From the NCBI RefSeq assembly GCF_963921235.1, contig NC_086097.1, positions 7,440,001-7,504,000 on the forward strand: a DNA stretch of 64,000 nt, in the 5' to 3' direction. This stretch comes from Mobula hypostoma (lineage: Eukaryota). The notes beneath the pieces were generated by a model. It worked only from the letters and a program-made list of their open reading frames with translations. It ran no database searches and was not told the origin of the DNA. Both the position numbers and the translations under genes were made by a program. This document shows, piece by piece, positions 1 to 64,000 of this stretch (positions are counted from its first letter, which is position 1; each line of letters starts with the position of its first letter).

Positions 1-434
1 GTCCATATTGCTTTTGGCAACTGATGTGATTGATTTTTTTAAATAGATCTCTTTTAACAGTTTTACTACCTAACATTATTTAACACCATAAACCAATTCA
101 AAGGAGTGCGACTGAAGAAATAAAAGATCTTTACTTACATAACCCAAGATTAAATAACTAATTTTCTTATTGCCTTCAGTGATGTTTGATGTCTACTTTT
201 AGACACAATTCAAATATACTCATAACATCAACAGTGTTAGGGCGAATTTTAATAATGTTATGTACCTACTGAAATTCATTATAAGTGCCAAAATAAATTG
301 TAAATCTGAAAAAAAAACGTGGGTCATTTAGGCTTTAAGCAATTACAGTGCATGTTTGCTCTGACTGTATTACTTTGACTGTTATGAAAAGATATTAAAC
401 ACTCACAACCAAGGAAGTGTTAGAATCTTTAAAC

Positions 435-523
435 GCAGCAGGCCAGGCAGCATCTCTAGGAAGAGGTACAGTCGACGTTTCGGGCCAAGACCCTTCGTCT
501 GTGTCCTGCAGAATTCCTCATGT
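435..523 (-). mobile_element. Miniature Penelope-like (PLE) pseudo-LTR fragment with truncated hammerhead motif
   Basis: Matches the PLE terminus at 37255-37390. Flanked by a 15-bp direct repeat, ttagaatctttaaac (420-434) and ttaggatctttaaac (524-538). Confidence 0.75.
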
Positions 524-747
524 TTAGGATCTTTAAACATTGATTTTATTTAGAGTACCAAATATATTTTGGTGATTTAAGATGGTGGTGAATATTGGTG
601 ACTAGGGTTGAGGCATTTAACTGGGGTACCATGGAGACTCTGGCACAGGCAGGCATGAGAATTTTTTAAAGTGTGGTTCTCTTCTGATAACTCTGTAAAT
701 AAACTATCAAGATCAATGTCACCTACGAACCCTTCAGTGCCAAAGAA

Positions 748-930
748 ATGCACGCCAATAGAATTCAAAGGTCAACTGAAGGCGTAGTCAATCAGGACCA
801 AGGCAAGCGAATGGATGCCTATATAAACGCCAGTACTCCCAGAGAGAAACACCAACAATTGCTCAGTGGAGAAGTCACCCCAACTGGTGATGAAATGTCT
901 GCAAGCTCATTTCCACAACATCAGATCTTT
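748..930 (+). mobile_element. PLE-type family-2 pseudo-LTR remnant (CCAAT, TATA, decayed hammerhead)
   Basis: TATATAAA at 820-827, then gtggaga-a-gtcacc-ccaact-ggtgat-gaaa-t-gtc-tgcaa at 866-904. Same layout as 11325-11540. Confidence 0.55.
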
Positions 931-1224
931 TGGTGATGTTGAACAGCTTGCATGTTGAAGAGGAAAGATAAACTGTAGGAACATAACTTAGAATAATTCA
1001 GTATCTCATTCTAGATTTAAGAAAGCTCATTAGAGAATTGCTGGAAGAATAACTAAAGATACATGGCTTTAATTTGAAGCTAATTTCTTCACAAATGCCC
1101 TGCCAGCATTATTTGAACTGAAATGAGTTCATATTAGTTTTTATTTGATGTATGTAACACTGCTGTATCCATTAGTGATTATGAATAACTGATTAAATTT
1201 GGGCGTCTTTTTGACAGTCGTCAG

Positions 1225-2110
1225 ATCAAGTTAATTGTCATTTAACTATACAGGTATACTGCCAAACAAGACAACATTTCTCCGGACCAGGGTGTAAAGC
1301 ACAGGTGTACACAAACTCACACATAGTACACAATAACTTAGGAAAGTTGGGATAAAATCTGCAACACACTGAAAATGCTAGAGGAACTCAGCAGGCCAGG
1401 CAGCATCTATGGAAAAAAAGTACAGTCGACATTTCGGACCGAAGCCCTTTGGCAGGACTGGAGAAAAAAATCTGAGAAGTAGGTTTGAAAGGTGGAGGGA
1501 GGGGAGAGAGAAATGCCAGGCAATGCCAGGTGAAACTTGGAGGGGGGAAGGATGAAGCAAAGAGCTAGGAAGTTGATTGGTGAAAGAGACAGAAGTCCAT
1601 GGAAGAAAGATAATGTTGGCTGTACTTTTCTCCATAGATGCTGCCTGGCCTGCTGAGTTTCTCCAGCATTTTGAGTGTGTTGCTCGGATTTCCAGCATCT
1701 TGTTTGCGATAAAATGATGCAGATGAATTGTGCATAAATAAACGAAGTAAGGTGTATAAATTAAATATTGTAAGGTACAGAACAGATTAAGCTGTAACAC
1801 TTCAAACGCGATGTGGCAGGGAGTTCAGAAGACTAATGGCCTGAGGGAAGAAACTGTTTCCCATCCCATTCTTGTTTTTATGCATTACAGTGTCCTGCAT
1901 GATGGTGGAAAGTCAAAGAGGGTACTGGATGGAAGGGTGGGCCCTGTGTATGCAGCACTCCTGATAAATGTCCCCAATGGATACTAGGGAGAGCCCTATG
2001 ATCCTCTCAGCGTTCTCACAGTCCTTTGTTGGCATTTCCAGTCTGATGCTCTGCTATTCCCATAGCAGGTGGAGAAGCAACTTGTCAGGATGCTCTCGAT
2101 GGTGCTCCTT
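1225..2110 (-). mobile_element. Rex1/Babar-like LINE 3' fragment, interrupted by a PLE fold-back
   Basis: Similar to other Rex-like 3' ends in the window (e.g. 43145-43915), including the aagaaactgtttcccatcc segment and a tcaag-type tail. Confidence 0.55.
1359..1703. mobile_element. PLE-derived fold-back element
   Basis: Inverted arms at about 1361-1425 and 1620-1685. Decayed hammerhead at 1424-1459 (minus). TSD ttgggataaaat (1347-1358) / ttgcgataaaat (1704-1715). Confidence 0.8.
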
Positions 2111-2739
2111 TAAGATTCAGTTAAGATGGGGGGCAGTTAAGCATGTAGCGATGAGGCATTTTCACTCTTCTTCCACCTCTGAATCATTCTCATTAATGAA
2201 ATATAAAATGTGAAATGATAAAAGTAATCATGAGCCTAGATATTGCTGATATTTTTTCAAAATCAACCAGCTTCTATGTACAATATTTAGTTCACACTTG
2301 GCCAGTCCTTGGGTGAAATCGTCCAAACGTTCAGGTATGTCCATCCAATCTTACACTAAGTTCTGCTAAACTAGAAATCTGGTATTTGCAGATCTAAATG
2401 GCTTTGCAGAAGTGCAAAGCCTCACCTGTGATTCTTGTTCTTTCTTCTGATGGCATCTGTTTATTTAATTTATTATTTTTTGGAATGAGAGAGGAGATTG
2501 GAAGCTTCGGTTGGCTGCTTGTTTGTAGGGTTGTTCGCCAAGCCTGGAGGTTAGGTGGCAAATGTTTCATCACCAGTTGACCAGTGCGCAATTGAGTGTT
2601 GTTCACTGATCCATTGCATCTCTCTTTCATCCTTTAAGGGAAAATTTATAAGGAATTTGCCAGGTCTGGAGGAACTGAGTTATATGGAAAGATTGAATAG
2701 CTTAGGACTTTATTCCTTGGAACATGGAAGATAAAAAAA

Positions 2740-5312
2740 GATAAGATAATTAGGAGCAGAAGTAGGCCATTCAGCCCATTGAGTCTCCTCCGCCATTCTA
2801 TCATGGGCTGATCCAATTCTTCCAGTCATTCCCACACCCCTGCCTTCTCCTCATACCCTTTGATGCCCTGGCTAGTCAAGAACCTATCTACGTCTGCCTT
2901 AAATGCACCCAATGACTTGACCTCCACAGCCACTTGTGGCAACAAATTCCACAGATTTACCACCCTCTGACTAAAGTAATTTCTCTGCATCACTGTTCTA
3001 AATGGACATCCTTCAATCCTGAAGTCATGCCCTCTTGTCCTAGACTCCCCTCCCATGGGAAATAACTTTGCCATATCTAATCTATTCAGGCCTTTTAACA
3101 TTTGGAATGTTTCTATGAGATTCCCCCTCATTCTCCAGGGAGTACAGCCCAAGAGCTGCCAGATGTTCCTCATATGGTACCCCTTTCATTCCTGGAATCA
3201 TTCTCATGAAAATTCTCTGAGCCCTCTCCAATGTCAGTATATTGTTTCCAAAATAAGGAGCCCAAAACTGCACACAATACTCCAAGTGTGGTTTCACGAG
3301 TGCCTTATAGAACCTTAACATCACATCTCTGCTCTTATATTCTATATCTCTAGAAATGAATGCCAACATTGCATTTGCCTTCTTCACCACCGACTCAATC
3401 TGGAGGTTAACCTTTAGGGTACCTTGCACAAGGACCCCCAAGTCCCTCTGCATCTCTGCACTTTAAATTCTCTCCCCATCTAAATAATAGTCTGCCCGTT
3501 TATTTCTTCCACCAAAGTGCATGACCATACCTATATTTTCCAGCATTGTATTTCATTTGCCACTTCCTTATCCATTCCCCTAAGCTATCTAAGTCTCTCT
3601 GCAGGCTCTGTTTCCTCAACATTACCCGCTCCTCCACCTATCTTTGTATCATCGGCACATTTAGCTACAAATCCATTAATTCCATAGTTCAAATCATTGG
3701 CATACATTGTAAAAAGCAGCGACCCCTGTGGAACTCCACTGGTAACCGGCAGCCAGCCAGAATAGGATCCCTTTATTCACACTCTGTTTTCTGCCAATCA
3801 GCCAATGCTCCACCCATGCTAGTAACTTCCCTGTAATTCCATGTGTTCTTATCTTCCTAAGCAGCCTCATGTGCGGCACCTTGTCAAAGGCCTTCTTAAA
3901 ATCCAAGAGCACCACGTCTACTACATCTCCTTTGTCTACCCTGCTTGTAATTTCCTCAAAAAATTGCAGTAGGTTAGTCATGCAGGATTTTCCTTTCAGA
4001 AAACCATGCTGGCTTTGACCTATCTTGTCATGTGCCTCCAGGTACTCCGTAGTCTCATCCCTAGCAATCGATTCCAACAACCTCCCAACCACTGATGTCA
4101 GGCTAACAGGTCTATAGTTTCATTTCTGCTACCTCCCACCCTTTTTAAATAGTGGAGTAATATTTGCAATTTTCCAGTCATCTGATACAATGCCAGAATC
4201 TATTGATTCTTGAAAGATCATTGTTAATGCCTCCGCAATCTCTCCAGCTACTTCCTTCAGAACCCAAGGATGCATTCCATCAGGTCCAGGAGATTTTTCC
4301 ACCCTCAGTCAGTCGTAATTTTCACTGCACATACATCACTTCCCTGACACTTTTTAATGTCCAGTATACTGCAGATGTCTTCCACTGTGAAGACTGATGC
4401 AAAATATGCATTCAGTTCCTCTGCCATCTCTGCATCTCTTACTACAATATCTCCAGCATCATTTTCTGTGGGTCCTATATCTATCCTGAACTCTCTTTTA
4501 CCCTTTATATACTTAAAAAAGCTTTTAGTATCTTCTTTAATATTAGTCACCAGCAAGTTTTCACAATTCATCTTTTTCTTCTGAATGACCTTCTTAGTTT
4601 CCTTCTGAAAATTTTTAAAAGCTTCCCAATCCTCTATCTTCTCACTATCTTTGGCTTCTTTGTATGCCCCCTCTTTTGATATTACTTTGGCTCTGACTTC
4701 ACTTGTCAGCCGTGATAGTGATCTTCTTCCATTTGAAAATTTCTTCTTATTTGGATGTATCTGTCTTGCACTTCCCTCATTATTCACAGAAACACCAGCC
4801 ATTGCTGCTCTGCTGCCCTTCCCGCTGGTGTCTCTTTCCAGTCAACCTTGGCCAGTTCCCCTCTCATGCCACTGTAATTTCCTTCATTCCACTGAAATAC
4901 GGACACATTGGAGTTTAGTTTCTCCTTCTCAAGTTTCAGAGTGAACTTGATCATATTGTAATCACTGTGCCCCAAGGGTTCCTTAACCTTAAGCTCTCTT
5001 ATCACCTCCAGATCATTGCACAACACCCAATCCAGCACAGCCGATCCCCTAGTGGGCTCAACAACAAGCTGTTCTAAAAAGCCATCTTAGACATTCCATA
5101 AATTCTCTCTCTTGAGGTCCAGTACTGGCCCGGTTTTCACAATCCACCTTCATGTTAAAATCCCCAGTGATTATCATGACATTGCCCTTCTGACATGCCT
5201 TTTCTATCTCCTGCTGTAATTTGTAATCCACATCCTGGCTGCCGTTTGGAGGCCTGTATACAAATGCCATGAGGATCCTTTTACAGTTGCCATTTCTTAA
5301 CTCAACCCATGG
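2740..5312 (-). mobile_element. CR1-clade (HER1-like) LINE, 5'-truncated, frameshifted ORF2 (partial APE endonuclease plus RT)
   Basis: ORF pieces VYRPP..GDFN (APE), SQHGFLKGKSCMTNLL..LDFKKAFDKVPH, YKALVKPHLEYCVQFWAPY and FSQRVVNLWNLLP. ataag-type tail at about 2740. Confidence 0.95.
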
Positions 5313-5714
5313 AGATTGAGATGAGATTTGATTGAGGGCTGAATTGCCAGTACTGCTGTCTATCTGGTACACCCACTGGATTGCATTAGGCCATTGATTT
5401 CAAAACAGCAGGCTCTGGAGCCAGAGGGGATAAATACATTCACCTCAACATTGACCTGATCCCATAAACTATGGATTCACTTTCAAGGACTCTACATCTC
5501 ATATTCTCGATATATATTGCTTATCTTTCTGTTATTATTATCTTCGTTTTTATTTTTGCATTTGCACAGTTTGTTGTCATGTTACTTAGTTGATTTAAAA
5601 ATCTTTAGCTCGGTGCATAGCATGCTTTTGTTATTGAATATCTGCCAACTCTACATCTACTAGGAATGACATGCTACCCATTGATGTAACTTTTATAAGG
5701 GGATGTTTTGAAAC

Positions 5715-5955
5715 TTATGGAAATCATTAGGATAGATAAGTCCCTGGGACTAGATGGGATATACACTAGCTGAAGGATGAGATAGCTGTACATTTGGCAA
5801 TGATCTTTGTGTCCTCACTGGCCACAGGACTCGTACCAGAAGATTGGAAGGTGCCAACTGTTACTCCTTTGTTCAAGAAAGGAAGTAAGGATTATCCTGG
5901 GAATTATAGGCCAGTGAGTTTTATGTCAGTGGTGGGCAAACTATTAGAGGGGTTT
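5715..5955 (+). mobile_element. CR1 RT fragment (host of nested insertions; resumes at 6421-6445 and 6882 onward)
   Basis: Encodes DKSPGLDG..EDWKVPTVTPLFKKGSKDYPGNYRPVS..VVGKLLE-like sequence. Confidence 0.8.
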
Positions 5956-6425
5956 AAGACCATAAGACCATAATTCATTGGAGTAGAAGTAGGCCAGTCA
6001 GCCCATCATATCTGCAGCACCATTCCATTATGGCTGACCCGGATCCCACTCAACCCCACACACCTGCCTTCCCGCCATATCCTTTGATGCCCTGACTGAT
6101 CAGGAAACAATCAGCTTCCACCTTGAATATTCCCATGGACTTGGCCTCCAGCACACTCTGTGGCTGAGCATTTCACAGATTCACTGCTCTCCGGCTACCC
6201 TCTTTACCTTTGTTCTTAAAGGTCGCCCCTCAGTTTTGAGACTGTGCCCTCTAGTTCTGGATACCCCTACAAGAGGAAACACCCTCTCCACATCCACCCT
6301 ATCTAGTCCTTTCTGCATTTGCTAGGTTTCAATGAGATCCATCTGCAGTCTACAAGATTCTAGTGAGTACAGGACCAAAGCTGCTAACCGCCCGTCATAT
6401 GTTAAGCCCTTCATTCCTGGATTCT
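5956..6425 (-). mobile_element. CR1 LINE 3' end
   Basis: taagacca repeat tail and a 3' UTR similar to 2740-3200. Confidence 0.85.
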
Positions 6426-6445
6426 TACAGACAGGATTTAAGAAC

Positions 6446-6881
6446 CTCTTGTGCCAAGAAGAGGCCACCCTCAAGGTGGAGGAGCAACATCCTATATTCC
6501 ATTTGGGTAGGCTCCAACCTGATGGCACGAGTATCGATTTCTCCTTTCGGTAAAAAAAATGTTCCCTCCCCCACTTCCTCTTCTTCTATTCCGAACTTAG
6601 GCCTCTTGCATTTTCTCACCTACTTATTATCTCCAGTAGAGTCCCTTCCTTCTTTTCTTTCTCTTGTGATCCACTCTCCTCTCCTATTAAATTCCTTCTT
6701 CTTCAGCTCTGGCTTTGCCTATCACCTTCCAGCTATCTTCCTTACTCTCTCCCCCATCTTCTTATTCAGGTGCCTTTCCCCTTCTTTTTCAGTCCTGATG
6801 AAGGGTCTCAGCCTGAAACATTGACTGTTTATTCCTTTCCATTGTTGCTGCCTGCCCTGCTGAGTTCCTCCAGCATTGCTT
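6446..6881 (+). mobile_element. Penelope-like element 3' part (GIY-YIG C-terminus plus pseudo-LTR)
   Basis: EEATLKVEEQHPIFHLGRLQPDGTSIDFS resembles the PLE endonuclease C-terminus. Hammerhead motif at 6791-6826. TSD-like aggatttaagaac (6433-6445) / aggattgcagaac (6882-6894). Confidence 0.85.
6790..6827 (+). ncRNA. Minimal type-I hammerhead ribozyme motif (partly decayed)
   Basis: CAGTC-CTGATGA-A-GGG-TCTCAG-CCT-GAAA-C-ATT-GACTG. Stem I is CAGTC/GACTG. The cleavage triplet has changed to ATT. Confidence 0.65.
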
Positions 6882-6904
6882 AGGATTGCAGAACATTTGG
6901 AAAC

Positions 6905-7210
6905 TTTTTCCTGGGGCAGAAATGTCCCAGAAATAGCATGAAGGGGCATAATTTTAATTTGGAGAAAAGTATAGCTGGGGTTGTCTGAGGAAGATTTTTC
7001 ACACCATGCATGGAACAGACTACCAGAGTAACAGTCGTGACAGAAGCATTATGACATTTAAGAAACCCTTGGATAAGTACATGGATGATAGAAAAATGGA
7101 GGCCTATGTAGTAAGGAAGGGTTAAGTTGGTCTTGGAGGGGGTTAAAAAGACAGCACTACATTGTGGGCTGAAGGGCCTGTTCTGTGATGTACTATTCCA
7201 TGTTCTATTG
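6905..7210 (+). mobile_element. CR1 LINE 3' end (decayed)
   Basis: gggcataattttaa and gggctgaagggcctgttctg segments, as in other CR1 3' ends in the window. Confidence 0.7.
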
Positions 7211-7380
7211 GAACAATGGACCTGTTTCTCATCTGTTGATCTGTTACAGGGAAAAAAGACTGCTGCATTTTTACACACTAAAGGGAATAAATGTATTATA
7301 AAACCAAAAAACTGGATTTTATAACAGTTTTCAGATACATCAAATACATTTCATTTATTATAAATTTATGATAATAACTA

Positions 7381-8252
7381 CAGTGGAATTATGTTAATTG
7401 GCCCATCAGCTAATCAGGGCAGACACTCATTTGGGAGAACTAAGATCCTATGTACATTTATTATGAAAGTATGTATGCAGTATACGACCCTGAGATTCAT
7501 CTTCTCACAGACAGCCATGAAACAAAGAAACACCATAGATTCCATTCAAAGAAAGTCATCAAAACCCCTCCCCCCAACACACAAAAAAATAAACAAACCA
7601 CACAAACAGCAAAAAAGCACTGTATTTAAAACACAGAAACTAATCAAGAAACTAGCTGGGATTCACTTTGTTACTTGTTTTCAAAATCAGTGATTTTTGT
7701 CACTGATAGTTGGCAAGAAATAAGCAGTAAGACAATTCAGAACTGCTTTGCTCGCTGCAGTTTCAAGCATCCAGGCTTGAAGATGTCAGAAGCATCCGAG
7801 AGTGAAAATGAAACGATTTCACTACTTCAACAGGTTAGAAGCTACAAAGAATTTGAAGGTATCAACAGTGACTGTTACAATGAAAATGAAGATTTGGGGG
7901 AATGCAGTTGTCAAAAGCATTGTATGAAGCCAGGTCATTATCTACACTAGGTGTCTGTGCTGATTTTGTACATTTACAGTCAATCAAAAGAGGATGGCAG
8001 CAGACGTTGGATGAAATCCTCTCTCGGTAACTATTAGGAAATTAATACACAGTTTTTAGTACTGTAGTAGTATTGGTAATGTTCTAATTTATTCTATATT
8101 TCATTTAAGCACATAATTTGTTACTCAGTTAAATGGTAGTTTGTTTTTTTTAATACTTTTTACTAGATTAGTGAGCTTTGGTTAATTAGGGCAGCTTCTT
8201 CATTGGGCCAAGTGTACTGATCCCAATGTGTCCAAATTAATCAAATCCACTG
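7381..8252 (+). mobile_element. pogo/Tigger-like non-autonomous DNA transposon (with an internal LINE-tail insertion at about 7445-7640)
   Basis: TIRs cagtggaat..ttaattgg and ccaaattaatcaaatccactg, flanked by TA (7379-7380 and 8253-8254). Remnant SWQEISSKTIQNCFARCSF resembles the DDE_1/CENP-B-type C-terminus. Confidence 0.8.
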
Positions 8253-8374
8253 TACTTAGGTTGTACATTGAAATGAATTCTTTGGCTGTGTATAGGAATA
8301 TACTTCCTTCATACTATTCAATTGGGAGAATTCTTCATTCTGTTCAATTCACATTCATCTGTGAATGGTTTAAT

Positions 8375-8619
8375 TTAAGGCTGTTTCCAGGGCGCAGGCC
8401 TGGGCAAGGTTGTATGGAAGACCAGCAGTTGCCCATGCTGCAAGTCTCCCCTCTCCACGACACCAATGTTGTCCAAGAGAAGGGCATTAGGACCCATACA
8501 GAGCAATGTGTGATAAAGTGCCTTGCTCAAGGACACAACACGTTGCCTTGGCTGGGGCTCGAACTCACGACCTTCAGGTTGCTAGTCCAATGCCTTAACC
8601 ACTTGGCCACATGCCCACA
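8375..8619 (-). mobile_element. tRNA-derived SINE with RTE-related 3' body
   Basis: Pol III A box TGGCCAAGTGG (8599-8609, minus) and B box GTTCGAGCC (8556-8564, minus). The 3' part resembles 18985-19085. Confidence 0.8.
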
Positions 8620-9329
8620 CGTGAATGATTACACAGAGCAAATATGATGTCCTTTTCTTTGGGCAGGTACTCCCTGTGGTACAAATGGATCACCAGGAGG
8701 TAGACTGCACAGCTGAAGGCATCTTTGGTTGGGTAGAAAGAGCTCATCTCTGGGTGCCTTCTCTCCATACCAACACTACAAGCTGCAGCTGAGCTGCAAC
8801 CATCAGGAAGCTGCAAGATCAGAGCAGATTCAACCTTTATTGCTCATTGCTTATTTATATATAATTATTATTTTGTTTATTCTTTTTGTATCTGCAAGAT
8901 TTGTTGTCTTTTGAACATTAATTGTTCGTCCGTCTTGCGTGTGTTTTTTCATTGATTCTATTGTGCTCCTTCATACTTTCTGTGAATGCCCACAGGAAAA
9001 TTAATCTCAAGGTTGTATATGGAGAACTATATTTTCTTCCATGACAAACTTATTTTGAACTTTGACTCACTCACTCACTGCATCAGTGAGGCAGGCTGGC
9101 TGACATCGACGTGTGCCAACTCACTCTTTCATTGTGGATGTTTCTGTGATCCTCTGCCTCACAGTTCCATTCACTTCCAACATATGAAGAGTTTGGGGTA
9201 TGATCAACTCTCAGAATCAAACACCACTATAGTGCTAATGTTGATGCCAGAGTCTAAAGGAAATAAGATGACTAAAAAGCAGATAACTCTGATCACAGTA
9301 CAGTAATAATATATATTTTTACATTTTTT

Positions 9330-9510
9330 AAACTTAGAGATACAGTGTGGAACTGGCCTTTCCAGTCCAACAAGCGACACCACAAGCAACCCACTGATTT
9401 AACCCTAGCCTAATTACGGGACAATTTACAATGACCAATTAACCTACTAACCAGTACTTCTTTGGTATGTTTGTTGGTTACCGGAGCACCCAGAGGAAAC
9501 AGACATGGCT
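9330..9510 (-). mobile_element. HE1/V-type tRNA-SINE fragment
   Basis: gggacaatttacaatgaccaattaacctac..ccggagcacccagaggaaac, the reverse complement of the body at 25947-26182. Confidence 0.75.
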
Positions 9511-9853
9511 CACAAGATGGATGTTCATTCTGTAGACAAACACATAGTCCTCCATTCTATTTATGAGCCGACGTAGGCAAAATTCCAGATCACAACACAT
9601 TAAACTGAATTAAATTATATTGACTTTATTACTTACATCCTTCATATACATGAGGAGTAAAAATCTTTACGTTACATCTCCACCTAAATGAGCAATGTGC
9701 AATTTGTAGTAATTTATAATAAATGGTACGTACAACAATATAACATAGAAATACAGTTGTGTCAGCATGAATTAATCAGTCTGATGGCCTGGTGGAAGAA
9801 GCTGTCCCGGGGCCTGTTGGTCTTGGCTTTTATGCTGCGGTACTGCTCCCCAG

Positions 9854-10370
9854 GGAGAGTACGGGGTGTCTAGGGAGGAGTAGCACTTCTGGTGGGGGGG
9901 GGCCTGCTGTGCCATTTTTCAGGACAGCTCGTCCACCTTTGGTCCCCACCTGGCGCTCAGCTCTCTCCTGTGGCTCCAAGTAGCTGTAACACGCGCAGCA
10001 GGCATACCCTGGTAAACCGTCCTGGCAGACGGGCCAAACCAGGTGAGGGTAGCCGACGGGTCTTCGACCCTCAGTGAGGTAGGGGATCTGCCTCTCCCAG
10101 CGTGTGAAGTCTGGCCATGGAGGATTCAGTGGAAGAGACCAATTAATGGTCCAACGGTCAAGAAGGCAGGCCAGCAGGTATTCTGGAGCGCTAAGAGCAC
10201 GACAAGGCACTTAGACGTCCTGGTCATCCACTGCAAGAAGTGGTGATCTCTTTAAACTCACCCGGCAGAAGGCAAAGGCAAACCACTGCTGTAACCTGCC
10301 ACGAACATGTCAGAGTGGCGTGGAGGGAAATTGTCCGCCACCTGGAAATTTCAGACACGATCTAACAACG
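9854..10370 (+). mobile_element. RTE-derived non-autonomous retroposon (5'-UTR-like part joined to an RTE/Bov-A-like 3' part)
   Basis: Contains gaaggcaaaggcaaaccact and ends in cagacacgatctaacaacg, both RTE-like. TSD-like actgctccccag (9842-9853) / actgttcccag (10371-10381). Confidence 0.75.
9863..10049 (+). ncRNA. Candidate HDV-like self-cleaving ribozyme
   Basis: P1 GGGGTGT (9863-9869) / ATACCCT (10004-10010) with a G1.U wobble. P2 9961-9970 / 10040-10049. P3 9972-9974 / 10001-10003 (one mismatch). P1.1 CC (9976-9977) / GG (10011-10012). P4 CCGTC/GACGG. J4/2 GCCAAA. Confidence 0.6.
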
Positions 10371-11324
10371 ACTGTTCCCAGATGGTAGCAGCTGGAACAG
10401 TTTGTGTTTGGGGTGGCTCGGGTCTCCAATGATCCTTCAGGCCCCTTTTACACACCTCTGTTTGTAAATGTCCTGAATAGTGGGAAGTTCACATCTACAG
10501 ATGTGCTGGGCTGTTCACACCACTCTCTGCAGAGTCCTGCAATTAAGGGGGTACAGTTGATGCAGCAAGACAGAATTGTGCCCTTGTAGAAAGTTCTTCG
10601 GATTTGGGGGCCAATGCCAAACCTCTTCAAGCGTCTGAGGTGAAAGAAGCGCTGTTGTGCCTTTCCACCACACAGCCGATAGGTACAGATCAAGTGAGAA
10701 CCTTGATATTTACACTAAGGAACCTAACGCCGTTCACCCTCTCAACCCCAGATCCATTGATGTCAATAGGGGTTAGCCCGTCTCCATTCCTCCTGTGTCA
10801 AGAAGCCAGGATTATGACTTCTCTGTAGGCTGCCTCATTATTTTTTGAGATTATGCCAATCAATGTAGTATCGTCAGCAAATTTAATGAGCAGATTGGAG
10901 CTGTGGGTGCCAACTCAGTCATAATAGGACACAGCCCTGAGGGCCATCTGTGTTGATGATCAGAGGGTCAGAGATGAGGGAGCCCACATTTACCACCTGC
11001 CGGTGATCTGACAGGATATCCACGATTCAGCTACACAAGGCGGGATGAAAGCCGAGGTCTCTGAGCTTCTTGCTGAGCCTGGAAGGAATTAAGGTGTTGA
11101 ATGCTGAACTGTAGTCCAAGAACAGCATTCTCACATAAGCATCCTTCTTCTCCAGATGTGTAAGGATGGTGTGTAGAGCTACCATGCCATCTGTCGATTA
11201 GTTGCGTTGCTAGGTGAATTGTAGGAGGTCCAGTGTGGGTGGTAGCATGCTGCAGGTCTAGTCCTTGACCAGCCTCTCAAAGCATTTGTTTATTATTGAG
11301 ATGAGAATTAACATGAAGTTTACC

Positions 11325-11540
11325 ATACAGCCAATCAGCGATGAGATTTCCTCTCAATGTCACAATGGAATTTCCAAGATGCCAACCAATCAGCTGATTG
11401 AAAAATACAGTATATAAAGGCCAAGCGTTCGGAGCACACACCACATCAACAGCGTACTGACAATGTCTCCTCATATGGTTATGAAATGTTTGCAAGTAAA
11501 TTGCCAAATTCAGAGACCAACTCAACTTAACCATCAGCCA
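11325..11540 (+). mobile_element. PLE-type family-2 pseudo-LTR remnant (CCAAT, TATA, decayed hammerhead)
   Basis: CCAAT at 11331-11335 and 11386-11390, TATATAAA at 11411-11418, then ctgacaa-t-gtctcc-tcatat-ggttat-gaaa-t-gtt-tgcaag at 11457-11496. Confidence 0.55.
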
Positions 11541-11559
11541 AACAAACTATATGTCTCAC

Positions 11560-12870
11560 TGAGTCATAGAAAAGTACAGCACAGCAACAGGCCCTTCGGC
11601 ACATCTAGTCCATGCTGAAACCATTTAAACTGTGTTACGTACCCCGTAACTGGGTTGCCAAACCAGCAGAAATGGATCACTCAGTTGGAGTCTGGATTAC
11701 TAGAACTAAGAAAGTTTTATTAAAGAAACAAGCAACACAGTACTCTAATCAAAAGGATAATAAATGCAACAGTTCAGCAATGATGAACACACATGTACAC
11801 AGAATTAGGATAACAGGATCAATCAAGCTCTATCGTCGCCTAGGGGTAAATGACCAGTTTCAAAGTGACGCAATGTTCAGTTCAATTGAATTCAGTTCAG
11901 TTCGCAGTAACCACTGCCGTGGGATATGGACAGTGGGGGGAAGGAGAGAGAGAGAGCAAAACGAATGAATATTCAAACGGCTTCCACACAGACCTTCGAT
12001 ATTTTTCGCAGTCAGCTTTCGGGCGAGCCCTTTGTGATGTCTTCTGAGGTCACCGACTGTGACCCTTCCGTTTCCAGATACGATCGTTTCCCTGCGGTGA
12101 ACCTGGCACCCAGGCAAGGGCGGACACACACCAGGTTCCCACCGATTGTGCCTTTCCACCCTGTGCGTCTATGGCTTGGTCCCACGATCAGCCCTCCAAA
12201 GCTCCCACCGACTTGTGGGAGGCCCACCGCTTCCAGGGTCTCGTTACCTCGGGGTGTCGTGTGTATCTTGCCTTAGCGAACCTGTCCCTTTTTATCCCCC
12301 TGCTGGGGTATCGCCTGTCCATCACTTCAAACAGTTCAGGGTTCAAAGGGGGAGCCGATCTTGACAGCTCTCCTTCCGTTAAACTCTCCCGTCCCTTCAT
12401 TAACATCTCCAATTGCTGCTCCATTGTTTTCCTTATCTCTCTTTCTCCTGAAGACAGGTGGCAGACCAACTGCTGATCCCACTGGTGCCAGCACAGGACA
12501 GCTAACATCTTAATCTATGTGTATTCTCGTCACAACTGCCTACTCCCATCGACCTGCACTGGGACCATACCCCTCCGTACCCCTACCAGCCATGCATCTA
12601 TCTAAACTTCACTTAAGCATTAAAATTGAACTCACATGCAGCACTTGTGCTGGCAGCTCATTTCACAATCTCACGACCCTCTGAGTGAAGAAGTTCCCCC
12701 TCATGTTCTACTTAAACATTTCACCTTTCACCTTTAACCCATGATCTCTGGTTGTAGTCACACCCAACCACAGTGGAAAATGCCTGCTTGAATTTACCCT
12801 CTCTAACCCCTCATAATTTCGTATTCCCCTAGCAAATCTCCTCTCAACCTTCTATGTTCCAGGGAATAAA
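11560..12870 (-). mobile_element. CR1 LINE 3' end, split by a solo LTR
   Basis: Collinear with the uninterrupted copy at 59422-59800. Confidence 0.85.
11633..12534 (-). mobile_element. Solo LTR (902 bp, probably Gypsy-type)
   Basis: TGTTACG...CGTCACA inverted termini and a 4-bp TSD ACTG (11629-11632 / 12535-12538). Minus-strand AATAAA at 11716-11721 and TATA-like GATAAAAA at 12289-12296. Confidence 0.9.
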
Positions 12871-13807
12871 GTGTTCCGAATTATTTCCGATGTACAAGCT
12901 TAATTACCGACAGCATCGGAAATGAACTCAGAACTCCAATGTCCTGATCTGTAATTGTGTTATGTTGCTGGGTCACCTTAAATATGTATAGCAAAGAAGT
13001 CTTATTAGAAAATAAATTTCTCTTGCCGCATTTGTACATTCATAAATCTATCTAGAAAAGGGCCAATTGAAAACCTTGATAGTATTATTAATTTTTATAT
13101 TTTAGAGCACAAATCAAGATTGGTGCCAATCTGGAACTTGATATTGTGGGGCAATTGAAGTATCAAAATAAAGCATGAAATTTGCTTTCAACCTTTTTGA
13201 TTTTTCCCTTTCCATTTGCAGTTCAAAAATCATGGTTACAAGCCATTGGTTATGCCATGAGCCTTTGGTCTCCATTGATCCACAGAGACATCTGGCAGTT
13301 CTCAAAGTTAACCTGTTTTCTGTTAAAAAAAAACAATCCGTATGTCCCCGTAAGCAATGGAAAAGTAAGCAGGAATGTAGAGCTACTGACGCAACCTCGA
13401 GCAAGCATAATTATCTATCATAACAGCATAATGGGACAGGTCTGATCTATCACCCAGTGATTGGTGACATAAATTTTTCAGCTTTCACATTTGCCATTGT
13501 AAGCCTGTAACTATACTGTTAAACTTGTCAAGACTGATTGGCAAAGAGCTCTCTTTTGTTTGTTATGTACAGGATAAATATCCAGCAGCAATTTCTACTG
13601 TTGGAAAGCTTAGAGAATGCAAGCCGTAAACTTTTACGTTCACGGAGGACAGCTTCTTAATCAATTCACGTAGCCAAAAGGTAACAGTGGTGCAAAACAA
13701 GTTCAAGTTTATTGTTAACTAACTGCACAACCAAATGAAACAATGTTCCTCCAGACCACGGTGCACCAGTAACAAATATTATACACCACACATAAAACAG
13801 AAGTTCA

Positions 13808-14360
13808 TTCATTCAATTCGAGAGGACTAGAATATAAAAGCAAGGATTTAATGTTGACACTTTATTAAGTTCTTGTGACATCTCTCTTGGAGTATTGTGA
13901 GCAGTTCTGAGCCCCTTATATAAGAAAAGAAATGCTGAATTTGAAGAAGCTTAAAAGAAGGTTCACGAAAATGATCCCGGGATTGAAAGGTTTGTCATAT
14001 GAGGAGCGTTTGATAGCTCTGGGCTTCTACTCACTGGAATTCAGAAGAATGAGGGGTGACCTCATTGAAAGCTATCAAATGTTAAAAGATCTCAAAAGAA
14101 TGGGTGTGGAAAGGATGTTTCCCATGGTGGGGGAATCGAAGACCAGAGGATACAGGCTCGGAATAGAGTGGTGTCCATTTAGAACGGAGATGAGGAGGAA
14201 TTTCTTTAACTGGAGGGTGGTGAATCTGTGGAATTTGCTGCCACAGGCAGCTGTGGAGGCCAAGTCATTTGGTATATTTAAGGCAGAGGTTGATCGGTTC
14301 TTGATTAGTCAGAGCAGGAAAAGATATGGGGAGAAGAAAGGAGATCGAGGCTGAGAGGGA
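13808..14360 (+). mobile_element. CR1 LINE 3' fragment
   Basis: RRFTKMIPGLKGLSYEERL..RRMRGDLIE..RVVNLWNLLP. Confidence 0.9.
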
Positions 14361-14649
14361 AATGTAGTGCACAGTTCAGGTAAACAGGAAACTTATGGTC
14401 TTATGGTCTTCTGGTCTAAACAGTAAACGACCAAAATACTAAGATAAAGAAATAAAGTCTTGAGAGTTCACGGTAAAGCAGTTTGTTCAGAAATGAGTTT
14501 TATTTCATTAAAAAGGGAATCCTTCCATATTCCCCTTTGTTACATTTTTATATGAACTTTGTGTGGGGATATTGCATCAAATTTGGAACTGTTAGGTCAA
14601 AACTTATCCTGCTAATTTGTCCCGTGTAGAATACCAAGGCAGTGTCAAT

Positions 14650-14998
14650 TATTAAGCACTGCCAGCATCCAGGGCATGCCCTTTTGCTTATTGTTGCCAT
14701 CAGGTAGGAGGTACAGAAACTTGAAGGCACACACTCAGCGATTCAGGAACAGCATCTCCCCCTCTGCCATCCGATTCCTAAATGAACATTGAACCCTTGG
14801 ACACTATCTCACTTTTTAACATATTATTTCTGTTTTTGTACTATTTTTAATCTATTCAATGTATGTATACTGTAATCTATTTATTTATTTATTATATATT
14901 TTTCTTCTTCTATATTATGTATTGCATTGAACTGCTGCTGCTAAGTTAACACATTTCACGACACATGCTGGTGATAATAAACCTGATTCTGATTCTGA
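14650..14998 (+). mobile_element. Rex1/Babar-like LINE 3' end
   Basis: Closely similar to 40261-40617. Ends in aataaacctgattctgattctga. Confidence 0.8.
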
Positions 14999-16128
14999 CC
15001 AATTGTTAACATTGACTTGAGAATGAGAATCAGATTTATTATCACTGATTTACAAGATATATGTTTTTTTGTTTTGTAGCCCAGTTCACCACTTGACCTT
15101 ATTGTGAAGAGATGAGAACTGTAATGCATTCTCTCTTAGTGCCAAGAATTCATTCATGTGGTGTAAATGTCATTGTATCAGGTCATATTTAAATATCTTT
15201 TTTTCTGATTACCATGACCAATATTTTTAAGTACTAGCTTTATTTAATTTCTTGGATTTAAATAGCAGCAAAATTGGTGTTGAACTATCGTCAAAGTCAA
15301 ATTTAATTTATTCTCAAAGTACATGTATGCCCATATACACTACCTTGAGATTAATTTTCTTGCAGGTATTTACAAGAAAAAAAGAAATACAATCGAATTC
15401 ATGAAAACTATACAGAAACAAAGACCGACAAATAACCATTGGACAAAAGAAGACAAATTAAGCAATAAATAATCAGATATGGAGAGCATGAGATGTAGAA
15501 TCCTTCAAAGTGAGTTTGTACATTGTGGACTCAGTTCAGAGTTCAGAAGTGAATGAGGTTATCCACACTGTTTCAGGACCATCTTACATCATAGCCTGGA
15601 TGTTGGAACACTAATCAGGTAACGTAGCACACTATATTTCTACCTCTGGGCAGTAGAAGTGACACTAAAATTGACCTCAGCTTTCCTAAGCTAGCAACAG
15701 GAAAATCTAGTTCTGGTATTCACTCGTAGGTACAATCCCATGGCCCTGGAAAGTCTCCTTCTAGATGGATGGTGAATGAGTATATGATTAAGGTTTGCTC
15801 TGATGGTTAACATAGGAAGCTTTTGGAAGTTATTATCTGGGCTCACACTCAATGGAAGGCCCTTCAGGCAAAAGCTTGGACCTCAAAATAGGAATCAAAA
15901 TTAGGTTTAATATCACTGGAATATGTCCTGAAATGAGTTGTTCTGTAGCAGCAATATATTGTTATACATTATAATAAAAAGGTAGAAATGGCAATAAGTA
16001 AAGATAAATTAAATAAGTGGTTTCAAAAGAGAGCAAAAAAAAACAAAGAATAATGATGGAGTGAACATGGGTGAATTGTGCATCTGATGGCGGTGGGGAA
16101 GAAGGTGTTCCTAAAATGTTGAGTACAG

Positions 16129-17037
16129 AAGGCATCCCACCCTGCAAAAACTCATTTTAGGGAGGTCTCAACCTCATTTCAGGGAGGTCTCAATCGGAAG
16201 TCTCAACCTCATAGCAGTCTGTGTCAATGAATTTGTTACTTTTACAAGACGTAAGATTCATAAGTATTTTATGGGACAGCTGACTTCTGAATTCTGTCTT
16301 AATGTGATGCACCATGCTGAATGCCCTTTCTACATCACAATTAGAATTTGGCAGCACCAAAAGCAGCTTCATCAACTGGCAGAGCTCTTTGAATCTCAAC
16401 TGCCCTGTGCTCACAGATTTTACTTTGGACAGCTTATCCCCGAACTCATCAACTGGCAAACCTTTGTAGTTTGGCACCAGTCCTTCAAGGATAGTTCAGA
16501 CACAATCCGGGACTCACCTCAACATGTCTTTTACAGTCATTTAACCCACCATGGGCAATAGAAAGGTCACTGTTCCAAACAGTGCAGAGAGCAACACTGC
16601 ATTATTTTTGACCCCTATTAGGCAGGAGTACACTTTAGTGTAGTCTGGCGTGAGGTACATTTATATTTTCTTTTTTTTGGAACACTCTGCTATGGCACTG
16701 TAGGATACTAAACTGAACTGATGGACAATGAAAGAGAGAGAGAGGTCAACTCTAAAGCCTGCCCACAGAGAAAACTGATAGGTCTACATAGCACAAAGAG
16801 AGACCAATCAGAATGCTCTCTCTGTCACTCTCTCGCTACGTCTCTCTCTCTCTCCCTCTTCCTCTCTCCCCCCCTCTCTCTTTCTCTCTCTCCCCCTCTC
16901 TCTCTCTCGCTCTCTTGCTCTCTCTCTCTCTCAAAAAAATCAATTTCCGGGATATTGTATATAATTTGCGGGCATCAGGGAGCCGCTATCAATATGTGGG
17001 GCGACTCGGAGAACTTTTGGTAGAGATGGGATGTCTG
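16129..17037 (-). mobile_element. hAT DNA transposon deletion derivative
   Basis: ORF 16190-16477 LLLVLPNSNCDVERAFS..KTEFRSQL resembles the hAT C-terminal dimerisation motif. TIR-like ggcatccca / tgggatgtc. Direct repeat tgagtacag at 16120-16128 and 17036-17044. Confidence 0.8.
16817..16932. repeat. Imperfect (CT)n microsatellite inside the hAT element
   Basis: Visible ctctctct tracts. Confidence 0.9.
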
Positions 17038-17244
17038 AGTACAGGATCCTGTACTTCCTCCTTGATAGCAGAAATAAAGCCCAAGAAGAATCAAATGTTG
17101 AAATTGTTCTTTAATGTTGTCATGAAGTAATGGTCAAAATATCTATAGTCACCATTTTGAACAAAGCACAATTAATTTAGCAATTTATTTTGAAAGAGCA
17201 ACAAACTTATGCTGACATGGACATAATATGACTTACAGCGGACT

Positions 17245-18031
17245 GAGGTAAGTGTGAGGTGGTTCATTTTGGTAGGTCAAATATGATGACAGAATACAGT
17301 ATTAATACTAAGACTCTTGGCAGTGTGAAGGATCAGAGGGATCTTGGGGTCCGGGTCCATAGGGCACTCAAAGCTGCTGTGCAAGTAGACTGTGCAGTTA
17401 AGAAGGCCTTGGCCTTCATCAACCATGGGATTGAGTTTAAGAGCTGAGAGGTAATGTTTCAGCTGTATAGGACACTGGTCAGACCTCACTTGGAGTACTG
17501 TGCTCAGTTCTGATCGCCTCACTACAGGAAGGACATGGAAACCATAGAAAGGGTGCAGAGAAGACTTACAAGGATGTTGCCAGGATTGGGGAGCATGCCT
17601 TATGAGAATAGGTTGAGTGAACTCGGCCTTTTCTCCTTGGAGCGACGGAGGATGAGAGGTGACCTGACAGAGTTGTACAAGATAATGAGAGGCATTGATT
17701 GTGTGGATAATCAGAGACTTTTTCCCAGGGCTGAAATGGCTAGCATGAGAGGGCATAGTTTTAAGGTGTTTGGAAGTAGGTACAGAGGAGATGTCAGGTT
17801 AAGTTTTTTACGCAGAGAGTGGTGAGTGCGTGGAATGAGTTGCCAGCAACGATGGTGGAGGCGGATACTATAGGGTCTTTTAAGAGACTTTTAGATAGGT
17901 TCACGGAGCTTAGTACAATAAAGGGCTATAGGTAAGCCTAGGTAGTTCTAAGGTAAGAGCATGTTCGGCACAGCTTTGTGGGCCAAAGGGCCTGTATTGT
18001 GCTGTAGGTTTTCTATGTTTCTATGTTTCTA
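17245..18031 (+). mobile_element. CR1 LINE 3' fragment
   Basis: ERVQRRLTRMLPGLGSMPYENRLSELGLFSLERRRMRGDL and a (tttctatg)n tail. Confidence 0.92.
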
Positions 18032-18523
18032 ACTTCACTGGCCTCAACACTGAAATGATTTCACAATGTATAGACTCACTTTCAGGGACTCTACAACTCA
18101 TGTTTTCAATATTATTTCTTTATTTGTCTATCTGTTTGTTTGTTTAATCTATTTACTTGTTTATTTTTATTTGTAGAGTTTGTCTTCTTGTGCACATTGA
18201 TTGTTTGTCAGTCTTTGCGTGTAGTTTTTCACTGACTCTGTTCTGTTTCTTTGTATCAGCTGTTGAATGCCTGAAAGGAAATGAATCTCAAAAGAGTATA
18301 TGGTGAAATATATGTACTTTGAAAACAAAGTTACTTTGTTTTCAACTTTGAGTTCCTCTAAACAACCTCAAAAATGTTGAGTACAAAGCAAACCATTTGT
18401 TTGGCATATTACAAGATTTAACTCATTTCAGCATAATACATCTGTAACATCTACCATCTATAACATGCATTGGAGTCTTCCTCAATGGCTTCTCCCAAGC
18501 TCACAAAGTTTACCACTTAGAAT

Positions 18524-18818
18524 TGTAAACACAAAATATTCTGCAGATGCTGGGGTCAAAGCAACACTCACAACACGCTGGAGGAACTCAGCAGGTTGGG
18601 CAGCATCCGTGGAAATGATCAGTTAACATTTCGGGCCGGAACCCTTCATCAGGACTGAAGAGGGAAGGGGCAGAGGCCCTATAAAGAACAAATTTATAGG
18701 GCCTCTGCCTCCTCCCTCTTCAGTCCCGATGAAGAGTTCCAGCCCGAAACGTTGACTGATCGTTTCCACGGATGCTGCCCGACCTGCTGAGTTCCTCCAG
18801 CATGTTGTGAGAGTTGCC
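18524..18818. mobile_element. PLE-derived fold-back (hairpin) mini-element with a hammerhead motif on each arm
   Basis: 125-bp inverted arms (18561-18685 and 18693-18817) with a 7-nt loop. Hammerhead motifs at 18621-18656 (minus) and 18722-18757 (plus). Perfect 14-bp TSD ttaccacttagaat (18510-18523 / 18819-18832). Confidence 0.92.
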
Positions 18819-18904
18819 TTACCACTTAGAATGACAGGGCAAGGAGGTACATGGGGACCTCAGCATCAACAAGTTCCTCTCCAAATCATCACCTGACTTC
18901 TGAG

Positions 18905-19480
18905 GCCCTCCATTGGCTACGGTCAACCATAGATATTAGTTGTTTACAGCCTTAGCTGTTTACATGGTACACAAGCTGGTATGCAAGCCAAAGTACGATA
19001 TGGAGAGCAAGCTGTTACTCATGCAGTAGGCTCCCTGTCTCCACACATCTGATGGTTCCAAAGTAATGGTAGAGAACGATACAGTTTGGCACCAGTGGCA
19101 CTGCAGGAGTTGCCAGTCAGCATTGAACTCAACAATATACTGCCTTAGGGACTGCAGCTCTGAATTTTTCCTGGAGGTTTACTTCCAAAGCCTTTCCCAT
19201 GAGTGGGTATAGCTGCTAGACAGAGGATGTTTGACACTGAAGTTTTCCTTCTCCTCGATGAGCTGCCAATAATGGCTGACGAGCCCCATCTGCCTGAACT
19301 GTCTGGTTTTAAATCCACCATGGCCTCTTCTCCTGTCAGTAGAAATAGCTCTGGCAGGCTCAGTAGCTAAGCTGTATGTGAAGACCGAGAGATGAACTTA
19401 GTTGTCAGAGACTATTTGAAATGCACAACATTCAGAGCATTTAACAGGTAGTGGGAGGTAATCCCCACTTCAGCCCCACT
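18905..19480 (-). mobile_element. RTE-derived non-autonomous element (decayed)
   Basis: The minus strand reads ggcagctcatcgaggagaaggaaaact, an RTE 5'-UTR-like motif. Shares a segment with the SINE at 8375-8619. Confidence 0.6.
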
Positions 19481-19599
19481 CACACCCTGCCCCCAGATAG
19501 ACAAACCATACACTGCAAAACACTACATCATCTACCATTTACTGTTGAGGAATAAAATCTTGAAAGACATCACCTCTGAGAGAATGATTGACGGAATGC

Positions 19600-20101
19600 C
19601 TTCCACTGGAGAGAGTCCAGAGGAGGCTCACAAGAATGATCCTGGGAATGAAAGCATTAATGTAGGAAAAGCATTTGATACTCTCAGCCTGCACTTGCTG
19701 GTGTTTAGAAGAATGGGGGTGGGATCTTACTGAAACCCATCGAATACTGAAAGGCTGAGATAGAGTGGATGAGTAGAGAATGTTTCCTATAGTGGGTGAG
19801 TCTAGAACCAAAGGGCAACAACCTTAGAATAGAGGGGTATCCTTTTCGTACAGAGAAGAGTTGGAATTTCTTTAGCCAGATAGGATTCACTGGCAGAGAC
19901 AGCTGTAGATCACAAGTCATTGGGTATTTTTAAAGCAGAGGTTGATAGGCTCCTGGTTTGTCAGAGTGTCAAAGGTTACAAGGTGAAGGCAAAAGAATGG
20001 TTTTGAGAAGGATAATGGATCAGCCATGATGAAATGATGGACCAGACTCGATTGGACAAATGGTCCAATTTTGCTCCTCTGTCTTATGTTCTTATGGTCT
20101 T
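19600..20101 (+). mobile_element. CR1 LINE 3' end
   Basis: gagagtccagaggaggctcacaagaatgat through a tcttatggtct tail. Confidence 0.85.
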
Positions 20102-20760
20102 AACACCTAGATCACAGCACTTTAAGCGGGTAGGTCCCCACAAACCTCTCAGGGGTAAATGAATATTGGACTTACAACATCTAAATCCCAGAAAGGAATG
20201 AAAGAAATCAAATAGTACTCACTCATTTTTTTTTACTGGCAATCCTTATTGAACCACCATCTATTGATGGAAAATCTGAAACCATCAAACGCCTTTAATT
20301 TAAACTTTGCCTGTGCTCACACAGCACATGTTGGCCTGTCGTACAATGTTGTCCAAACTTCGACAACAAAGTGAATGTAGAGGGCAGTCAGGCTGAATGT
20401 GATTGCCTGTTTAAACGAGCTTTTAAACAAGAGTCACTGCTGGATCTTTGTGTGTAATTAGTCACAGATGGTAACTTCTAAAGACCTTTGAAAAAGACTT
20501 TCTTGCACCTGACAAACTGATGTTAAGTGCAAACTAATTTTGTGGGGCATTGGAATCACAGTAATGGTGTCTGTGGCTCCAGGCTATGGCCAGTGATACT
20601 GGCGGATTAGACAGAGTTTCTTGCTCTTTGTCAGCAGCCAGTGAACTACTGACCCACACTAACCTGCTTCAACACAACAGTGCTCCCTTCAGCTCACCTC
20701 CACAACACAGCAGCTGGCCGGTGCTCATGAATGGATATGTTTCAATGTAATTCTTGGCTC

Positions 20761-21020
20761 TTATTTATTTATTTACTGATCCAGCACGGAGCAAGCCCTT
20801 CTGGCCCTTTCAGCCATGCCAATCCAGCAAGCCCCAACAACCCCAATTAACCTTCACCCAATCACGGGACAATTTACAATGACCAGTTAATGTAGCTGGT
20901 GCGTCTTTGGACTGAGAGAGGAAACTGGAACACCGAGGGAAAACCCACGCATTCTGCGGAGGATGTACTGAGACGACACCGAGAGAGAACTCCAAACTCT
21001 TATGCCCCGAGCTGTAATGG
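20761..21020 (-). mobile_element. HE1/V-type tRNA-SINE
   Basis: Reverse complement of the 25947-26182 body, with a ttatt repeat tail. Confidence 0.75.
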
Positions 21021-21069
21021 CGTACCTCAGGCCTGGATACTGCACGGTCTGCTACATCTGTCCGTTACA

Positions 21070-22000
21070 CAAACAGTACACCATCGAGGGCAGGACTCCT
21101 AACAGTGTTGAAGAGGAGAGGGATCTCAGGTTTCAAGTTCATAGCTCCCTGAAAATGGCTACTCAGGTTGATAAGGTGATTAAGAAGGAATATTTGCTTT
21201 TATTAATCATGCATTGTGTTCAGAAATCAGGAAGTTATGTTGCAGCTTTACAAAACTCCAGTTAGGCTGCATCTTGGGTATTGCATGCAGTTTTGGTCAC
21301 CTCATTATTTGAAGGATGCTGAGGCTTTAGAGAGCTTGCAGAAGAGGTTTACCAAGATGTTCTCACAATCAAGAGAAATCTGCAGATGCTGGAAATTCAA
21401 GCAACACACACAAAATGCTGGAGGAACACAACGGACCAGGCAGCATCTATGGAAAAGATGGGTCTTCCGAGTTCTGTACCTTTTTTCATAGGTGCTGCCT
21501 GGCCTCCTGATTTCCTCCAGCGTTCTGTGTGTGTTACTAGGACGCTGTCTGGATTAGAGGGCATGTGCTATAACAAGACATTAGACAAACTCATATTGTT
21601 TTCTCTGGACTGGCGGAGGCTAAGAGGAGATCTGATGGAGGTTTATAAGATTATGAGAGGTATAGATAGAGTAGGCAGACAGTATCTTTTGCCTTTGGTT
21701 GAAATGTCTAATACCAGTGGACATGCACTTGAGGTAAGAGGGGCTAATTTCAAAGGAGATGTGAGGGGCAAGTTTTTACACAGAGAGTGATGGTAACCTG
21801 GAATGCACTGCCTGGAGTGGTGGTAGAGGCAGATACTTTAGGATCTTTTAAGAGATTTTTAGATAGACACATGAATGTGAGGAAAACAGAGGGATATGGG
21901 CATTGTGTAGGCAGAAGGGAGTAGGTCATTTGATTACTAAATTATTTAGTTTAGCACAACTTTGTGAGCTGAAGGACCTGTTGCTATTTGTACTGTTCTA
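21070..22000 (+). mobile_element. CR1 LINE 3' fragment, interrupted at 21362-21533
   Basis: EVMLQLYKTPVRLHLGYCMQFWSPHY and RRLRGDLMEVYKIMRGIDRV. Confidence 0.9.
21362..21533. mobile_element. PLE-derived fold-back mini-element lacking the hammerhead segment
   Basis: Inverted arms (acacacaaaatgctggagga..ctatggaaaa and ttttcatagg..tcctccagcgttctgtgtgt). The CR1 target is duplicated as ttaccaagatgtt (21349-21361) / ttactaggacgct (21534-21546); an intact target, ttaccaggatgct, is at 53821-53833. Confidence 0.75.
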
Positions 22001-22039
22001 TGATCCCTGTTGTAACTCACTGGTTAATGTGGATATCTA

Positions 22040-22240
22040 TTTGTTTATTTATTCAGAGATACAGTGTGAAACAGGCCCTGCTGCCCAGAAACCCAGCTGT
22101 TTAGCACTTGCCTAACCACAGGGCAATTTACAACGACCAATTAACCTACTAATCGGTACATCTTGGGACTGTGGGAGGAAACCAGAGCACCCGGAGAAAA
22201 CAAAAATGGTCACGGGGAGAAAGTACAAACTCCTTACAGG
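22040..22240 (-). mobile_element. HE1/V-type tRNA-SINE fragment
   Basis: Same body as 9330-9510 and 20761-21020. Confidence 0.7.
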
Positions 22241-22244
22241 GACA

Positions 22245-23480
22245 GGCTTGTATGTGGCATGCATATTCAAAGCACTCAAAAGGGGCTATATCGAAGGAGA
22301 CCTAACCTTAGAACAGGCTTTGACCATTGTAATATCATTAGAGACTGCAGCAAAGGGTGCAGCAGAACTACAGAAAGGGAAGTTAGAATGTGAAATACAT
22401 AAAGTTTCCCCGAATAGTGCAAAAAGCCAAAAATGTTATTGATGTGGCAAAACCCCCATGATGCAAATGACTGTTGGTTCAGGGAAGAAGTGTGCAGAAT
22501 GTGTCACAGGCAAGGTCACGTAGAGAGAGTGTGCAAGTCAGACGAAAAGCACAACCAAAGAGAAGAACCACGCCTAGTGAAAAGTCTCAAGCACAAAGCT
22601 ATGCAAATGCATAAAGTGACCGTATGTGAAAAAGACAGCATAGAGTCTGGTGAAAGTGAGCTGTCATACTTAGAAGTGAAGAAGACCACATGATCATATG
22701 GATCACAATAGATGTGTCTGGTGTCAAACTGAAAAAGGAACTGGACACGGTCGGCTTTGACAATAATTTCAGAGGCTGGCTACAACCATTTTCTAAGATA
22801 CCATTAGAGAGGACTTTAGTGATGCTAAAGACCTACACAGGTGAAAAAGTGTCTCCCAGAGGCAAAGTGAAGGTAAATGTGATGTATGGAGGCCAAACAC
22901 AACAGTTTGAGCATTATTTATTGAAAAGTGGAGTGCCAGCACTTTTTGGGTGTGAATGGTTGAGAAAAGTCCAATTAGAATGGCACTCGGTCAAAGCTCT
23001 CAGTGTGACATCAACAGGCAACAGCATCCCTAATGGTAGCACTAACTGGAAACTGGCATGGCTGCTTAATGCTTATGAGAAGGCGTTGAGAAGGGGATTG
23101 GTAAACTCAAAGGCATGAAGGCCAGAATTGAACTGGATGAAACAGCAACACCAAGATTCTATAAAGTACACCCACTTCCTTAAGCACCATGTCTTAAAGT
23201 GGATGCTAAACTTCAGACCTTGCAGTCTTCTGGAATTTTCTCCAAGTTCATGTGGAGTGATTGGGCCATGCCCATTGTCCCTGTGATCAAGACTGTTCTT
23301 GAAGAAAAATGGCATCTGACATTTCAAGTCAGCTTCTCACCATCCAGCAACAAATGGGTTAGCTGGAAGGTTTACCATAACTTTCAAGTCTGTTAAAGCA
23401 ATGAGCAAGGAGGAAATTTCTCTTCAGCACAAGGTGGACAACTTCCTTTTTGTGTATTGGAACTCTGTTCATGCGACAAC
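22245..23480 (+). mobile_element. Gypsy/Ty3 LTR-retrotransposon internal remnant (gag zinc knuckles, protease, RT start, integrase end)
   Basis: HDANDC..CRMCHRQGHVERVC (CCHC), ITIDVSGVKLKKELDT (aspartic protease), LKTYTGE..PALFGCEWL, WSDWAMPIVPVIK (RT start) and FLFVYWNSVHATT (integrase C-terminus-like). Confidence 0.88.
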
Positions 23481-23489
23481 AATCAAATT

Positions 23490-24599
23490 CACCCCCTTTA
23501 ATATGACACACCAAATCATGACTGATGCAGCTGATTGGTTTTAGAAGTCACAGATTTAGTTAAATGGAGACCGGTTTTTGGAGAATTATGTGCAGTTAAA
23601 GGTGTTTCAATTGATTGTACAAACGTTGTAGTAAAACTATGCCCCTATCAGCTGGTGAGTCAGTATCCTGGAAAAAAACTACACCGTGAAGATAAAAACA
23701 ACCAATCCAAGCAACTCTGCAAAAAGGTTATTGAAAGCACCAGTGAGGAGAAAGATACAAGAAAATTTTCAATTCATTGAATATATCTTGGAGTACAGTT
23801 ATGTCAAGTTAAGAAATGGAAAGAATATGGCACAGTTGTAAATCTGCTGAGAGCAGGCCGTCCTCAAAACTAAGTGACTGTGCAAGAAGGAGACGCGTGA
23901 GTGAGACCACCAAGAGACCTGTGACAACTGTGGAGGAGTTACAAGCTTCAGTGGCTGAGATGAGAGAGACTGCACATACAACTGTTGCCTGGGTGCTTCA
24001 TTCACAGATTTATGGGAGAGTGACAAAGAGAAAGCTACTGTTGAAAAATACTCATGAAATCTCAAACTAGAGTTTGCCTGAAGGCATGTGGGAGACTGAA
24101 GTCCGCTGAAAGAAGGTTCTACAGTCTGATGGAACCAATAGCGAGCTTTTAGGTCATCAGACTAAACGCTATGATGTAGTTTGCAAGAGAGAAGACAATG
24201 ATACCAAGCATAAAGCCAAATCTACATAGGAATGGCTTAAAAGCAACAAAGTTAATGTCCTGGAGTGGCCAAGTCAAAGTCCAGACCTCAATCCAATTGA
24301 GAATTTGTGACTGGGCTTGAAACGGGCCCTTCACTCATGATCCCCAGGCAGTCTGACAGAGTTTGAGTAGTTTTGTAATGAAGAATGGGGAATAATTACG
24401 GAGTCCAGATGTGCAATTGTGTTTTTTATTTGTAATTAATTTAGATCACTTTGTAGCGATCTGTTTTCACTTTGACACAGAAGAGTCTTTCTTTTGGTCA
24501 ATGTCAGAAAAAGCTAAAGTAAATCCATTGCGATTCAATGTTATAAAACAATAAGAGATGAAAACTTCCAAGAGGGGGGAAAAGTTTTTATAGGCATTG
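23490..24599 (+). mobile_element. Tc1-family DNA transposon, deleted and frameshifted
   Basis: Paired-like HTH with GRPQKLS..RRRVSETTKRP..LQASVAEM, KKVLQSDGT, and QEKDND..VLEWPSQSPDLNPIENL (DD34E region). Right end aggcattg followed by TA at 24600-24601. Confidence 0.9.
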
Positions 24600-24744
24600 T
24601 ATGTAGTCATGCACAGACACAACAGTTTACTTCCCAATTCCATCTTTAAAGCACCAGAGAAATGGAAGCAGATAATGCCTTATGACCTGATGAACCTGAA
24701 AAAAAAACAAAGCTCACAAATATACCAGTTGAACCCTTGCAACA

Positions 24745-25185
24745 CTTTTGCCTATCATTTCTCCTGGAGCACCTCTTCCTTCCCTTTCTTCTGTGGTCCA
24801 CTTTTCTCTCCTATCAGATTCCTTCCTTTCCAGGCCTGTATCTTTCCCACCCACCTGGTTTAACCTATCACCTTCTAGCTATCCTCCTTCCCCTCCCAGC
24901 ACCTTTTTGTTCTGGTGTCGTCCCCCTTCCCTTCCAGTCCTGAGGAAGGGACTCAGTCCAAAACGTCGACTTTCATTCATTTCCATGGATGCTCCCTGAC
25001 CTCCTGAGTTCCTCCAGTATTTTGTGTGTGTTGGAGATGATTCTTCAGCCCTGACAAAGAGCCTCAGCCCGAAATATCAGCTGTTTATTCATTTCCACAT
25101 ACATTTCCTGTCTTGCTGCATTCCTCCAGCATTTTTTTTTGTGTGTTGCTCTGGATTTCCAGCACCTGCAGAATCTCTTATGTTG
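24745..25185 (+). mobile_element. PLE pseudo-LTR with a tandem partial duplication (two hammerhead remnants)
   Basis: Similar to 6600-6880. Hammerhead-like motifs at 24936-24971 and 25047-25082. Confidence 0.8.
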
Positions 25186-25946
25186 ACAATCTTACCTGGC
25201 TGCATAATCTCATCTTTCAAGATCTGACCCTCATAAGGTTTTCCGGCTGCAATCTTTCCCTGTAATTTAGTTTTCCCTATGTCCTATGATACTAGTTGTG
25301 TGTATGGTAATGTGTGAGGTATTATAAGCACTGCAAAAGAATGATTGTATTAAGGGAGATCCACTCTAATATCATTGGGTTATTTTCATATATTATCAAC
25401 CACCATCAATCACCAGCTATGGAACCATACAAAGCTAAATAAGTTAGAGCAATGTGATAAAAGCTAATCGTATCTCTTAAATTAAATTAACATTTACATA
25501 ATCAGTTTGTACCTCAAGGGTCCTAAAGTTGAAGCAGCATCAATTATATTCTTTGCTACTTGCTGATGCTAACTGAGCTACAACATAATGGCCTTATAAT
25601 CAATGCTTATTGGCTGGTATAAAAATTGTTTAAAAATGAAGGACAGATTACAAGACTAATTTCCGTCAAGTACAGTTGTAGCATTGTACGGCACAGATAG
25701 ATCATTACTGGTTACTTAGTCAAACATCATTCTTTAATATGCATCAAAAGAAGGTTAGAAGACGGATAATGTATCTGGTACAAGGAGTTCTTCCTTCAGT
25801 GCAGCTTTGTAGTGTTGGAACCTGATTCAAATTGAGGCAGGGAGAATCCTTTTACACTCCCGGTTATATGTCAGAAAAGGTAACATTACATGCAGTTGTG
25901 CATCTAGATATTGTAATTCTGGATAACGTTCGCAAATATTAACACA

Positions 25947-26182
25947 TGGTGCCACGGTAGGGTAGTGGTTAGCACAACACTTCACAGTACAGGCAACCTG
26001 GGTTCAATTCCCACCAGGAGTTTGTGATCTCCCTGTGACCACATGGGTTCCCTTCCACAGTCCAAAGGTGTACTAGTTGATAGATTAATTGGTCATTGTA
26101 AATTGTCCCATGATGAGGCTAAGATTAAATCAGGAGATTGCTGGGCAGAAGGGCCTATTCAGTATGTCAATAAATAAATAAA
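25947..26182 (+). mobile_element. HE1/V-type tRNA-SINE
   Basis: A-box-like ggtagggtagtgg, B box ggttcaattcc, the body tccacagtccaaag..ttaattggtcattgtaaattgtccc and an (aata)n tail. Confidence 0.85.
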
Positions 26183-26189
26183 CAATCAC

Positions 26190-26626
26190 AATTTAGTCAT
26201 CATTTTCATTATGTGCTGTGTCGTATAATGTCATCATTATGTGCCTTGTTGTATGACCTGGGTTAGGGCCAGGGTTATCTTTGACCATGATTGTTCTCGG
26301 CAAATTTTCCTGCGGAAGTGGTTTGCCATTGCCTTCTTCTGGGCAGTGTCTTTACAAGACGGGTGACCCCAGCCATCATCAATACTCTTCAGAGATTGTC
26401 TGCCTGGCATCAGTGGTTACATAGTCAGGACTTGTGATCTGCACAAGCTGCTAATATGACCATCCACCACCTGCTCCCATGGCTTCACGTGACCCTGACT
26501 GGGTAGGATGAGGGGAGTGGCGGGAAGCAGGTGCTGCACCTTGCTCAAGGGTGACCTCCAGGTTAGCTGAGGGAAGGAGCAACTTACACCTCCTTTGGTA
26601 GGGATGTATCTCCATGCGGCACCCCC
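26190..26626 (-). mobile_element. RTE/Bov-A-like non-autonomous retroposon
   Basis: Minus-strand gaagaaggcaatggcaaaccacttc at about 26315-26339, shared in kind with 10267-10290. Confidence 0.7.
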
Positions 26627-26739
26627 TTCACCCACCACTGTATAGCACGTGTAATACCAATAACTGGAGATAGATTTTGAGTTAAGGAATACTGTTTTAA
26701 GTTTCCGCAGGATCCAACTTATAATCACTGACTTAATGA

Positions 26740-26960
26740 CACAATACAAAATGCTGGAGGAACCCAGCAAGAGAGGTAGAATCTATGGAAAGGAATACAG
26801 AGTTGATATTTTAGGCCAATACCCTTTAGTAGAACTGGAAAGGAAAGGGAAAGAATCCTTCCAGCCGTGAAGAAGGGTCTCGTCACAAAACATCAAAACT
26901 TTATTCCTTTCCATAGATGCTGCCTGACGTGTTGCGTTCCTCCAGCATTTTGTGTGTATT
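26740..26960. mobile_element. Old PLE-derived fold-back element
   Basis: Inverted arms acaaaatgctggaggaac / gttcctccagcattttgt. Strongly decayed hammerhead remnants at 26801-26836 (minus) and 26863-26898 (plus). Confidence 0.7.
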
Positions 26961-27425
26961 AGATAGATAGATAGATACGTAGATAGAAAGATAGATATAC
27001 TTTATTGATCCCAAGGGAAACTAGGTTTCGTTACAGCAGCACCAACCAAGAATAGAGCATAAATATAGCAATACAAAAACCACAAACAATCAAACAACAA
27101 TATGCAAACTATACCAGATGGAAATAAGTCCAGGACCAGCCCGAACGGTCTGGAAGCCGTCCATGGAAAAGTTTTGATCGGGTATGTCCTCGTGCAGCCC
27201 CGTTTCAGTAAAATACATAACACTGCACTGCCGAAATGTTCTCTGACTCCTGGCTAGCGCCGTGAACTCGTCCATTTTATTACCCACCGATCTCCTCTTC
27301 TCCATAAGTCTTTGTTGTCTCGATCCGGTCCTCTTTCCTTGCCTTTGTGATCCCCCTTTGCATCCCCTGTGTGCTTTCCTCCAGATTTCAGCAGGGGTGT
27401 CCGCCACTCTGTTCCTATTACTTTG
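26961..27425 (-). mobile_element. Rex1/Babar-like internally deleted element (APE N-terminus fused to 3' UTR with a (TATC)n tail)
   Basis: RSVGNKMDEFTAL..CSVMYFTETGLHEDIPD..DGFQTVRA joined directly to an AT-rich 3' UTR and (gata)n at 26961-26997. Confidence 0.75.
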
Positions 27426-27624
27426 GACTTCCAGCGTCAGCAGAATCCCCTGTGGTATATGACATGAATTCTGTTTAATTTGTGGCAGTGGTACATTGCA
27501 TTGAGGTGAGGCCAAAGTTAATCTAACTCAAATAAGGTGAGAAAGGGTGATTTTATTCAGTGCAATGTATGGGTGACACAGGAATTTTTATGGAGAAAAT
27601 AACCACTGATAATACTGGCATTTA

Positions 27625-27885
27625 GACTATAAGATCATAAGGTAAAGGAGCAGGATTCAGCTATTTGGCCCATCAAGTCTGCTCTGCCATTCCATCGTGG
27701 CTGATTTATTATCCCTCTCAACCCCATTCTCCTGTCTTCTGTCCGTAACCTGATTAATCAAGAACATATCAAACGCCGCTTTAAATATAATCAATGACTT
27801 GGCCGTCACAGCTGTCTGTGTCAATGAATTCCATGGATTCACCACCCTTCGGATAAAGGAATTCCCCTTCATCTCTGTTCTAAAT
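27625..27885 (-). mobile_element. CR1 LINE 3' end
   Basis: RRVVNPWNSLTQ plus a typical 3' UTR. Confidence 0.8.
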
Positions 27886-29482
27886 TTAACTGTTCATTTC
27901 CCCAGCTGTCATGGAGAGATTCAAATTTCGGGCCCAGATCAGTAGCCCATGCCTCTGCATCCCTAAACATCACGATTATACCACTGTACCGCTGTGATTT
28001 GAGGTCCCTTGCAATGTTTCTTTTCACTTCTTGACAAAAGAAGCCTCATGGTTTTCACTTATCTCAATCTGAAGCCGGTGCTGATAGCGTGGACTCCTTT
28101 GGGAATCCTTCTGGCAACCAGGCAGCTATATTTCAATGAGCAGCTTTATGGTAAAACACTTTCTTTTATCAAGGAGGCTCAGTCTGTTTGACTGCTAAAA
28201 TGACAAAGTCATGTCCAGGAACTTCAGCCGATAGCAGCTTTTATTTCTCCTCCATTCTTGTAAATACTCCAGCATGATTTCCACATTAAAAGCAACTTGC
28301 AAAATGGAATATTTGCTGTTGGTGGTTCAGTGAGATTAACATTCTAGATGAGACTGTCATAACCAGGGATTATTTTAAAAGGAAGTTTTTTCTCCAGTTA
28401 GTATGTGGACTGTATTTTCTCAGTGTCACCTTGTCGGTATGCAGCGTTCCTTGGATTGTTTACCTTTTATGTCTAATTGTTTGTCTTTGGACGAGCTCTG
28501 GGTTTTCACTTAGTGTTACATGTGTCTCATTTGGTATCACGGGGATTGTTCAGCTCTCTGTTTTTATCACCTTTATTTAATTTGGGGTAATTAAATTACC
28601 AGGGGATTTTCAATGTATGGTATTGTAATTGTTGTCTTTGGAGGTTATTGCTTCATCTGGATACTGAGGCTGTCTGATTAGTTTTGAATTCCTACATGGC
28701 GTATTTCAGCCAACTCTTCTTTGCTCGGTCATTGTGGGTCCTTACCTGGTGAAACTCCGACAAAATTCTTCTGTGTATTGTGAGTGATCTCAGTTCATCA
28801 AGATTCTGTAATTTGCCTGAGCTCTTGTTAGTTTTGCTGGTTAATTTCTGTAATAAGTCGTTAGTTTTGTTTGAATTGCTGATGTATCTATGACTCTTGC
28901 ACTTCGCTGGTGATGTTAGAACATGTTTCCCTCTGAGATTGACACCAAAGAATTATTGTAGCACAGAGGACAGCCACTTGTCCTATTGAGTAGGTGCCAG
29001 CTCTGTGTATAATGCAATCGGTCCAATTCTAGCACACTGCCACCTCTCTACAGCCCTGCAAGTTCAAGTTCACGTTATGGATCAACCCATGGACTCAATT
29101 TTAAAGACTCTTCATCTCATGTTCTCAATATTTATCTTATTTATTATTATTGTTTCTTTCTTTTTGTATTTGCACAGTTTTTTTGTCTTTTGCACACTGG
29201 TTAAATGCCCAAGTTGGTGCATTCTTTCATTGAATTTACTATGGTTATTATTCTATTATGGATTTTTTGAGTATGCCCACAAAAAACATATCTCAGCCTT
29301 TGTATATGATGACATATATGTACTTTGATAAATAAATTTACTTTGAAATTTGAAGTTCAAGTTTATTGTCATTCAACCATCCACATGTATACAGGTAAGT
29401 GACACATCGTTCCTCTGAGGCCACGGTGGAAAACATATAATTACGATCCAGCACATACAATCACAAAGTAATATTTTACATA

Positions 29483-29818
29483 TGTGGAGAGGACATTTCC
29501 TGTAGTGGGTGAGTCTAGGACCGGAAGGCGCAACTTCAGAATAGAGGGGCAAGCATTTAGAACAGGGACGAGTAGTTACTTATTTAGCCAGAGGGTGATG
29601 AATCTGTGGAATTCATTGCCACAGATGGCTATGGAGGCCAGGTCATTGGGTGTATTTAAGACGGAGGTTAGTAGGTTCTTGATTACTCAGGGCATCAAAG
29701 GTTACAGAGGGAAAGTGTGAGAATGGGGTTAAGAGGGATAGTCAGCCATGGGGGAGCAGACTCAATGGAATGAATAGCCTAATTCTGCTCCTATGTCTTG
29801 GGATCTTATGGTCTTATT
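29483..29818 (+). mobile_element. CR1 LINE 3' end
   Basis: FSQRVMNLWNSLPQ and a tcttatgg tail. Confidence 0.85.
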
Positions 29819-30224
29819 AACACAAATAGCTGATCAGCATGGCCTGAAGATTGACAGGTTGACATAAAGCATAAGGTGTAAGATGCCTGTTGTGTTATTT
29901 TGCTTTGGAAGTTTTTGAATGACCCCACTGCAACCATGTTTCCAGGCACTGAATCCCAGGTCATCACCATGCTATGTAAAAAAATACGTTTGTCCTCACA
30001 TCTCCCTGTTCCCTGTGCCTCTTGCCCATCACAGAGAAGCCCAGCAGGGGTGCAGATAGTAGAATGGCTGCTTCCGAGCTCCAATGGCCTAGGCTCGAAT
30101 GGAACATTGGTGCTATCTGAATCAGGGTCAGGTTCAATATCACTAATATATCTCATGAAATTTGTTGTTCTGCAACAGCATGGCATTATATATATATGAA
30201 GTATTTAAATGAAATACAGAACAA

Positions 30225-30603
30225 TGAAATGCAGTTCTGAATTATCTTACTGCTTATTTCTCACCAACTATCAGTGCCAAAAACCACTGCCTTTTGAGCA
30301 CTAACACACCAACTGATGCTATTTAAAAAACTGCTTGCTGTAAGTATGGTATACTGTCTAACAACCACACACATGGTATAGTATCTAACAGCCACACACA
30401 TGGTATAGTGTCCAACAGCCACACACATGTGCACGCAACCACTGCTAGTTAGAAATTGTTCAGCAATAGTCTCCTGTCCCAAGTAAGTGCAGTGGTATCA
30501 GATCCCAAATAAATGAAGGGAATCCCGATTAGTTTTTGTTCTTTAAGATTAACCCCAAATACACAGTTGCCCCAAATAGCCAATGACCTAATTCAGCTCA
30601 CTG
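30225..30603 (-). mobile_element. pogo/Tigger-like element, second copy
   Basis: The reverse complement of 30225-30300 matches 7676-7750 (cactgatagttgg..gaaataagcagtaagac/taattcagaactgc). Confidence 0.7.
30346..30429. repeat. 27-bp minisatellite, 3 copies
   Basis: Unit atggtatagtgtctaacagccacacac starting at 30346, 30373 and 30400. Confidence 0.9.
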
Positions 30604-30698
30604 TTTGGCAAGCTTTTCTCATCTCTGCACTGAACTGAGGCCGTGGCCTGCTACTAAGGAGCTCCTGGATCAGCTGTGACTGGCTTTGTGACTGTGAA

Positions 30699-31556
30699 GA
30701 ACTCAGCAGGCCAGGCAGCATCTAGGAAAAATTAGTCGACACTTTGGCCCAGAACATCGAATGTACTCTTTTCTTAGGTAAACACCAGGAAATCTGCAGA
30801 TGCTGGAAATTCAAGCAACACACACAAAATGCTGGTGGAACGCAGCAGGCCAGACTGCACCCATAGGAAGAAGTACAGTCGGGACGTTTCGGGCCGAGAC
30901 CCTTCGTCAGGACTAACTGAAAGAAGAGACAGTAAGAGATTTGAAAGTGGGAGGGGCAGGGGGAGATCTGAAATGATAGGAGAAGACAGGAGGGGGAGGG
31001 ATAAAGCTAAGAGCTGGAAAGTTGATTGGCAAAGGGGATACAAGGCTGGAGAAGGGAGAGGATCATGGGACGGGAGGCCTAGGGAGAAAGAAAAGGGGAG
31101 GGGAGCATCAGAGGAAGATGGAGAGCAGGCAAGGAGTTATAGTGAGAGGGACAGAGAGAGAAAAAAGAGAGACAAAAAAAGGAGGGGGGGATAAATAAAT
31201 AAATAAACAAACAAACAAACAAACCAATAAATAAAGGATGGGGTAAGAATGGGAGGAGGGGCATTAATGGAAGTTAGAGAGTCAATGTTCATGCCATCAG
31301 GTTGGAGGCTACCCAGACAGAATATAAGGTGTTGTTCCTCCAACCTGAGTGTGGCTTCAATTTGACATTAGAGGAGGCCATGGATAGACATATCAGAATG
31401 GGAATGGGACATGGAATTAAAATGTATGGCCACTGGGAGATCCTGCTTTCTCTGGCGGACAGAGCGTCTTTTCCCAGGTGCTGCCTGGCCTCCTGAGTTC
31501 CTCCAGCGTTTTTTGTGTGTCGCTTGGATTTCCAGCACCTGTAGATTTTCTCTTGT
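30699..31556 (-). mobile_element. Penelope-like element insertion (GIY-YIG C-terminus, pseudo-LTR, inverted terminal copy)
   Basis: RSVRQRKQDLPVAIHFNSMSHSHSDMSIHGL and EEQHLIFCLGSLQPDGMNID. Hammerhead at 30877-30914 with a 2-nt insertion. Inverted pseudo-LTR at about 31467-31556. TSD ttgtgactgtgaa (30686-30698) / tcgtggctgtgaa (31557-31569). Confidence 0.9.
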
Positions 31557-32984
31557 TCGTGGCTGTGAACTCACTTTTATGAACTTTAGTTCTAAATGTA
31601 ATTTGCTTCCTTTTTATTGTATGCATGATTTGTTCTTTCTCATTGCACATTGGGTGTTTGACCATCATCTTTTTTAATGGGTTCTGTTGTGTTTCTGTCT
31701 TGTGACTGCCAATAAAGAGATGAATCTCAAAGTTGTATATAGTCTACATACATTCTTTGACAATAAATGAATTTTGAACATTTATATCTATATATAGAAG
31801 CTATTCCTAAAATGCTGAGTGTGTGTTTTCAGGCTCTTGTACCTCCTCCCTGATGGTAGCAATGAGAAGAGGGCAGGTCCTGAGTGTTGGTGGTCCTTAA
31901 TGATGGAAGCCACTTTTTAAGATATCACCTTTTGAAGATGTCCTTGATGCTGTGGAGGCTAGTGCCCATGATGGAGCTGGCTGAGTTAGTAACGCTCTGC
32001 AGATTTTGCCGATCTCAATCAGTGCCCCTTCTATAGTAAGTGGTGATGCAACCAGGTAAAATGTTCTCCACAGTGTCTATGTGGAGTTTACATGTTCTCC
32101 TTGTGACTGGGTGGGTTTCCTTTGCTTACACTATTTTCCCCCTTCATTCCCAAGACATGTAGGTTGATAGGTTAACTGGCCACTGTTAATTGCTTCCTTG
32201 GTGACTGATAGAATCAGGGGGAATGATGAGAATGAAGAAAGAATCAGTTAGAAGTTAAACTAGTGGAGAATGAAATTGTTCTCTACACCAGTATATATTC
32301 AACAAGCTGAATGGGGACCTGCTATGTCGTTAGATAACATTGAAATAATGACATGGAACCTATGTCTTATCTCTTGATCCATCAGCGAAAGGGATGAGAG
32401 ACTCTACTTTTTCTAACTATTAAAGATGAGCAAGGTAATTTTCACTGGCATTCTGGATAAAATCTACTCCAAGGATGCAGACACAGCAACAATATTTACA
32501 AAAGTACTTTGCTGTCTAGTCTTTGAGATGGCCTGAGATTATGAAAATCTGTAAAATCTATTTCTTTTTTCCTGCACAGGGATGGAAATTTCTGGTTAGC
32601 ATTTCCTGAAAACAGTAAAACCCTCCCCACCATTGAATATGTCTGCAAGGAGTGCTTCCACAAGAAAGCAGAATCCATCATCAAGGACCTTAACCATCTG
32701 AGATATGCTCTCTTCTTGTTGCTCCATCAGAAATGAGGTGCAGGTTCCTTAGGTTCCACCCCACCAGGTTCAGGAGCAGTTATTACCCTCAACATGGACC
32801 AGCATCGTTAACTTCACTCAGTCACTGATCACTGAACGCAATCTATGGACTCACTTCTAAGGACTTTACAACTCATCTTCTCAGCATTATTTCTTTTTTT
32901 AATGTATTTATTAATTTTTGTATTTGCACAGTTTGTCTTATTTTGCACTTTGGTTGCTTGTCAGTCTTCGTAGTTTTTCAGTTG

Positions 32985-33525
32985 TTTTGGTCTCCAAATT
33001 TGAGGAAGGACATTCTTTCTATTGAGGGAGTGCAATGGAGGTTCACGAGGTTTATTCCCGGGATGGTGGGACTGTCATGTGTTGAAAAATTGGAGCGACT
33101 GGGCTTGTATACTCTGGAATTTAGAAGGCTGAGAGGGGATCTTATTGAAACATAAGATTATTAAGGGATTGGACACGCTGCAGGCAGGAAGCATGTTCCC
33201 GCTGATGGGTGAGTCCAGAACCAGAGGCCACAGTTTAAGAATTAGGGGTAGGCCATTTAGAACGGAGTTGAGGAAAAACTTTTTCACCCAGAGAGTGGTG
33301 GATATATGGAATGCTCTGCCCCAGAAGGCTGTGGGGGCCAAGTCTCTGGATGCTTTCAAGAAAGTGATGGATAGACCTCTTAAAGATAGCGGAATCAAAG
33401 GTTATGAGGATAAGGCAGGAACTGGATACTGATTGTGGATGATCAGCCATGATCACAGTGAATGGCGGTGCTGGCTCGAAGGGCCAAATGGTCTACCCCT
33501 GCACCTATTGTCTATTGTCTATTGT
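32985..33525 (+). mobile_element. CR1 LINE 3' fragment
   Basis: FWSPNLRKDILSIEGVQ..FFTQRVVDIWNALP and a (gtctatt)n tail. Confidence 0.92.
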
Positions 33526-33779
33526 TTGTTCTTCTGAAAATGCCTGCAAAAAAAAAGAATCTCAGGGTAGGAGATTTATTTGTACCTTGATTATAAATTT
33601 ACTTTGAACTTTGATAACCTTCTTTGATACTGTGCCTGGAACAACTGCAGATGAAATTTGAAAGGGTCACCTTATCAACTACAAATGCAGTGAATCTAAC
33701 ACTTCGGGACAAAGTGCTGTGTTTGTCTTGCCTTTATTAATGTCTCCTTTTGCTCTCCATATGCAAAGAGTCCGATTCT

Positions 33780-34330
33780 ATCATGCAGAACGAGCAGTCA
33801 CATCAGCTACCTGAGCCTGATAGTTGTGACTGCACTGTGAAAAAAATCTCCGTGCCGTTCCTCACGTGTTTGATTAGCCAGATAATAATAATACTTCGAA
33901 AACTTTGAAGCAGCATCTTGACACAATTAAATCAATAATGAGCAGGGAGAGTGACGAGCTTTTTGATAGAACAAAGGCACCGTAATTATCCTGCTAATGC
34001 AACATGGCTTGGAGTTGTATCAGGTCATCCTGTGAAACACTGGCCTGCTATAAATTAATTATTTCCTTGTATAAAGTTTCTTATGTTTTTAAACTCCAAT
34101 TATCTTCAGCTAATAAATCTTTTCAGAATGTGTGTTCCTTGCACTCATGGGCTGACAGGTTTCTTTTATTTTCATTTCCCTTTTTGACTCAATGAACACT
34201 CCATTTTGATTGAATTGACCCTCTAAATATTTCAGTCACTGCTGCATTTTTCCACTTGTGTAAGCTTTAATTTGCATCAAATTACCAGAAATGACACCTG
34301 TTACTAAAGATGTCAAATTTCAGTAGTGAA
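33780..34330. promoter_or_regulatory. Candidate conserved non-coding element or enhancer
   Basis: Repeat-free island with clustered homeodomain, Sox, Pbx-like and octamer-type motifs. Conservation not tested. Confidence 0.3.
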
Positions 34331-35546
34331 TTACTATAAGTGAGCCAAGACAATCTAAAATATGCGTCATTAGAGATATTTGTTGATCCTTTTACCTAGT
34401 TTGGGTTCGCTGACATTCTTTTACCCATGAATGAGTGCCCGATCCTAAAGGATTAACTTGCACTTTTCAGCAGCATTGGGATATAATTGGCCAAAACTCC
34501 TTTGATTTGAGTGAAACCAAGGGTAACATTTCCTATTCAAGGTAAAACATAATTAAATTCAATTTATCCATAAGAAGCTTCAAGAGAACATGCTGGTGGA
34601 CGCAGGATGAAATACGACACATAATATATTTTATGAAGGCACAGAAAACCAAGTATTTCTTCCACTTTAACTAGGCCACACTAAAATTGAAAAAAAGCTT
34701 CAAGATTCAAGATTGTTTAATGCCATTTCCAGTGCACAAGTCTAAAGGAGAACAAAATAATTGCCACTCTGGACCTGATGCAGCACAAAAAAAAGCAAAA
34801 TAAGATAAGCATAAATTGATGGTATGTCTATAAAGTGGCACTAGGCACAGGAGTGCCTGTACATAAGGTGACTGACCCAAAATGATAAAGTAGTGGTAGT
34901 GGGGGATGTGGTGGACTGTGTGTGTGGGTGGTGGTGTAGATCAGCCTTACTGTTTCTCTCTACTGCCATCTGGAAGAGGATACAAGAGCCTTTGGACTCA
35001 CACCACCAGGTTCAGGAACAGTTATTACCCCTCAACCATCAGGCTCTTGAAGCAAAGGGGATAACTTCACTGAAATTCACTCGCCCCATCATTAAAATGT
35101 TCCCACAATCGATGGGCTCACTTTCAAGTACTCTTCATCTCATGTTCTTGATATTTATTGTTTATTTATTTATTATTATTATTTCTTTCTTTTTGTATTT
35201 ACACAGATTGTTATCTTTTGCACACTGGTTGAATGCCCAACATAGTGGAGTGTTGCATTAATTCTGTTAGGATTATTCTATTATGGACTTACTGTGTATG
35301 CCCACAAGAAAATGGATCTCAGGGTTGCATATTGTGACATATATATACTTTTGATAAGAAATTTACTTTGAACTTTGAAACTAACTGTTCTTGAGTCCGG
35401 TGGTCCTGGTGTGGATGCTATGTAGCCTCTTCCCTGATGGGAGTGGGACAAACAGTCCATGAGTGGGGGCGGGGGGGGGTAGGATCCTTCATAATGTCAT
35501 TGGCTCCTTTCCTGCATCTTTTTGTATAATTTTGGAAATTGCCCAA

Positions 35547-35548
<2 letters not shown>

Positions 35549-35581
<33 letters not shown>
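35549..35581. repeat. (TA)n microsatellite
   Basis: Perfect TA tract. Confidence 0.97.
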
Positions 35582-35583
<2 letters not shown>

Positions 35584-36025
35584 TGATGAATCAGAATCAA
35601 AATCAAGTTTAATATCACTGGCATACTTTGTGCAATTTGTTGTGACTGCTGTTATCGGTTTGTAAAATGTGATCCAAACAGTGTTGCTGCAATTATACAG
35701 GGATAAAAATGAAGTAAAATTATAAGATGAGGTTTGAGATTTAAATACCTGTTTTAACTCTTTCAGTAATTAAGGCATACACATTACTAGTCACATTTGC
35801 ACATGGAAAAATCTGCCTATTTTAATAATGACTTTAGCCTAATTTCATTGTTCAATAAGGTTCACTCAGATGAAATAAACTGCAATCTCAGTCAGTGCTA
35901 TTTTCAATTGGCTTGCTGATGTATTTGAACGCACAGTTGAAGCTGTCTCATTTAGTCTGCAAAAATACTGCCAAAAGAAACGTATTTAAAATATGAGGTG
36001 ATGGTAGCTTTAACAGTCAATGTGA

Positions 36026-36365
36026 AGAACATAGAATATAGAACATAAAAATCTGCAGCGCGTTACAGGCCTTTCGGCCCACAATGTCGTGCTGACCACA
36101 TAACCTACTCTAGAAACTGCCGAGAATTTCACTAACACATAGCCCTCTATTTTTCTAAGCTCCATGTACCTATTGTATCCGCCTCTACCACCTTCACTGC
36201 CAATACATTTCATACACCCACCACTCTTAGATAGGTAAATGAAAAAATTTACCCCTTGTACCTACTTCCAAGCACCTTAAAACTATGCCCTCTCATGTTA
36301 ACCATTTCAGCCCTCAGGAATAGCCTCTGCATAACCACACGATCAATGTCTCTCATCATCTTATT
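36026..36365 (-). mobile_element. CR1 LINE 3' end
   Basis: (aacatag)n tail; same subfamily type as 45024-45770. Confidence 0.8.
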
Positions 36366-36621
36366 CACACCAGGACTACCAGACTCAAAGAGAATTGGTT
36401 AATTTGCAAAGTAGCAAAGGGTAACATCAGAGCAATATTTGAATGTGTTGAAGTGATCTCCTGCTGTGGAACATTCAAAGGTAAGATTCTCAGCTAGTCG
36501 TCTGGTGGACTAGCCTGGTCTCTGCCAAACAAAATGTTCAGATTCTGTGAACCGCTTCTAGGTATGTAGCCAGAAAGTAAAATAGAAAAATTGTACTGGA
36601 CTGAAATTGGTGCTTTCAACT

Positions 36622-36863
36622 GTAAACACAAGAAAGTCTGCAGATGCTGGAAATCTGGAGCATCACATTCAAAACCCTGGAGGAATTCAGTAGGTTAGGC
36701 AGCATCTATGGAAAAGAGTAAACAGTTGATGTTTCAGGCCGGGACCCTTCCTTAGGCTCTGCCAGTGATATTAAACCTGAAGAAGAGTCTCCACCCGAAA
36801 TATCAAATGTTTACTCTTCTTCACAGATGCTGCCTGATCTGTTGAGTTCTTCCAATATTTGCA
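36622..36863. mobile_element. PLE-derived fold-back mini-element
   Basis: Inverted arms with decayed hammerheads at 36724-36758 (minus) and 36774-36808 (plus). TSD ggtgctttcaact (36609-36621) / ggtgttttcaagt (36864-36876). Confidence 0.8.
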
Positions 36864-37254
36864 GGTGTTTTCAAGTTGGCCATTTGAATCATTGGTATGA
36901 ACATTAATGATTTTATGAGGGTTGGGCATGGTTGGGACACACTGGATGAGTTACATAATATCCATAACTATGAGAAAACTGATTTAAGATTACTGAATTC
37001 TAATGATATTTTTAATTTAATTTAAAAAGAGGAGTTATTTCAAACACTTTCCATCCAAAAGTACAACAAATAAAATATGCCACAACTTTCCTAATCAGCC
37101 ACATGTCTCTTCTACTCAATCCTACGTTTCCCTTCTCTAACTTGTGCCTCTCTGCCTCGACATTACACCTCTCCTACTCAACCTCATGTCTCTCCTAGAA
37201 AATATTGTTTTGCCACCATTCTGAATTGCATGGTAAACAATGAGAATAATGACG

Positions 37255-37781
37255 TAAACACGAGGAATTCTGCAGATGCTGGAAATTCAAGCAACACACA
37301 TCAAAGTTGCTGGTGAACGCAGCAGGTCAGGCAGCATCTCTAGGAAGAGGTACAGTCGACGTTTCGGGCCGAGACCCTTCGTCAGGACTAACCGAAAGAA
37401 GAGCTAATAAGAGATTTGAAAGTGGGAGGGGGAGGGGGAGATCCAAAATGATAGGAGAAGACAGGAGGGGGAGGGATGGAGCCAAGAGCTGGATAGGTGA
37501 TAGGCAAAAGGGATATGAGAGGATCATGGGACAGGAGGCCCAGGGAGAAAGAAAAGGGGGAGGGGGGAAAACCCAGAGGATGGGCAAGGGGTATAGTCAG
37601 AGGGACAGAGGGAGAAAAAGGAGAGAGAGAGAAAGAATGTGTGTATATAAATGAATAACGGATGGGGTACGAGGGGGAGGTGGGGCATTAACAGAAGTTA
37701 GAGAAGTCGATGTTCATGCCATCAGGTTGGAGGCTACCCAGACGGAATATAAGGTGTTGTTCCTCCAACCTGAGTGTGGCT
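37255..37781 (-). mobile_element. Penelope-like element 3' part (young copy)
   Basis: The minus strand encodes LEEQHLIFRLGSLQPDGMNIDFSNFC-stop followed by the pseudo-LTR. Closely similar to 30778-31355. Confidence 0.9.
37353..37390 (-). ncRNA. Minimal type-I hammerhead ribozyme, intact core
   Basis: UAGUC-CUGACGA-A-GGGU-CUCG-GCCC-GAAA-C-GUC-GACUG. Stem I, the CUGANGA and GAAA core, palindromic ACGU stem III and a GUC cleavage triplet are all present. Confidence 0.82.
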
Positions 37782-39329
37782 GTGCATTCTTGACACTAGA
37801 AGAACGAGGGGGGACCCCACTGCTGTTGCTTGGTGGGTGGTGGGCATTAATGCCTTTTGCTGAAATGGGTGGGGGGCAGAGGGGGGAGGTTGATGTTTTG
37901 CAGCTGCTTGTGCACATGAGGTGGGAAAGAGGACTTTGGGGTTCTAACATTTTTCTGTCGTTCCTTCTTTTAGGTTTCTTCTATTATTTATGGATGTCTG
38001 CAAAGAGCAAGAATTTCAGGTTTTATGCTGTATATATTCTCTGATATTAAATAGAAACATTGAAGTCTATTGAATATTGAAAAGCCTGGATAGAGGATGT
38101 GGAGAGGGTATTTCCTATAGTGGTTGATTCTAGGACAGAGGGCATATTTTTCCTTGACAGGGATCCAGGGTTTTCTTTGTTTCATGGCTGTCTGTGGGAA
38201 GCCAAATCCCAGAGTTGGATACTGCATGCATAGTTTGATAATAAATGTACTTGAACCTTGAACCCTGTGCAAATAGATCTGCTATTAAGCTTTGGTCTTT
38301 GGAGTAGCACAGAACAAGTGCAATAAGTCTGCGCAATTACTAATAGAAACACCACACAACAGATAAATTAAACCATTTATTTATTTTAAAAGCTAGTTCT
38401 ATTCATTCTTGTTCAAATATTTGTCCATTCCATTATTGTTATACACCATTGGACAATGAGCTGTAGAAGTAAATATCCCTTAGCTGTTCCTATACGTCTA
38501 AATGACATAACTCACACTAAAAGATCAAGGATCAACCTTATTCACCATATACAGTGGGTTTACATGTAACAGGAATTTGCTGTAATGTCTTGGCTTGACT
38601 AAGCAACAAAAACAACATTCAATGGTTCTATAAAATAAATAAAGCGGTTTAAAGTGTTTACAGCGCAGTGAAGAGACTGAGTTAATAGATGGAGCGTCTG
38701 GGAGTGGGGGGGGGCTAACTGCAATGGTTGATCAGATTAACTGTTTGGGGGAAGAAATTTTTAAGACTGTGTGAAGTGTTTTAATAGCCCTATAGTGCTT
38801 TCCTGAAGGCAGCTTTTGAGAAAGCCCATTTGTGGGTGGGTAGCATACACAAATATGTATGTATTTATTGATTTGATTGATTGATTGAGATAGAGTCTGA
38901 AATCAGTTAACCTACTATCGGGTACAGCTTTGGACTGTTGAGAAGAAACAGGAGAATCTGGAGAAAACGGACACATTGCACGGGAAAGACATACCAACTC
39001 CTAACAGATGACGTCGGAACTGAACTTCGAGCCCCAACTGACCGAGCTAGAATAGTGTTGCACAAACCACTCCTCAACTGTGGCATCCCATTTTTAGCCT
39101 CCAGGATTTCTTCCTGCCAAAAACGCAGTACATCAGTATTGAAGCATCTAAAAGATGCATTCTGGACGAGCCGGCAGGAGTCATAGGAATGAACAAATTC
39201 TTTGATGTTTCGAAAATCTGTTAAACATCAGGACATTTCCACTCTTTTTTACTGCAAGCCATTCAGTTTAAGATGTTGTTATGTGTACAAATCGAGGCGA
39301 GAAGACTGCAACAAGCGGGGCACTTTCTA

Positions 39330-40617
39330 CGTCACCCCGAGCTACCTACCGGCCTAGTCATCATATGGGAGACCAAGCATGGGAGGATGAACCCTGGGCA
39401 CATTGTTGGTAGACTCTCAGGTGGTGACGAGAGGGTGCACAGGTGCCACAGCAACAACCTGGCACTCAATGAAAAAGTCTTACTCAACGTAAGACGAAAG
39501 AGCTGATTGTGGACTTCAGGAAGGGTAAGATGAAGGAACTCATACCAATCCTCATAGAGGGATCAGAAGTGGAGAGAGTGAGCGGCTTCAAGTTCCTGGG
39601 GGTCAAAATCTCTGAGGATCTAACCTGGTCCCAACACATTGATGTAGTCATAAAGAAGGCAAGACAGCGGCTATACTTTATTCGGAGTTTGAAGAGATTT
39701 GGCATGTTAACAAATACACTCAAAAACTTCTATAGTTGTACCATGAAGAGCATTCTGACAGGCTGCATCACTGTCTGGTGTGGAGGGGCTACTGTACAGG
39801 ACCAGAAGAAGCTGCAGAAGGTTGTAAATCTAGTCAGCTCCATCTTGGGTACTAGCCTACAAAGTACCCAGGACATCTTTAGGGAGCGGTGTCTCAGAAA
39901 GGCAGTGTCCATTATACTTCATACTTTATTATCGCCAGACAATTGATACTAGAGCGTACAATCATCACAGCGATATTTGATTCTGCGCTTTGCACTCCCT
40001 GGAGTACAAGTCGATAGTAAATATTAAAAAATTAAATTATAAATCATAAATAGAAAATAGAAAAGGGAAAGTAAGGTAGTGCAAAAAAACAGAGAGGCAG
40101 GTCCGGATATTTGGAGGGTACTGTCCAGATCTGGGTCAGGATCCATTCAGCAGTCTTATCACAGTTGGAGAGAAGCTGTTCCCAAATCTGGCCGTACGAG
40201 TCTTCAAGCTCCTGAGTCTCCTCCCTGAGAGAAGAGGGACGAGAAGTGTGTTGGCATTATTAAGGACCTCCAGCACCCAGGGCATGCCCTTTTCTCACCG
40301 ATACTTTCAGGTAGGAGGTACAGAAGCCTGAAGGCACAAACTCAGAGATTCAGGAACAGCTTCTTCTCCTCTGCCATCCGATTCCTAAATGAACATTGAA
40401 TCTTTGGACACTTCCTCACTTTTTTTTAATATGCAGTATTTCTGTTTTTGCACTTTTAAAAAAATCTATTCAGTGTATATAATTGATTTACTTGTTTATT
40501 TATTATTATTATCACTATTTTTTTCTCTGCTAGATTATGTATTGCATTGAACTGCTGCTGCTAAGTTGACAAATTTCACGTCACATGCCGGTGATAATAA
40601 ACCTGATTCTGATTCTG
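39330..40617 (+). mobile_element. Rex1/Babar-like LINE 3' part, with a nested minus-strand LINE tail at 39916-40254
   Basis: KFLGVKISEDLTWSQHI..KKARQRLYFIRSLKRFGM..SILTGCITVW. The nested insert is flanked by cattat (39910-39915 / 40255-40260). Confidence 0.9.
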
Positions 40618-40685
40618 TTTCATGTTTGACAAACAGCTTTGGAAATAATTCAGGTATAATGCAACTGACACAGAATTTCAAGGAG

Positions 40686-41285
40686 CAATAGACAATAGAC
40701 AATAGTTGCAGGAGCAGGCCATTCGGCCCTTCAAGCCAGCACCAATCTTTTGACTTATGACAGTCCCACCATACCGGGAATTAACCTTGTGAACCTACCC
40801 TGCACTCCCTCAATAGCAAGAATGTCCTTCCTCAAATTTGGAGACCAAAACTGCACACAGTACTCCAGGTGTGGTCTCACCAGGGCCCTGTACAGCTGCA
40901 GAAGGACCTCTTTGCTCTTGTACTCAATTCCCCTTGTTATGAAGGCCAGCATGCCATTAGCTTTCTTCACTGCCTGCTGTACTTGCATGCTTGCTTTCAG
41001 TGACTGATGCACAAGAACACCTAGATCTCATTGTACTTCCCCTTTTCCTAACTTGACTCCATTTAGATAATAATCTGCCTTCCTGTTCTTACCACCGAAG
41101 TGGATAACCTCACATTTATCCACATTAAACTGCATCTGCCATGCATCTGCCCAATCACCCAGCCTGTCCAAGTCACCCTGCATTCTCATAACATCCTCCT
41201 CACATTTCACACTGCCACCCAGCTTTGTGTCATCGGCAAATTTGCTAATGTTACTTTTAATTCCCTCATTAATATATATTGTAAA
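40686..41285 (-). mobile_element. CR1 LINE fragment with an internal deletion
   Basis: SKFADDTKLGG and RPHLEYCVQFWSP. The tail (caataga)n is joined directly to the RT C-terminus at about 40750. Confidence 0.9.
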
Positions 41286-43144
41286 TATACATTGCAATAT
41301 CACTTATTTCATTAATCCAGATAAACCTAAACCAAGATAGAAATATAAGTGACAAGGATGAGTTTAATTCAAGATTTCTTTGTTTGATGTCATTTTCAGT
41401 ACACAAGTGCAAAGGAGATCAAAATAATTGTTACTCCCAATCTGATGCAGCACAAAAGGAAACAATTGCAATTGAAAGTTCAAAGTAAATTTATTATTGA
41501 ATTACATACATGTCACCATATACAACCCTGAGTTTTATTTTCTCGCGAGCACACTCAATAAATCTATAGAATAATAACCATAACAGAACCAAAGAAACAC
41601 CACCCAACTTGGCAGTTATGACACAATAAAAGCTCAATAAATATAATTATCAGTAAAATAGAAGTTTCTCAAAATCAGAGCAAAGAGTTATAAGCTAAAT
41701 GGAAGTTCTACTTATTATGCCTGTCCAGGTCCCAGAGCATATTGAAGTGAATGAATCCAATGTTTGTTGGACGATTTGAGTGCTGTGCTGAATCAGAAGG
41801 GTCATGTACAGGCTGAATCGAGGCAGCATGGTCCAAGCCCCAGAGTGCATCAAAACAACTGAATCCGATGTTTGGACAATGATTTAGGCGCTGGGCCAGA
41901 TTGAAAAAGTCGGGGTTTCAGGGCCCGAGGCGAGAGATGGGCCGATTCAGCTTGAAGCTTTGCTCTGTGCTGAACTACCGTTCTGTGGACAGGCTCCCTT
42001 TGTGGACTTCAGTTCAGAACGTTATTTGCTTGCGTTTATTGTTTGCATGATTTGTTTTTTTTCTCTGTACATTGGGTGTTTGACAGTTGTCTTTCTTTTA
42101 AGGGGTTCTGCTGGGTTTCTTTCTTTCGTGGCTACCTGTTAGGAGACGAATCTCAAGGTTGTATATGGTATACATAAACTGCATTTTGAACTTTGAACAT
42201 TGGCAATGAGATGAAGACAAAGGCTAAAGGTACAGTTACTCTGGATAGCTGCCTCAGCAGACAACCATGCCTGCCATTGAAATAACAGTGTGTTTAAGTT
42301 CTTGGAGACCATAAAGCTCTTTGTTGGCTTATTGTGTGCTTTTAGAAATAGGCATGTATCTTTCATAAAATGCAACATGCAATGCAACATGTAGTAAGTG
42401 AACGAATATATCTAAAATCGGTATTAGTAGATTATCATATTTTTACTTAATACAGATCTATGGGTTGGCAACTGTACACTACGTCTTTGACAGCAAGGAA
42501 ATTCCTGTGAGGTCGGAGCATACCATCTGCACGACGCTCAGAATTTGATTTATTACTTGAAGAAAATTCATACAGACTCAAAACAAAACACAGAATATTT
42601 AACTTGCTGATAGCTTATCCAGATTTGTGAGGTTAAACTCTCTGCAGAACCTCAAAATACATTTTTGAAATTCTTGAATGGAATCACTCAATGACTATTT
42701 ATGCAGTAGGACTGTACATCTGAATTTAATTTTGGTGAACTGATGTATCTCATTGCTTTGAAAGCAGTTTGAATTGATATAGAGAAGTTTCAAATGGAGA
42801 AATGGGAGCAAAGATTTTGAAGTCAATCAAGATACACTTAAGTGCAGTTTCGCGAATGTCTGTAGATTTAGGGATGTAACATCAAATAGACTGCAAATAT
42901 TTTTTAAAAAGCTGTTGATGCTGGTAATTGGAAATAAAAGCAGAAACTGTTAGAAATACTCACCAGCGCAGACACCATCTGTAGAAAGAGAAATAAAGTC
43001 AATGCTCCAAGTGCCAAACTTTCTTTAAGACTTAAGGTAGATGAAATGCAAATGCTTCCCTCGCTAGCTTCATTTATCTTTGTGAAGGTCAGCTCTCATC
43101 TTATCTGCCATCAAATATGTCTTCTTAAACTTGACCCATGAGTT

Positions 43145-43915
43145 AGAAGTACCAAGTTTCCAGGAGTACACATAACGGACGATCTCACCTGGTCCCTCAA
43201 CATTTAGTCAAGAAAGCAAAGCAGTGTCTTTACTTCCTGAGGAGATTAAAGTGAGCAAGGCTCTTCTCCCCATTACTCTAACCAATTTTTACAGGAGCAC
43301 CAGTGAGAGTGTCCCGACCAGCTGTAACACCATCTGGTATGGGAGTTGCAAGGCATCTGACTACAAAGGATTGCAAGGACTACTGAAAGGATCATCGGCT
43401 TCTCTCTTCCACCCATCTGAGATTTTTGTCAGGAGCAGAGCCCTTATCATGGTCACTGATCCCTCCCATCTGACAACAATCTCTTTGACCCCCTACCATC
43501 AGGCAGGAGATATCGTTGCATTAGGACAATGCTGTTAGGATGGGAAACAGCTTCTTCTCCCAGGCCATGAGACGACTGAACTTCCCGCCACCCCTCAGGC
43601 TGCATCATGTATGAAAAGCCAGTGGCATTATACTGTTCACTTTTTGACATAGAACATAGAACATAGAATAGTACAGCACAGTACAGGCTCTTCGGCCCAC
43701 ATTGTTGTGCCGACCCTCAAACCCTGCCTCCCATATAACCCATATAAACCCCCCACCTTAAATTCCTCCATATACCTTTTGACTAGTGGTAATATTACTT
43801 GTAAGTGTTGTGTGTGAGTGATATGTACTGTGTTGTGCACTTTGGTCTGGAGGAACATTCTTTGATTTGATAGTATACAATGACAGCTGAATGACAATAA
43901 ACTGACTTGACTTGT
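43145..43915 (+). mobile_element. Rex1/Babar-like LINE 3' part, interrupted by a CR1 tail at about 43648-43778
   Basis: LTNFYRSTSESVPTSCNTIWYGSC and a (cttga)n tail. Confidence 0.75.
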
Positions 43916-44339
43916 TATTGGTCACAGACATGAGCAGTATAAATTCTGCCATACTTCCACTTTTCTGATGGTTTCTGAAATGTTTTAATGTTTGAGCAGC
44001 ACGTGGACGTCCACAATTTCAGGTGCTCTGATAGTGAACTATTCTCATATGCTTCATCAACAGCAGATGTTCTTCTGCAATGAACAGAGCGTAAGATTAC
44101 TTTCTGCACAGATATTGATTGATTTCTGGATTTAGAGGAATTAAGGGATTTGGCAATAGAGCAGGATAATCTGGTGCTGCAGCCATGGGAGTTTCTCTGA
44201 GTGCTCCAGTCTCCCCACCTACATCCCAAACATATGTACGTTGGTCAGAGAAGCAATCACTGGTAAGTTGTCTCTAGTGTACAGGTGAGTGGCGAATCTG
44301 AACCCAGTTGATAGGAATATGAAAAGAATAAAAATATCA

Positions 44340-44855
44340 GAATTTGAATCAGGTTTAATATCATTGGCATATGTCATGCAATTTGTTGTTTTGCCAAAGC
44401 AATATACTACAATACATAATAATGAAAGACGATAAATGACACTAAGAAATATATATGTATATATTACAGTAAATAAGTCGTACAAAAAGAGAACCCCCAA
44501 AAATATACTGAGGTAGTGTACAGGGGTTCATTGCCCATTCAGAAATTTGGTGGCAGAGAGAAAGAAGCTGTTCCTGAAGCATTGAGTGTGTGTCTTCAGG
44601 CTCCTGTACCCCTTCCTTCATGGTAGCAATGAGAAGAGAGCACGTCAAGGGTGATGGGGGGGGGCTTGTCCTTAATGATGGATGTTGCCTTTCTGAGGCA
44701 TCCATTTTTCAAGATGTCCTTGACTCTAGGAAGGCTAGTGCCGATGATGGAACTGGCTGAGTTTACAACTTCCTGCAGCTTTTTCAATCGTGTGCAGTGA
44801 CCCCTCCATACCAGATAGAGATGTAACCAGTTAGAATGCTCTCCATGGTATATCT
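44340..44855 (-). mobile_element. Rex1/Babar-like LINE 3' end
   Basis: KKLQEVVNSASSIIGTSLP..CLRKATSIIKD. Confidence 0.8.
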
Positions 44856-45023
44856 AAATGGAAATCAGTCAAATGGATTAGTGAAAATATGTCCTTGATA
44901 GTGTATAGATTTGGTGGGTTGAGGGGCCTGTTTCTATGTTGTATGAACCTAGAACCTTAAAACTAAACATAAGCTGTGTAATGGGGCATTTCAAGAGAGC
45001 TAAAATATTAAAGCAAGGAGGTA

Positions 45024-45770
45024 ATAGAAACATAGAAAACCTACAGCACAATACAGGCCCTTCGGCCCACAAAGCTGTGCCAAACATGTCCCTACTTTAG
45101 AACTACCTAGGATTTACCCATAGCCTTCTATTTTTTCTAAGCTTCATGTAGCCTTCCAGGAGCCTCTTAAAAGACTCTATCGTTTCCGCTGCCGGCAGCC
45201 CATTCCACACACTCACCACTCTCTGCGTAAAAAACTTACCCTTGACATCTCCCCTGTACCTTCTTCCAAGCATCTTAAAACTACGCCCTCTCGTGCTAGC
45301 CATTTCAGCCTTGGGGAAGAACCTCTGACTATCCACACGATCAATGCCTCTCATTATCTTGTACCTCTCAGGTCACCTCTCATTCTCCGTCGCTCCAAGG
45401 AGAAAAAGGCCAAGTTCACTCAACCTATTCTCATAAGGCATGCTCCCCAGTCCAGGCAACATCCTTGAAAATCTCCTCTGCACCCTTTCTATGTTTTCCA
45501 CATCCTTCCTGTACTGAGGCAACCAGAGCTGAGCACAGTACCCCAAGTGGAATCTGACCAGGGTCCTATATAGCTGCAACATTACCTCCTGGCTCTTAAC
45601 CTCAATCCCACAATTGATGAAGGCCAATGCACCATATGCCTTTTTAACCACAGAGTCAACCTGTGTAGCCGCTTTGAGTGTCCTATGCACTCGGACCCCA
45701 GGATCCCTCTGATCCTCCACACTGCCAAGAGTCTTACCATTAATGCTATATTCTACTATTACATTTGACC
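45024..45770 (-). mobile_element. CR1 LINE 3' fragment
   Basis: ORFs 45103-45354 and 45373-45720 and an (aaacatag)n tail. Confidence 0.92.
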
Positions 45771-46360
45771 TATGATGGTTGAGGCTTTATAAATCACTGG
45801 TGGGGCCTCACTTGTATCTTGAGCAGTTTTGAGCCCTTTATCTAAGAATGGATGTGCTGACATTGGAGAGAGATCAAAGGAGGTTCACAAAGATCATACC
45901 ATGTTGAAAAGCTATATAAGGAAAGTTTGATGGCTCTAACTCTGTACTCACTGGAATTCAGAAGAATAAGGGGTGATCTCATTGAAACCAATTGAATGGT
46001 GAAAGGCCTTGATAGAGTGGATGCAGAGAGAATGTCTCCTATAATGGGTGAGTCAAAGACCAGAGGACACAGCCTCAGAATAGAGAGGCATCCTTTTTAG
46101 AATGAAGATGAGGAGGAATTTCTTTAGCCAGAAAGTGATGAGTCTGTGGAATTTGTTGCCATAGGCAGCTGTGGATGCCAAGTCATTGGATATATTTAAG
46201 GCAGAGACTAATTGATTTTTCATCTTTCAGGGCACAAAGTGATACAGCAAGAAGGAAGAGATTAAGTCTGAGACTGAAAATGGATCAGCCATGATGAAAT
46301 GGTGGGGCAGACTCAGTGGGCCGAATGACTTAATTCTGGTGTTGTATCTTACGGTCTTAT
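45771..46360 (+). mobile_element. CR1 LINE 3' fragment (different subfamily, back-to-back with the previous one)
   Basis: Similar to 13808-14360. Confidence 0.85.
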
Positions 46361-47334
46361 GCTCTAATGAGACATTTTAATGCTAGTTGAGCTTTGCAAC
46401 TTTAAAGAACCAAATGCATTGCAAATTAAACAACTTTATCTCAATGTATTACCCTACGGAACAGACTCAATGTACCGAGCGGTCTAATTCTGCTCCCATG
46501 TCTTATGGTCTAATGGGTCAAAGAGGCTTAGGAAACTGATTAAGTGTAAATTAAAGAAAGAAAGAGGAGTAAAAATAACTTAAACTGAGGTCATGGACGT
46601 TCTGACAGATACTGTACTTCAAAGTATCTTTTCTCACAATAGAATAGAAATGTGATTTCCAAGGTTCCTTTCTTTTTGTGAGAGGGTAATGATTAACACT
46701 GTCATCTGTGATAAAAGAAATGAGTTAAAACTATTGAAGTGGTCAGAGTCAAGGCAAATATAAATCAAATCCTAAATAGTAGGTTGTGTTGGACAAATTT
46801 GTTGAAATTCTTGAGAATGTAATCCAAATATTGGTTGAGGTTAATGTGGTTGATATTACAAAACCACGTTTCCAGCAGAGGAACCTCACGACGTTGCTCT
46901 TGTACATCTGCTTATTCATTGAGTGTTTGATAATGCCCCTGACAAGACTTTTTTGTACTTAATAGTGCACAGATTTCGGGCCAAGAAATAAGATCCAGCA
47001 ATGGTAGTGGAAATTAGAAGGTAGTAGACTCTAATTAGATTGACAGAACCTTAGAAAACTGAACAGAGCTCAATTAAGAAGATTATGCCACTGGGAAATT
47101 CCCAGTGATGGTCGGAAAATAGCACATTTGACGTTTTAAGTCTAAGGAGAGTAAAGCAGCCAAGAACTTCTCAACCAGAATTGTTCAAAGGTCAATCTGT
47201 CACAGGAGCAGCCAATTGACACATTTTTATTGAAAGCATTAGGAGAGGCATTGATGTACAATGTCTATAATAATAACAGCTAATTTAACTAAATTAAGGG
47301 CAGCTACAAAGAAGACATGACAGCGGCTACGTTT

Positions 47335-47810
47335 CATTAGGTGTTAGAGAAGATTTGGTATGTCACCAAAAACACTCAAAAATTTCTACAGATGTACTAT
47401 AGAGTACATTCTAACTAGCTGCCTCACAGCTTGGCATGAGAGCTGTTCTACTGCACTAGACTGCAGAGAGTTGTAAAATTAGTCATCTCCATCATGGGCC
47501 CTAGCCTCTGTCGTATCCAGGATATGTTCAAGGAGCAATGCTTCAAAAAGGTGGCACCCAGCATCAAGGATCCCTACCACTGAGGAATGCTCTCTTCGCA
47601 TTGCTACCATCAGGAAGGAGGTACAGAAGCCTGAGGGCACACACTCAGTGATTCAGGAACAGTTTCTTCCATTCTGCCATCAGATTTCTGAATGGACATT
47701 GAACCCATGAACACAGCCTCACTCTCTCTACTGTTATATTTCTATTTTTATGCTATTTATTTAATTTAACTATTTACTATACAGTATACATACTTACTGT
47801 AATCCACAGT
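47335..47810 (+). mobile_element. Rex1/Babar-like LINE 3' part
   Basis: Similar to 39660-39910 and 40261-40420. Confidence 0.75.
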
Positions 47811-49136
47811 TCTTATAATAATAATTGAAATATATAAATTACAATAAGAAATATATAAAAATTAAATAAAGTAAGTAGAGCAAAATGAGAGCAATAAAAA
47901 TAGCGAAGTAGTGTACAAGGGTTCATTGTTCAATCAGAACTGTGATGGCAGAGGACGAAAAGCTGTTGTCTTCAGGCACCTGTACCTCCTCCATGATGGT
48001 AACAATGAGAAGTGGGCATGTCTAATGGACTTATGGTATTCTCTGGAGTTTAGAAGAATGAGAGACAATACCACCAACTTTTGCAAGATTCTTACAAGGC
48101 TTGCCCAAAGAGATGTGTGGGAGATAATTTCCTTGGCTGCAGAACCTAGAAACAGAACTCACAGTTTCAGAACAAAGGATATTGTGCCGTCGGTTTTTCT
48201 ATGTTCTATGTTTTATGATAGGCTGCTCGATACTGAGATAAGGAGAATTTTCTTCACTCCAAAGATGACCGTTTTAAATTCTCTACCTCACAGCTTTATC
48301 ATCGTGTTCTTTCAAAGCTGGAATTGACAGATCTCTGGAAATGAAGGAAATCTAGGGATATGGGGAAACTACTGGAAAATAACACAAAGATAAAAGATCT
48401 GTAAAGACTATAAGACACAGGAACAGAATCAGGCCATTCTGCCCATCATGGCTGATTTAATATCCCTCTCAACCCCATTCTCCTGCCTTCTCCCTATAAT
48501 CTGATGCTGTGACTAATCAAAAACCTATCAACCTCCACTTTAAATATACCCAATGACTTGCCTTCCCTTTCTGTTACATTGCCTCCACAACAATAAATCC
48601 CACAGATTCACTGCCCTCTGGCTAAAGAAATTCCTCTTCATTTCTGTTCTAAATGGATGACCCACTGGTCTGAGACTCCCCCACTGTAGGAAACTTCTTC
48701 TCCAAATACACTCTGGCTAGGCTTTCCAATATTTGATAGGTTAATCCAAAACCTATTACCACTTTTCTATCTCTTACTATCTTTCTTAAAAAGGACACTT
48801 CTTTAACCCGCACTTAAATAAATAGATAAATGTATGTAACAAAACCAGAGAAATAACATATATTTCCTGATGCTCCAATCAGTTCAAAAACCCTCCTTTG
48901 CTTGTTTGACTGAGATAATATTGACAAATATCCAATTAGAGAATCAGTCTTTGCTTTCTCTTGTACTGTGTTTTTAAAAGCAAAGATAATTCCTTTCATG
49001 TTGAGGACTATAACTCATAACTTACTGTATATTCCATAACAGGAAATTCCTTGACGACTCCAGTATTCATTTGAACAGCAGTAAAGAAAGTAAAAACAAA
49101 TTTAAAGGCAACTACCTTTTGGAGTGACACCCATTA

Positions 49137-50883
49137 TAGAAACATAGAAAACCTACAGCACAATATAGGCCCATCGGCCGACAAAACTGTGCCGAACATG
49201 TCCTTACCTTGAAAATTATCTAGGTTTACCTATAGCCCTCTGTTTAACTGAGCTTCATGTACCTGTCCAGGAGTTTGTTAAAAGACCCTATCATATCCGC
49301 CTCCACCACTGTCGCTGGCAGCCCATTCCACGCACTCACCACTTTCTGCGTAAAAAACTAACCACTGACATCTCCTCTGTACCTACTTCCAAGCTCCTTA
49401 AACCTGTGCCCTCTCATGCTAGCCATTTCAGCCCTGGGAAAAAGCCTCTGACTATCAACACAATCAATGCCTCTCATCATTTTATACACCTCTATCAGGT
49501 CAAATCTCACCCTCTGTCACTCCAAGGAAAAAAGGTCAAGTTCACTCAACCTATTCTCATAAGGCATGCTCCCCAATCCAGGCAACATCCTTGTAAATGT
49601 CCTCTGCACCCTTTCTATGGTTTCCACATCCTTCTTATAGTGAGGCAAACAGAACTGAGCACAGTACTCCAAGTGAGGTCTGACCAGGGTCCTATATAGC
49701 TGCAACGTTACCTCTTGGCTCCTAAACTCAGTCCCACGATTCATGAAGGCCAATGCATCATATGTTTTCTTAACCACGGAGTCAACATTTGCAGCAGCTT
49801 TGAATGTCCTATGGACTCGGACCCCAAGATTCCTCTGATCCTCCACACTGCCAAAAGTCTTACCATTAATACTATATTCTGCCATCATATTTCACCTACC
49901 AAAATGAACCACTTCACACTTATTTATGTTGAACTCCATCTGCCTGCCACTTCTGAGCCCAGTTTTTCATCCTATCAATGTCCCACTATAACATCTGACA
50001 GCCCTCCACACTATCCAAAACACCTCCAACTTCTGAGTCATCAGCAAATTTATTAACCCATCCCTCCACTTCCTCATCCTGTTCATTTATAAAAATCACA
50101 AAGAATAGAGGTCCCAGAACAGATCCCTGAGGCACACTACTGGTCACCGACCACCATGTAGAATATGACCTGTCTACAACCACTCTTTGCATTCTGTGGG
50201 CAAGCCAGTTCTGGATCCACAAAGCAATGTCCCCTTGGATCCTATGCCTCCTTACTTTCTCAATAAGCCTTGTACGGCACACCTTATCAAATGCCTTGCT
50301 GAAATCCATATACACTACATCTACTACTCTACTTTCATCAATGTCTTTAGTCACATCCTCAAAAAATTCAATCAGGCTCGTAAGACACGACCTGCCTTTC
50401 ACAAGGCCATGCTGACTATTCCTAGTCATATTATGCCTCTCCAAATGTTCATAAATCCTGCCTCTTAGGATCTTCTCCATCAACTTACCAACCACTAAAG
50501 TAAGACTCACTGGTCTATAATTTCCTGGGCTATCTCTTCTCCCTTAAATCTTGTTGGATAATAGATCAACATCAGCAACTCTCCAATCTTCTGGAACCTC
50601 TCCCGTCCCCATTGATGATGCAAAGATCATCGCCAGAGGCTCAGCAATCTCCTCTCTTGCCTTCCATTGTAGCCTGGGGTACATCTCATCCAGTTCCGGT
50701 GAATTATCCAACTTGATGCTTTCCAAATGCTCCATCACATCCTCTTTTTTAATATCTATATGCTCAAGGTTTTCAGTCCACTGTAACTCATCCCTACAAT
50801 CGCCAAGATCCTTTTCCATAATGAGTACTGAAGCAAAGTACTCAGTAAGTACCTTTGCTATCTTCTTCGGTTCCATACACACC
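49137..50883 (-). mobile_element. CR1 LINE, 5'-truncated, decayed RT
   Basis: SQHGLVKGRSCLTSL..DFSKAFDKV..SVPQGSVLGPLFF..KFADD. Confidence 0.95.
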
Positions 50884-51289
50884 TATAATTAGGATTAGAC
50901 AGAAATTTTACACCACAGCCATCTTCCTAACTTTACAGTGTTTATTAGATGATTATACAATGGTAGGGGAACGTCGGCTCAGACCATGAGAGGCCTGCGC
51001 TGGGCATTTTCATGCGTGACAAGGTGCAGATGGTGATGTGTATTAACTTTTTCTTGAAAGAAGTAAGTGTCCAAAATAAATATTAATTTTAAAAAGATAT
51101 TAATTGCAACCATTACTTGGAGAGCATTGTGAAATTACTATTCAAAGTTCTTTGATTGGAGAGTGGTTGGGTAGGGGTAGTAGGGGTTATCAGCTGGACT
51201 GCTACTCGAATCATAAAGAGGTTTCCCTCAGAATTTTATTTAAGTTCCATTTCTAAAACTTTCAAGCACCACAGCAGCAAACTGACTTA

Positions 51290-51840
51290 TCTAACACCCT
51301 GGGAAAGGTTTCACTGCTAATGTCATGGTCTTTCTGTAGCAGCAGTGTTTGGGTTCTGGTTAGAGATAACAGGTGCTTTGGAATGTCAGCCGTCCAATGA
51401 GGGGAGTGCTTTTTCTGGCTGTGTGTCTGACACCAAGGTGATCTGGGTCTTCTGTTTGGCGGAAGATGAAGAGGGAAGACACCAGAAAGGAGTGGACATG
51501 GAGTGGGGCTGGGAGCCGATGAAGCCCAAGGAAATCAATGGAGGATCAGCGGTAGGGAAACCATGAGCTCCGACTTGTGCACATTAGACCGTTTCATTAA
51601 AATGGGCCATTTTCATTTTATTTTACTTTACTAACCCTTAAGTCAAATTAAGAATTATAAAGCTATATTGTTTAATTGCATAATGACTGTCTGTTATTTC
51701 GTGGTACTGATTTGGAACAGGGTAACACATCACACAGCATCTACACAAACGCGAGGTTTTTCACCTCAATCTTATGCATTTGGTAGGGCCAGAGATTGTG
51801 TTACCTAGACTTATGCAGCCAACTGAACCTCAGGGTTACA
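51290..51840 (+). mobile_element. Probable old solo LTR
   Basis: Imperfect inverted termini tctaacaccctggg and cctcagggttaca. TSD-like ctta (51286-51289) / ctca (51841-51844). Confidence 0.55.
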
Positions 51841-53060
51841 CTCATATTTGGCAGTTTTCTCACTTTCCACTTATATGTAAACTTAGCAATAATATTCTGA
51901 AATTTCAACAAAGAGACTTAGATGGCAGGTTAGTCTTTTTTCAGATGTTCTAGTTCAAGTTCAAGTTTAATTATCATTCAGTTGTACATGAATACAGCTC
52001 AATGGAACAGCATTCCTCTGGGGCCAGGTTGCAAATCACATTACCAACAGTATGCAACATATGGAACAGCAAACATATAGTACATATAGTTATAATAGCA
52101 GAAAAAAAAAGTCTCAAAAGATATAACCCAGGTCCCTAAGTGGCAGGGCCCGTAGAGTGAAGCTGTATGGAATGTTGCCCTGGTCTAGTCTGTCTTCCAT
52201 TGAGACAAACTGGACCAGGAAATGACAACTTCACAAAAAATGCACAACTCTTGTAAAAAGGATCTCACTTATGTCTCTTCTCACATACTCTTCTGATCTC
52301 CAGCATCTCCTAGTTCCTTCAGTGCTAAAATTCTCAAGTTTATTATGATGCTACAAAGCAGTAGGTGGATAATAAATCCCGTTAGAGCCTTCACCAAGGT
52401 TCTCTTTGTCAGTGGCCATATTTGTGCTGTTTCTTATATGTTTATATGTGTCTTGTGCTGTGTGTGACTGTTGGTAATCTGTATTGCACCTTGGCCCTGA
52501 TGTAACACTGTTTTGAGTGGCTGTATTCATGGACATTCATGTATGGTTGAACTTCAACTTTCAGATGCTATTGATAATATACATGTTTTGTTCCTTTGTA
52601 GGATGGAAGCATCACCAGCCAAACCAGAATTTATCAACTGTACCAAACTGACCTTGAACTGATAGTTTGCTGCACCATTTCAGATGGGCAGCTAAGGTTC
52701 AACTATGTCACTGTATTTCTGCATTCACCTAGGGATTGAACTACCCACTAATCTCACACACACACACACCCCACTACTTTACCATTTCCTGTCAAACACC
52801 TTATGTATAGCCTAGCATTCTTATGCACATACAATCAATCTATGTATATAAGCTATCATATTTATATTTATTGTGTTTTTTTATTATTGTGTTCTTTATT
52901 TTATTGTGTTTCTTTCTGCTGCATCAGACCCAGAGTAACAATTATTTTATTCTCCTTAAATCTTGCTACTGAAAACAACATCAAACAATCTTGAATCTTA
53001 AATCTTGATTATGCAAGAAGGGCAGATTTTCTTTTATAAAGGACTTTGGTGAACCATATA

Positions 53061-53550
53061 CAGTGCCTTGTGAAAGTATTCAACCCCCATCCCTTTTGTT
53101 CAATAAATGAGCATTACAGCCAGCAAGTTTTGATCAATTTAACTGAAAATTTACATTTGAGAATCATCTGCTCATGTTTTTTCACAGCAGAACCCCAAAA
53201 AACATTGAAAAATGTAAAGCATGAAAATCTGAAGTTTCAAAACCTGAAATGTTGATAGTTCAAAAGTATTCATCCCCCTTCGCTCAGTACTTAGTCTGTT
53301 ATAGCTGTGAGAGGTGGTTCAATTAAGTATTCCCATAGCATGATGCTACCTGCATCATAATTTACAGAATGGACGGTGTTACCTGGCTGATGCGTAGTAT
53401 TAGAGATATGCCACAAGAAAGTATATCCTTGCTCATAAAGATTTTGTAAAATGCTACTTGGAAGATACTATAAAGGTGTGGAAGAAGGTCCTGTGGTCAT
53501 ATGAGACTACAGTAGAACTTTATGACCTCAACACTAAGTGGTACATGTCT
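53061..53550 (+). mobile_element. Tc1 (IR/DR-type) left end plus transposase scraps
   Basis: TA then cagtgccttgtgaaagtattcaacccc, an inner direct repeat aaaagtattcatcccc at about 53262, and WKKVLWSYET. Confidence 0.75.
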
Positions 53551-53923
53551 AAATTAGCACCAACCGTATATAGTCTCTTGAGTCATTAACCCAACTCAAG
53601 GGACATTACACAATGGCCTGTTATCCTGCCAATCTACATGTCTTCGGGATGTAGGAGAAAAATAGAGACACCAGTAGAAACACACAGAGAGTAACAGTGA
53701 GGTTGTGCTAACTCCACACAGATAGTATGGGAGGTCAACTTAAGACAGGAACAAACAAGCTCTGAATCAATAGTTTCACTAGCTTCATCAAAAGGGTTCA
53801 GGAGAGGGTGCAGAAGAGGTTTACCAGGATGCTGCCTGGATTAGGGAGCATGTACTATGATGAGAGGTTGGACAAATGTGTTTTTTTTCTCTGGAGTGGC
53901 GGGTGCTGAGGTTTATAAGATTA

Positions 53924-55200
53924 TAGAAACATAGAAACATAGAAAATAGGTGCAGGAGTAGGCCATTCGGCCCTTCGAGCCTGCACCGCCATTTATTATG
54001 ATCATGGCTGATCATCCAACTCAGAACCCCGCCCCAGCCTTCCCTCCATACCCCCTGACCCCTGTAGCCACAAGGGCCATATCTAACTTCCTTTTAAACA
54101 TAGCTAATGAACTGGCCTCAACAGTTTGCTGTGGCAGAGAATTCCACAGATTCACCACTCTCTGTGTGAAGAAGTTTTTCCTAACCTCGGTCCTAAAAGG
54201 CTTCCCCTCTATCCTCAAACTGTGACTCCTCGTTCTAGACCTCCCCAACATCGGGAACAATCTTCCCGCATCTAGCCTGTCCAATCCCTTTAGGATCTTA
54301 TACGTTTCAATCAGATCCCCCCTCAATCTTCTAAATTCCAACGAGTACAAGCCCAGTTCATCCAGTCTTTCTTCATATGAAAGACCTGCCATCCCAGGAA
54401 TCAATCTGGTGAACCTTCTTTGTACTCCCTCTATGGCAAGGATGTCTTTCCTCAGATTAGGGGACCAAAACTGCACACAATACTCCAGGTGTGGTCTCAC
54501 CAAGGCCTTGTACAACTGCAGTAGTACCTCCCTGCTCCTGTACTCGAATCCTCTCGCTATAAATGCCAGCATACCGTTCGCCTTTTTCACCGCCTGCTGT
54601 ACCTGCATGCCCACTTTCAATGACTGTTGTATAATGACACCCAGGTCTCGTTGCACCTCCCCTTTTCCTAATCGGCCACCATTCAGATAATAATCTGTTT
54701 TCCTATTTTTGCCACCAAAGTGGATAACTTCACATTTATCCACATTAAATTGCATCTGCCATGAGTTTGCCCACTCACCCAACCTATCCAAGTCACCCTG
54801 CATCCTCTTAGCATCCTCCTCACTGCTAACACTGCCACCCAGCTTCGTGTCATCCGCAAACTTGGAGATGCTGCATTTAATTCCCTCATCCAAGTCATTA
54901 ATATATATTGTAAACAACTGGGGTCCCAGCACTGAGCCTTGCGGTACCCCACTAGTCACCGCCTGCCATTCTGAAAAGGTCCCGTTTATTCCCACTCTTT
55001 GCTTCCTGTCTGCTAACCAATTCTCCACCCACACCAATACCTTACCCCCAATACCATGTGCTTTAAGTTTGCACACTAATCTCCTGTGTGGGACCTTGTC
55101 AAAAGCCTTTTGAAAATCCAAATATACCACATCCACTGGTTCTCCCCTATCCACTCTACTAGTTACATCCTCAAAAAATTCTATGAGATTCGTCAGACAT
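53924..55200 (-). mobile_element. Young 5'-truncated CR1 LINE
   Basis: Uninterrupted ORF, CpGs retained, intact 3' UTR and (tttctatg)n tail. Confidence 0.97.
54021..55154 (-). CDS. CR1 ORF2 reverse transcriptase, C-terminal 377 aa (truncated, not a stand-alone gene)
   Basis: LDFQKAFDKVPH, GVPQGSVLGPQLF, KFADD, RDLGV, RPHLEYCVQFWSP and FTQRVVNLWNSLP. Confidence 0.9.
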   Translation of the reverse strand: MDRGEPVDVVYLDFQKAFDKVPHRRLVCKLKAHGIGGKVLVWVENWLADRKQRVGINGTFSEWQAVTSGVPQGSVLGPQLFTIYINDLDEGIKCSISKFADDTKLGGSVSSEEDAKRMQGDLDRLGEWANSWQMQFNVDKCEVIHFGGKNRKTDYYLNGGRLGKGEVQRDLGVIIQQSLKVGMQVQQAVKKANGMLAFIARGFEYRSREVLLQLYKALVRPHLEYCVQFWSPNLRKDILAIEGVQRRFTRLIPGMAGLSYEERLDELGLYSLEFRRLRGDLIETYKILKGLDRLDAGRLFPMLGRSRTRSHSLRIEGKPFRTEVRKNFFTQRVVNLWNSLPQQTVEASSLAMFKRKLDMALVATGVRGYGGKAGAGF

Positions 55201-55794
55201 GAGGCAGTAGACAGACAGTATCTCTTTTCTCAGGGTTGGAATGTCTAACACCAAAGGTCATGCTTTTACTGTGAGAGGGGATAATTTCAAAGGAGATGTG
55301 AGAGGCAAGTTTTTTTTTACACAGAGAGAGGTGGATGCTTGGAGTGCACTGCCTGAGGTGGTGTTAGAGGCAGATACATTAGGGACTTTTAAGAGGTTCT
55401 TAGACAGGCACATGAATGTGAAGAAAATGGAAAGATATGGACAATGTGTGGGCAGAAGAGATTAGTTTAGTTGGTCATTTAACTGGTTCGGCAGAGCATT
55501 GTGAGTCAAAGGGCCTGTTCCTGTCCCGTTCTATGCTCTACATTCTGAAGTGTTGCCCAATATTAAGACCATAAAAGCATAAAGTTTAGGAATAGAATTA
55601 GGCCATTTGTCCCATCGAATCTGTACCACAATTTCATCATGGCTGATCCATTTTCCATCTCAGCCCCAGTCTCCTGCCTTCTCCCCATTTATCGCTTCAT
55701 GCTTTGTCCAATCAAGAATCAATCAATCTCTGCCTTAATTATACCCAACGACTTGACCTCCACAGCCACGGGGGCAATGAATTCCATAAATTCC

Positions 55795-57600
55795 ATAAGA
55801 CCACAAGAAGATCACAAGATATAGGAGCAGAATTAGGCCATTTGACCCATTGAGTCTGTTCCACCATTTCATCTTGGCTGATACAAATTTCCACCCATTT
55901 CCAGTCTCTTGCCTTCTCCACGAGTCCCTTCATGCCTTGACCAATCAAGAATCTATCAGCCTGTGCCTGAAATAAGCATAAAGACTTGGCCTCCACAGCT
56001 ACCTGTGGCAAAGAATTCCACAGATCCACTACTCTCTGGCAAAAGATATTCCTCCTCCTTTCCATCTAAACTTCCCCTCACTTTATTCTCAGCTGTGTCC
56101 TCTGGTCTTAGACTCTCCCACCATAGAAAACATGCTCTGCACCTCCACTCTATCAAGGCCTTTCACTATTCAATAGGTTTCAATGAGATCACCCCTGATT
56201 TTTCTGTATTCTAGTGAATACAGGCCCAGAGCCATCAAACACTCTTCATATGACAAGCCATTCAACCCTGGAATCATTTTTGTGAAGCTCCTTTAAACTC
56301 TCTCCAGTTTCAGCAGATTCTTTCTAAGATAAGGGGCCCAAACCTGCTCACAATACTCTAAGTGTGGCCTCACCAGTTCTTTATGAAGTTTCAACATTAC
56401 ATCCTTATTTTTATATTCCAGTCCTCTTGAAATAAATGCTGACACCGCATTTGCCTTCCTCACCACTGACTCAACCTGCAAATTAAACTTCAGGGAATCC
56501 TGCACAAGAACTCCCAAATCCCTTGGCACCTCAGTGTTTTTGTATTTTTGCTTCATTTAGAAAATAGTCAACCCTTTCATTTCTTCTACCAAAGTGCATA
56601 ACCACACTCTTCCTGGCACTGTATTCCATCGGCCATTTCTTTGCTCATTCTCCTAAACTGTCTAAGTCCTTCTGTAGCCTCTCTACATCTTCTTCATATC
56701 GTCTGCATACGTTGCATCAAAGCCAGCAATTCCACCATCCAAATTATTGACATATAACATAAAAAGTATCGGTGCTAACACAGACTCCTGTGGAATACCA
56801 CTACTCACCAGCAACCAGTCAGAAAAGGCTCCGTTTATTCACACTCTTTGCCTCCAGCCAATCACCCACTGCTTTAGCCATACTAGAATCGTTCCTGTAA
56901 TACCATGGGCTCATAATGTGCTAAGCAGCTTCATGTGTGGCACCTTGTCAAAGTCCTTCTGAAGATCCAAGAACACAACATCAACAGGTTCTCTTGTGTC
57001 TATCCTGTTGTTACTTCTTCAAAGAGTTCCAACAGATTTGGCCGGCAAGATTTCCCCTTGAGGAAACAATGCTGACTATGGCCTATTTTATTTTGTGCCT
57101 CCAAGTAACCTGAGACCTCATCCGTAACAATCAACTCCAACATCGTCCCAACCAATAAGGTCAGACTAACTGGCCTATAGTTTTCTTCCTCCTGCCTCTC
57201 TCCCTTCTTGAAAAGCAGGGTGATATTTGTAGTTTTCCAGTCTTCAGTATTCTTGAAAGATCATTACTGAGGCCCCCATGATTTCTTCAGCTACCTCTTT
57301 CAGAACCCTCGAGTGTACACCATTTGGTCCAGGTGACTAATCTACCTTCAGATCTTTCAGTTTCCCAAGAACTTTCTCTCCAGTAATGGTAACGTCACAC
57401 ACTTCATGCCCCCTGACACCTGGAACTTCCACCATACTGCTAGTGTCTTCCAAAGTGAAGACTGATGCAAAATACTTATTTAGTTCATCCGCTGTTTCAT
57501 TCACCCCCATTACTAAATCTCCAGCATCATTTTCCAATGGTCAGATATCCACACTTGCCTCTCTTTTACACTTTATGTATGTAAAGAAACTTCTGATATC
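55795..57600 (-). mobile_element. CR1 LINE, decayed RT, nested in another CR1 3' end (55565-55795 plus 57601-57690)
   Basis: ADELNKYFASVFTLED and RDLGVLVQDSLK..RPHLEYCEQVWAPY. Confidence 0.92.
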
Positions 57601-59421
57601 CTCCACTCTCTGGCTAAAGAAATTCCTCCTCATCTCCATTCTAAATGGACAACTCTCTATTCTGAGGCTGGGTCCTCTGGTCTTAGACTCTGTTTTATCT
57701 TTTGTGTGTGATATTTGTTTTCTAGTGCACCATGGTCCAGAGGAACATTGTTTCGTTCGGTCGTATATTTATACATTCAGATGGCAATAAATGAATATCA
57801 CATTTGCCTTATTGTGAGTGTTACTGTAAAATTGAACAAGGTGCTATCTTGCTGAGCATCTACAGTATATATTCATTTAAATTTGTTTTACAACACTCAC
57901 TGTAGACCGTATTTTTTGCATCAAAATGCAATTCAGCAAGCACATAGCATATATTCTTGAAGAAGGTATTTGTTTCTGAGCCATAAATAAGAGTCCAGAA
58001 ATCTAATTAACTTACAGTGCTTGGAGAGCAACAGATATAAAATAAAACAGTTAAACAAACCAATACTTGTACATCCACCAATATTGATATCTTCTTTTTT
58101 ATTCAGATTTTGATATTTAACCTAATTTAAATATCCCAGTTACCATGGTGAAATTTTAGCTTGTATTTCTAGATCATCTGTACAGTCCTCTGATTTGCTA
58201 GCTAGCAACTTTTTCCTGTTTCTCAATGGAATCTGAATAATTATTACAATTTATTTTTCAAATGGATCTGCAAACGATCATTGGGGATATTTCCGATAGC
58301 GGGAAAGCCAAGGAACAGAGGGCATAGCCTCAGAGTAGAAGGATGTCCCTTTAAAGCAGGGATGAGGAGGAATTTCTTCAGCCAGGGTTTGATGAATCGT
58401 TCAAATTCATTGCTACAGATGTTGTGGAACCAAGTCTTTGAGTATATTTAAAGTGGAAACTGATAGATTCTTGATTAGTAAGGGCATCAAAGATAAAGGG
58501 GAGAAGGTAGGAGAATAGAGTTAAGCCATGATCAAATGGCAAGGAATACTCAATATGCTGAATGACCTTATTCTGCTCCTCTGTTTTATGGTCTTATTCA
58601 AATTGCGGTTCTCAAGGTTCTGAGGTAGCTTTGGCTTGAGTTTGACTGAAATTGGCCAAAATACACACAACAAAAGAACACACTTACTTTACCCCAGGGT
58701 CAAACTATCTAATAAGGGCCTGCATTTAAGGTGAGAGGGTCTAAGTTCAAATGAACAAATAATTTTTATGCAGAGAGATGCTGTGAGGGGCGTTTGTGAT
58801 GGCTTAAGAATGTCTTAGATAAGCACCTGAATATACAGGGAAAGGAGGGATCTGGACAATGTATAGGAAGAACAGGTCCTTTAGCTCAAAAATGTTGTGC
58901 TGAATTAATTAAACTAATGGCATTCAAACTCCTTACATGCAGCGGCGGGAACGGATGAAGTACATTGTTCGGGGTAGTTTATACGAACTGATTCTGCGAA
59001 TGAGCTTGGGTGGAAAGTTGAAAACTGACTTCACTTGACTGAAATCGATCAATTTTGTGCATTGAGTATCAACCCTCTGTGGTTATGTCATTGTTTAATA
59101 TTCTACAACCTCCACCTGTACATTTACTTAAGGGCAACTTGCAGGTGATTCTCCTCAAGGTCTCCAGGTTTAGAGACAGACTGCGATAAGTTAAGCACAG
59201 ACTGGCTGGTTCTATTGATTGAAAGGAGATCTGGAAAAATGACACCACTGTAAGGGATTGACGAAAAAGCTGGCTAGTGTGGGAAACACGGAAAGTGGTC
59301 GGGTTGTTCCTGAAAACTTTACTACAATCTATTTATTAAACAGTGTGAAAAAATCAACTTATAACCAATTCCTCGATAAAGAACAATATTGAAGTTTAAG
59401 GGTATTCACCTGAAGAGTTTA

Positions 59422-59800
59422 GAGTCATAGCGTCATAGAAAAATACAGCACTGAAACCTGCCCTTTGGCCCATCTAGTCTAAGTGAAACCATTTAAACTG
59501 CCTACTCCCATCAATCTGCAGCGGGACCATAGCTCCCCATACCCCTGCTATCCATGTACCTATCCAAACTTCTCTTCAAAGTTGATATCGAGCTCACATG
59601 CACCACTTGAGATGGCAGTTCATTCCACACTCTCATAACCTTCTGAGTGACAAAGCTCCTCCCTCACCCCATGTTCCCCTGAAAGTTCTCACTTTTCACC
59701 CTTAACCTATGACCTCTAGTTGTAGTCCCACCCAACCTCAGTGAAAAAACCCTGCTTGTATTTACCCTATCTATACCCCTCATAATTTTATATATTTCTA
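59422..59800 (-). mobile_element. CR1 LINE 3' end (empty-site paralogue of the LTR-interrupted copy)
   Basis: Contains ccatttaaactgcctactcccatc without the LTR. Confidence 0.85.
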
Positions 59801-60574
59801 TTGAATGGGGAGCCATGGTAGTGTAGCAGTTGGTGTGATGGTATTACCTCAGGCTGCAAGGGTTTGGAGTTCAATTCTGATGCTGTGTGTAAGGCACTTG
59901 TCTATTCTCCCGATGACCACATTAAAATGCGACCTGTCCATTCAACATAGTGGTCAAATACTGCATAGGTACACAGCAGAATAGGTCATTCTGGCCCAAT
60001 GACCAAATAGCCCAGTAATCTATCTTAACTCAGAAGATAAGTACCCACTGGAATTTAGAGTTTTACTGTCTGCAAAACATCACCATTGGTCACTGGCGCC
60101 ATTTTGTAATCTATATCTAAATCAAAAATATATAAGATCATGAGGATTTCTCTCAATGTAGACATAGAAATGATGATTCTTCTTGTAGAAGAATCTAGAA
60201 CTATCGGTCTCATTTTAAAACAAGTGGCCACCCGTTTAATACAGAGAAAAGGCAATTGTTGTCAGGTAAGGTGGCTATTTAATAAGTAGAGGGTTGAATG
60301 CTGTTGTAGGAGTACAGGAAGTTGATGTAGCAGTCAGATCAGAAATGATCTTGGTAAATTGTGGAGAAAATGCAACTGATAAATAGCTTCCTCTTGTTCC
60401 TAAATAATACATTTGCCTGTTTGTACTGTATAACTGTATGTCATTATTCTGAGAAGAAAAGCCAAACTTGCGTCAGAGATATTCCTGTCAGAAATAATGT
60501 CAATGTGGAAAGTGAAAAAGTGCTTCAGTTTATGTTCTATAATTCTGATCCTCAGCTTTGTTATAACTTTACTG

Positions 60575-61255
60575 TTCAAAGTTCGATAAGCTCAAAGTAA
60601 ATTTTTTATCAAAATACAGATTTGTCACCATATACAACCCTGAGATTCATTGTCTTGTGTGCATACTCAATAAATCCATAGAATAATAACCAGAATAGAT
60701 CCAATGCATCAACTTGGGCATTCAACCAGTGTGCAAAAACACAAAGAAAGAAGTAATAATAATAATAATAAATGAGTAAGCAATAAATATCAAGACCATA
60801 AGGTGAAGAGTCCTTGAAAGTGAGTTCCATAGATTGTGGAAGCATTTCAATAATAGGGTGACTGAAGTTATCTGTTATGTTTTGCAACTTCAGTATTATT
60901 CAAATATAATTGAAATAATACATAAAAAACTTATTCCCTCTGGTTCAAGAGTTGATGGTTGAGGGTAATAACTATTCCTGAGACTGGCAGTGTGAGTGAG
61001 TCCTGAGGCTCCTGTACCTTCTTCTTGATGGCACTGGCCAGAAGAGAGCAAGGCCCAGGTAGTGGGTGACCCTGATGATGGATGCTGCTTTCCTATGACA
61101 GTATTTCATGTAGATGAGCTCAATGGTTGGGAGGGCTTTACTCATGATGGACTGGGCCGTATCCACTACTTTTTGTAGGATTTTCCATTCAAGGACATTG
61201 GTGTTTCCATACCAGGCCATAATGCAGCTAGTCAATATACCCCCCACTGCACACT
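60575..61255 (-). mobile_element. Rex1/Babar-like LINE 3' part
   Basis: GILTSCIMAWYGN..LQKVVDTAQSI..CHRKAASII. Confidence 0.85.
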
Positions 61256-62237
61256 TTTTGGAGTCTGTTGTTGGAAACAAGACTGGAAACCTAATCAGGT
61301 GGTATAATGATCACATGCACCACAGGACAGAAACTCTTTTAAAAAAAACTTAATTAAAAAACATCAGGCACTTGATAAATCAATCGAAAAGGGACCAGTC
61401 TCTTCCTATGTTCCTTGTGCATCTAAGGCATTAATGCACACAGCCGCCTAGCTGTGTGTTATACTATCCAATGGCATTGCAGCATATGCCCAGGTCCCAG
61501 TTCTGTGGTTTCCATGGACATACACATGGACCGTAGATAGAGTGGGTTATTTTTGCAAGAACAGGTCAATGCTGTATACGTGAATCCTTGATTGTCACCA
61601 TGTTGATTCCAGACCATGGATTCAAGTTCTGGATGCCAGCTTCAAGTACGCTTATTTAATAGAAATCTTCTCCCATAGGCCTCCAAACTTGATCCCTGCC
61701 AATGTACATCTTTGCATCTTCCAATGCAATTGAGATTCAGCCTTCTACATGAATCCTATTAATAACCCTTCTGCCCTGATTTTCCCCCATTTCAAAGATC
61801 CAATGTAATGATATCCTGTCCTACCCTGAATGATGTCACCCTTCATCCAAAACTCTTGTCCGTGATTCCATTTCTGAGACCAATGAACCAGATCTGTGAC
61901 TTGTCTGTTCACTGTCTACAGTGGTGAGCATGTGTAGGGAAGTGCATTCATAATCTGAAGTGGGCATGAACTCTTCTACCCTGTGAGGTCTTGATAAGTC
62001 TGACTTAGGCTCTCTGACTTAATACAGGTGAGGTAGAATTTGCGGGCTGTCAATACAACCACTGCTAACTGGTAAATCACTGGGACTCTCTGTCACAAAG
62101 AACTGTGAACCTTGGAGTCCTGGAGGCAGTTTCTGAGGAAGTGGATACATGTTGAAGATTGAAATTAGAGAACCATGGGGAACTGTCACAAAAGGGGATT
62201 TGAGGCCTAGGGAAGATCAGTCATGAATGTATTGCAT

Positions 62238-62745
62238 CATAGAGGGAGTACAAAGAAGGTTCACCAGATTAATTCCTGGGATGGCAGGACTTTCATGTGA
62301 TGAAAGACTGGATCGACTAGGCTTGTACTCTCTGGAATTTAGAAGATTGAGGGGGATCTGATTGAAACGTATAAAATTCTAAAGGGATTGGACAGGCTAG
62401 ATGCAGGAAGATTGTTCCCGATGTTGGGGAAGTCCAGAACGAGGGGTCACAGTTTGAGGATAGAGGGGAAGCCTTTCAGGACCGAGATGAGGAGAAACTT
62501 CACAAAGAGAGTGGTGAATCTGTGGAATTCTCTGCCACAGGAAACAGTTGAGGCCAGTTCACTGGCTATATTTAAGAGGGAGTTAGATACGGCCCTTGTG
62601 GCTAAAGGGATCAGTGGGTATGGAGGGAAGGCTGGTACAGGGTTCTGAGTTGGATGATCAGCCATGATCATACTGAATGGCGGTGCAGACTCAAAGGGCC
62701 AAATGGCCTACTCCTGCACCTATGTTCTTTGTTTGTATGTTTCTA
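62238..62745 (+). mobile_element. CR1 LINE 3' end, same subfamily as 53924-55200
   Basis: DRLDAGRLFPMLGKSRTRGHSLRIEGKPFRTE..GYGGKAGTGF, nearly the same as the C-terminus of ORF 54021-55154. Confidence 0.93.
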
Positions 62746-63574
62746 TTACAATTATGCTTATGTTGAATTTTGGGTTAGATTGTATCAGTCCATCACAGAA
62801 AATGCCCACCCCACCATTCAGCACAACTACAAGGAGAACTGCCACAGGAAAGCAGCATCCATCAAGGAACCCACCATCCAGGCCATGCTCTCTTCTCACT
62901 GCGGCCAGTGGGATGGAGGTACAGGCGCTTAGGTCCCACACCACCAGGTTCTTGAACAGTCATCAGTCTCCTGAACCAGTGTGGATAACTTCACTCACCT
63001 CAACAATGAACTGATTCCACAACTATCAAGGGCTCGACAACTCATGTTCTCGGTATTATTTATTTATTTTTGTATTTATTCATTTGTTATTTATTTATGA
63101 TTGTATTTACATGGCTTGTCTTCTTTTGCACCTTGGTTGTTTGTCAGTCTGTGTGTAGTTTTTCATTGATTCTATTATATTATTTTTTGTTCTCCTCTGA
63201 ATACCCATAAGGACATGAATCTCAGGGTGGCATGCAGTATAAGTTAGTTAGGGCTTTATTGTCATTGCTGAGCACAGCGAGATTGCAGTGTTACTCCATT
63301 CAGTGCAAAGCAGCATGCTGGCAATTCAATTACTGTACTAAAAGCCCAATTCTAACTTTAAAGTTTCATCTGAGTTCTTTCAAATGACAGCTAAGTTACA
63401 AGTGAATTAAAAATAAGCATCTGTAAAATTAAAAGAAACAGTGGCTGCCCCATTCAAGTATTGCACATGCCTGTGTTATCAAATACAATGATTAAATATA
63501 AAATAGCATCAATAATTATGCCCATGTATTGCACTTAGAGATTGTCCATTGTGTCTATGGACTACGGGTGGGTG

Positions 63575-63920
63575 GGGGGGGGGGCGGTCATTGTTCAGTT
63601 GCACGCCAGCCCTGGGTAAAAGCTGTTTTTTTCAGTTTTGATATCTGTGTAGAGATGTTTCGGTATCTCCTGCAGGATGGTAGGAGACTAAACAGATGAT
63701 TACTGGGGTGGGATGAGTCCATCACGATGTTATGAGCCACCATAGACATTGTGAGTTGTGCATGGCTTCCATTCCTGATAGTTGTGCCCCAGTGATGCTC
63801 TGTGCAGTCCTGATCACCGGTTGAATTGCTTTCTGGTTGATCTTGTTGCAGCCCGTGTACCGTACTGTCACGCAATAGGTCAGCATGTTCTCAGTTACAC
63901 ATCAACAAAGGTTTACCTGC
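63575..63920 (-). mobile_element. Rex1/Babar-like LINE 3' fragment
   Basis: AHNIVMDSSHPSNHLFSLLPSCRRYRNI. Confidence 0.75.
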
Positions 63921-64000
63921 AGCTTTGAAAATCAATTAACTTTGAACTTTGAACCAAGAGACCAAAGAGCCTGCACTTGTTTCTGTGCTTTTTGTGCTGA

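Follow-up and report, generated by a model that had tools for sequence, protein, structure and literature searches.

The repeat at positions 9854–10371 of the window (the whole stretch of DNA analysed, 64,000 nt in length) raises the question of whether the first part of a short non-coding retroelement could form a self-cleaving RNA of the hepatitis delta virus (HDV) type. The reading that we favour, and regard as reasonably probable, is that the window holds a dead copy from a short, non-coding non-LTR superfamily whose first ~195 nt ancestrally encode a putative HDV-like self-cleaving ribozyme. Because the ancestral first 195 bases appear to fit the hepatitis delta type, it is probable that the element carries no promoter and is freed from host transcripts by self-cleavage. 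The features of the window copy are listed below; F1 is the family to which it belongs, and consensus positions are those of F1.

9843–9853, forward strand: 5′ target-site duplication (TSD) CTGCTCCCCAG, matching 10372–10381 except for a single mismatch and a missing base
9854–10371, forward strand: whole element, a decayed F1 copy flanked by TSDs
9854–9860, forward strand: ancestral P1 5′ strand, the first GGGGUGU word (GGAGAGU in the window copy); consensus 1–7 pair 7/7 with 149–155
9863–9869, forward strand: second GGGGUGU word (GGGGTGT), P1 of the preliminary description; alternative P1 strand or 5′ strand of the stem closing J1/2
9870–9960, forward strand: J1/2 insert, structured, with a hairpin at consensus 55–59/67–71
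9961–9970, forward strand: P2 5′ strand; 10/10 paired with 185–194 in the consensus; across 47 copies, pairing in 96.8% of cells
9972–9974, forward strand: P3 5′ strand GGC; partner GCC in the consensus, GGC in the window copy
9975–9982, forward strand: canonical-length L3 UCCAAGUA, consisting of U, the two cytosines of P1.1, two variable positions, G and two further bases
9983–9999, forward strand: extra hairpin GCUGU/GCAGC with a 7-nt loop, between L3 and the P3 3′ strand
10001–10003, forward strand: P3 3′ strand, GGC in the window copy, GCC ancestrally
10004–10010, forward strand: P1 3′ strand, AUACCCU (ATACCCT) in the window copy, ACACCCC ancestrally
10011–10012, forward strand: P1.1 3′ strand GG, predicted from sequence only to pair with CC 9976–9977
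10017–10032, forward strand: P4 hairpin, consensus CCGUCU/AGACGG
10033–10039, forward strand: J4/2, with GCCAAA at 10033–10038 and a candidate catalytic C at 10034
10040–10049, forward strand: P2 3′ strand, consensus 185–194
10237–10364, forward strand: 3′ module common to a ~262-nt tRNA-derived SINE family (F2), consensus 382–522
10362–10371, forward strand: 3′ tail of CUAAC and then repeats of the (GAC)n type (CTAACAACGA in the window copy)
10372–10381, forward strand: 3′ TSD CTGTTCCCAG

Every stretch of helix letters given in the preliminary description was located in the window at the coordinates assigned to it there, including a P2 with 9 of its 10 pairs formed (9961–9970/10040–10049) and a P3 of GGC/GGC with one mismatch, which is the C147G change of the window copy. 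When the window copy was aligned with a consensus built from 30 F1 copies, 484 of 516 aligned positions were identical. The first 200 nt contained 15 substitutions, and because several of these lie in the helices (in the first P1 strand G3A and U5A, in P2 A111U, in P3 C147G and in P4 U167C) the window copy is most likely dead.

F1 is a non-coding family of ~520 nt with at least 2275 candidate copies in the genome, and the 40 candidates that were scored gave 87–89% identity. The longest sense-strand open frame of the consensus encodes 76 aa. Other F1 copies have TSDs of 7–13 nt at the same borders as the window copy, the consensus tail is (GAC)n, and 7 of 30 3′-anchored copies are truncated at the 5′ side, beginning beyond nt 130 next to unrelated upstream DNA. 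Dispersed copies, TSDs, 5′ truncation, a simple-repeat tail and a non-coding body identify F1 as a non-autonomous non-LTR retroelement. An Rfam search at E ≤ 10 of window positions 9700–10500 and of an intact F1 copy (L021) returned no match of tRNA, 5S, 7SL or snRNA promoter type. With no internal Pol III head (tRNA, 5S, 7SL) detected, the earlier proposal of a non-autonomous and apparently promoterless element is supported. A profile of nt 1–200 was also run with nhmmer against all genomic loci examined and the window, and no diverged relatives of the head were detected.

The last ~140 nt of the F1 consensus (382–522) were 80–86% identical to 29 copies of F2, whose head is tRNA-like, with box A and box B words recognisable by eye. 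A diverged 3′ fragment at locus L057 had led to this second family. Querying the genome with the 3′ end returned only family copies, and the truncated copies had no common upstream DNA; no LINE sharing sequence with F1 was found in the ~364 kb examined. An RVT_1 open frame beside one F2 copy was part of a LINE that is young, very abundant and marked by recurrent open frames of 1017 aa. This LINE was rejected as the partner, being only a neighbour, and 26 of the 29 F2 copies end ~260 nt from their 3′ end; no ribozyme head was found in the 1 kb upstream of one LINE of the 1017-aa type. Since the search yielded no parent LINE and a tRNA-derived SINE has the 3′ ~140 nt in common with F1, the sequences point to module exchange between SINE-type elements, and the derivation from RTE given in the preliminary description is unsupported.

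The ancestral fold was examined in the F1 consensus, where pairing followed the HDV order: P1 (1–7/149–155) contained 7/7 Watson–Crick pairs, P2 (106–115/185–194) 10/10, P3 (GGC/GCC, 117–119/146–148) 3/3, P1.1 (CC/GG, C121–C122/G156–G157) 2/2 and P4 (162–177) 6/6. The consensus therefore restored P3 to GGC/GCC and P2 to ten pairs, and the nested order of helices described earlier was upheld, with both the consensus and 11 of the 30 copies fitting a descriptor of that order. Across 47 copies 92.3% of cells were paired, compared with 38–50% when the partners were slid, and 12 pairs carried double changes compared with 5.5 in shuffles, a number reached by none of 500 shuffles.

The GG and CC of P1.1 are the same in the F1 consensus and in both copies of F3, a second family with the same head, and the GG is frequently lost from individual copies through CpG decay. 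J4/2 reads GC(C/U)AAA; its first C (consensus 179, window 10034) is the same in the two families and holds up as the candidate catalytic base named earlier, and the second is U in F3. A G1·U wobble matters at the cleavage site of the HDV and CPEB3 ribozymes. The wobble reported for the window copy is present there, but the ancestral pair is G1–C, the U having arisen by CpG decay, and 9 of 47 copies read G·U at this pair. The MFE fold of the intact F1 copy placed P1, the L3 hairpin and P4, and that of an F3 copy (L094) placed P2, P4 and the stem closing J1/2; neither was more stable than shuffles (z of −0.82 and −0.83). These folds are uninformative on the double pseudoknot, because the method cannot predict pseudoknots and z is close to −0.8. 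An alternative canonical fold that used the L3 hairpin as P3 (7–9-nt loop) was rejected by inspection, having neither a P1.1 partner nor P2.

The comparison of F1 with F3, whose L3 motif had 1814 exact genomic matches compared with 0 for the reversed control, revealed 31 differing positions in nt 1–200, none of which lay within the 44 nt of P1, P2, P3 and P1.1. The P4 strands changed from CCGUCU/AGACGG in F1 to CGGCUU/AAGCCG in F3, so that three of six pairs differ on both sides and are still paired. In the J1/2 hairpin (55–59/67–71) two pairs are doubly compensated and one is changed to a wobble, and no change between the families breaks a proposed pair. Two of the refuting conditions named in the preliminary description, a consensus that fails to restore P3 and P2 and a lack of covariation, therefore did not arise, since compensatory changes occur in P4 and the J1/2 hairpin; P1, P2 and P3 are invariant. 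As they do not vary between the two families, P1, P2, P3 and P1.1 are predicted from complementarity and position, not from covariation, and the existing covariation proves hairpins (P4 and J1/2), not the double pseudoknot. The pattern as a whole, in which the core is fixed and the middle of J1/2, the L3 insert and P4 are free to vary, is the one that would be predicted for an HDV-like ribozyme. F1 and the variant hairpin of F3 were present in all four sequencing runs, each consisting of contigs, from four organisms.

The region between the two strands of P3 is the most divergent from the canonical layout. In both F1 and F3 the P3 pairs GGC/GCC and the 8-nt UCCNNGUA are kept, and 18–20 more nt (the hairpin and one G) precede the P3 3′ strand, giving a total loop length across P3 of 26–28 nt (21–28 nt in all 100 copies listed). 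L3 reads U-C-C-N-N-G-N-N in both families, which differ only at two of the N positions, and the spacing matches that of the HDV ribozyme, U20-C21-C22-N-N-G25-N-N. The roles of U20/G25 and C75 and the architecture of the HDV ribozyme are covered in PMC13635239. In F3 the stem of the extra hairpin is GCUGU/ACAGC with a different, 9-nt loop, and the hairpin was absent from none of the 100 copies listed. The hairpin assigned to L3 in the preliminary description is real, but sits after a complete canonical 8-nt L3 and not within a shortened one. The proposed fold is therefore unusual in two peripheral respects, a structured J1/2 insert of ~98 nt and a 5-bp hairpin between the complete L3 and the P3 3′ strand. 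The open-licence literature searched contained no description of a helix at L3 in an HDV-like ribozyme, or of such a ribozyme in cartilaginous-fish repeats. The insertion beside L3 adjoins the active site and could be incompatible with catalysis.

The specificity of the fold was measured with descriptors of increasing stringency. A loose descriptor, which allowed two G·U pairs in P1, one P3 mismatch, an 8-bp P2 with one mismatch, a 4-bp P4, a J1/2 of up to 110 nt and an L3 of up to 30 nt, found 12 sites on the two strands of the window compared with 8–21 in each of 10 dinucleotide shuffles, and the window copy by itself is no better than chance. A first, still looser descriptor, superseded by the graded test, had matched one strand of the window 59 times and the other 71 times before any filtering. 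At intermediate stringency (at most one G·U in P1, P2 8/8, P3 3/3 and P4 of at least 5 bp) there were no matches in the 64-kb window and none in 10 shuffles, compared with 11 of 30 genomic copies; 6 of 30 copies passed the strictest descriptor. When 299,992 bases of genomic loci were searched on both strands, all matches fell at family 5′ ends, in 15 distinct copies, both F3 copies among them. The ribozyme signal is therefore apparent only at the level of the family. In Rfam, where the corresponding families are HDV_ribozyme and CPEB3_ribozyme, a search of the whole window at the gathering score, and searches at E ≤ 10 of window positions 9700–10500, the intact F1 copy and the two F3 copies (L093 and L094), gave only chance-level matches to unrelated families, and no HDV-type model was among them. 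This miss is weak evidence, because the Rfam models allow no such insertions.

The 5′ end of the family is sharply defined. According to our reading of the TSDs, ~21 of the 30 top-scoring copies begin at nt 1; in the 3′-anchored sample 13 of 30 copies do so and 7 more begin at nt 3–9. One sequencing run (X19) contained 97 contigs with unlike flanks that ended exactly at nt 1. The head carries two tandem GGGGTGT words, the first of which (window 9854–9860) lies at the extreme 5′ end, consistent with the family 5′ terminus. From these data we infer a life cycle in which the element, having no recognisable promoter, would be transcribed inside whatever host transcript contains it. The ribozyme RNA would fold as a nested double pseudoknot of P1, P2, P3, P1.1 and P4, general acid catalysis would fall to the cytosine of J4/2 (consensus 179, window 10034), and a cut just before G1 would create the exact 5′ end of the genomic copies. 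Target-primed reverse transcription by the enzyme of a LINE, starting at the 3′ stem-loop and (GAC)n tail of the RNA, would then yield both the TSDs and the 5′-truncated copies.

Three other readings of the locus were weighed against this one. That a loose HDV descriptor has simply matched a GC-rich repeat is extremely improbable: the site counts in the window and its shuffles agree with such a chance match at the stringency of the window copy, yet the consensus is far stricter, matches at that stringency are unique to the family, compensatory changes were found and the 5′ end coincides with G1, so that chance is already refuted at the family level. The version of the preliminary description, in which the element is RTE-derived, the second GGGGUGU (9863–9869) is the active P1 and cleavage takes place 9 nt into the element, is improbable. 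In 93.9% of cells the second word does pair with the 3′ strand of P1, and the start of one copy (L014) falls exactly on this word, with three others beginning at nt 7–9. However, its partner at consensus 94–103 is equally good (96.5% of cells), closing the J1/2 domain in a stem that is formed in the MFE fold of F3, and neither pairing shows covariation. A cut at nt 10 would also strip nt 1–9 from daughter copies, yet both families, and the majority of full-length copies, retain them. Because copies keep the 9 nt that cleavage at 9863 would remove, the predicted cut must precede 9854, the TSD-defined end, 9 nt upstream of the site first proposed. No RTE or other LINE sharing sequence with the element was present in the DNA examined, and the 3′ module is that of a tRNA-derived SINE.

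It is less improbable, though still unlikely, that the head is a conserved, structured 5′ domain that does not cleave, acting as an internal promoter, a platform for a LINE protein or an element of translation or stability, with nt 1 as the transcription start and only a partial likeness to HDV. Initiation of transcription at nt 1 would account for the sharp 5′ end equally well. The covariation confined to the P4 and J1/2 hairpins, with the pseudoknot helices invariant, is compatible with such a domain, as are the lack of an Rfam match, the MFE z values near −0.8, a G1–C pair instead of G·U and an L3-side insertion without precedent in the literature searched. In L1Tc the same 77 nt are both promoter and ribozyme, according to PMC3383444, so a promoter role would not exclude a ribozyme. 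Against a domain that does not cleave stands the coincidence that it needs: a 5′-terminal word of 7 nt that pairs 7/7 with a word immediately followed by GG and coming straight after a 3-bp P3 with a loop that begins UCC, and a 10-bp P2 bracketing P4 and a C-containing J4/2. No other instance of this combination was found in the window, its 10 shuffles or 300 kb of loci. The conservation pattern between F1 and F3 agrees with the prediction for an HDV-like ribozyme, and tRNA, 5S, 7SL and snRNA promoter-type matches are absent. The HDV-like ribozyme remains the favoured reading.

PMC6765202 and PMC3774820 describe HDV-like ribozymes that set where R2, R4/Dong, baggins, RTE, L1Tc and some non-autonomous elements begin, with R2 J1/2 loops that reach 216–498 nt in silkmoths. 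The putative F1 ribozyme resembles these LINE ribozymes, as they are described there, in its extreme 5′ position, in a cut that would set the 5′ terminus, in being promoterless and presumably co-transcribed with host RNA, and in its nested double pseudoknot; the long J1/2 insert is shared with R2. Unlike them it heads a ~520-nt non-coding element, carries the extra L3-side hairpin, has G1–C and not G·U, and matches no Rfam model. A further parallel is given by the R2 SIDEs and by NARTc of Trypanosoma cruzi, which are short and non-coding, with an HDV-like head and a LINE-type 3′ end (PMC3414825, PMC3383444 and PMC3185411). F1 is likewise short and non-coding with a predicted HDV-like head, but whereas R2 SIDEs and NARTc are evident internal-deletion derivatives of a known LINE, no parent LINE of F1 was found in the DNA examined and its 3′ ~140 nt are shared with a tRNA-derived SINE.

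In comparison with the small ribozymes themselves, the 2-bp P1.1 of CC/GG is as in HDV. The 7-bp P1, the 3-bp P3, an L3 that opens with UCC and carries G five positions beyond the U, and a J4/2 with C followed by purines are as in HDV and CPEB3 (PMC13635239 for the architecture). The F1 head differs from both in its length (~195 nt compared with ~68–85), in the J1/2 and L3-side insertions, in the ancestral G1–C and in having no sequence-model similarity. The schistosome hammerhead SINEs, the retrozymes and the Penelope-like elements provide a further comparison, being short non-autonomous retroelements that rely on a self-cleaving RNA, as F1 would (PMC6765202). Their ribozymes are of the hammerhead type and the elements are often tandem or circular, whereas F1 is predicted to be of the HDV type and occurs as dispersed single insertions with TSDs.

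We tentatively propose, as a possibility on the doubtful side of even, a new subclass of HDV-like ribozyme with an extra helix between L3 and the P3 3′ strand, forming the promoter-less head of an abundant vertebrate SINE-type superfamily present in the runs of at least four organisms; descriptor and covariance searches that fix L3 at 7–8 nt would miss this class entirely. The sister family has the same 3′ module behind a tRNA (Pol III) head, and therefore two ways of making a SINE 5′ end would have been swapped onto one body. If the RNA does not cleave, F1 still contains a conserved, covarying 5′ RNA domain in an abundant repeat. If it does cleave, the HDV fold would tolerate a whole helix beside L3, which would change search descriptors and offer structural biologists a natural test case. 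A vertebrate genome would then hold thousands more ribozyme copies, many of them inside genes, and the intact ones could cut host transcripts. Cleavage would also mean that a SINE-type family uses self-cleavage and not a Pol III promoter, and the body that it has in common with a tRNA-headed SINE would represent a clear case of modular head exchange.

The window copy of the element was compared with the preliminary description, and every sequence stretch listed there was found where it had been placed. The copy and its flanks comprise the following features:

9843–9853: 5' target-site duplication, CTGCTCCCCAG, an imperfect match to the 3' duplicate
9854–10371: whole element, F1 copy (F1 being the ~520-nt non-coding repeat family), ending CTAAC and then GAC-type repeats
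10372–10381: 3' target-site duplication, CTGTTCCCAG, an imperfect match to the 5' duplicate

Rfam gave no matches at the gathering score over the entire window, and no HDV-like match at E ≤ 10 in 9700–10500. The fold was assessed using an HDV-type descriptor consisting of G1 and a 7-bp P1, a J1/2 of ≤110 nt, P2, a 3-bp P3, an L3 of 5–30 nt in which CC comes early, P1' immediately 3' of P3' and followed by GG, a P4 hairpin, a J4/2 of 3–8 nt containing C, and P2'. When relaxed until the window copy was accepted, the descriptor gave 12 matches across the window, 5 of them on the plus and 7 on the minus strand, and 8–21 in each of 10 dinucleotide-preserving shuffles; taken alone, the HDV-type fold of the window copy is no more than chance. 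At consensus-like stringency there were 0 matches in the window and 0 in the 10 shuffles. The window copy carries 15 substitutions relative to the family consensus within nt 1–200 (consensus numbering), including G3A and U5A in the first P1 strand, A111U in P2, C147G in P3 and U167C in P4, and is most likely dead.

A search of the 3.48 Gb assembly gave 2275 F1 candidates, and the 40 that were scored had 87–89% identity, most of them spanning the full query. Alignment of 30 copies with their flanks and a majority consensus defined F1 as an element of ~520 nt whose copies carry target-site duplications and a CUAAC(GAC)n tail; the sense strand of the consensus has no open frame longer than 76 aa. 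All helices are repaired in the 30-copy consensus, which starts GGGGUGU-AU-GGGGUGU. The 3' strand of P1 is ACACCCC (7/7 Watson-Crick), L3 starts UCC, GG lies directly 3' of P1', P4 is CCGUCU-CGGC-AGACGG and J4/2 is GCCAAA. P3 and P2, whose failure to reappear in a consensus the preliminary description had named as a refutation, are restored to GGC/GCC and CUCUCACCUG/CAGGUGAGGG (10/10 paired). Of 30 F1 copies, 11 passed the descriptor at an intermediate setting and 6 when it was made strictest, many copies failing because the consensus is CpG-rich (32 CpG), so that CCCCGG, for example, decays to CCCTGG or CCCCAG. Over 299,992 fetched bases, both strands, matches occurred only at 5' ends, in 15 distinct family copies.

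Contigs from four public runs (four organisms) were aligned to a near-consensus F1 copy, and the family was found in all four. Contig depth over nt 76–150 was 4–10 times that of the element body, and each run contained a recurrent loose end after nt 132 (14, 32, 10 and 132 contigs), which led into a different L3 hairpin loop and then an identical P3', P1' and GG. This variant motif had 1814 occurrences in the genome, against 0 for a reversed control. A second family with an F1-like head, F3, was defined from two fetched copies (L093 and L094), which agree on 31 differences from the F1 consensus within nt 1–200. None of these falls in the 44 nt of P1, P2, P3 and P1.1, and none breaks a proposed pair. 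P4 changes from CCGUCU/AGACGG to CGGCUU/AAGCCG, with 3 of 6 pairs altered on both sides and all pairing, and the J1/2 hairpin (55–59/67–71) changes from UGCCC/GGGCA to CAUCC/GGGUG, with two pairs altered on both sides and one turned into a wobble. Pairs 51–73 and 52–72 also become wobbles. In the L3 hairpin the closing pair changes from U.G to U-A and the loop grows from 7 to 9 nt, and J4/2 changes from GCCAAA to GCUAAA with its first C (window 10034, the candidate catalytic C) unchanged.

A genome scan for P3'-P1'-GG...P2' gave 1991 matches (control 0); among the 100 listed, ~91 were F3-type, 5 F1-type and 4 other decayed forms. The pattern P2/P3/UCC...P3'-P1'-GG gave 2061 matches (control 0), and although loops down to 4 nt were permitted, the loop was 21–28 nt in all 100 listed matches; the L3-side hairpin is therefore a fixed feature of the superfamily. 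In an alignment of 47 copies (45 F1 and 2 F3) with the full pseudoknotted structure, 92.3% of cells (individual base-pair positions per copy) were paired, compared with 38–50% when partners were slid. Double changes were present in twelve pairs versus 5.5 in shuffles, a value reached by 0 of 500 shuffles; CpG-driven coincidences in P4 account for part of these, and the contrast between F1 and F3 for most of the remainder. The covariation that had been proposed as a check was seen in P4 and the J1/2 hairpin, while P1, P2, P3 and P1.1 are invariant between the families.

Further variants were observed. One copy (G000:C1:11581373–11581419, minus strand) has the L3 hairpin GCCGU/ACGGC instead of GCUGU/ACAGC, a U-A to C-G double change that could be a subfamily marker or coincidence. 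At G000:C1:21776642–21777301 two F3 ribozyme-like cores, both on the minus strand, are separated by 576 nt; they are possibly tandem or adjacent F3 elements, in which case the F3 unit may be close to 576 nt long. Contigs of other organisms, at loose ends before 1562, 1574 and 1596 and behind 1659 and 1703, contain more J1/2 and P4 variants (J1/2 hairpin UGUCC...GGGCA; possible P4 CUGCCU...AGGCAG), which suggests head-bearing families beyond F1 and F3.

In both families L3 reads U-C-C-N-N-G-U-A, varying only at the two N positions, a length and spacing that match those of the HDV loop (U20, two P1.1 cytosines, and G25 five positions after the U). Since L3 has this complete HDV-like length, the hairpin that had been placed within L3 is, in the predicted fold, present but located with one additional G after L3 and before the 3' strand of P3. 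A passage in PMC13635239 describes G25 of HDV in a reverse wobble with U20 at a metal site, and impairment of a related ribozyme by G25A. Another, in PMC4870747, states that HDV-like ribozymes require only about five conserved nucleotides in ~50. Long J1/2 inserts like that of F1 are ordinary in R2 ribozymes (216–498 nt; PMC3774820). Among open-licence papers, none was found in which an HDV-like ribozyme carries a helix at L3. HDV and CPEB3 have a G.U wobble at the cleavage-site pair, whereas the ancestral F1 pair is G1-C, turned into G.U by CpG decay in 9 of 47 copies.

The preliminary description had placed the cut before 9863 (nt 10), using the second GGGGUGU as P1. Sequence that lies 5' of a ribozyme's cut is lost from the RNA that gets copied, and nt 1–9 are retained in both F1 and F3; a productive cut can therefore not lie immediately before nt 10. 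It is instead predicted to fall just ahead of nt 1 (window 9854), which makes the first GGGGUGU the 5' strand of P1. The second copy of this word can pair with P1' (93.9% of cells) or with nt 94–103 (96.5%), in the latter case as a stem of 10 bp enclosing the J1/2 domain; no covariation was found in either pairing. In the 30 top-scoring copies, a sample biased toward full length, target-site duplications placed ~21 starts at nt 1 within G-run ambiguity, 5 at nt 2–4 and 4 at nt 7–10; of these last, the copy at locus L014 has the second GGGGTGT as its first bases. Because of this bias a second sample of 30 was anchored on the last 100 nt, and gave 13 starts at nt 1, 7 at nt 3–9, 3 at nt 25–31 and 7 truncated beyond nt 130 with unrelated upstream DNA, as expected for target-primed reverse transcription. 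One public run contained 97 contigs with unlike flanks stopping exactly at nt 1. The main rival explanation, a conserved non-catalytic 5' domain with transcription starting at nt 1, is possible but less likely. The F1 5' region is probably an HDV-like ribozyme head that was ancestrally active.

The last ~140 nt of F1 (consensus 382–522, window 10237–10364) are 80–86% identical to the 3' part of F2, a separate ~262-nt tRNA-derived SINE family with 1884 genome candidates (loci L062–L090, element at ~1376–1637 of each oriented locus). As judged by eye, F2 starts with a tRNA-like head that contains box A and box B words; its tail is (CTTTC)n, versus (GAC)n in F1. Just 5' of the tail is a stem-loop, CUGGA-AAU-UCCAG in F1 and CCGGAG-AAA-CUCCGG in F2. 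The same body and 3' module is thus joined to heads of two different kinds. The proposed derivation from RTE is unsupported, as no partner LINE was found in the ~364 kb examined and the 3' ~140 nt are common to the F2 SINE; of the preliminary interpretation, the fold order and the hairpin by L3 stand, the cut at 9863 does not, and the RTE origin lacks support.

A LINE with an RVT_1 frame near one F2 copy was rejected as the partner, being an unrelated, very abundant young family (L091:620–1915, minus strand, and 97 other listed places; 96–97% amino-acid identity; open frames often exactly 1017 aa) in which no link to the ribozyme-headed element was seen. A 79-bp tandem array (L062:395–1240, oriented; ~10 units, 95% identity) derives from sequence adjoining an F2 copy, and a second, longer array lies further upstream in L091. 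Just downstream of an F1 copy, L003:2071–2122 belongs to another, far commoner repeat, whose depth exceeds that of the element 10–100-fold in each of the four runs. The window also contains two open frames with RVT_1 matches (E 9e-23 and 2e-20) and one that hits Pfam ALKBH8_N (E 1e-7), a profile that often matches LINE C-terminal regions:

54021–55229 (minus), 49986–50543 (minus), 39473–39946 (plus): fragments of other retroelements (two RVT_1 frames and the ALKBH8_N frame)

It is established that promoterless non-LTR elements carry HDV-like ribozymes at their 5' ends, and a review (PMC6765202) already states that some non-autonomous elements use them; R2 SIDEs and NARTc are further non-autonomous elements with HDV-like ribozymes. 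New here would be the structural variant with a helix next to L3, the group of hosts, and the exchange of heads with a tRNA-headed SINE.

What the first reader, a model, noticed from the sequence alone, without database searches (positions are those of the whole stretch)
18510..18832. Fold-back mini-retroelement carrying a hammerhead ribozyme motif on each arm
Seen: a 295-bp insert between perfect 14-bp direct repeats (ttaccacttagaat). It consists mostly of two 125-bp inverted arms with a 7-nt loop (gaacaaa). Each arm carries the hammerhead motif: AGTC-CTGATGA-A-GGG-TTCCGG-CCC-GAAA-T-GTT-AACT on minus (18621-18656) and AGTC-CCGATGA-A-GAG-TTCCAG-CCC-GAAA-C-GTT-GACT on plus (18722-18757). There is no coding sequence. 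Established: Penelope-like elements carry minimal hammerheads in their pseudo-LTRs and often have an inverted terminal copy. Inference: this is either a non-autonomous hairpin unit mobilised by PLE reverse transcriptase or a stereotyped product of fold-back priming. A transcript from either strand would be a rod-like RNA holding one ribozyme and its antisense, reminiscent of viroid-like or retrozyme RNAs, and a possible source of dsRNA or siRNA. Both cores here carry substitutions, so this copy is probably inactive.
Basis: partly seen in the sequence, partly recalled or inferred. Interest (0 to 1): 0.85.

Follow-up and report, generated by a model that had tools for sequence, protein, structure and literature searches.

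The report
Dead Penelope-like retroelement fold-back insertion
This 295-base hairpin-shaped insert is a decayed, severely shortened copy of a Penelope-like jumping gene, whose way of integrating often leaves two head-to-head copies that each carry a small self-cutting RNA motif, so it is a tidy example of a known pattern and not a new kind of element.

Summary
A 295-bp insert (18524-18818) lies between perfect 14-bp direct repeats. It has two 128-nt inverted arms (12 mismatches) and a 7-nt loop, and each arm carries a minimal type I hammerhead motif.

The motif shows the published hallmarks of Penelope-like-element (PLE) mini-hammerheads: an extra base between positions 9 and 10.1, a G10.1-C11.1 pair, palindromic 15.2-16.2, and no helix III. 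One arm alone carries a 34-nt extension. This matches the 30-40-nt "tail" described for PLE insertions, which has been explained by two adjacent reverse-transcription start sites.

The unit belongs to a very abundant family, with 18 fragments in this window and tens of thousands of contigs in two organisms' DNA runs. In the window, 5 of 11 family loci are head-to-head doublets and none is tail-to-tail. Their junctions differ. Other copies run past the focal loop point into other sequence.

It is therefore a one-event by-product of PLE integration, old and dead, and shared by a second organism. It is not a self-propagating hairpin family. The plus-arm core is mutated, and only the stems of the minus arm are weakened. 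No PLE ORF, transcription of the locus or ribozyme activity was shown. Low novelty.

The parts
18510..18523 (.). Left target-site duplication, TTACCACTTAGAAT
   Evidence: 14/14 identical to 18819-18832. In organism B's contig it carries 2 differences, at 18517 and 18519 (table 3).
18524..18557 (-). 34-nt 'tail': the extreme 3' end of the unit (...CTGCAGAATATTTTGTGTTTACA on the minus strand), present on the left arm only
   Evidence: It has no partner in the right arm. The same terminus is seen in other window copies at 36621, 37254, 30778 and 25187. It matches the one-sided 30-40-bp PLE tail, which is the stretch between two RT start sites.
18558..18688 (-). Left arm: a 5'-truncated unit in ribozyme-sense on the minus strand
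   Evidence: The inverted repeat runs to 18685. Family contigs align on to 18688 before they diverge (tables 7, 8).
18619..18658 (-). Minimal type I hammerhead of the left arm. Helix I is UCAGUC/AACUGA, the core is CUGAUGA with an extra A, helix II is GGGU/GCCC with loop UCCG, followed by GAAA and UGU. The predicted cut lies between 18625 and 18624.
   Evidence: Read. The core is unchanged. 18628 and 18624 differ from 70% and 90% of family depth respectively (table 3).
18689..18692 (.). Junction filler CAAA between the two arms.
   Evidence: Other copies continue after 18688 with different letters (tables 5c, 7).
18693..18818 (+). Right arm: the same unit in ribozyme-sense on the plus strand. 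It is 5'-truncated within 3 nt of the left arm's truncation point, and it ends 34 nt short of the unit's 3' end.
   Evidence: Its outer end lies near unit position 133-135, close to the tail-less ends of other copies at 25033, 26961 and 398.
18720..18759 (+). Minimal type I hammerhead of the right arm, with C in place of U4 (18727) and A in place of a helix II G (18735). The predicted cut lies between 18753 and 18754.
   Evidence: 92% and 97% of family depth carry T and G at these two places (table 3).
18819..18832 (.). Right target-site duplication

Best explanation
This is a dead insertion made in a single event by the integration machinery of a Penelope-like element (PLE). It is either an extremely 5'-truncated PLE copy or a short non-autonomous derivative of one.

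Shown:
- One pair of 14-bp target-site duplications encloses two copies of the same roughly 130-165-nt 3'-terminal unit.
- The copies lie head to head, with 5' ends inside and 3' ends outside. Each carries the PLE-type minimal hammerhead, and only one has the 34-nt terminal tail.

Inferred:
- A staggered double cut left two 3'-OH ends.
- The top-strand end (...AGAAT) primed reverse transcription at the distal start site of the RNA and gave the arm with the tail.
- The bottom-strand end (...GGTAA) primed at the proximal start site 34 nt upstream and gave the tail-less arm.
- Both cDNAs ran to almost the same 5' point of the template, perhaps because one 5'-shortened RNA was copied twice.
- They were joined by a template jump that left 4 extra bases (CAAA).

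Since then the arms have decayed by about 9% from each other, mostly by transitions, and the plus-arm ribozyme core has been hit. The hammerhead is a relic of the parent element's RNA biology and has no role at this locus. A read-through transcript would fold into a 128-bp hairpin.
For: (1) Hammerhead type. [quoted passage not shown] These are the hallmarks listed by Cervera & de la Pena 2014 (passages).

(2) Family variation. In one search, table 3, the depth-weighted majority at the four places where the arms deviate gives the canonical letters (X1 shares): 18727, 92%; 18735, 97%; 18624, 90%; 18628, 70%.
- The common polymorphisms sit at N7 (18648, 57%; 18730, 74%), at H17 (18625, 31%; 18753, 25%) and in loop II (18639, 18640, 18741). 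A hammerhead tolerates change at these positions.
- No variant of 10% or more is listed at C3, G5, A6, G8, A9, A13 or A14.
- 13-14% decay is listed at the C11.1/G12 CpG.

(3) Architecture. Craig et al. 2021 (passages) describe PLE insertions as highly 5'-truncated, often with an inverted 5'-truncated copy adjoining, and with a 30-40-bp tail often at only one end. Here the tail is 34 nt and sits on one arm.

(4) Mechanism. Frangieh et al. 2024 (main text) show that a purified PLE protein cleaves and extends both target strands. It starts reverse transcription at two adjacent internal sites, and the interval between them is the tail.

(5) Recurrence in the window. The 18 nhmmer hits group into 11 loci: 5 head-to-head doublets, 0 tail-to-tail, 2 direct and 4 single.
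- 3' ends fall into two classes about 34-38 nt apart.
- Three of the 5 doublets have the tail on one arm only.
- The upstream unit of the tandem at 24918-25187 is tail-less.

(6) One event. There is a single pair of target-site duplications. The arms are 91% alike, against about 68-79% identity of either arm to the other window copies over matches of 90 nt or more. Eleven of the 12 differences are transitions, 6 of them in CpG context. Both arms share C at the position where 67% of family depth has T (18780 and its mirror).

(7) Not a hairpin family. The doublets differ in spacer and junction position. Contigs of other copies leave at 18688. A different opposite-strand joint (18620|18771) occurs in three runs (table 5).

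(8) Age. Organism B's contig spans the left junction (18350-18552) with 2 differences (record 25).
Against: - No PLE ORF was found. None of the 39 longer ORFs and none of the 53 ORFs upstream of longer copies has a GIY-YIG or PLE-type hit. The reverse-transcriptase fragments in the window look like jockey-type LINE RT. The PLE assignment therefore rests on the ribozyme type and the insertion architecture alone.
- The inner ends of the two arms coincide within 3 nt, and within about 1-4 nt at 36621-36858. Two independently truncated cDNAs would not be expected to do this, so an extra assumption is needed: the same RNA 5' end, or snap-back.
- The 13 window copies give no significant covariation for helices I and II (3 pairs with changes on both sides; 93 of 500 shuffles reach that value).
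- No Rfam hammerhead model matches.
- Ribozyme activity was not tested, and PLE mini-hammerheads are reported to be weak in vitro.
- Whether a few copies elsewhere share this exact junction could not be settled. No genome is held, and one search lists only 32 of about 102,000 laid pieces.
Confidence: 0.75

Rival explanations
1. Same element and same single event, but the second arm was made by snap-back. One target-primed cDNA, starting at the tail end, left the RNA near 18688, folded back on itself and was copied back. The hairpin's 3' end was then joined to the other target end through the TT(G)ACC/TTACC microhomology.
For: - The arms are nearly symmetric around a small loop, differing by 3 nt with a 4-nt filler. 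The same is seen at 36621-36858.
- The right arm's outer end overlaps the target duplication by a short imperfect match, GTTGCCTTACC against the unit's GTTGCTTTGACC.
- Self-priming hairpins are a known property of reverse transcriptases (recalled, not checked here).
Against: - Snap-back does not by itself explain why the second arm stops where other, non-hairpin copies of the family also end, at 25033, 26961 and 398. That point is where the published model places a second RT start site.
- Three of the 5 doublets are clearly asymmetric, by about 21, 35 and about 190 nt. Snap-back would need large loops to account for them.
Confidence: 0.15
2. It is a self-standing hairpin mini-retroelement. The fold-back unit as a whole is transcribed and copied by PLE reverse transcriptase, giving a family of copies with one shared loop junction.
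For: The insert has clean 14-bp target duplications and a compact 295-bp body. The family is very abundant in DNA runs and in runs guessed to be RNA.
Against: - None of the 4 other doublets in the window shares the junction.
- Contigs of other copies continue past 18688 into other sequence. This covers 73 contigs with a common loose end in X5, and two joints of depth 538 and 119.5 in X1.
- Depth falls about 100-fold over the inner part of the right arm, from 1.27 million at 18658-18679 to 11,362 at 18702-18723 (table 2).
- The arm differences look like post-insertion decay.
Confidence: 0.05
3. It arose from two independent insertions of the same family side by side, or from a later inverted duplication of a single copy by a replication or repair error.
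For: The family is dense, at about 3% of the window (2,040 of 64,000 nt in nhmmer hits), so chance neighbours occur. An example is 30696-30755 next to 30778-30917.
Against: - Only one pair of target duplications encloses both arms, and no second pair is seen.
- The arms belong to a young subfamily that has no other copy in the window, and they share rare letters.
- Orientation is 5:0 in favour of head-to-head, whereas chance adjacency should give both orientations.
- The one-sided tail recurs.
Confidence: 0.05

Closest known systems
Penelope-like element insertions with an adjoining inverted 5'-truncated copy and a one-sided 30-40-bp tail (Craig et al. 2021, PMC8557442, passages read; the Evgen'ev & Arkhipova 2005 and Arkhipova 2006 work cited there was not read)
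   Same: Heavy 5' truncation, a head-to-head inverted copy, a tail at one end only (34 nt here), a hammerhead in the terminal repeat, and tandem forms in the same family (24918-25187).
   Different: Here nothing but the last 130-165 nt is present on either side, with no ORF and no pseudo-LTR pair. The autonomous partner was not found in the window.
Minimal type I hammerheads of metazoan PLEs (Cervera & de la Pena 2014, PMC4209133, passages read)
   Same: [quoted passage not shown] Massive copy number and high sequence variability within one genome.
   Different: Helix II is 4 bp with a tetraloop. Activity of this family is untested. At this locus one copy has C at position 4.
PAc (Poseidon of Anolis carolinensis) in vitro integration (Frangieh et al. 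2024, PMC11167929, abstract and main text read)
   Same: Both target strands are used as primers. There are two RT start sites whose spacing equals the tail. The hammerhead lies some tens of nucleotides upstream of the start sites.
   Different: In PAc the start sites lie inside the beginning of the ORF. In this family the region downstream of the hammerhead has no long open frame (read). Head-to-head joining was not reconstituted in that paper.
Non-LTR retrozymes of animals (Cervera & de la Pena 2020, PMC7229834, passages read; Li, Clavereau & Pollet 2026 preprint, 10.64898/2026.07.22.740005, abstract and first part of Results read)
   Same: Short non-coding hammerhead-bearing units linked to PLEs and dispersed in very many copies. 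The preprint also reports monomeric derivatives of retrozymes.
   Different: Retrozymes are direct tandem repeats with canonical type I hammerheads and give circular RNAs. This locus is an inverted pair with the minimal variant, and no circle can be excised from it by two same-strand ribozymes.
Twin priming of LINE-1 (Ostertag & Kazazian 2001; recalled, not read here)
   Same: Both 3' ends of a staggered target break prime on retroelement RNA, giving an inverted 5' part inside one pair of target duplications.
   Different: Twin priming inverts a different, upstream segment of the element. Here both arms cover the same segment.

Membership tests
PLE minimal hammerhead (min-HHR) | Catalytic core CUGANGA ... 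GAAA | tested here: met
   The minus arm has it intact (18646-18652, 18629-18632). The plus arm has CCGAUGA, with C at U4 (18727). The family majority is canonical (table 3). Five regex matches in the window against 0.085 expected.
PLE minimal hammerhead (min-HHR) | [quoted passage not shown] | tested here: met
   An extra A lies at 18645 (minus arm) and 18733 (plus arm). The pairs are G18644-C18633 and G18734-C18745. The column is invariant in the 13 window copies (A29 and G30 of alignment A1).
PLE minimal hammerhead (min-HHR) | Palindromic 15.2-16.2 with no stable helix III or loop 3, implying dimer-only activity | tested here: met
   The plus arm has ACGU directly followed by U17. The minus arm has AUGU, and 70% of family depth restores C15.2. 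Dimer formation and cleavage were not tested.
PLE minimal hammerhead (min-HHR) | Helices I and II supported by compensatory changes | tested here: inconclusive
   72.9% of cells are paired, against 16-43% when the partner is slid. Only 3 pairs have changes on both sides, and 93 of 500 shuffles reach that value (13 decayed copies).
Penelope-like element insertion | A 30-40-bp tail present at one end, that is, two alternative 3' termini | tested here: met
   The 34-nt extension is on the left arm only. Window copies end either at ...GTGTTTACA or near unit position 130-134.
Penelope-like element insertion | High 5' truncation with partial tandems and/or an adjoining inverted 5'-truncated copy | tested here: met
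   Of 11 family loci in the window, 5 are head-to-head, 2 direct and 4 single.
Penelope-like element insertion | Autonomous partner encoding RT plus a GIY-YIG endonuclease | tested here: not met
   None of the 92 ORFs scanned (39, 53) has a GIY-YIG hit. The RVT_1 fragments resemble jockey-type LINE RT. This covers the window only. The genome is not held, so the genome-wide question is not testable here.
Non-LTR retrozyme | Direct tandem repeats of a unit with a canonical type I hammerhead (loop 1-loop 2 contacts), expressed as circular RNA | tested here: not met
   The focal locus is an inverted pair and not a tandem, and its motif is the minimal variant. Circular RNA is not testable here.
Rfam hammerhead families | Match to a curated covariance model | tested here: not met
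   No matches at gathering score in the window, and no hammerhead family at E<=10 in 18400-18950. This is expected for a motif without helix III.

The most novel reading that the evidence does not exclude
The integration machinery leaves a head-to-head doublet at about two in five loci of this family (5 of 11 in the window). The genome could therefore hold tens of thousands of near-perfect 60-130-bp hairpins. When host transcription reads through them, they would yield dsRNA against the element's own ribozyme and RT-entry region. That would be a self-made small-RNA brake on the family. The near-symmetric junctions would arise because a dimeric PLE particle, perhaps held together through the dimer-only hammerhead, copies RNA from both target strands at once.
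Probability: 0.12. Interest if true: 0.55.

Novelty: new member of a known kind. Interest (0 to 1): 0.2.

Why it matters
The locus mainly serves as a compact worked example. In 323 bp it shows every published hallmark of Penelope-like integration:
- the minimal dimer-type hammerhead;
- an inverted 5'-truncated copy;
- the tail on one side only;
- a single pair of target duplications.

These features agree with the 2024 in vitro result that both target strands are extended from two start sites.

It also flags that this genome and a close relative carry an extremely abundant family of this type. Such a family creates many long inverted repeats, which are hard to assemble and could be a source of dsRNA. 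It does not reveal a new kind of element or ribozyme.

Tried and rejected
- Rfam: no match at gathering score over the whole window. In E-value mode the region matches no hammerhead family; nearly all listed matches are miRNA-precursor families, and I read them as generic hairpin matches.
- Whole genome: not held, so the proposed genome-wide BLAST of the junction could not be run.
- Earlier findings of the scan: nothing for this genome, this sequence or its relatives. A word search gave two notes from a rotifer genome.
- Metagenome scans: the exact junction string and an intact family hammerhead string each gave 0 matches. The collection is unlikely to hold this animal, so this says nothing.
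- Coding capacity: Pfam on 39 long ORFs and on 53 ORFs upstream of the longer copies gave no GIY-YIG or PLE-type hit.
- The 402-aa RT ORF at 54021-55229(-): 0 hits in a PDB sequence search. A protein-atlas search gave jockey-like LINE RT.
- Origin of the loop bases: aligning the focal unit to the longer copies at 30778-31375 and 37254-37803 failed to place them, because the region upstream of the hammerhead is too diverged between subfamilies.
- Sequencing runs: no RNA holder of the locus is listed. The two runs guessed to be RNA cover the repeat but not the unique flanks, and they may contain DNA, so nothing is concluded about expression of this locus.
- In those runs the 3' half of the unit has a 3-8-fold higher depth relative to DNA than the hammerhead half. 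I do not use this, because contig depth is a poor measure.
- Depth as copy number: the tool warns against it, so I quote only orders of magnitude.
- Covariation on window copies was not significant.
- One search failed on a mistyped bracket string and was corrected.

Full report
**What is in the sequence**

The insert 18524-18818 (295 bp) lies between two perfect copies of TTACCACTTAGAAT, at 18510-18523 and 18819-18832. Inside it, 18558-18685 and 18693-18820 are inverted arms of 128 nt, 91% complementary, with 7 nt between them. The 12 arm differences comprise 11 transitions, 6 of them in CpG context. This is what two initially identical copies would look like after neutral decay. As RNA the insert folds into a single hairpin of -242.7 kcal/mol (z = -30; 0 of 200 shuffles fold as well).

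The insert is asymmetric: the left arm runs on for 34 more bases at its outer end (18524-18557).

**The ribozyme motif**

Read in ribozyme sense, each arm spells a type I hammerhead. The elements are:
- helix I, UCAGUC paired with GACUGA;
- the core CUGAUGA;
- one extra A;
- helix II, GGGU/GCCC with a tetraloop;
- GAAA;
- ACGU with no loop, followed by U17 and the cut site.

The minus-arm copy (18619-18658) keeps the whole core. It has U for C15.2 (18628) and A for the first base after the cut (18624). The plus-arm copy (18720-18759) has C for U4 (18727) and A for a helix II G (18735).

Cervera & de la Pena 2014 (passages) list the features that recur in the minimal hammerheads of metazoan Penelope-like elements (PLEs). 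[quoted passage not shown] All of these are present here.

Rfam has no match: none at gathering score in the window, and no hammerhead family at E<=10. This is expected for a motif that lacks helix III. A simple expression for the motif finds 5 matches in the window, against 0.085 expected from 200 shuffles.

**The unit is a member of a very large family**

nhmmer with the 169-nt unit finds 16 further fragments in the window, which makes 18 hits including the two focal arms. They are about 68-79% identical to the focal unit over matches of 90 nt or more.

Four public runs were laid on 18350-19000 at 85% likeness or more. The result was 48,469 contigs from a DNA run of organism A and 43,043 from organism B. 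Summed depth over the arms is up to five orders of magnitude above the single-copy flanks (14.1 and 9.67). The tool warns that this is not a copy number.

The letters that most of these copies carry are informative (table 3; X1 shares). At the four places where the focal arms depart from a canonical hammerhead, the family majority is canonical:

| Place | Position in the hammerhead | Share of family depth with the canonical letter |
|---|---|---|
| 18727 | U4 | 92% |
| 18735 | helix II G | 97% |
| 18624 | first base after the cut | 90% |
| 18628 | C15.2 | 70% |

The common polymorphisms lie at N7 (57% and 74%), at H17 (31% and 25%) and in loop II. No variant of 10% or more is listed at C3, G5, A6, G8, A9, A13 or A14. 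This is the pattern expected if the source elements kept a working hammerhead.

There is a caveat: the contigs were selected by likeness to this stretch. On the 13 decayed window copies, helices I and II are 72.9% paired, against 16-43% when the partner is slid, but covariation is not significant.

**The architecture is the published PLE architecture**

Craig et al. 2021 (passages) describe three features of PLE insertions:
- they are highly 5'-truncated and often sit in partial tandems;
- a 30-40-bp tail is often present at only one end.

Frangieh et al. 2024 (abstract and main text) purified a PLE protein. It cleaves and extends both target strands. Reverse transcription starts at two adjacent internal sites of the RNA, and the sequence between these sites is the tail.

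The focal insert fits point for point. Its 3' ends face outwards and its 5' ends inwards, and one arm has a 34-nt tail that the other lacks.

The window supplies its own replication of this pattern. The 18 hits group into 11 loci: 5 head-to-head doublets, no tail-to-tail pair, 2 direct arrangements and 4 single copies. Copy ends fall into two classes. One class has the tail (...CTGCAGA...GTGTTTACA at 18524, 36621, 37254, 30778 and 25187). The other is tail-less near unit position 130-134 (25033, 26961, 398 and the focal right arm). In 3 of the 5 doublets the tail is on one arm only. In the tandem at 24918-25187 the upstream unit is tail-less.

**Hairpin family or by-product?**

The other four doublets have spacers of 178-207, 25, 46 and 19 nt, and they have different inner end points.

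In the public runs, many contigs of other copies align up to 18688 and then continue into GGTGGGGGG... instead of turning back. The evidence is a common loose end in 73 contigs of X5, two joints of depth 538 and 119.5 in X1, and records 7, 8, 11, 15 and 31, which end at 18688. A different opposite-strand joint, 18620|18771, is seen in three runs.

These data also show two further things. The left arm really reaches 18688, so the true filler is the 4 nt CAAA. And the parent element continues upstream, so both arms are 5'-truncated.

I could not examine all copies. No genome is held, and only 32 of about 102,000 laid pieces are listed. A small set of copies with the same junction is therefore not excluded.

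**One event, and old**

Four observations point to one event with one template:
- a single pair of target duplications encloses both arms;
- the arms are closer to each other (91%) than to any other copy in the window;
- they share a letter that two thirds of family depth lacks (18780 and its mirror);
- their differences are transition-dominated.

A contig of organism B crosses the left junction with 2 differences in 203 nt (record 25). The insertion therefore predates the split of the two organisms.

**Mechanism and what remains open**

I infer a staggered double cut. The top-strand 3' end (...AGAAT) primed at the distal RT start site, and the bottom-strand 3' end (...GGTAA) primed at the proximal one. 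The two cDNAs were then joined head to head.

The open point is why the two inner ends coincide within 3 nt. The same happens within about 1-4 nt at 36621-36858, whereas three other doublets are asymmetric by about 21, 35 and about 190 nt. Either one 5'-shortened RNA was copied from both sides, or the second arm was made by snap-back of the first cDNA. The second option is kept as a rival. Its weakness is that it does not explain why the second arm ends where non-hairpin copies also end.

**Limits**

- No PLE ORF was found. None of the 92 ORFs scanned has a GIY-YIG hit, and the RT fragments in the window look like jockey-type LINE RT. The family could therefore be a non-autonomous PLE derivative, as the 2026 preprint proposes for vertebrate retrozymes, or simply the truncated end of an element whose body lies elsewhere.
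- It is not a retrozyme in the defined sense. Retrozymes are direct tandems with canonical type I hammerheads that yield circular RNAs.
- No RNA holder of this locus is listed.
- Ribozyme activity is untested, and PLE mini-hammerheads are reported to cleave poorly in vitro or only with protein.

**Verdict**

It is an ordinary, dead product of Penelope-like integration: a new member of a known kind, of low interest. Its value is as a clean natural illustration of the two-start-site, two-strand model.

I did not test that note.

Noticed in passing
window-wide; e.g. 398-502, 1346-1700, 6772-6897, 21375-21545, 24918-25187, 26746-26961, 30696-30917, 31469-31549, 36621-36858, 37254-37392: The hammerhead-bearing unit is a very abundant repeat. 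There are 18 nhmmer fragments totalling about 2,040 nt, or 3% of the window. At 85% likeness or more, 48,469 contigs of organism A's DNA run and 43,043 of organism B's were laid on it.
   Followed up: partly
37358-37385 (-) and 30883-30910 (-): Two older copies keep a complete canonical min-HHR string (CUGACGA, extra A, GGGU/GCCC, GAAACGUC). In the 30861-30931 copy, 2 extra bases follow the predicted cut site. The copy at 37339-37406 also has an intact helix I.
   Followed up: partly
24918-25187 (+): A direct tandem of two units joined by 8 nt. The upstream unit ends tail-less near unit position 131 and the downstream unit has the full tail. This is the partial-tandem (pseudo-LTR-like) form of the same family.
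   Followed up: partly
30778-31375 and 37254-37803 (-): Two longer copies are 79% alike over about 600 bp, so some subfamilies extend at least 450 bp upstream of the hammerhead. No Pfam-recognisable coding sequence is found there.
   Followed up: partly
beyond 18688, in other copies (tables 5c, 7): In the parent subfamily the 30 nt upstream of the hammerhead seem to be tandemly repeated. Contigs go from 18688 through 13 other letters back to 18659. This suggests a roughly 43-nt repeat in the region that would be the pseudo-LTR.
   Followed up: no
18350-18552: A contig of a differently labelled organism (B) spans the left flank, the target duplication and 29 nt of the insert with 2 differences. 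The insertion therefore predates the split of organisms A and B. The flank differs by about 1%, against 9% between the arms.
   Followed up: partly
26960-26997: A (TAGA)n microsatellite starts exactly at the tail-less outer end of a doublet arm. Craig et al. 2021 (passages) report insertion bias for microsatellites, in the N-terminal-EN PLE clades (Naiad, Chlamys).
   Followed up: no
3694-4119 (-), 49986-50543 (-), 54021-55229 (-), 39473-39946 (+): LINE remnants. Three ORFs hit RVT_1 and one hits ALKBH8_N. The 402-aa ORF resembles jockey-like chordate RT clusters. They belong to repeats of 1-1.8 kb present several times in the window.
   Followed up: partly
17249-18024, 45024-45772, 49136-49922: Another repeat of about 770 bp is present three times at 84-86% identity. 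One copy ends about 500 bp upstream of the finding. It was not identified.
   Followed up: no

What the first reader, a model, noticed from the sequence alone, without database searches (positions are those of the whole stretch)
37353..37390. Intact minimal hammerhead in a young Penelope-like pseudo-LTR, one of about 13 copies in 64 kb
Seen on the minus strand: UAGUC-CUGACGA-A-GGGU-CUCG-GCCC-GAAA-C-GUC^GACUG, downstream of the GIY-YIG C-terminus. The predicted cut is between 37358 and 37357. Stem III is only the palindrome ACGU with no loop, and an extra A sits between A9 and G10.1. Related copies are at 470-499, 1424-1459, 6791-6826, 18621-18656, 18722-18757, 24936-24971, 25047-25082, 26801-26836, 26863-26898, 30877-30914, 36724-36758 and 36774-36808. 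The outer stem-I pair is U.G here and C-G at 6790/6827 and 18721/18758. Established: PLE-associated minimal hammerheads have palindromic stem III and are thought to cleave as dimers. Inference: at this density the genome would hold a very large number of latent ribozyme motifs, and intact copies could cut host pre-mRNA when in sense orientation.
Basis: partly seen in the sequence, partly recalled or inferred. Interest (0 to 1): 0.72.

Follow-up and report, generated by a model that had tools for sequence, protein, structure and literature searches.

The report
Penelope retroelement hammerhead in a ray
This 38-base motif is a real minimal hammerhead ribozyme sequence at the end of a truncated Penelope-like jumping gene in a ray genome, a kind already described, and it most likely sits folded in an inactive shape rather than cutting host RNA.

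Summary
37353-37390(-) is a complete minimal type-I hammerhead (min-HHR) in the 3' pseudo-LTR of a 5'-truncated, probably Neptune-clade Penelope-like element (37254-37795). Its protein relatives come from stingrays and devil rays. All 13 listed copies are homologous, but only this one keeps the core, stems I and II, the ACGU palindrome and the cut-site register; the rest decay largely through CpG deamination. The kind is known (Cervera and De la Pena 2014), and this scan has noted it many times elsewhere in this genome and in a shark. Host pre-mRNA cutting is unlikely. The monomer folds into a rod that pairs the catalytic core onto the cut site. No intact partner lies nearby. Published monomers are inactive, and 16 of 20 arms in the window were copied across the cut site. 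One open lead: stem I sits on a polypyrimidine-AG signature resembling a splice acceptor, as in Drosophila Penelope, and one ray gene model starts its element-derived segment exactly there.

The parts
37353..37390 (-). Minimal type-I hammerhead, intact; predicted cut C17^G1.1 between 37358 and 37357
37254..37795 (-). 5'-truncated Penelope-like element: endonuclease C-terminus, pyrimidine-rich tract, hammerhead, downstream pseudo-LTR with tail; no target-site duplication found
   Evidence: (loose ends at 37256, 37780)
37688..37795 (-). Last 35 codons of the GIY-YIG endonuclease domain plus stop (P0001); 81% to P0003 in a 78-residue tblastn stretch that runs on past the stop
37391..37687 (-). 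Pyrimidine-rich tract between stop codon and hammerhead; candidate pseudo-LTR intron ending at an AG at or just before stem I (inferred, not shown)
37254..37352 (-). Pseudo-LTR downstream of the cut, predicted long hairpin; the last ~36 nt (about 37254-37290) are the optional PLE 'tail' between two preferred 3' ends
30778..31466 (-). Longer sibling copy; hammerhead 30877-30914 has an intact core but a 2-nt insertion at the scissile bond; nearest plausible same-strand enzyme-strand partner, 6.4 kb downstream
31468..31557 (+). Inverted arm of the same insertion, starting about 8 nt 3' of the cut position
432..521 (-). Young short insertion (66 of 68 identical to the focal copy), truncated inside the core, with ~22 nt of inverted tail and a 15-bp target duplication
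1360..1700 (.). Head-to-head pair: minus arm with decayed hammerhead 1424-1459 (A6>C, G8>A), plus arm 1612-1700; 12-bp target duplication
6446..6875 (+). Older-subfamily copy with endonuclease end; hammerhead 6791-6826 has an intact core but has lost the palindrome (ACAU)
18525..18817 (.). Fold-back pair of decayed hammerheads (18621-18656 minus, 18722-18757 plus), tail on one arm only, 15-bp target duplication
21367..21538 (.). Fold-back pair whose arms start about 8 and 2 nt 3' of the cut position (no hammerhead core)
24772..25187 (+). Tandem pair of hammerheads 111 nt apart (24936, G12>A; 25047, G8>A), both broken
26739..26960 (.). Fold-back pair of decayed hammerheads (26801-26836 minus, 26863-26898 plus)
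36622..36871 (.). Fold-back pair (36724-36758 minus, G5>A; 36774-36808 plus, helices broken), 11-bp target duplication; nearest same-strand neighbour of the focal motif

Best explanation
The motif is the normal min-HHR of a very abundant Penelope-like retrotransposon (probably Neptune clade) of a myliobatiform ray, carried in a dead 5'-truncated copy. In active tandem master elements it is kept for the element's own RNA processing, where two copies pair through the ACGU palindrome, probably helped by the element's protein (inferred from literature). In a solo genomic copy it folds into an inactive rod, in which G5-A6-C7-G8 pairs with C15.2-G16.2-U16.1-C17 (predicted). It is copied into DNA uncut, because reverse transcription starts 65 or 103 nt downstream and runs through it (inferred from arm ends). 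It then decays, fastest at CpGs that overlap G12, the palindrome and the cut site (shown by counts). This copy has simply not decayed yet.
For: Anatomy matches min-HHR feature by feature (PMC4209133). Protein relatives have RT (YIDD), a CX4CXXC linker and a GIY-YIG domain. Arm 3' ends cluster at +64 to about +75 (7 arms; two of these ends, 1360 and 25033, taken from the profile hits because the pairwise alignment overran) and +101 to +104 (7 arms) of 20. Head-to-head pairs and 11-15 bp target duplications are present, as in PMC11167929 and PMC8557442. 16 of 20 arms span the cut site. Rod pairs have probability 0.985-0.998 alone and 0.86-0.87 with 100 nt of context; the active dimer scores -16.7 against -25.8 kcal/mol for two rods, secondary structure only. 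CpG cells differ in 26 of 66 against 30 of 258 others, all 26 deamination-type. C11.1>U is in 46-59% of family depth in 4 of 4 runs (37366 G>A).
Against: No cleavage assay was run. Nearest-neighbour energies ignore tertiary contacts, Mg2+ and proteins. Core conservation beyond the flank is only a trend (6 of 108 against 34 of 288 non-CpG cells, p=0.09). Covariation does not exceed shuffles (251 of 500 for pairing, 97 of 500 for double changes), so selection on the ribozyme in the masters is not shown here. 3 of 20 arms start 2-8 nt past the cut site. No full-length element was available, so the clade rests on protein relatives.
Confidence: 0.85

Rival explanations
1. (First reader) Intact dispersed copies cut host pre-mRNA when transcribed in sense, pairing with another copy in cis or in trans.
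For: The focal motif is intact. The 30877 copy, 6.4 kb downstream on the same strand, has an intact core and complementary stem I and palindrome, so it could in principle act as the enzyme strand. The family is very abundant. Xenopus retrozymes are under-represented in introns (bioRxiv 10.64898/2026.07.22.740005; orientation not reported in the parts read).
Against: Both partners must first melt rods of -12.9 and -14.2 kcal/mol. The nearer neighbour (36724) has G5>A, a broken stem I and no palindrome. Published min-HHR monomers were inactive and dimers weak. 8 of 9 predicted Xenopus dimers did not cleave. No Anolis RNA reads ended at the cut site.
Confidence: 0.07
2. The pyrimidine tract is a pseudo-LTR intron whose 3' splice site lies at the 5' edge of stem I, so the main host effect of dispersed copies is cryptic exon capture, not cleavage. 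This is compatible with the best explanation.
For: In 8 of the 10 arms examined, 15-19 of the 20 bases before the stem-I AG are pyrimidines; the other 2 are truncated there. The family majority has a second AG 4 nt upstream, mutated in the focal copy (37393 C>T in 98% of X1 depth). One Mobula birostris gene model (P0007) switches from unrelated sequence to element-derived sequence exactly at that upstream AG (compare the read-through frame 30774-31136). In D. virilis Penelope the intron end maps to the 5' end of helix I, and PMC8557442 expects such introns in other PLEs. The older-subfamily arm has a donor-like GTAA at its stop codon (6544-6547).
Against: The whole tract is pyrimidine-rich, and the AG is also required by stem-I pairing, so the signature is not independent. 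The donor-like motif is absent in the two arms of the focal subfamily. The gene model is one prediction among 3 candidates, and it could reflect a DNA junction, because many arms are truncated at -26 to -46. The other reading frame gave 0 of 7 candidates. No GT-AG joint ending at 37387 or 37391 was among the 15 joints shown of 276.
Confidence: 0.3
3. The hammerhead cleaves in vivo during transposition, and the short arms starting near the cut are run-off copies of cleaved RNA.
For: 3 of 20 arms begin at +2, +8 and +8. An earlier scan note (e1-7790562) reports one insertion starting at the cut; not checked here.
Against: None of the 20 begins at +1 by pairwise alignment (one profile envelope, 31458, does). 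The 3' foot of the rod is at +5, so stalling of reverse transcriptase gives the same ends. No loose-end peak at 37357/8 is among the 24 loose ends shown of 2586. HHR mutants did not affect insertion in vitro.
Confidence: 0.2
4. The motif is a chance match in low-complexity repeat sequence.
For: No Rfam hit; the folding z-score is only -1.3.
Against: 2 descriptor hits against 0.005 expected. The position in the PLE pseudo-LTR is as published, and it carries features outside the descriptor (extra base, G10.1-C11.1, palindrome).
Confidence: 0.01

Closest known systems
min-HHR of metazoan Penelope-like elements (Cervera and De la Pena 2014, PMC4209133; parts 1-2 of 4 read, supplement searched for 6 terms)
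   Same: Type-I topology, short helix I, no loop 3 with palindromic 15.2-16.2, extra base between 9 and 10.1, G10.1-C11.1, place in the pseudo-LTR, mostly solo copies in truncated elements, thousands per vertebrate genome.
   Different: Helix II is only 4 bp here (7-8 bp in the Schistosoma families). Cartilaginous fish are not named in the parts read, and 'shark', 'Callorhinchus' and 'Leucoraja' have 0 hits in the supplement text (figures are not held). Density here is about 200 homologous motifs per Mb in this window.
Poseidon PAc of Anolis carolinensis (Frangieh et al. 2024, PMC11167929; parts 1-2 of 4 read)
   Same: Hammerhead in the pseudo-LTR, two downstream initiation sites giving an optional 30-40 bp tail, uncleaved RNA as template.
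   Different: Different clade: relatives here carry the CX2-5CXXC linker. In PAc the ORF starts inside the hammerhead; the ORF start of the ray element was not determined.
Neptune-clade PLEs (Craig et al. 2021, PMC8557442; passages read)
   Same: C-terminal GIY-YIG, Zn-finger-like linker, inverted 5'-truncated arms, tail.
   Different: No phylogeny was built. The linker is shared with Nematis. The focal copy itself holds only the last 35 codons.
Animal non-LTR retrozymes (Li et al. 2026, bioRxiv 10.64898/2026.07.22.740005; parts 1-3 of 5 read, supplements closed)
   Same: Type-I hammerheads derived from PLE pseudo-LTRs; one chondrichthyan genome was among those positive.
   Different: Retrozymes are defined as tandem arrays with intact hammerheads. 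The focal copy is solo and attached to ORF remnant; the only tandem pair in the window is broken in both units.
Drosophila virilis Penelope (Schostak et al. 2008, PMC2377424; passages read)
   Same: Pseudo-LTR with a hammerhead whose helix I begins at an intron end (candidate parallel only).
   Different: There the 75-bp intron is shown by RT-PCR; here a ~300-nt intron is only inferred.

Membership tests
min-HHR of PLEs | Core C3 U4 G5 A6 N7 G8 A9, G12 A13 A14 A15.1, U16.1 H17 | tested here: met
   (focal copy, 0 changes)
min-HHR of PLEs | Helix I (4-5 bp) and helix II with G10.1-C11.1, extra base between 9 and 10.1 | tested here: met
min-HHR of PLEs | No loop 3; palindromic 15.1-16.1 | tested here: met
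   ACGU at 37362-37359
min-HHR of PLEs | Located in the pseudo-LTR of a PLE | tested here: met
min-HHR of PLEs | Covariation or selection on the structure across copies | tested here: inconclusive
   p=0.09; not above shuffles; copies decay neutrally
min-HHR of PLEs | Self-cleavage as a dimer | not testable with these tools
   needs an assay
Rfam hammerhead families | Score at gathering threshold | tested here: not met
EN+ Penelope-like elements | RT plus C-terminal GIY-YIG ORF | tested here: met
   Met in relatives P0003-P0006 (GIY-YIG E 5e-4 to 2e-3 in 3 of 4, below the curated cut-off); the window holds only the C-terminal end
EN+ Penelope-like elements | Inverted truncated arms and optional 30-40 bp tail | tested here: met
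Neptune clade | CX2-5CXXC linker before the endonuclease | tested here: met
   CX4CXXC in 4 of 4 relatives; shared with Nematis
Neptune clade | RT phylogeny | not tested
   no reference set fetched
non-LTR retrozymes | Tandem units each with an intact hammerhead | tested here: not met
   focal copy solo; the 24936/25047 pair is broken

The most novel reading that the evidence does not exclude
The ray element carries a ~300-nt spliceosomal intron between its stop codon and the hammerhead, with the acceptor on the 5' strand of stem I. This would extend the Drosophila intron-ribozyme overlap to a vertebrate Neptune element, with splicing remodelling the ribozyme. Hundreds of thousands of dispersed ends would then act as portable splice acceptors that are captured into host transcripts, while the ribozyme stays locked in a self-paired rod unless the element's protein opens it.
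Probability: 0.25. Interest if true: 0.5.

Novelty: new member of a known kind. Interest (0 to 1): 0.22.

Why it matters
As it stands it adds a ray family to a described class and shows why a genome can carry very many hammerhead motifs without harm: solo copies are predicted to fold inactive, and they lose CpG-overlapping catalytic positions quickly. Because the family is so abundant, a ray genome is a good place to settle an open question, namely whether PLE hammerheads ever cut in vivo (count insertion ends at the cut site, and test strand bias in introns). If the splice-acceptor lead holds, it would show that the intron-hammerhead overlap known from Drosophila is conserved in a vertebrate and shapes host transcripts.

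Tried and rejected
No whole genome is held, so there is no genome-wide count, end histogram or intron-orientation test. Rfam found nothing. RNAalifold on 10 arms gave a weak alternative fold (-2.9 kcal/mol), not the hammerhead, as expected for decayed copies. The host-gene search scanned the 150 longest of 264 stop-to-stop frames of 45 aa or more outside self-repeats. It found 4 Pfam matches: an endonuclease-reverse transcriptase, hAT, Tc3 and a short ALKBH8_N piece that I take to be repeat-derived (recalled). There was no clear host exon; short exons would be missed. No RNA holder is listed for 36000-39000. The unique flank has no cover in the two RNA-guess runs. Neither is evidence on expression. 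Depth over the hammerhead is about 1e6 times the unique flank, or 3e4 if divided by 31 for contig overlap; the tool says this is no copy number, so it is used only as 'very abundant'. RNA-guess/DNA depth ratios dip over 37408-37679 (0.03-0.08) against 0.14-0.19 on both sides. That would fit an intron, but contig depth cannot rank parts of a gene and subfamily differences could give the same dip, so it is not counted. One X16 contig ends at 37358, which is not evidence because contigs show no RNA ends. The count of 22 differences in the 3' segment was dropped as an alignment-register artefact. No target duplication was found for the focal copy. Lunse et al. 2017 is not held and was seen only through a review passage. 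Paper searches listed no paper on ray PLE hammerheads or on an intron in a vertebrate PLE; subscription papers, Repbase and bioRxiv supplements were not visible and may cover it.

Full report
Observation. It gives a 5-bp stem I, the core CUGACGA, an extra A, a 4-bp stem II closed by G10.1-C11.1, GAAA, the loop-less palindrome ACGU, and a predicted cut between 37358 and 37357. All 13 listed copies are homologous. A profile from ten arms finds 20 arms at E<=0.5 and none in the reversed window. A hammerhead descriptor hits 2 places, against 0.005 on average in 200 Markov-shuffled windows. Rfam does not see it.

What carries it. Upstream lie a ~300-nt pyrimidine tract and the last 35 codons of an ORF. 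The same ORF end from the longer copy at 31281-31439 matched 4 of 5 candidate proteins, from Mobula hypostoma (89%) and Hypanus sabinus (81-83%). These have an RT YIDD motif, a CX4CXXC linker and a GIY-YIG domain. By the clade description in PMC8557442 (passages) that means Neptune or Nematis; Neptune and Poseidon are the clades reported in vertebrates, so Neptune is most likely. The host is therefore a ray (inference). The focal copy is 5'-truncated at about 37795. Its 5' junction is bridged by a contig of a second species label, so the insertion predates that split. The 3' junction is covered with only 21 bases inside the element and does not count as bridged.

Architecture. Relative to the cut, arm 3' ends fall at +101 to +104 in 7 of 20 arms and at +64 to about +75 in 7 of 20. 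Several insertions are head-to-head pairs with the extra ~36 nt on one arm only, and four have 11-15 bp target duplications. This is the PLE tail, which PMC11167929 (parts 1-2 read) explains by two internal reverse-transcription starts downstream of the hammerhead. 16 of 20 arms span the cut site, so their templates were uncut or re-ligated there (inference). Three start at +2, +8 and +8, and one is tail only. Ends near the cut cannot be told from stalling at the 3' foot of stem I (+5).

State of the copies. Only the focal motif keeps everything. 470 is truncated in the core. 1424, 18722, 24936, 25047, 26801, 26863 and 36724 have core changes. 6791 lost the palindrome, 18621 and 36774 have broken helices, and 30877 has two extra bases at the scissile bond. 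Three CpGs overlap C11.1-G12, C15.2-G16.2 and C17-G1.1. Across 11 copies (30877 left out, 470 counted only where present), 26 of 66 cells there differ from the focal copy, all by C>T or G>A, against 30 of 258 elsewhere (N7 and loop II columns left out). Fisher p is 8e-7, but the cells are not independent. Across the family, C11.1>U makes up 46-59% of depth in all 4 runs laid.

How it most likely works. Shown by computation: the monomer's best fold keeps stems I and II but pairs G5, A6, C7 and G8 with C17, U16.1, G16.2 and C15.2. The probability is 0.985-0.998 alone and 0.86-0.87 in context, which locks up both the general acid and the scissile site. The active double hammerhead scores -16.7 kcal/mol against -25.8 for two rods, without tertiary terms. 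From the literature: min-HHR monomers did not cleave and dimers cleaved weakly (PMC4209133, parts 1-2). The Anolis ribozyme cut only with the element's protein, was dispensable for insertion, and left no RNA ends at the cut site. One of nine Xenopus dimers cut. Inferred: the ribozyme serves tandem master elements and is a passenger in solo copies. Host pre-mRNA cutting needs a partner. The nearest same-strand motif (36724) is broken. The 30877 motif 6.4 kb away could serve as enzyme strand on paper, but both rods must melt. No host exon was detected, so orientation relative to a host gene is unknown.

A lead beyond the finding. In 8 of 10 arms examined, stem I is preceded by 15-19 pyrimidines in 20 bases and begins at an AG. 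The family majority has a further AG four bases upstream, which the focal copy has lost. This resembles a 3' splice site, and in D. virilis Penelope the intron ends at helix I. I predicted that captured exons should begin at this AG and searched both open frames. One frame returned 1 protein of 3 candidates, a Mobula birostris gene model whose element-derived segment begins at the upstream AG. The other returned 0 of 7. Against it: the tract is pyrimidine-rich throughout, the AG is also needed for stem I, and the donor-like motif at the stop codon is present in the older arm but not in the two focal-subfamily arms. The single gene model is a prediction, and no matching joint was among the 15 shown of 276. 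I put it at about 0.25-0.3.

Comparison and novelty. The motif meets every sequence-level feature of the PLE min-HHR that could be tested, and it fails the retrozyme definition. Six paper searches listed no study of ray PLE hammerheads. A 2026 preprint (parts 1-3 read, supplements closed) does include one chondrichthyan with PLE-derived hammerheads. The scan's own notes have 61 entries fitting 'Penelope hammerhead' in this genome, of which 8 were shown, and one in a shark; these are unchecked and not counted as support. Abundance is high: 13 motifs in 64 kb is about 200 per Mb, which for a genome of several gigabases (size recalled) would be hundreds of thousands, mostly decayed. Verdict: real, a new member of a known kind, interest 0.22.

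Noticed in passing
window:37388-37410 minus; also 6775-6793 plus, 18655-18680 minus, 24915-24937 plus: Polypyrimidine tract plus AG at the start of stem I, like a splice acceptor; one ray gene model (P0007) starts its element-derived segment there.
   Followed up: partly
window: arms with 5' ends at 499, 18667, 18709, 25047, 26847, 26863, 36756, 36771, 43032: 9 of 20 arms align only from -26 to -46 relative to the cut, close to the 5' edge of stem I (-33). Some are true fold-back junctions, others subfamily divergence. Snap-back of the new cDNA on the hairpin is a possible cause (inference).
   Followed up: partly
window:432-521: Very young 90-bp insertion with a 15-bp target duplication, truncated inside the hammerhead core and ending early at +42.
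   Followed up: partly
window:30696-30755 minus: An extra partial arm directly downstream of the 30778 copy's tail, spanning the cut site but lacking the 5' core.
   Followed up: no
   Followed up: no
window:54021-55229 minus: 402-codon open frame of a CR1-type LINE reverse transcriptase (family recalled from its motifs, not searched), the longest open frame in the window; many decayed relatives are scattered through the window, which is 44% self-repeated.
   Followed up: no
window:16193-16495 minus and 23813-24067 plus: Fragments matching a hAT dimerisation domain and a Tc3 transposase.
   Followed up: no
window:22279-23541 plus: Decayed frames that look like an LTR-retrotransposon gag-protease region (recalled resemblance; no Pfam match).
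   Followed up: no
window:37796-38000 minus: A different, lower-copy repeat abuts the truncated 5' end of the focal element (depth), which may explain the missing target duplication.
   Followed up: no
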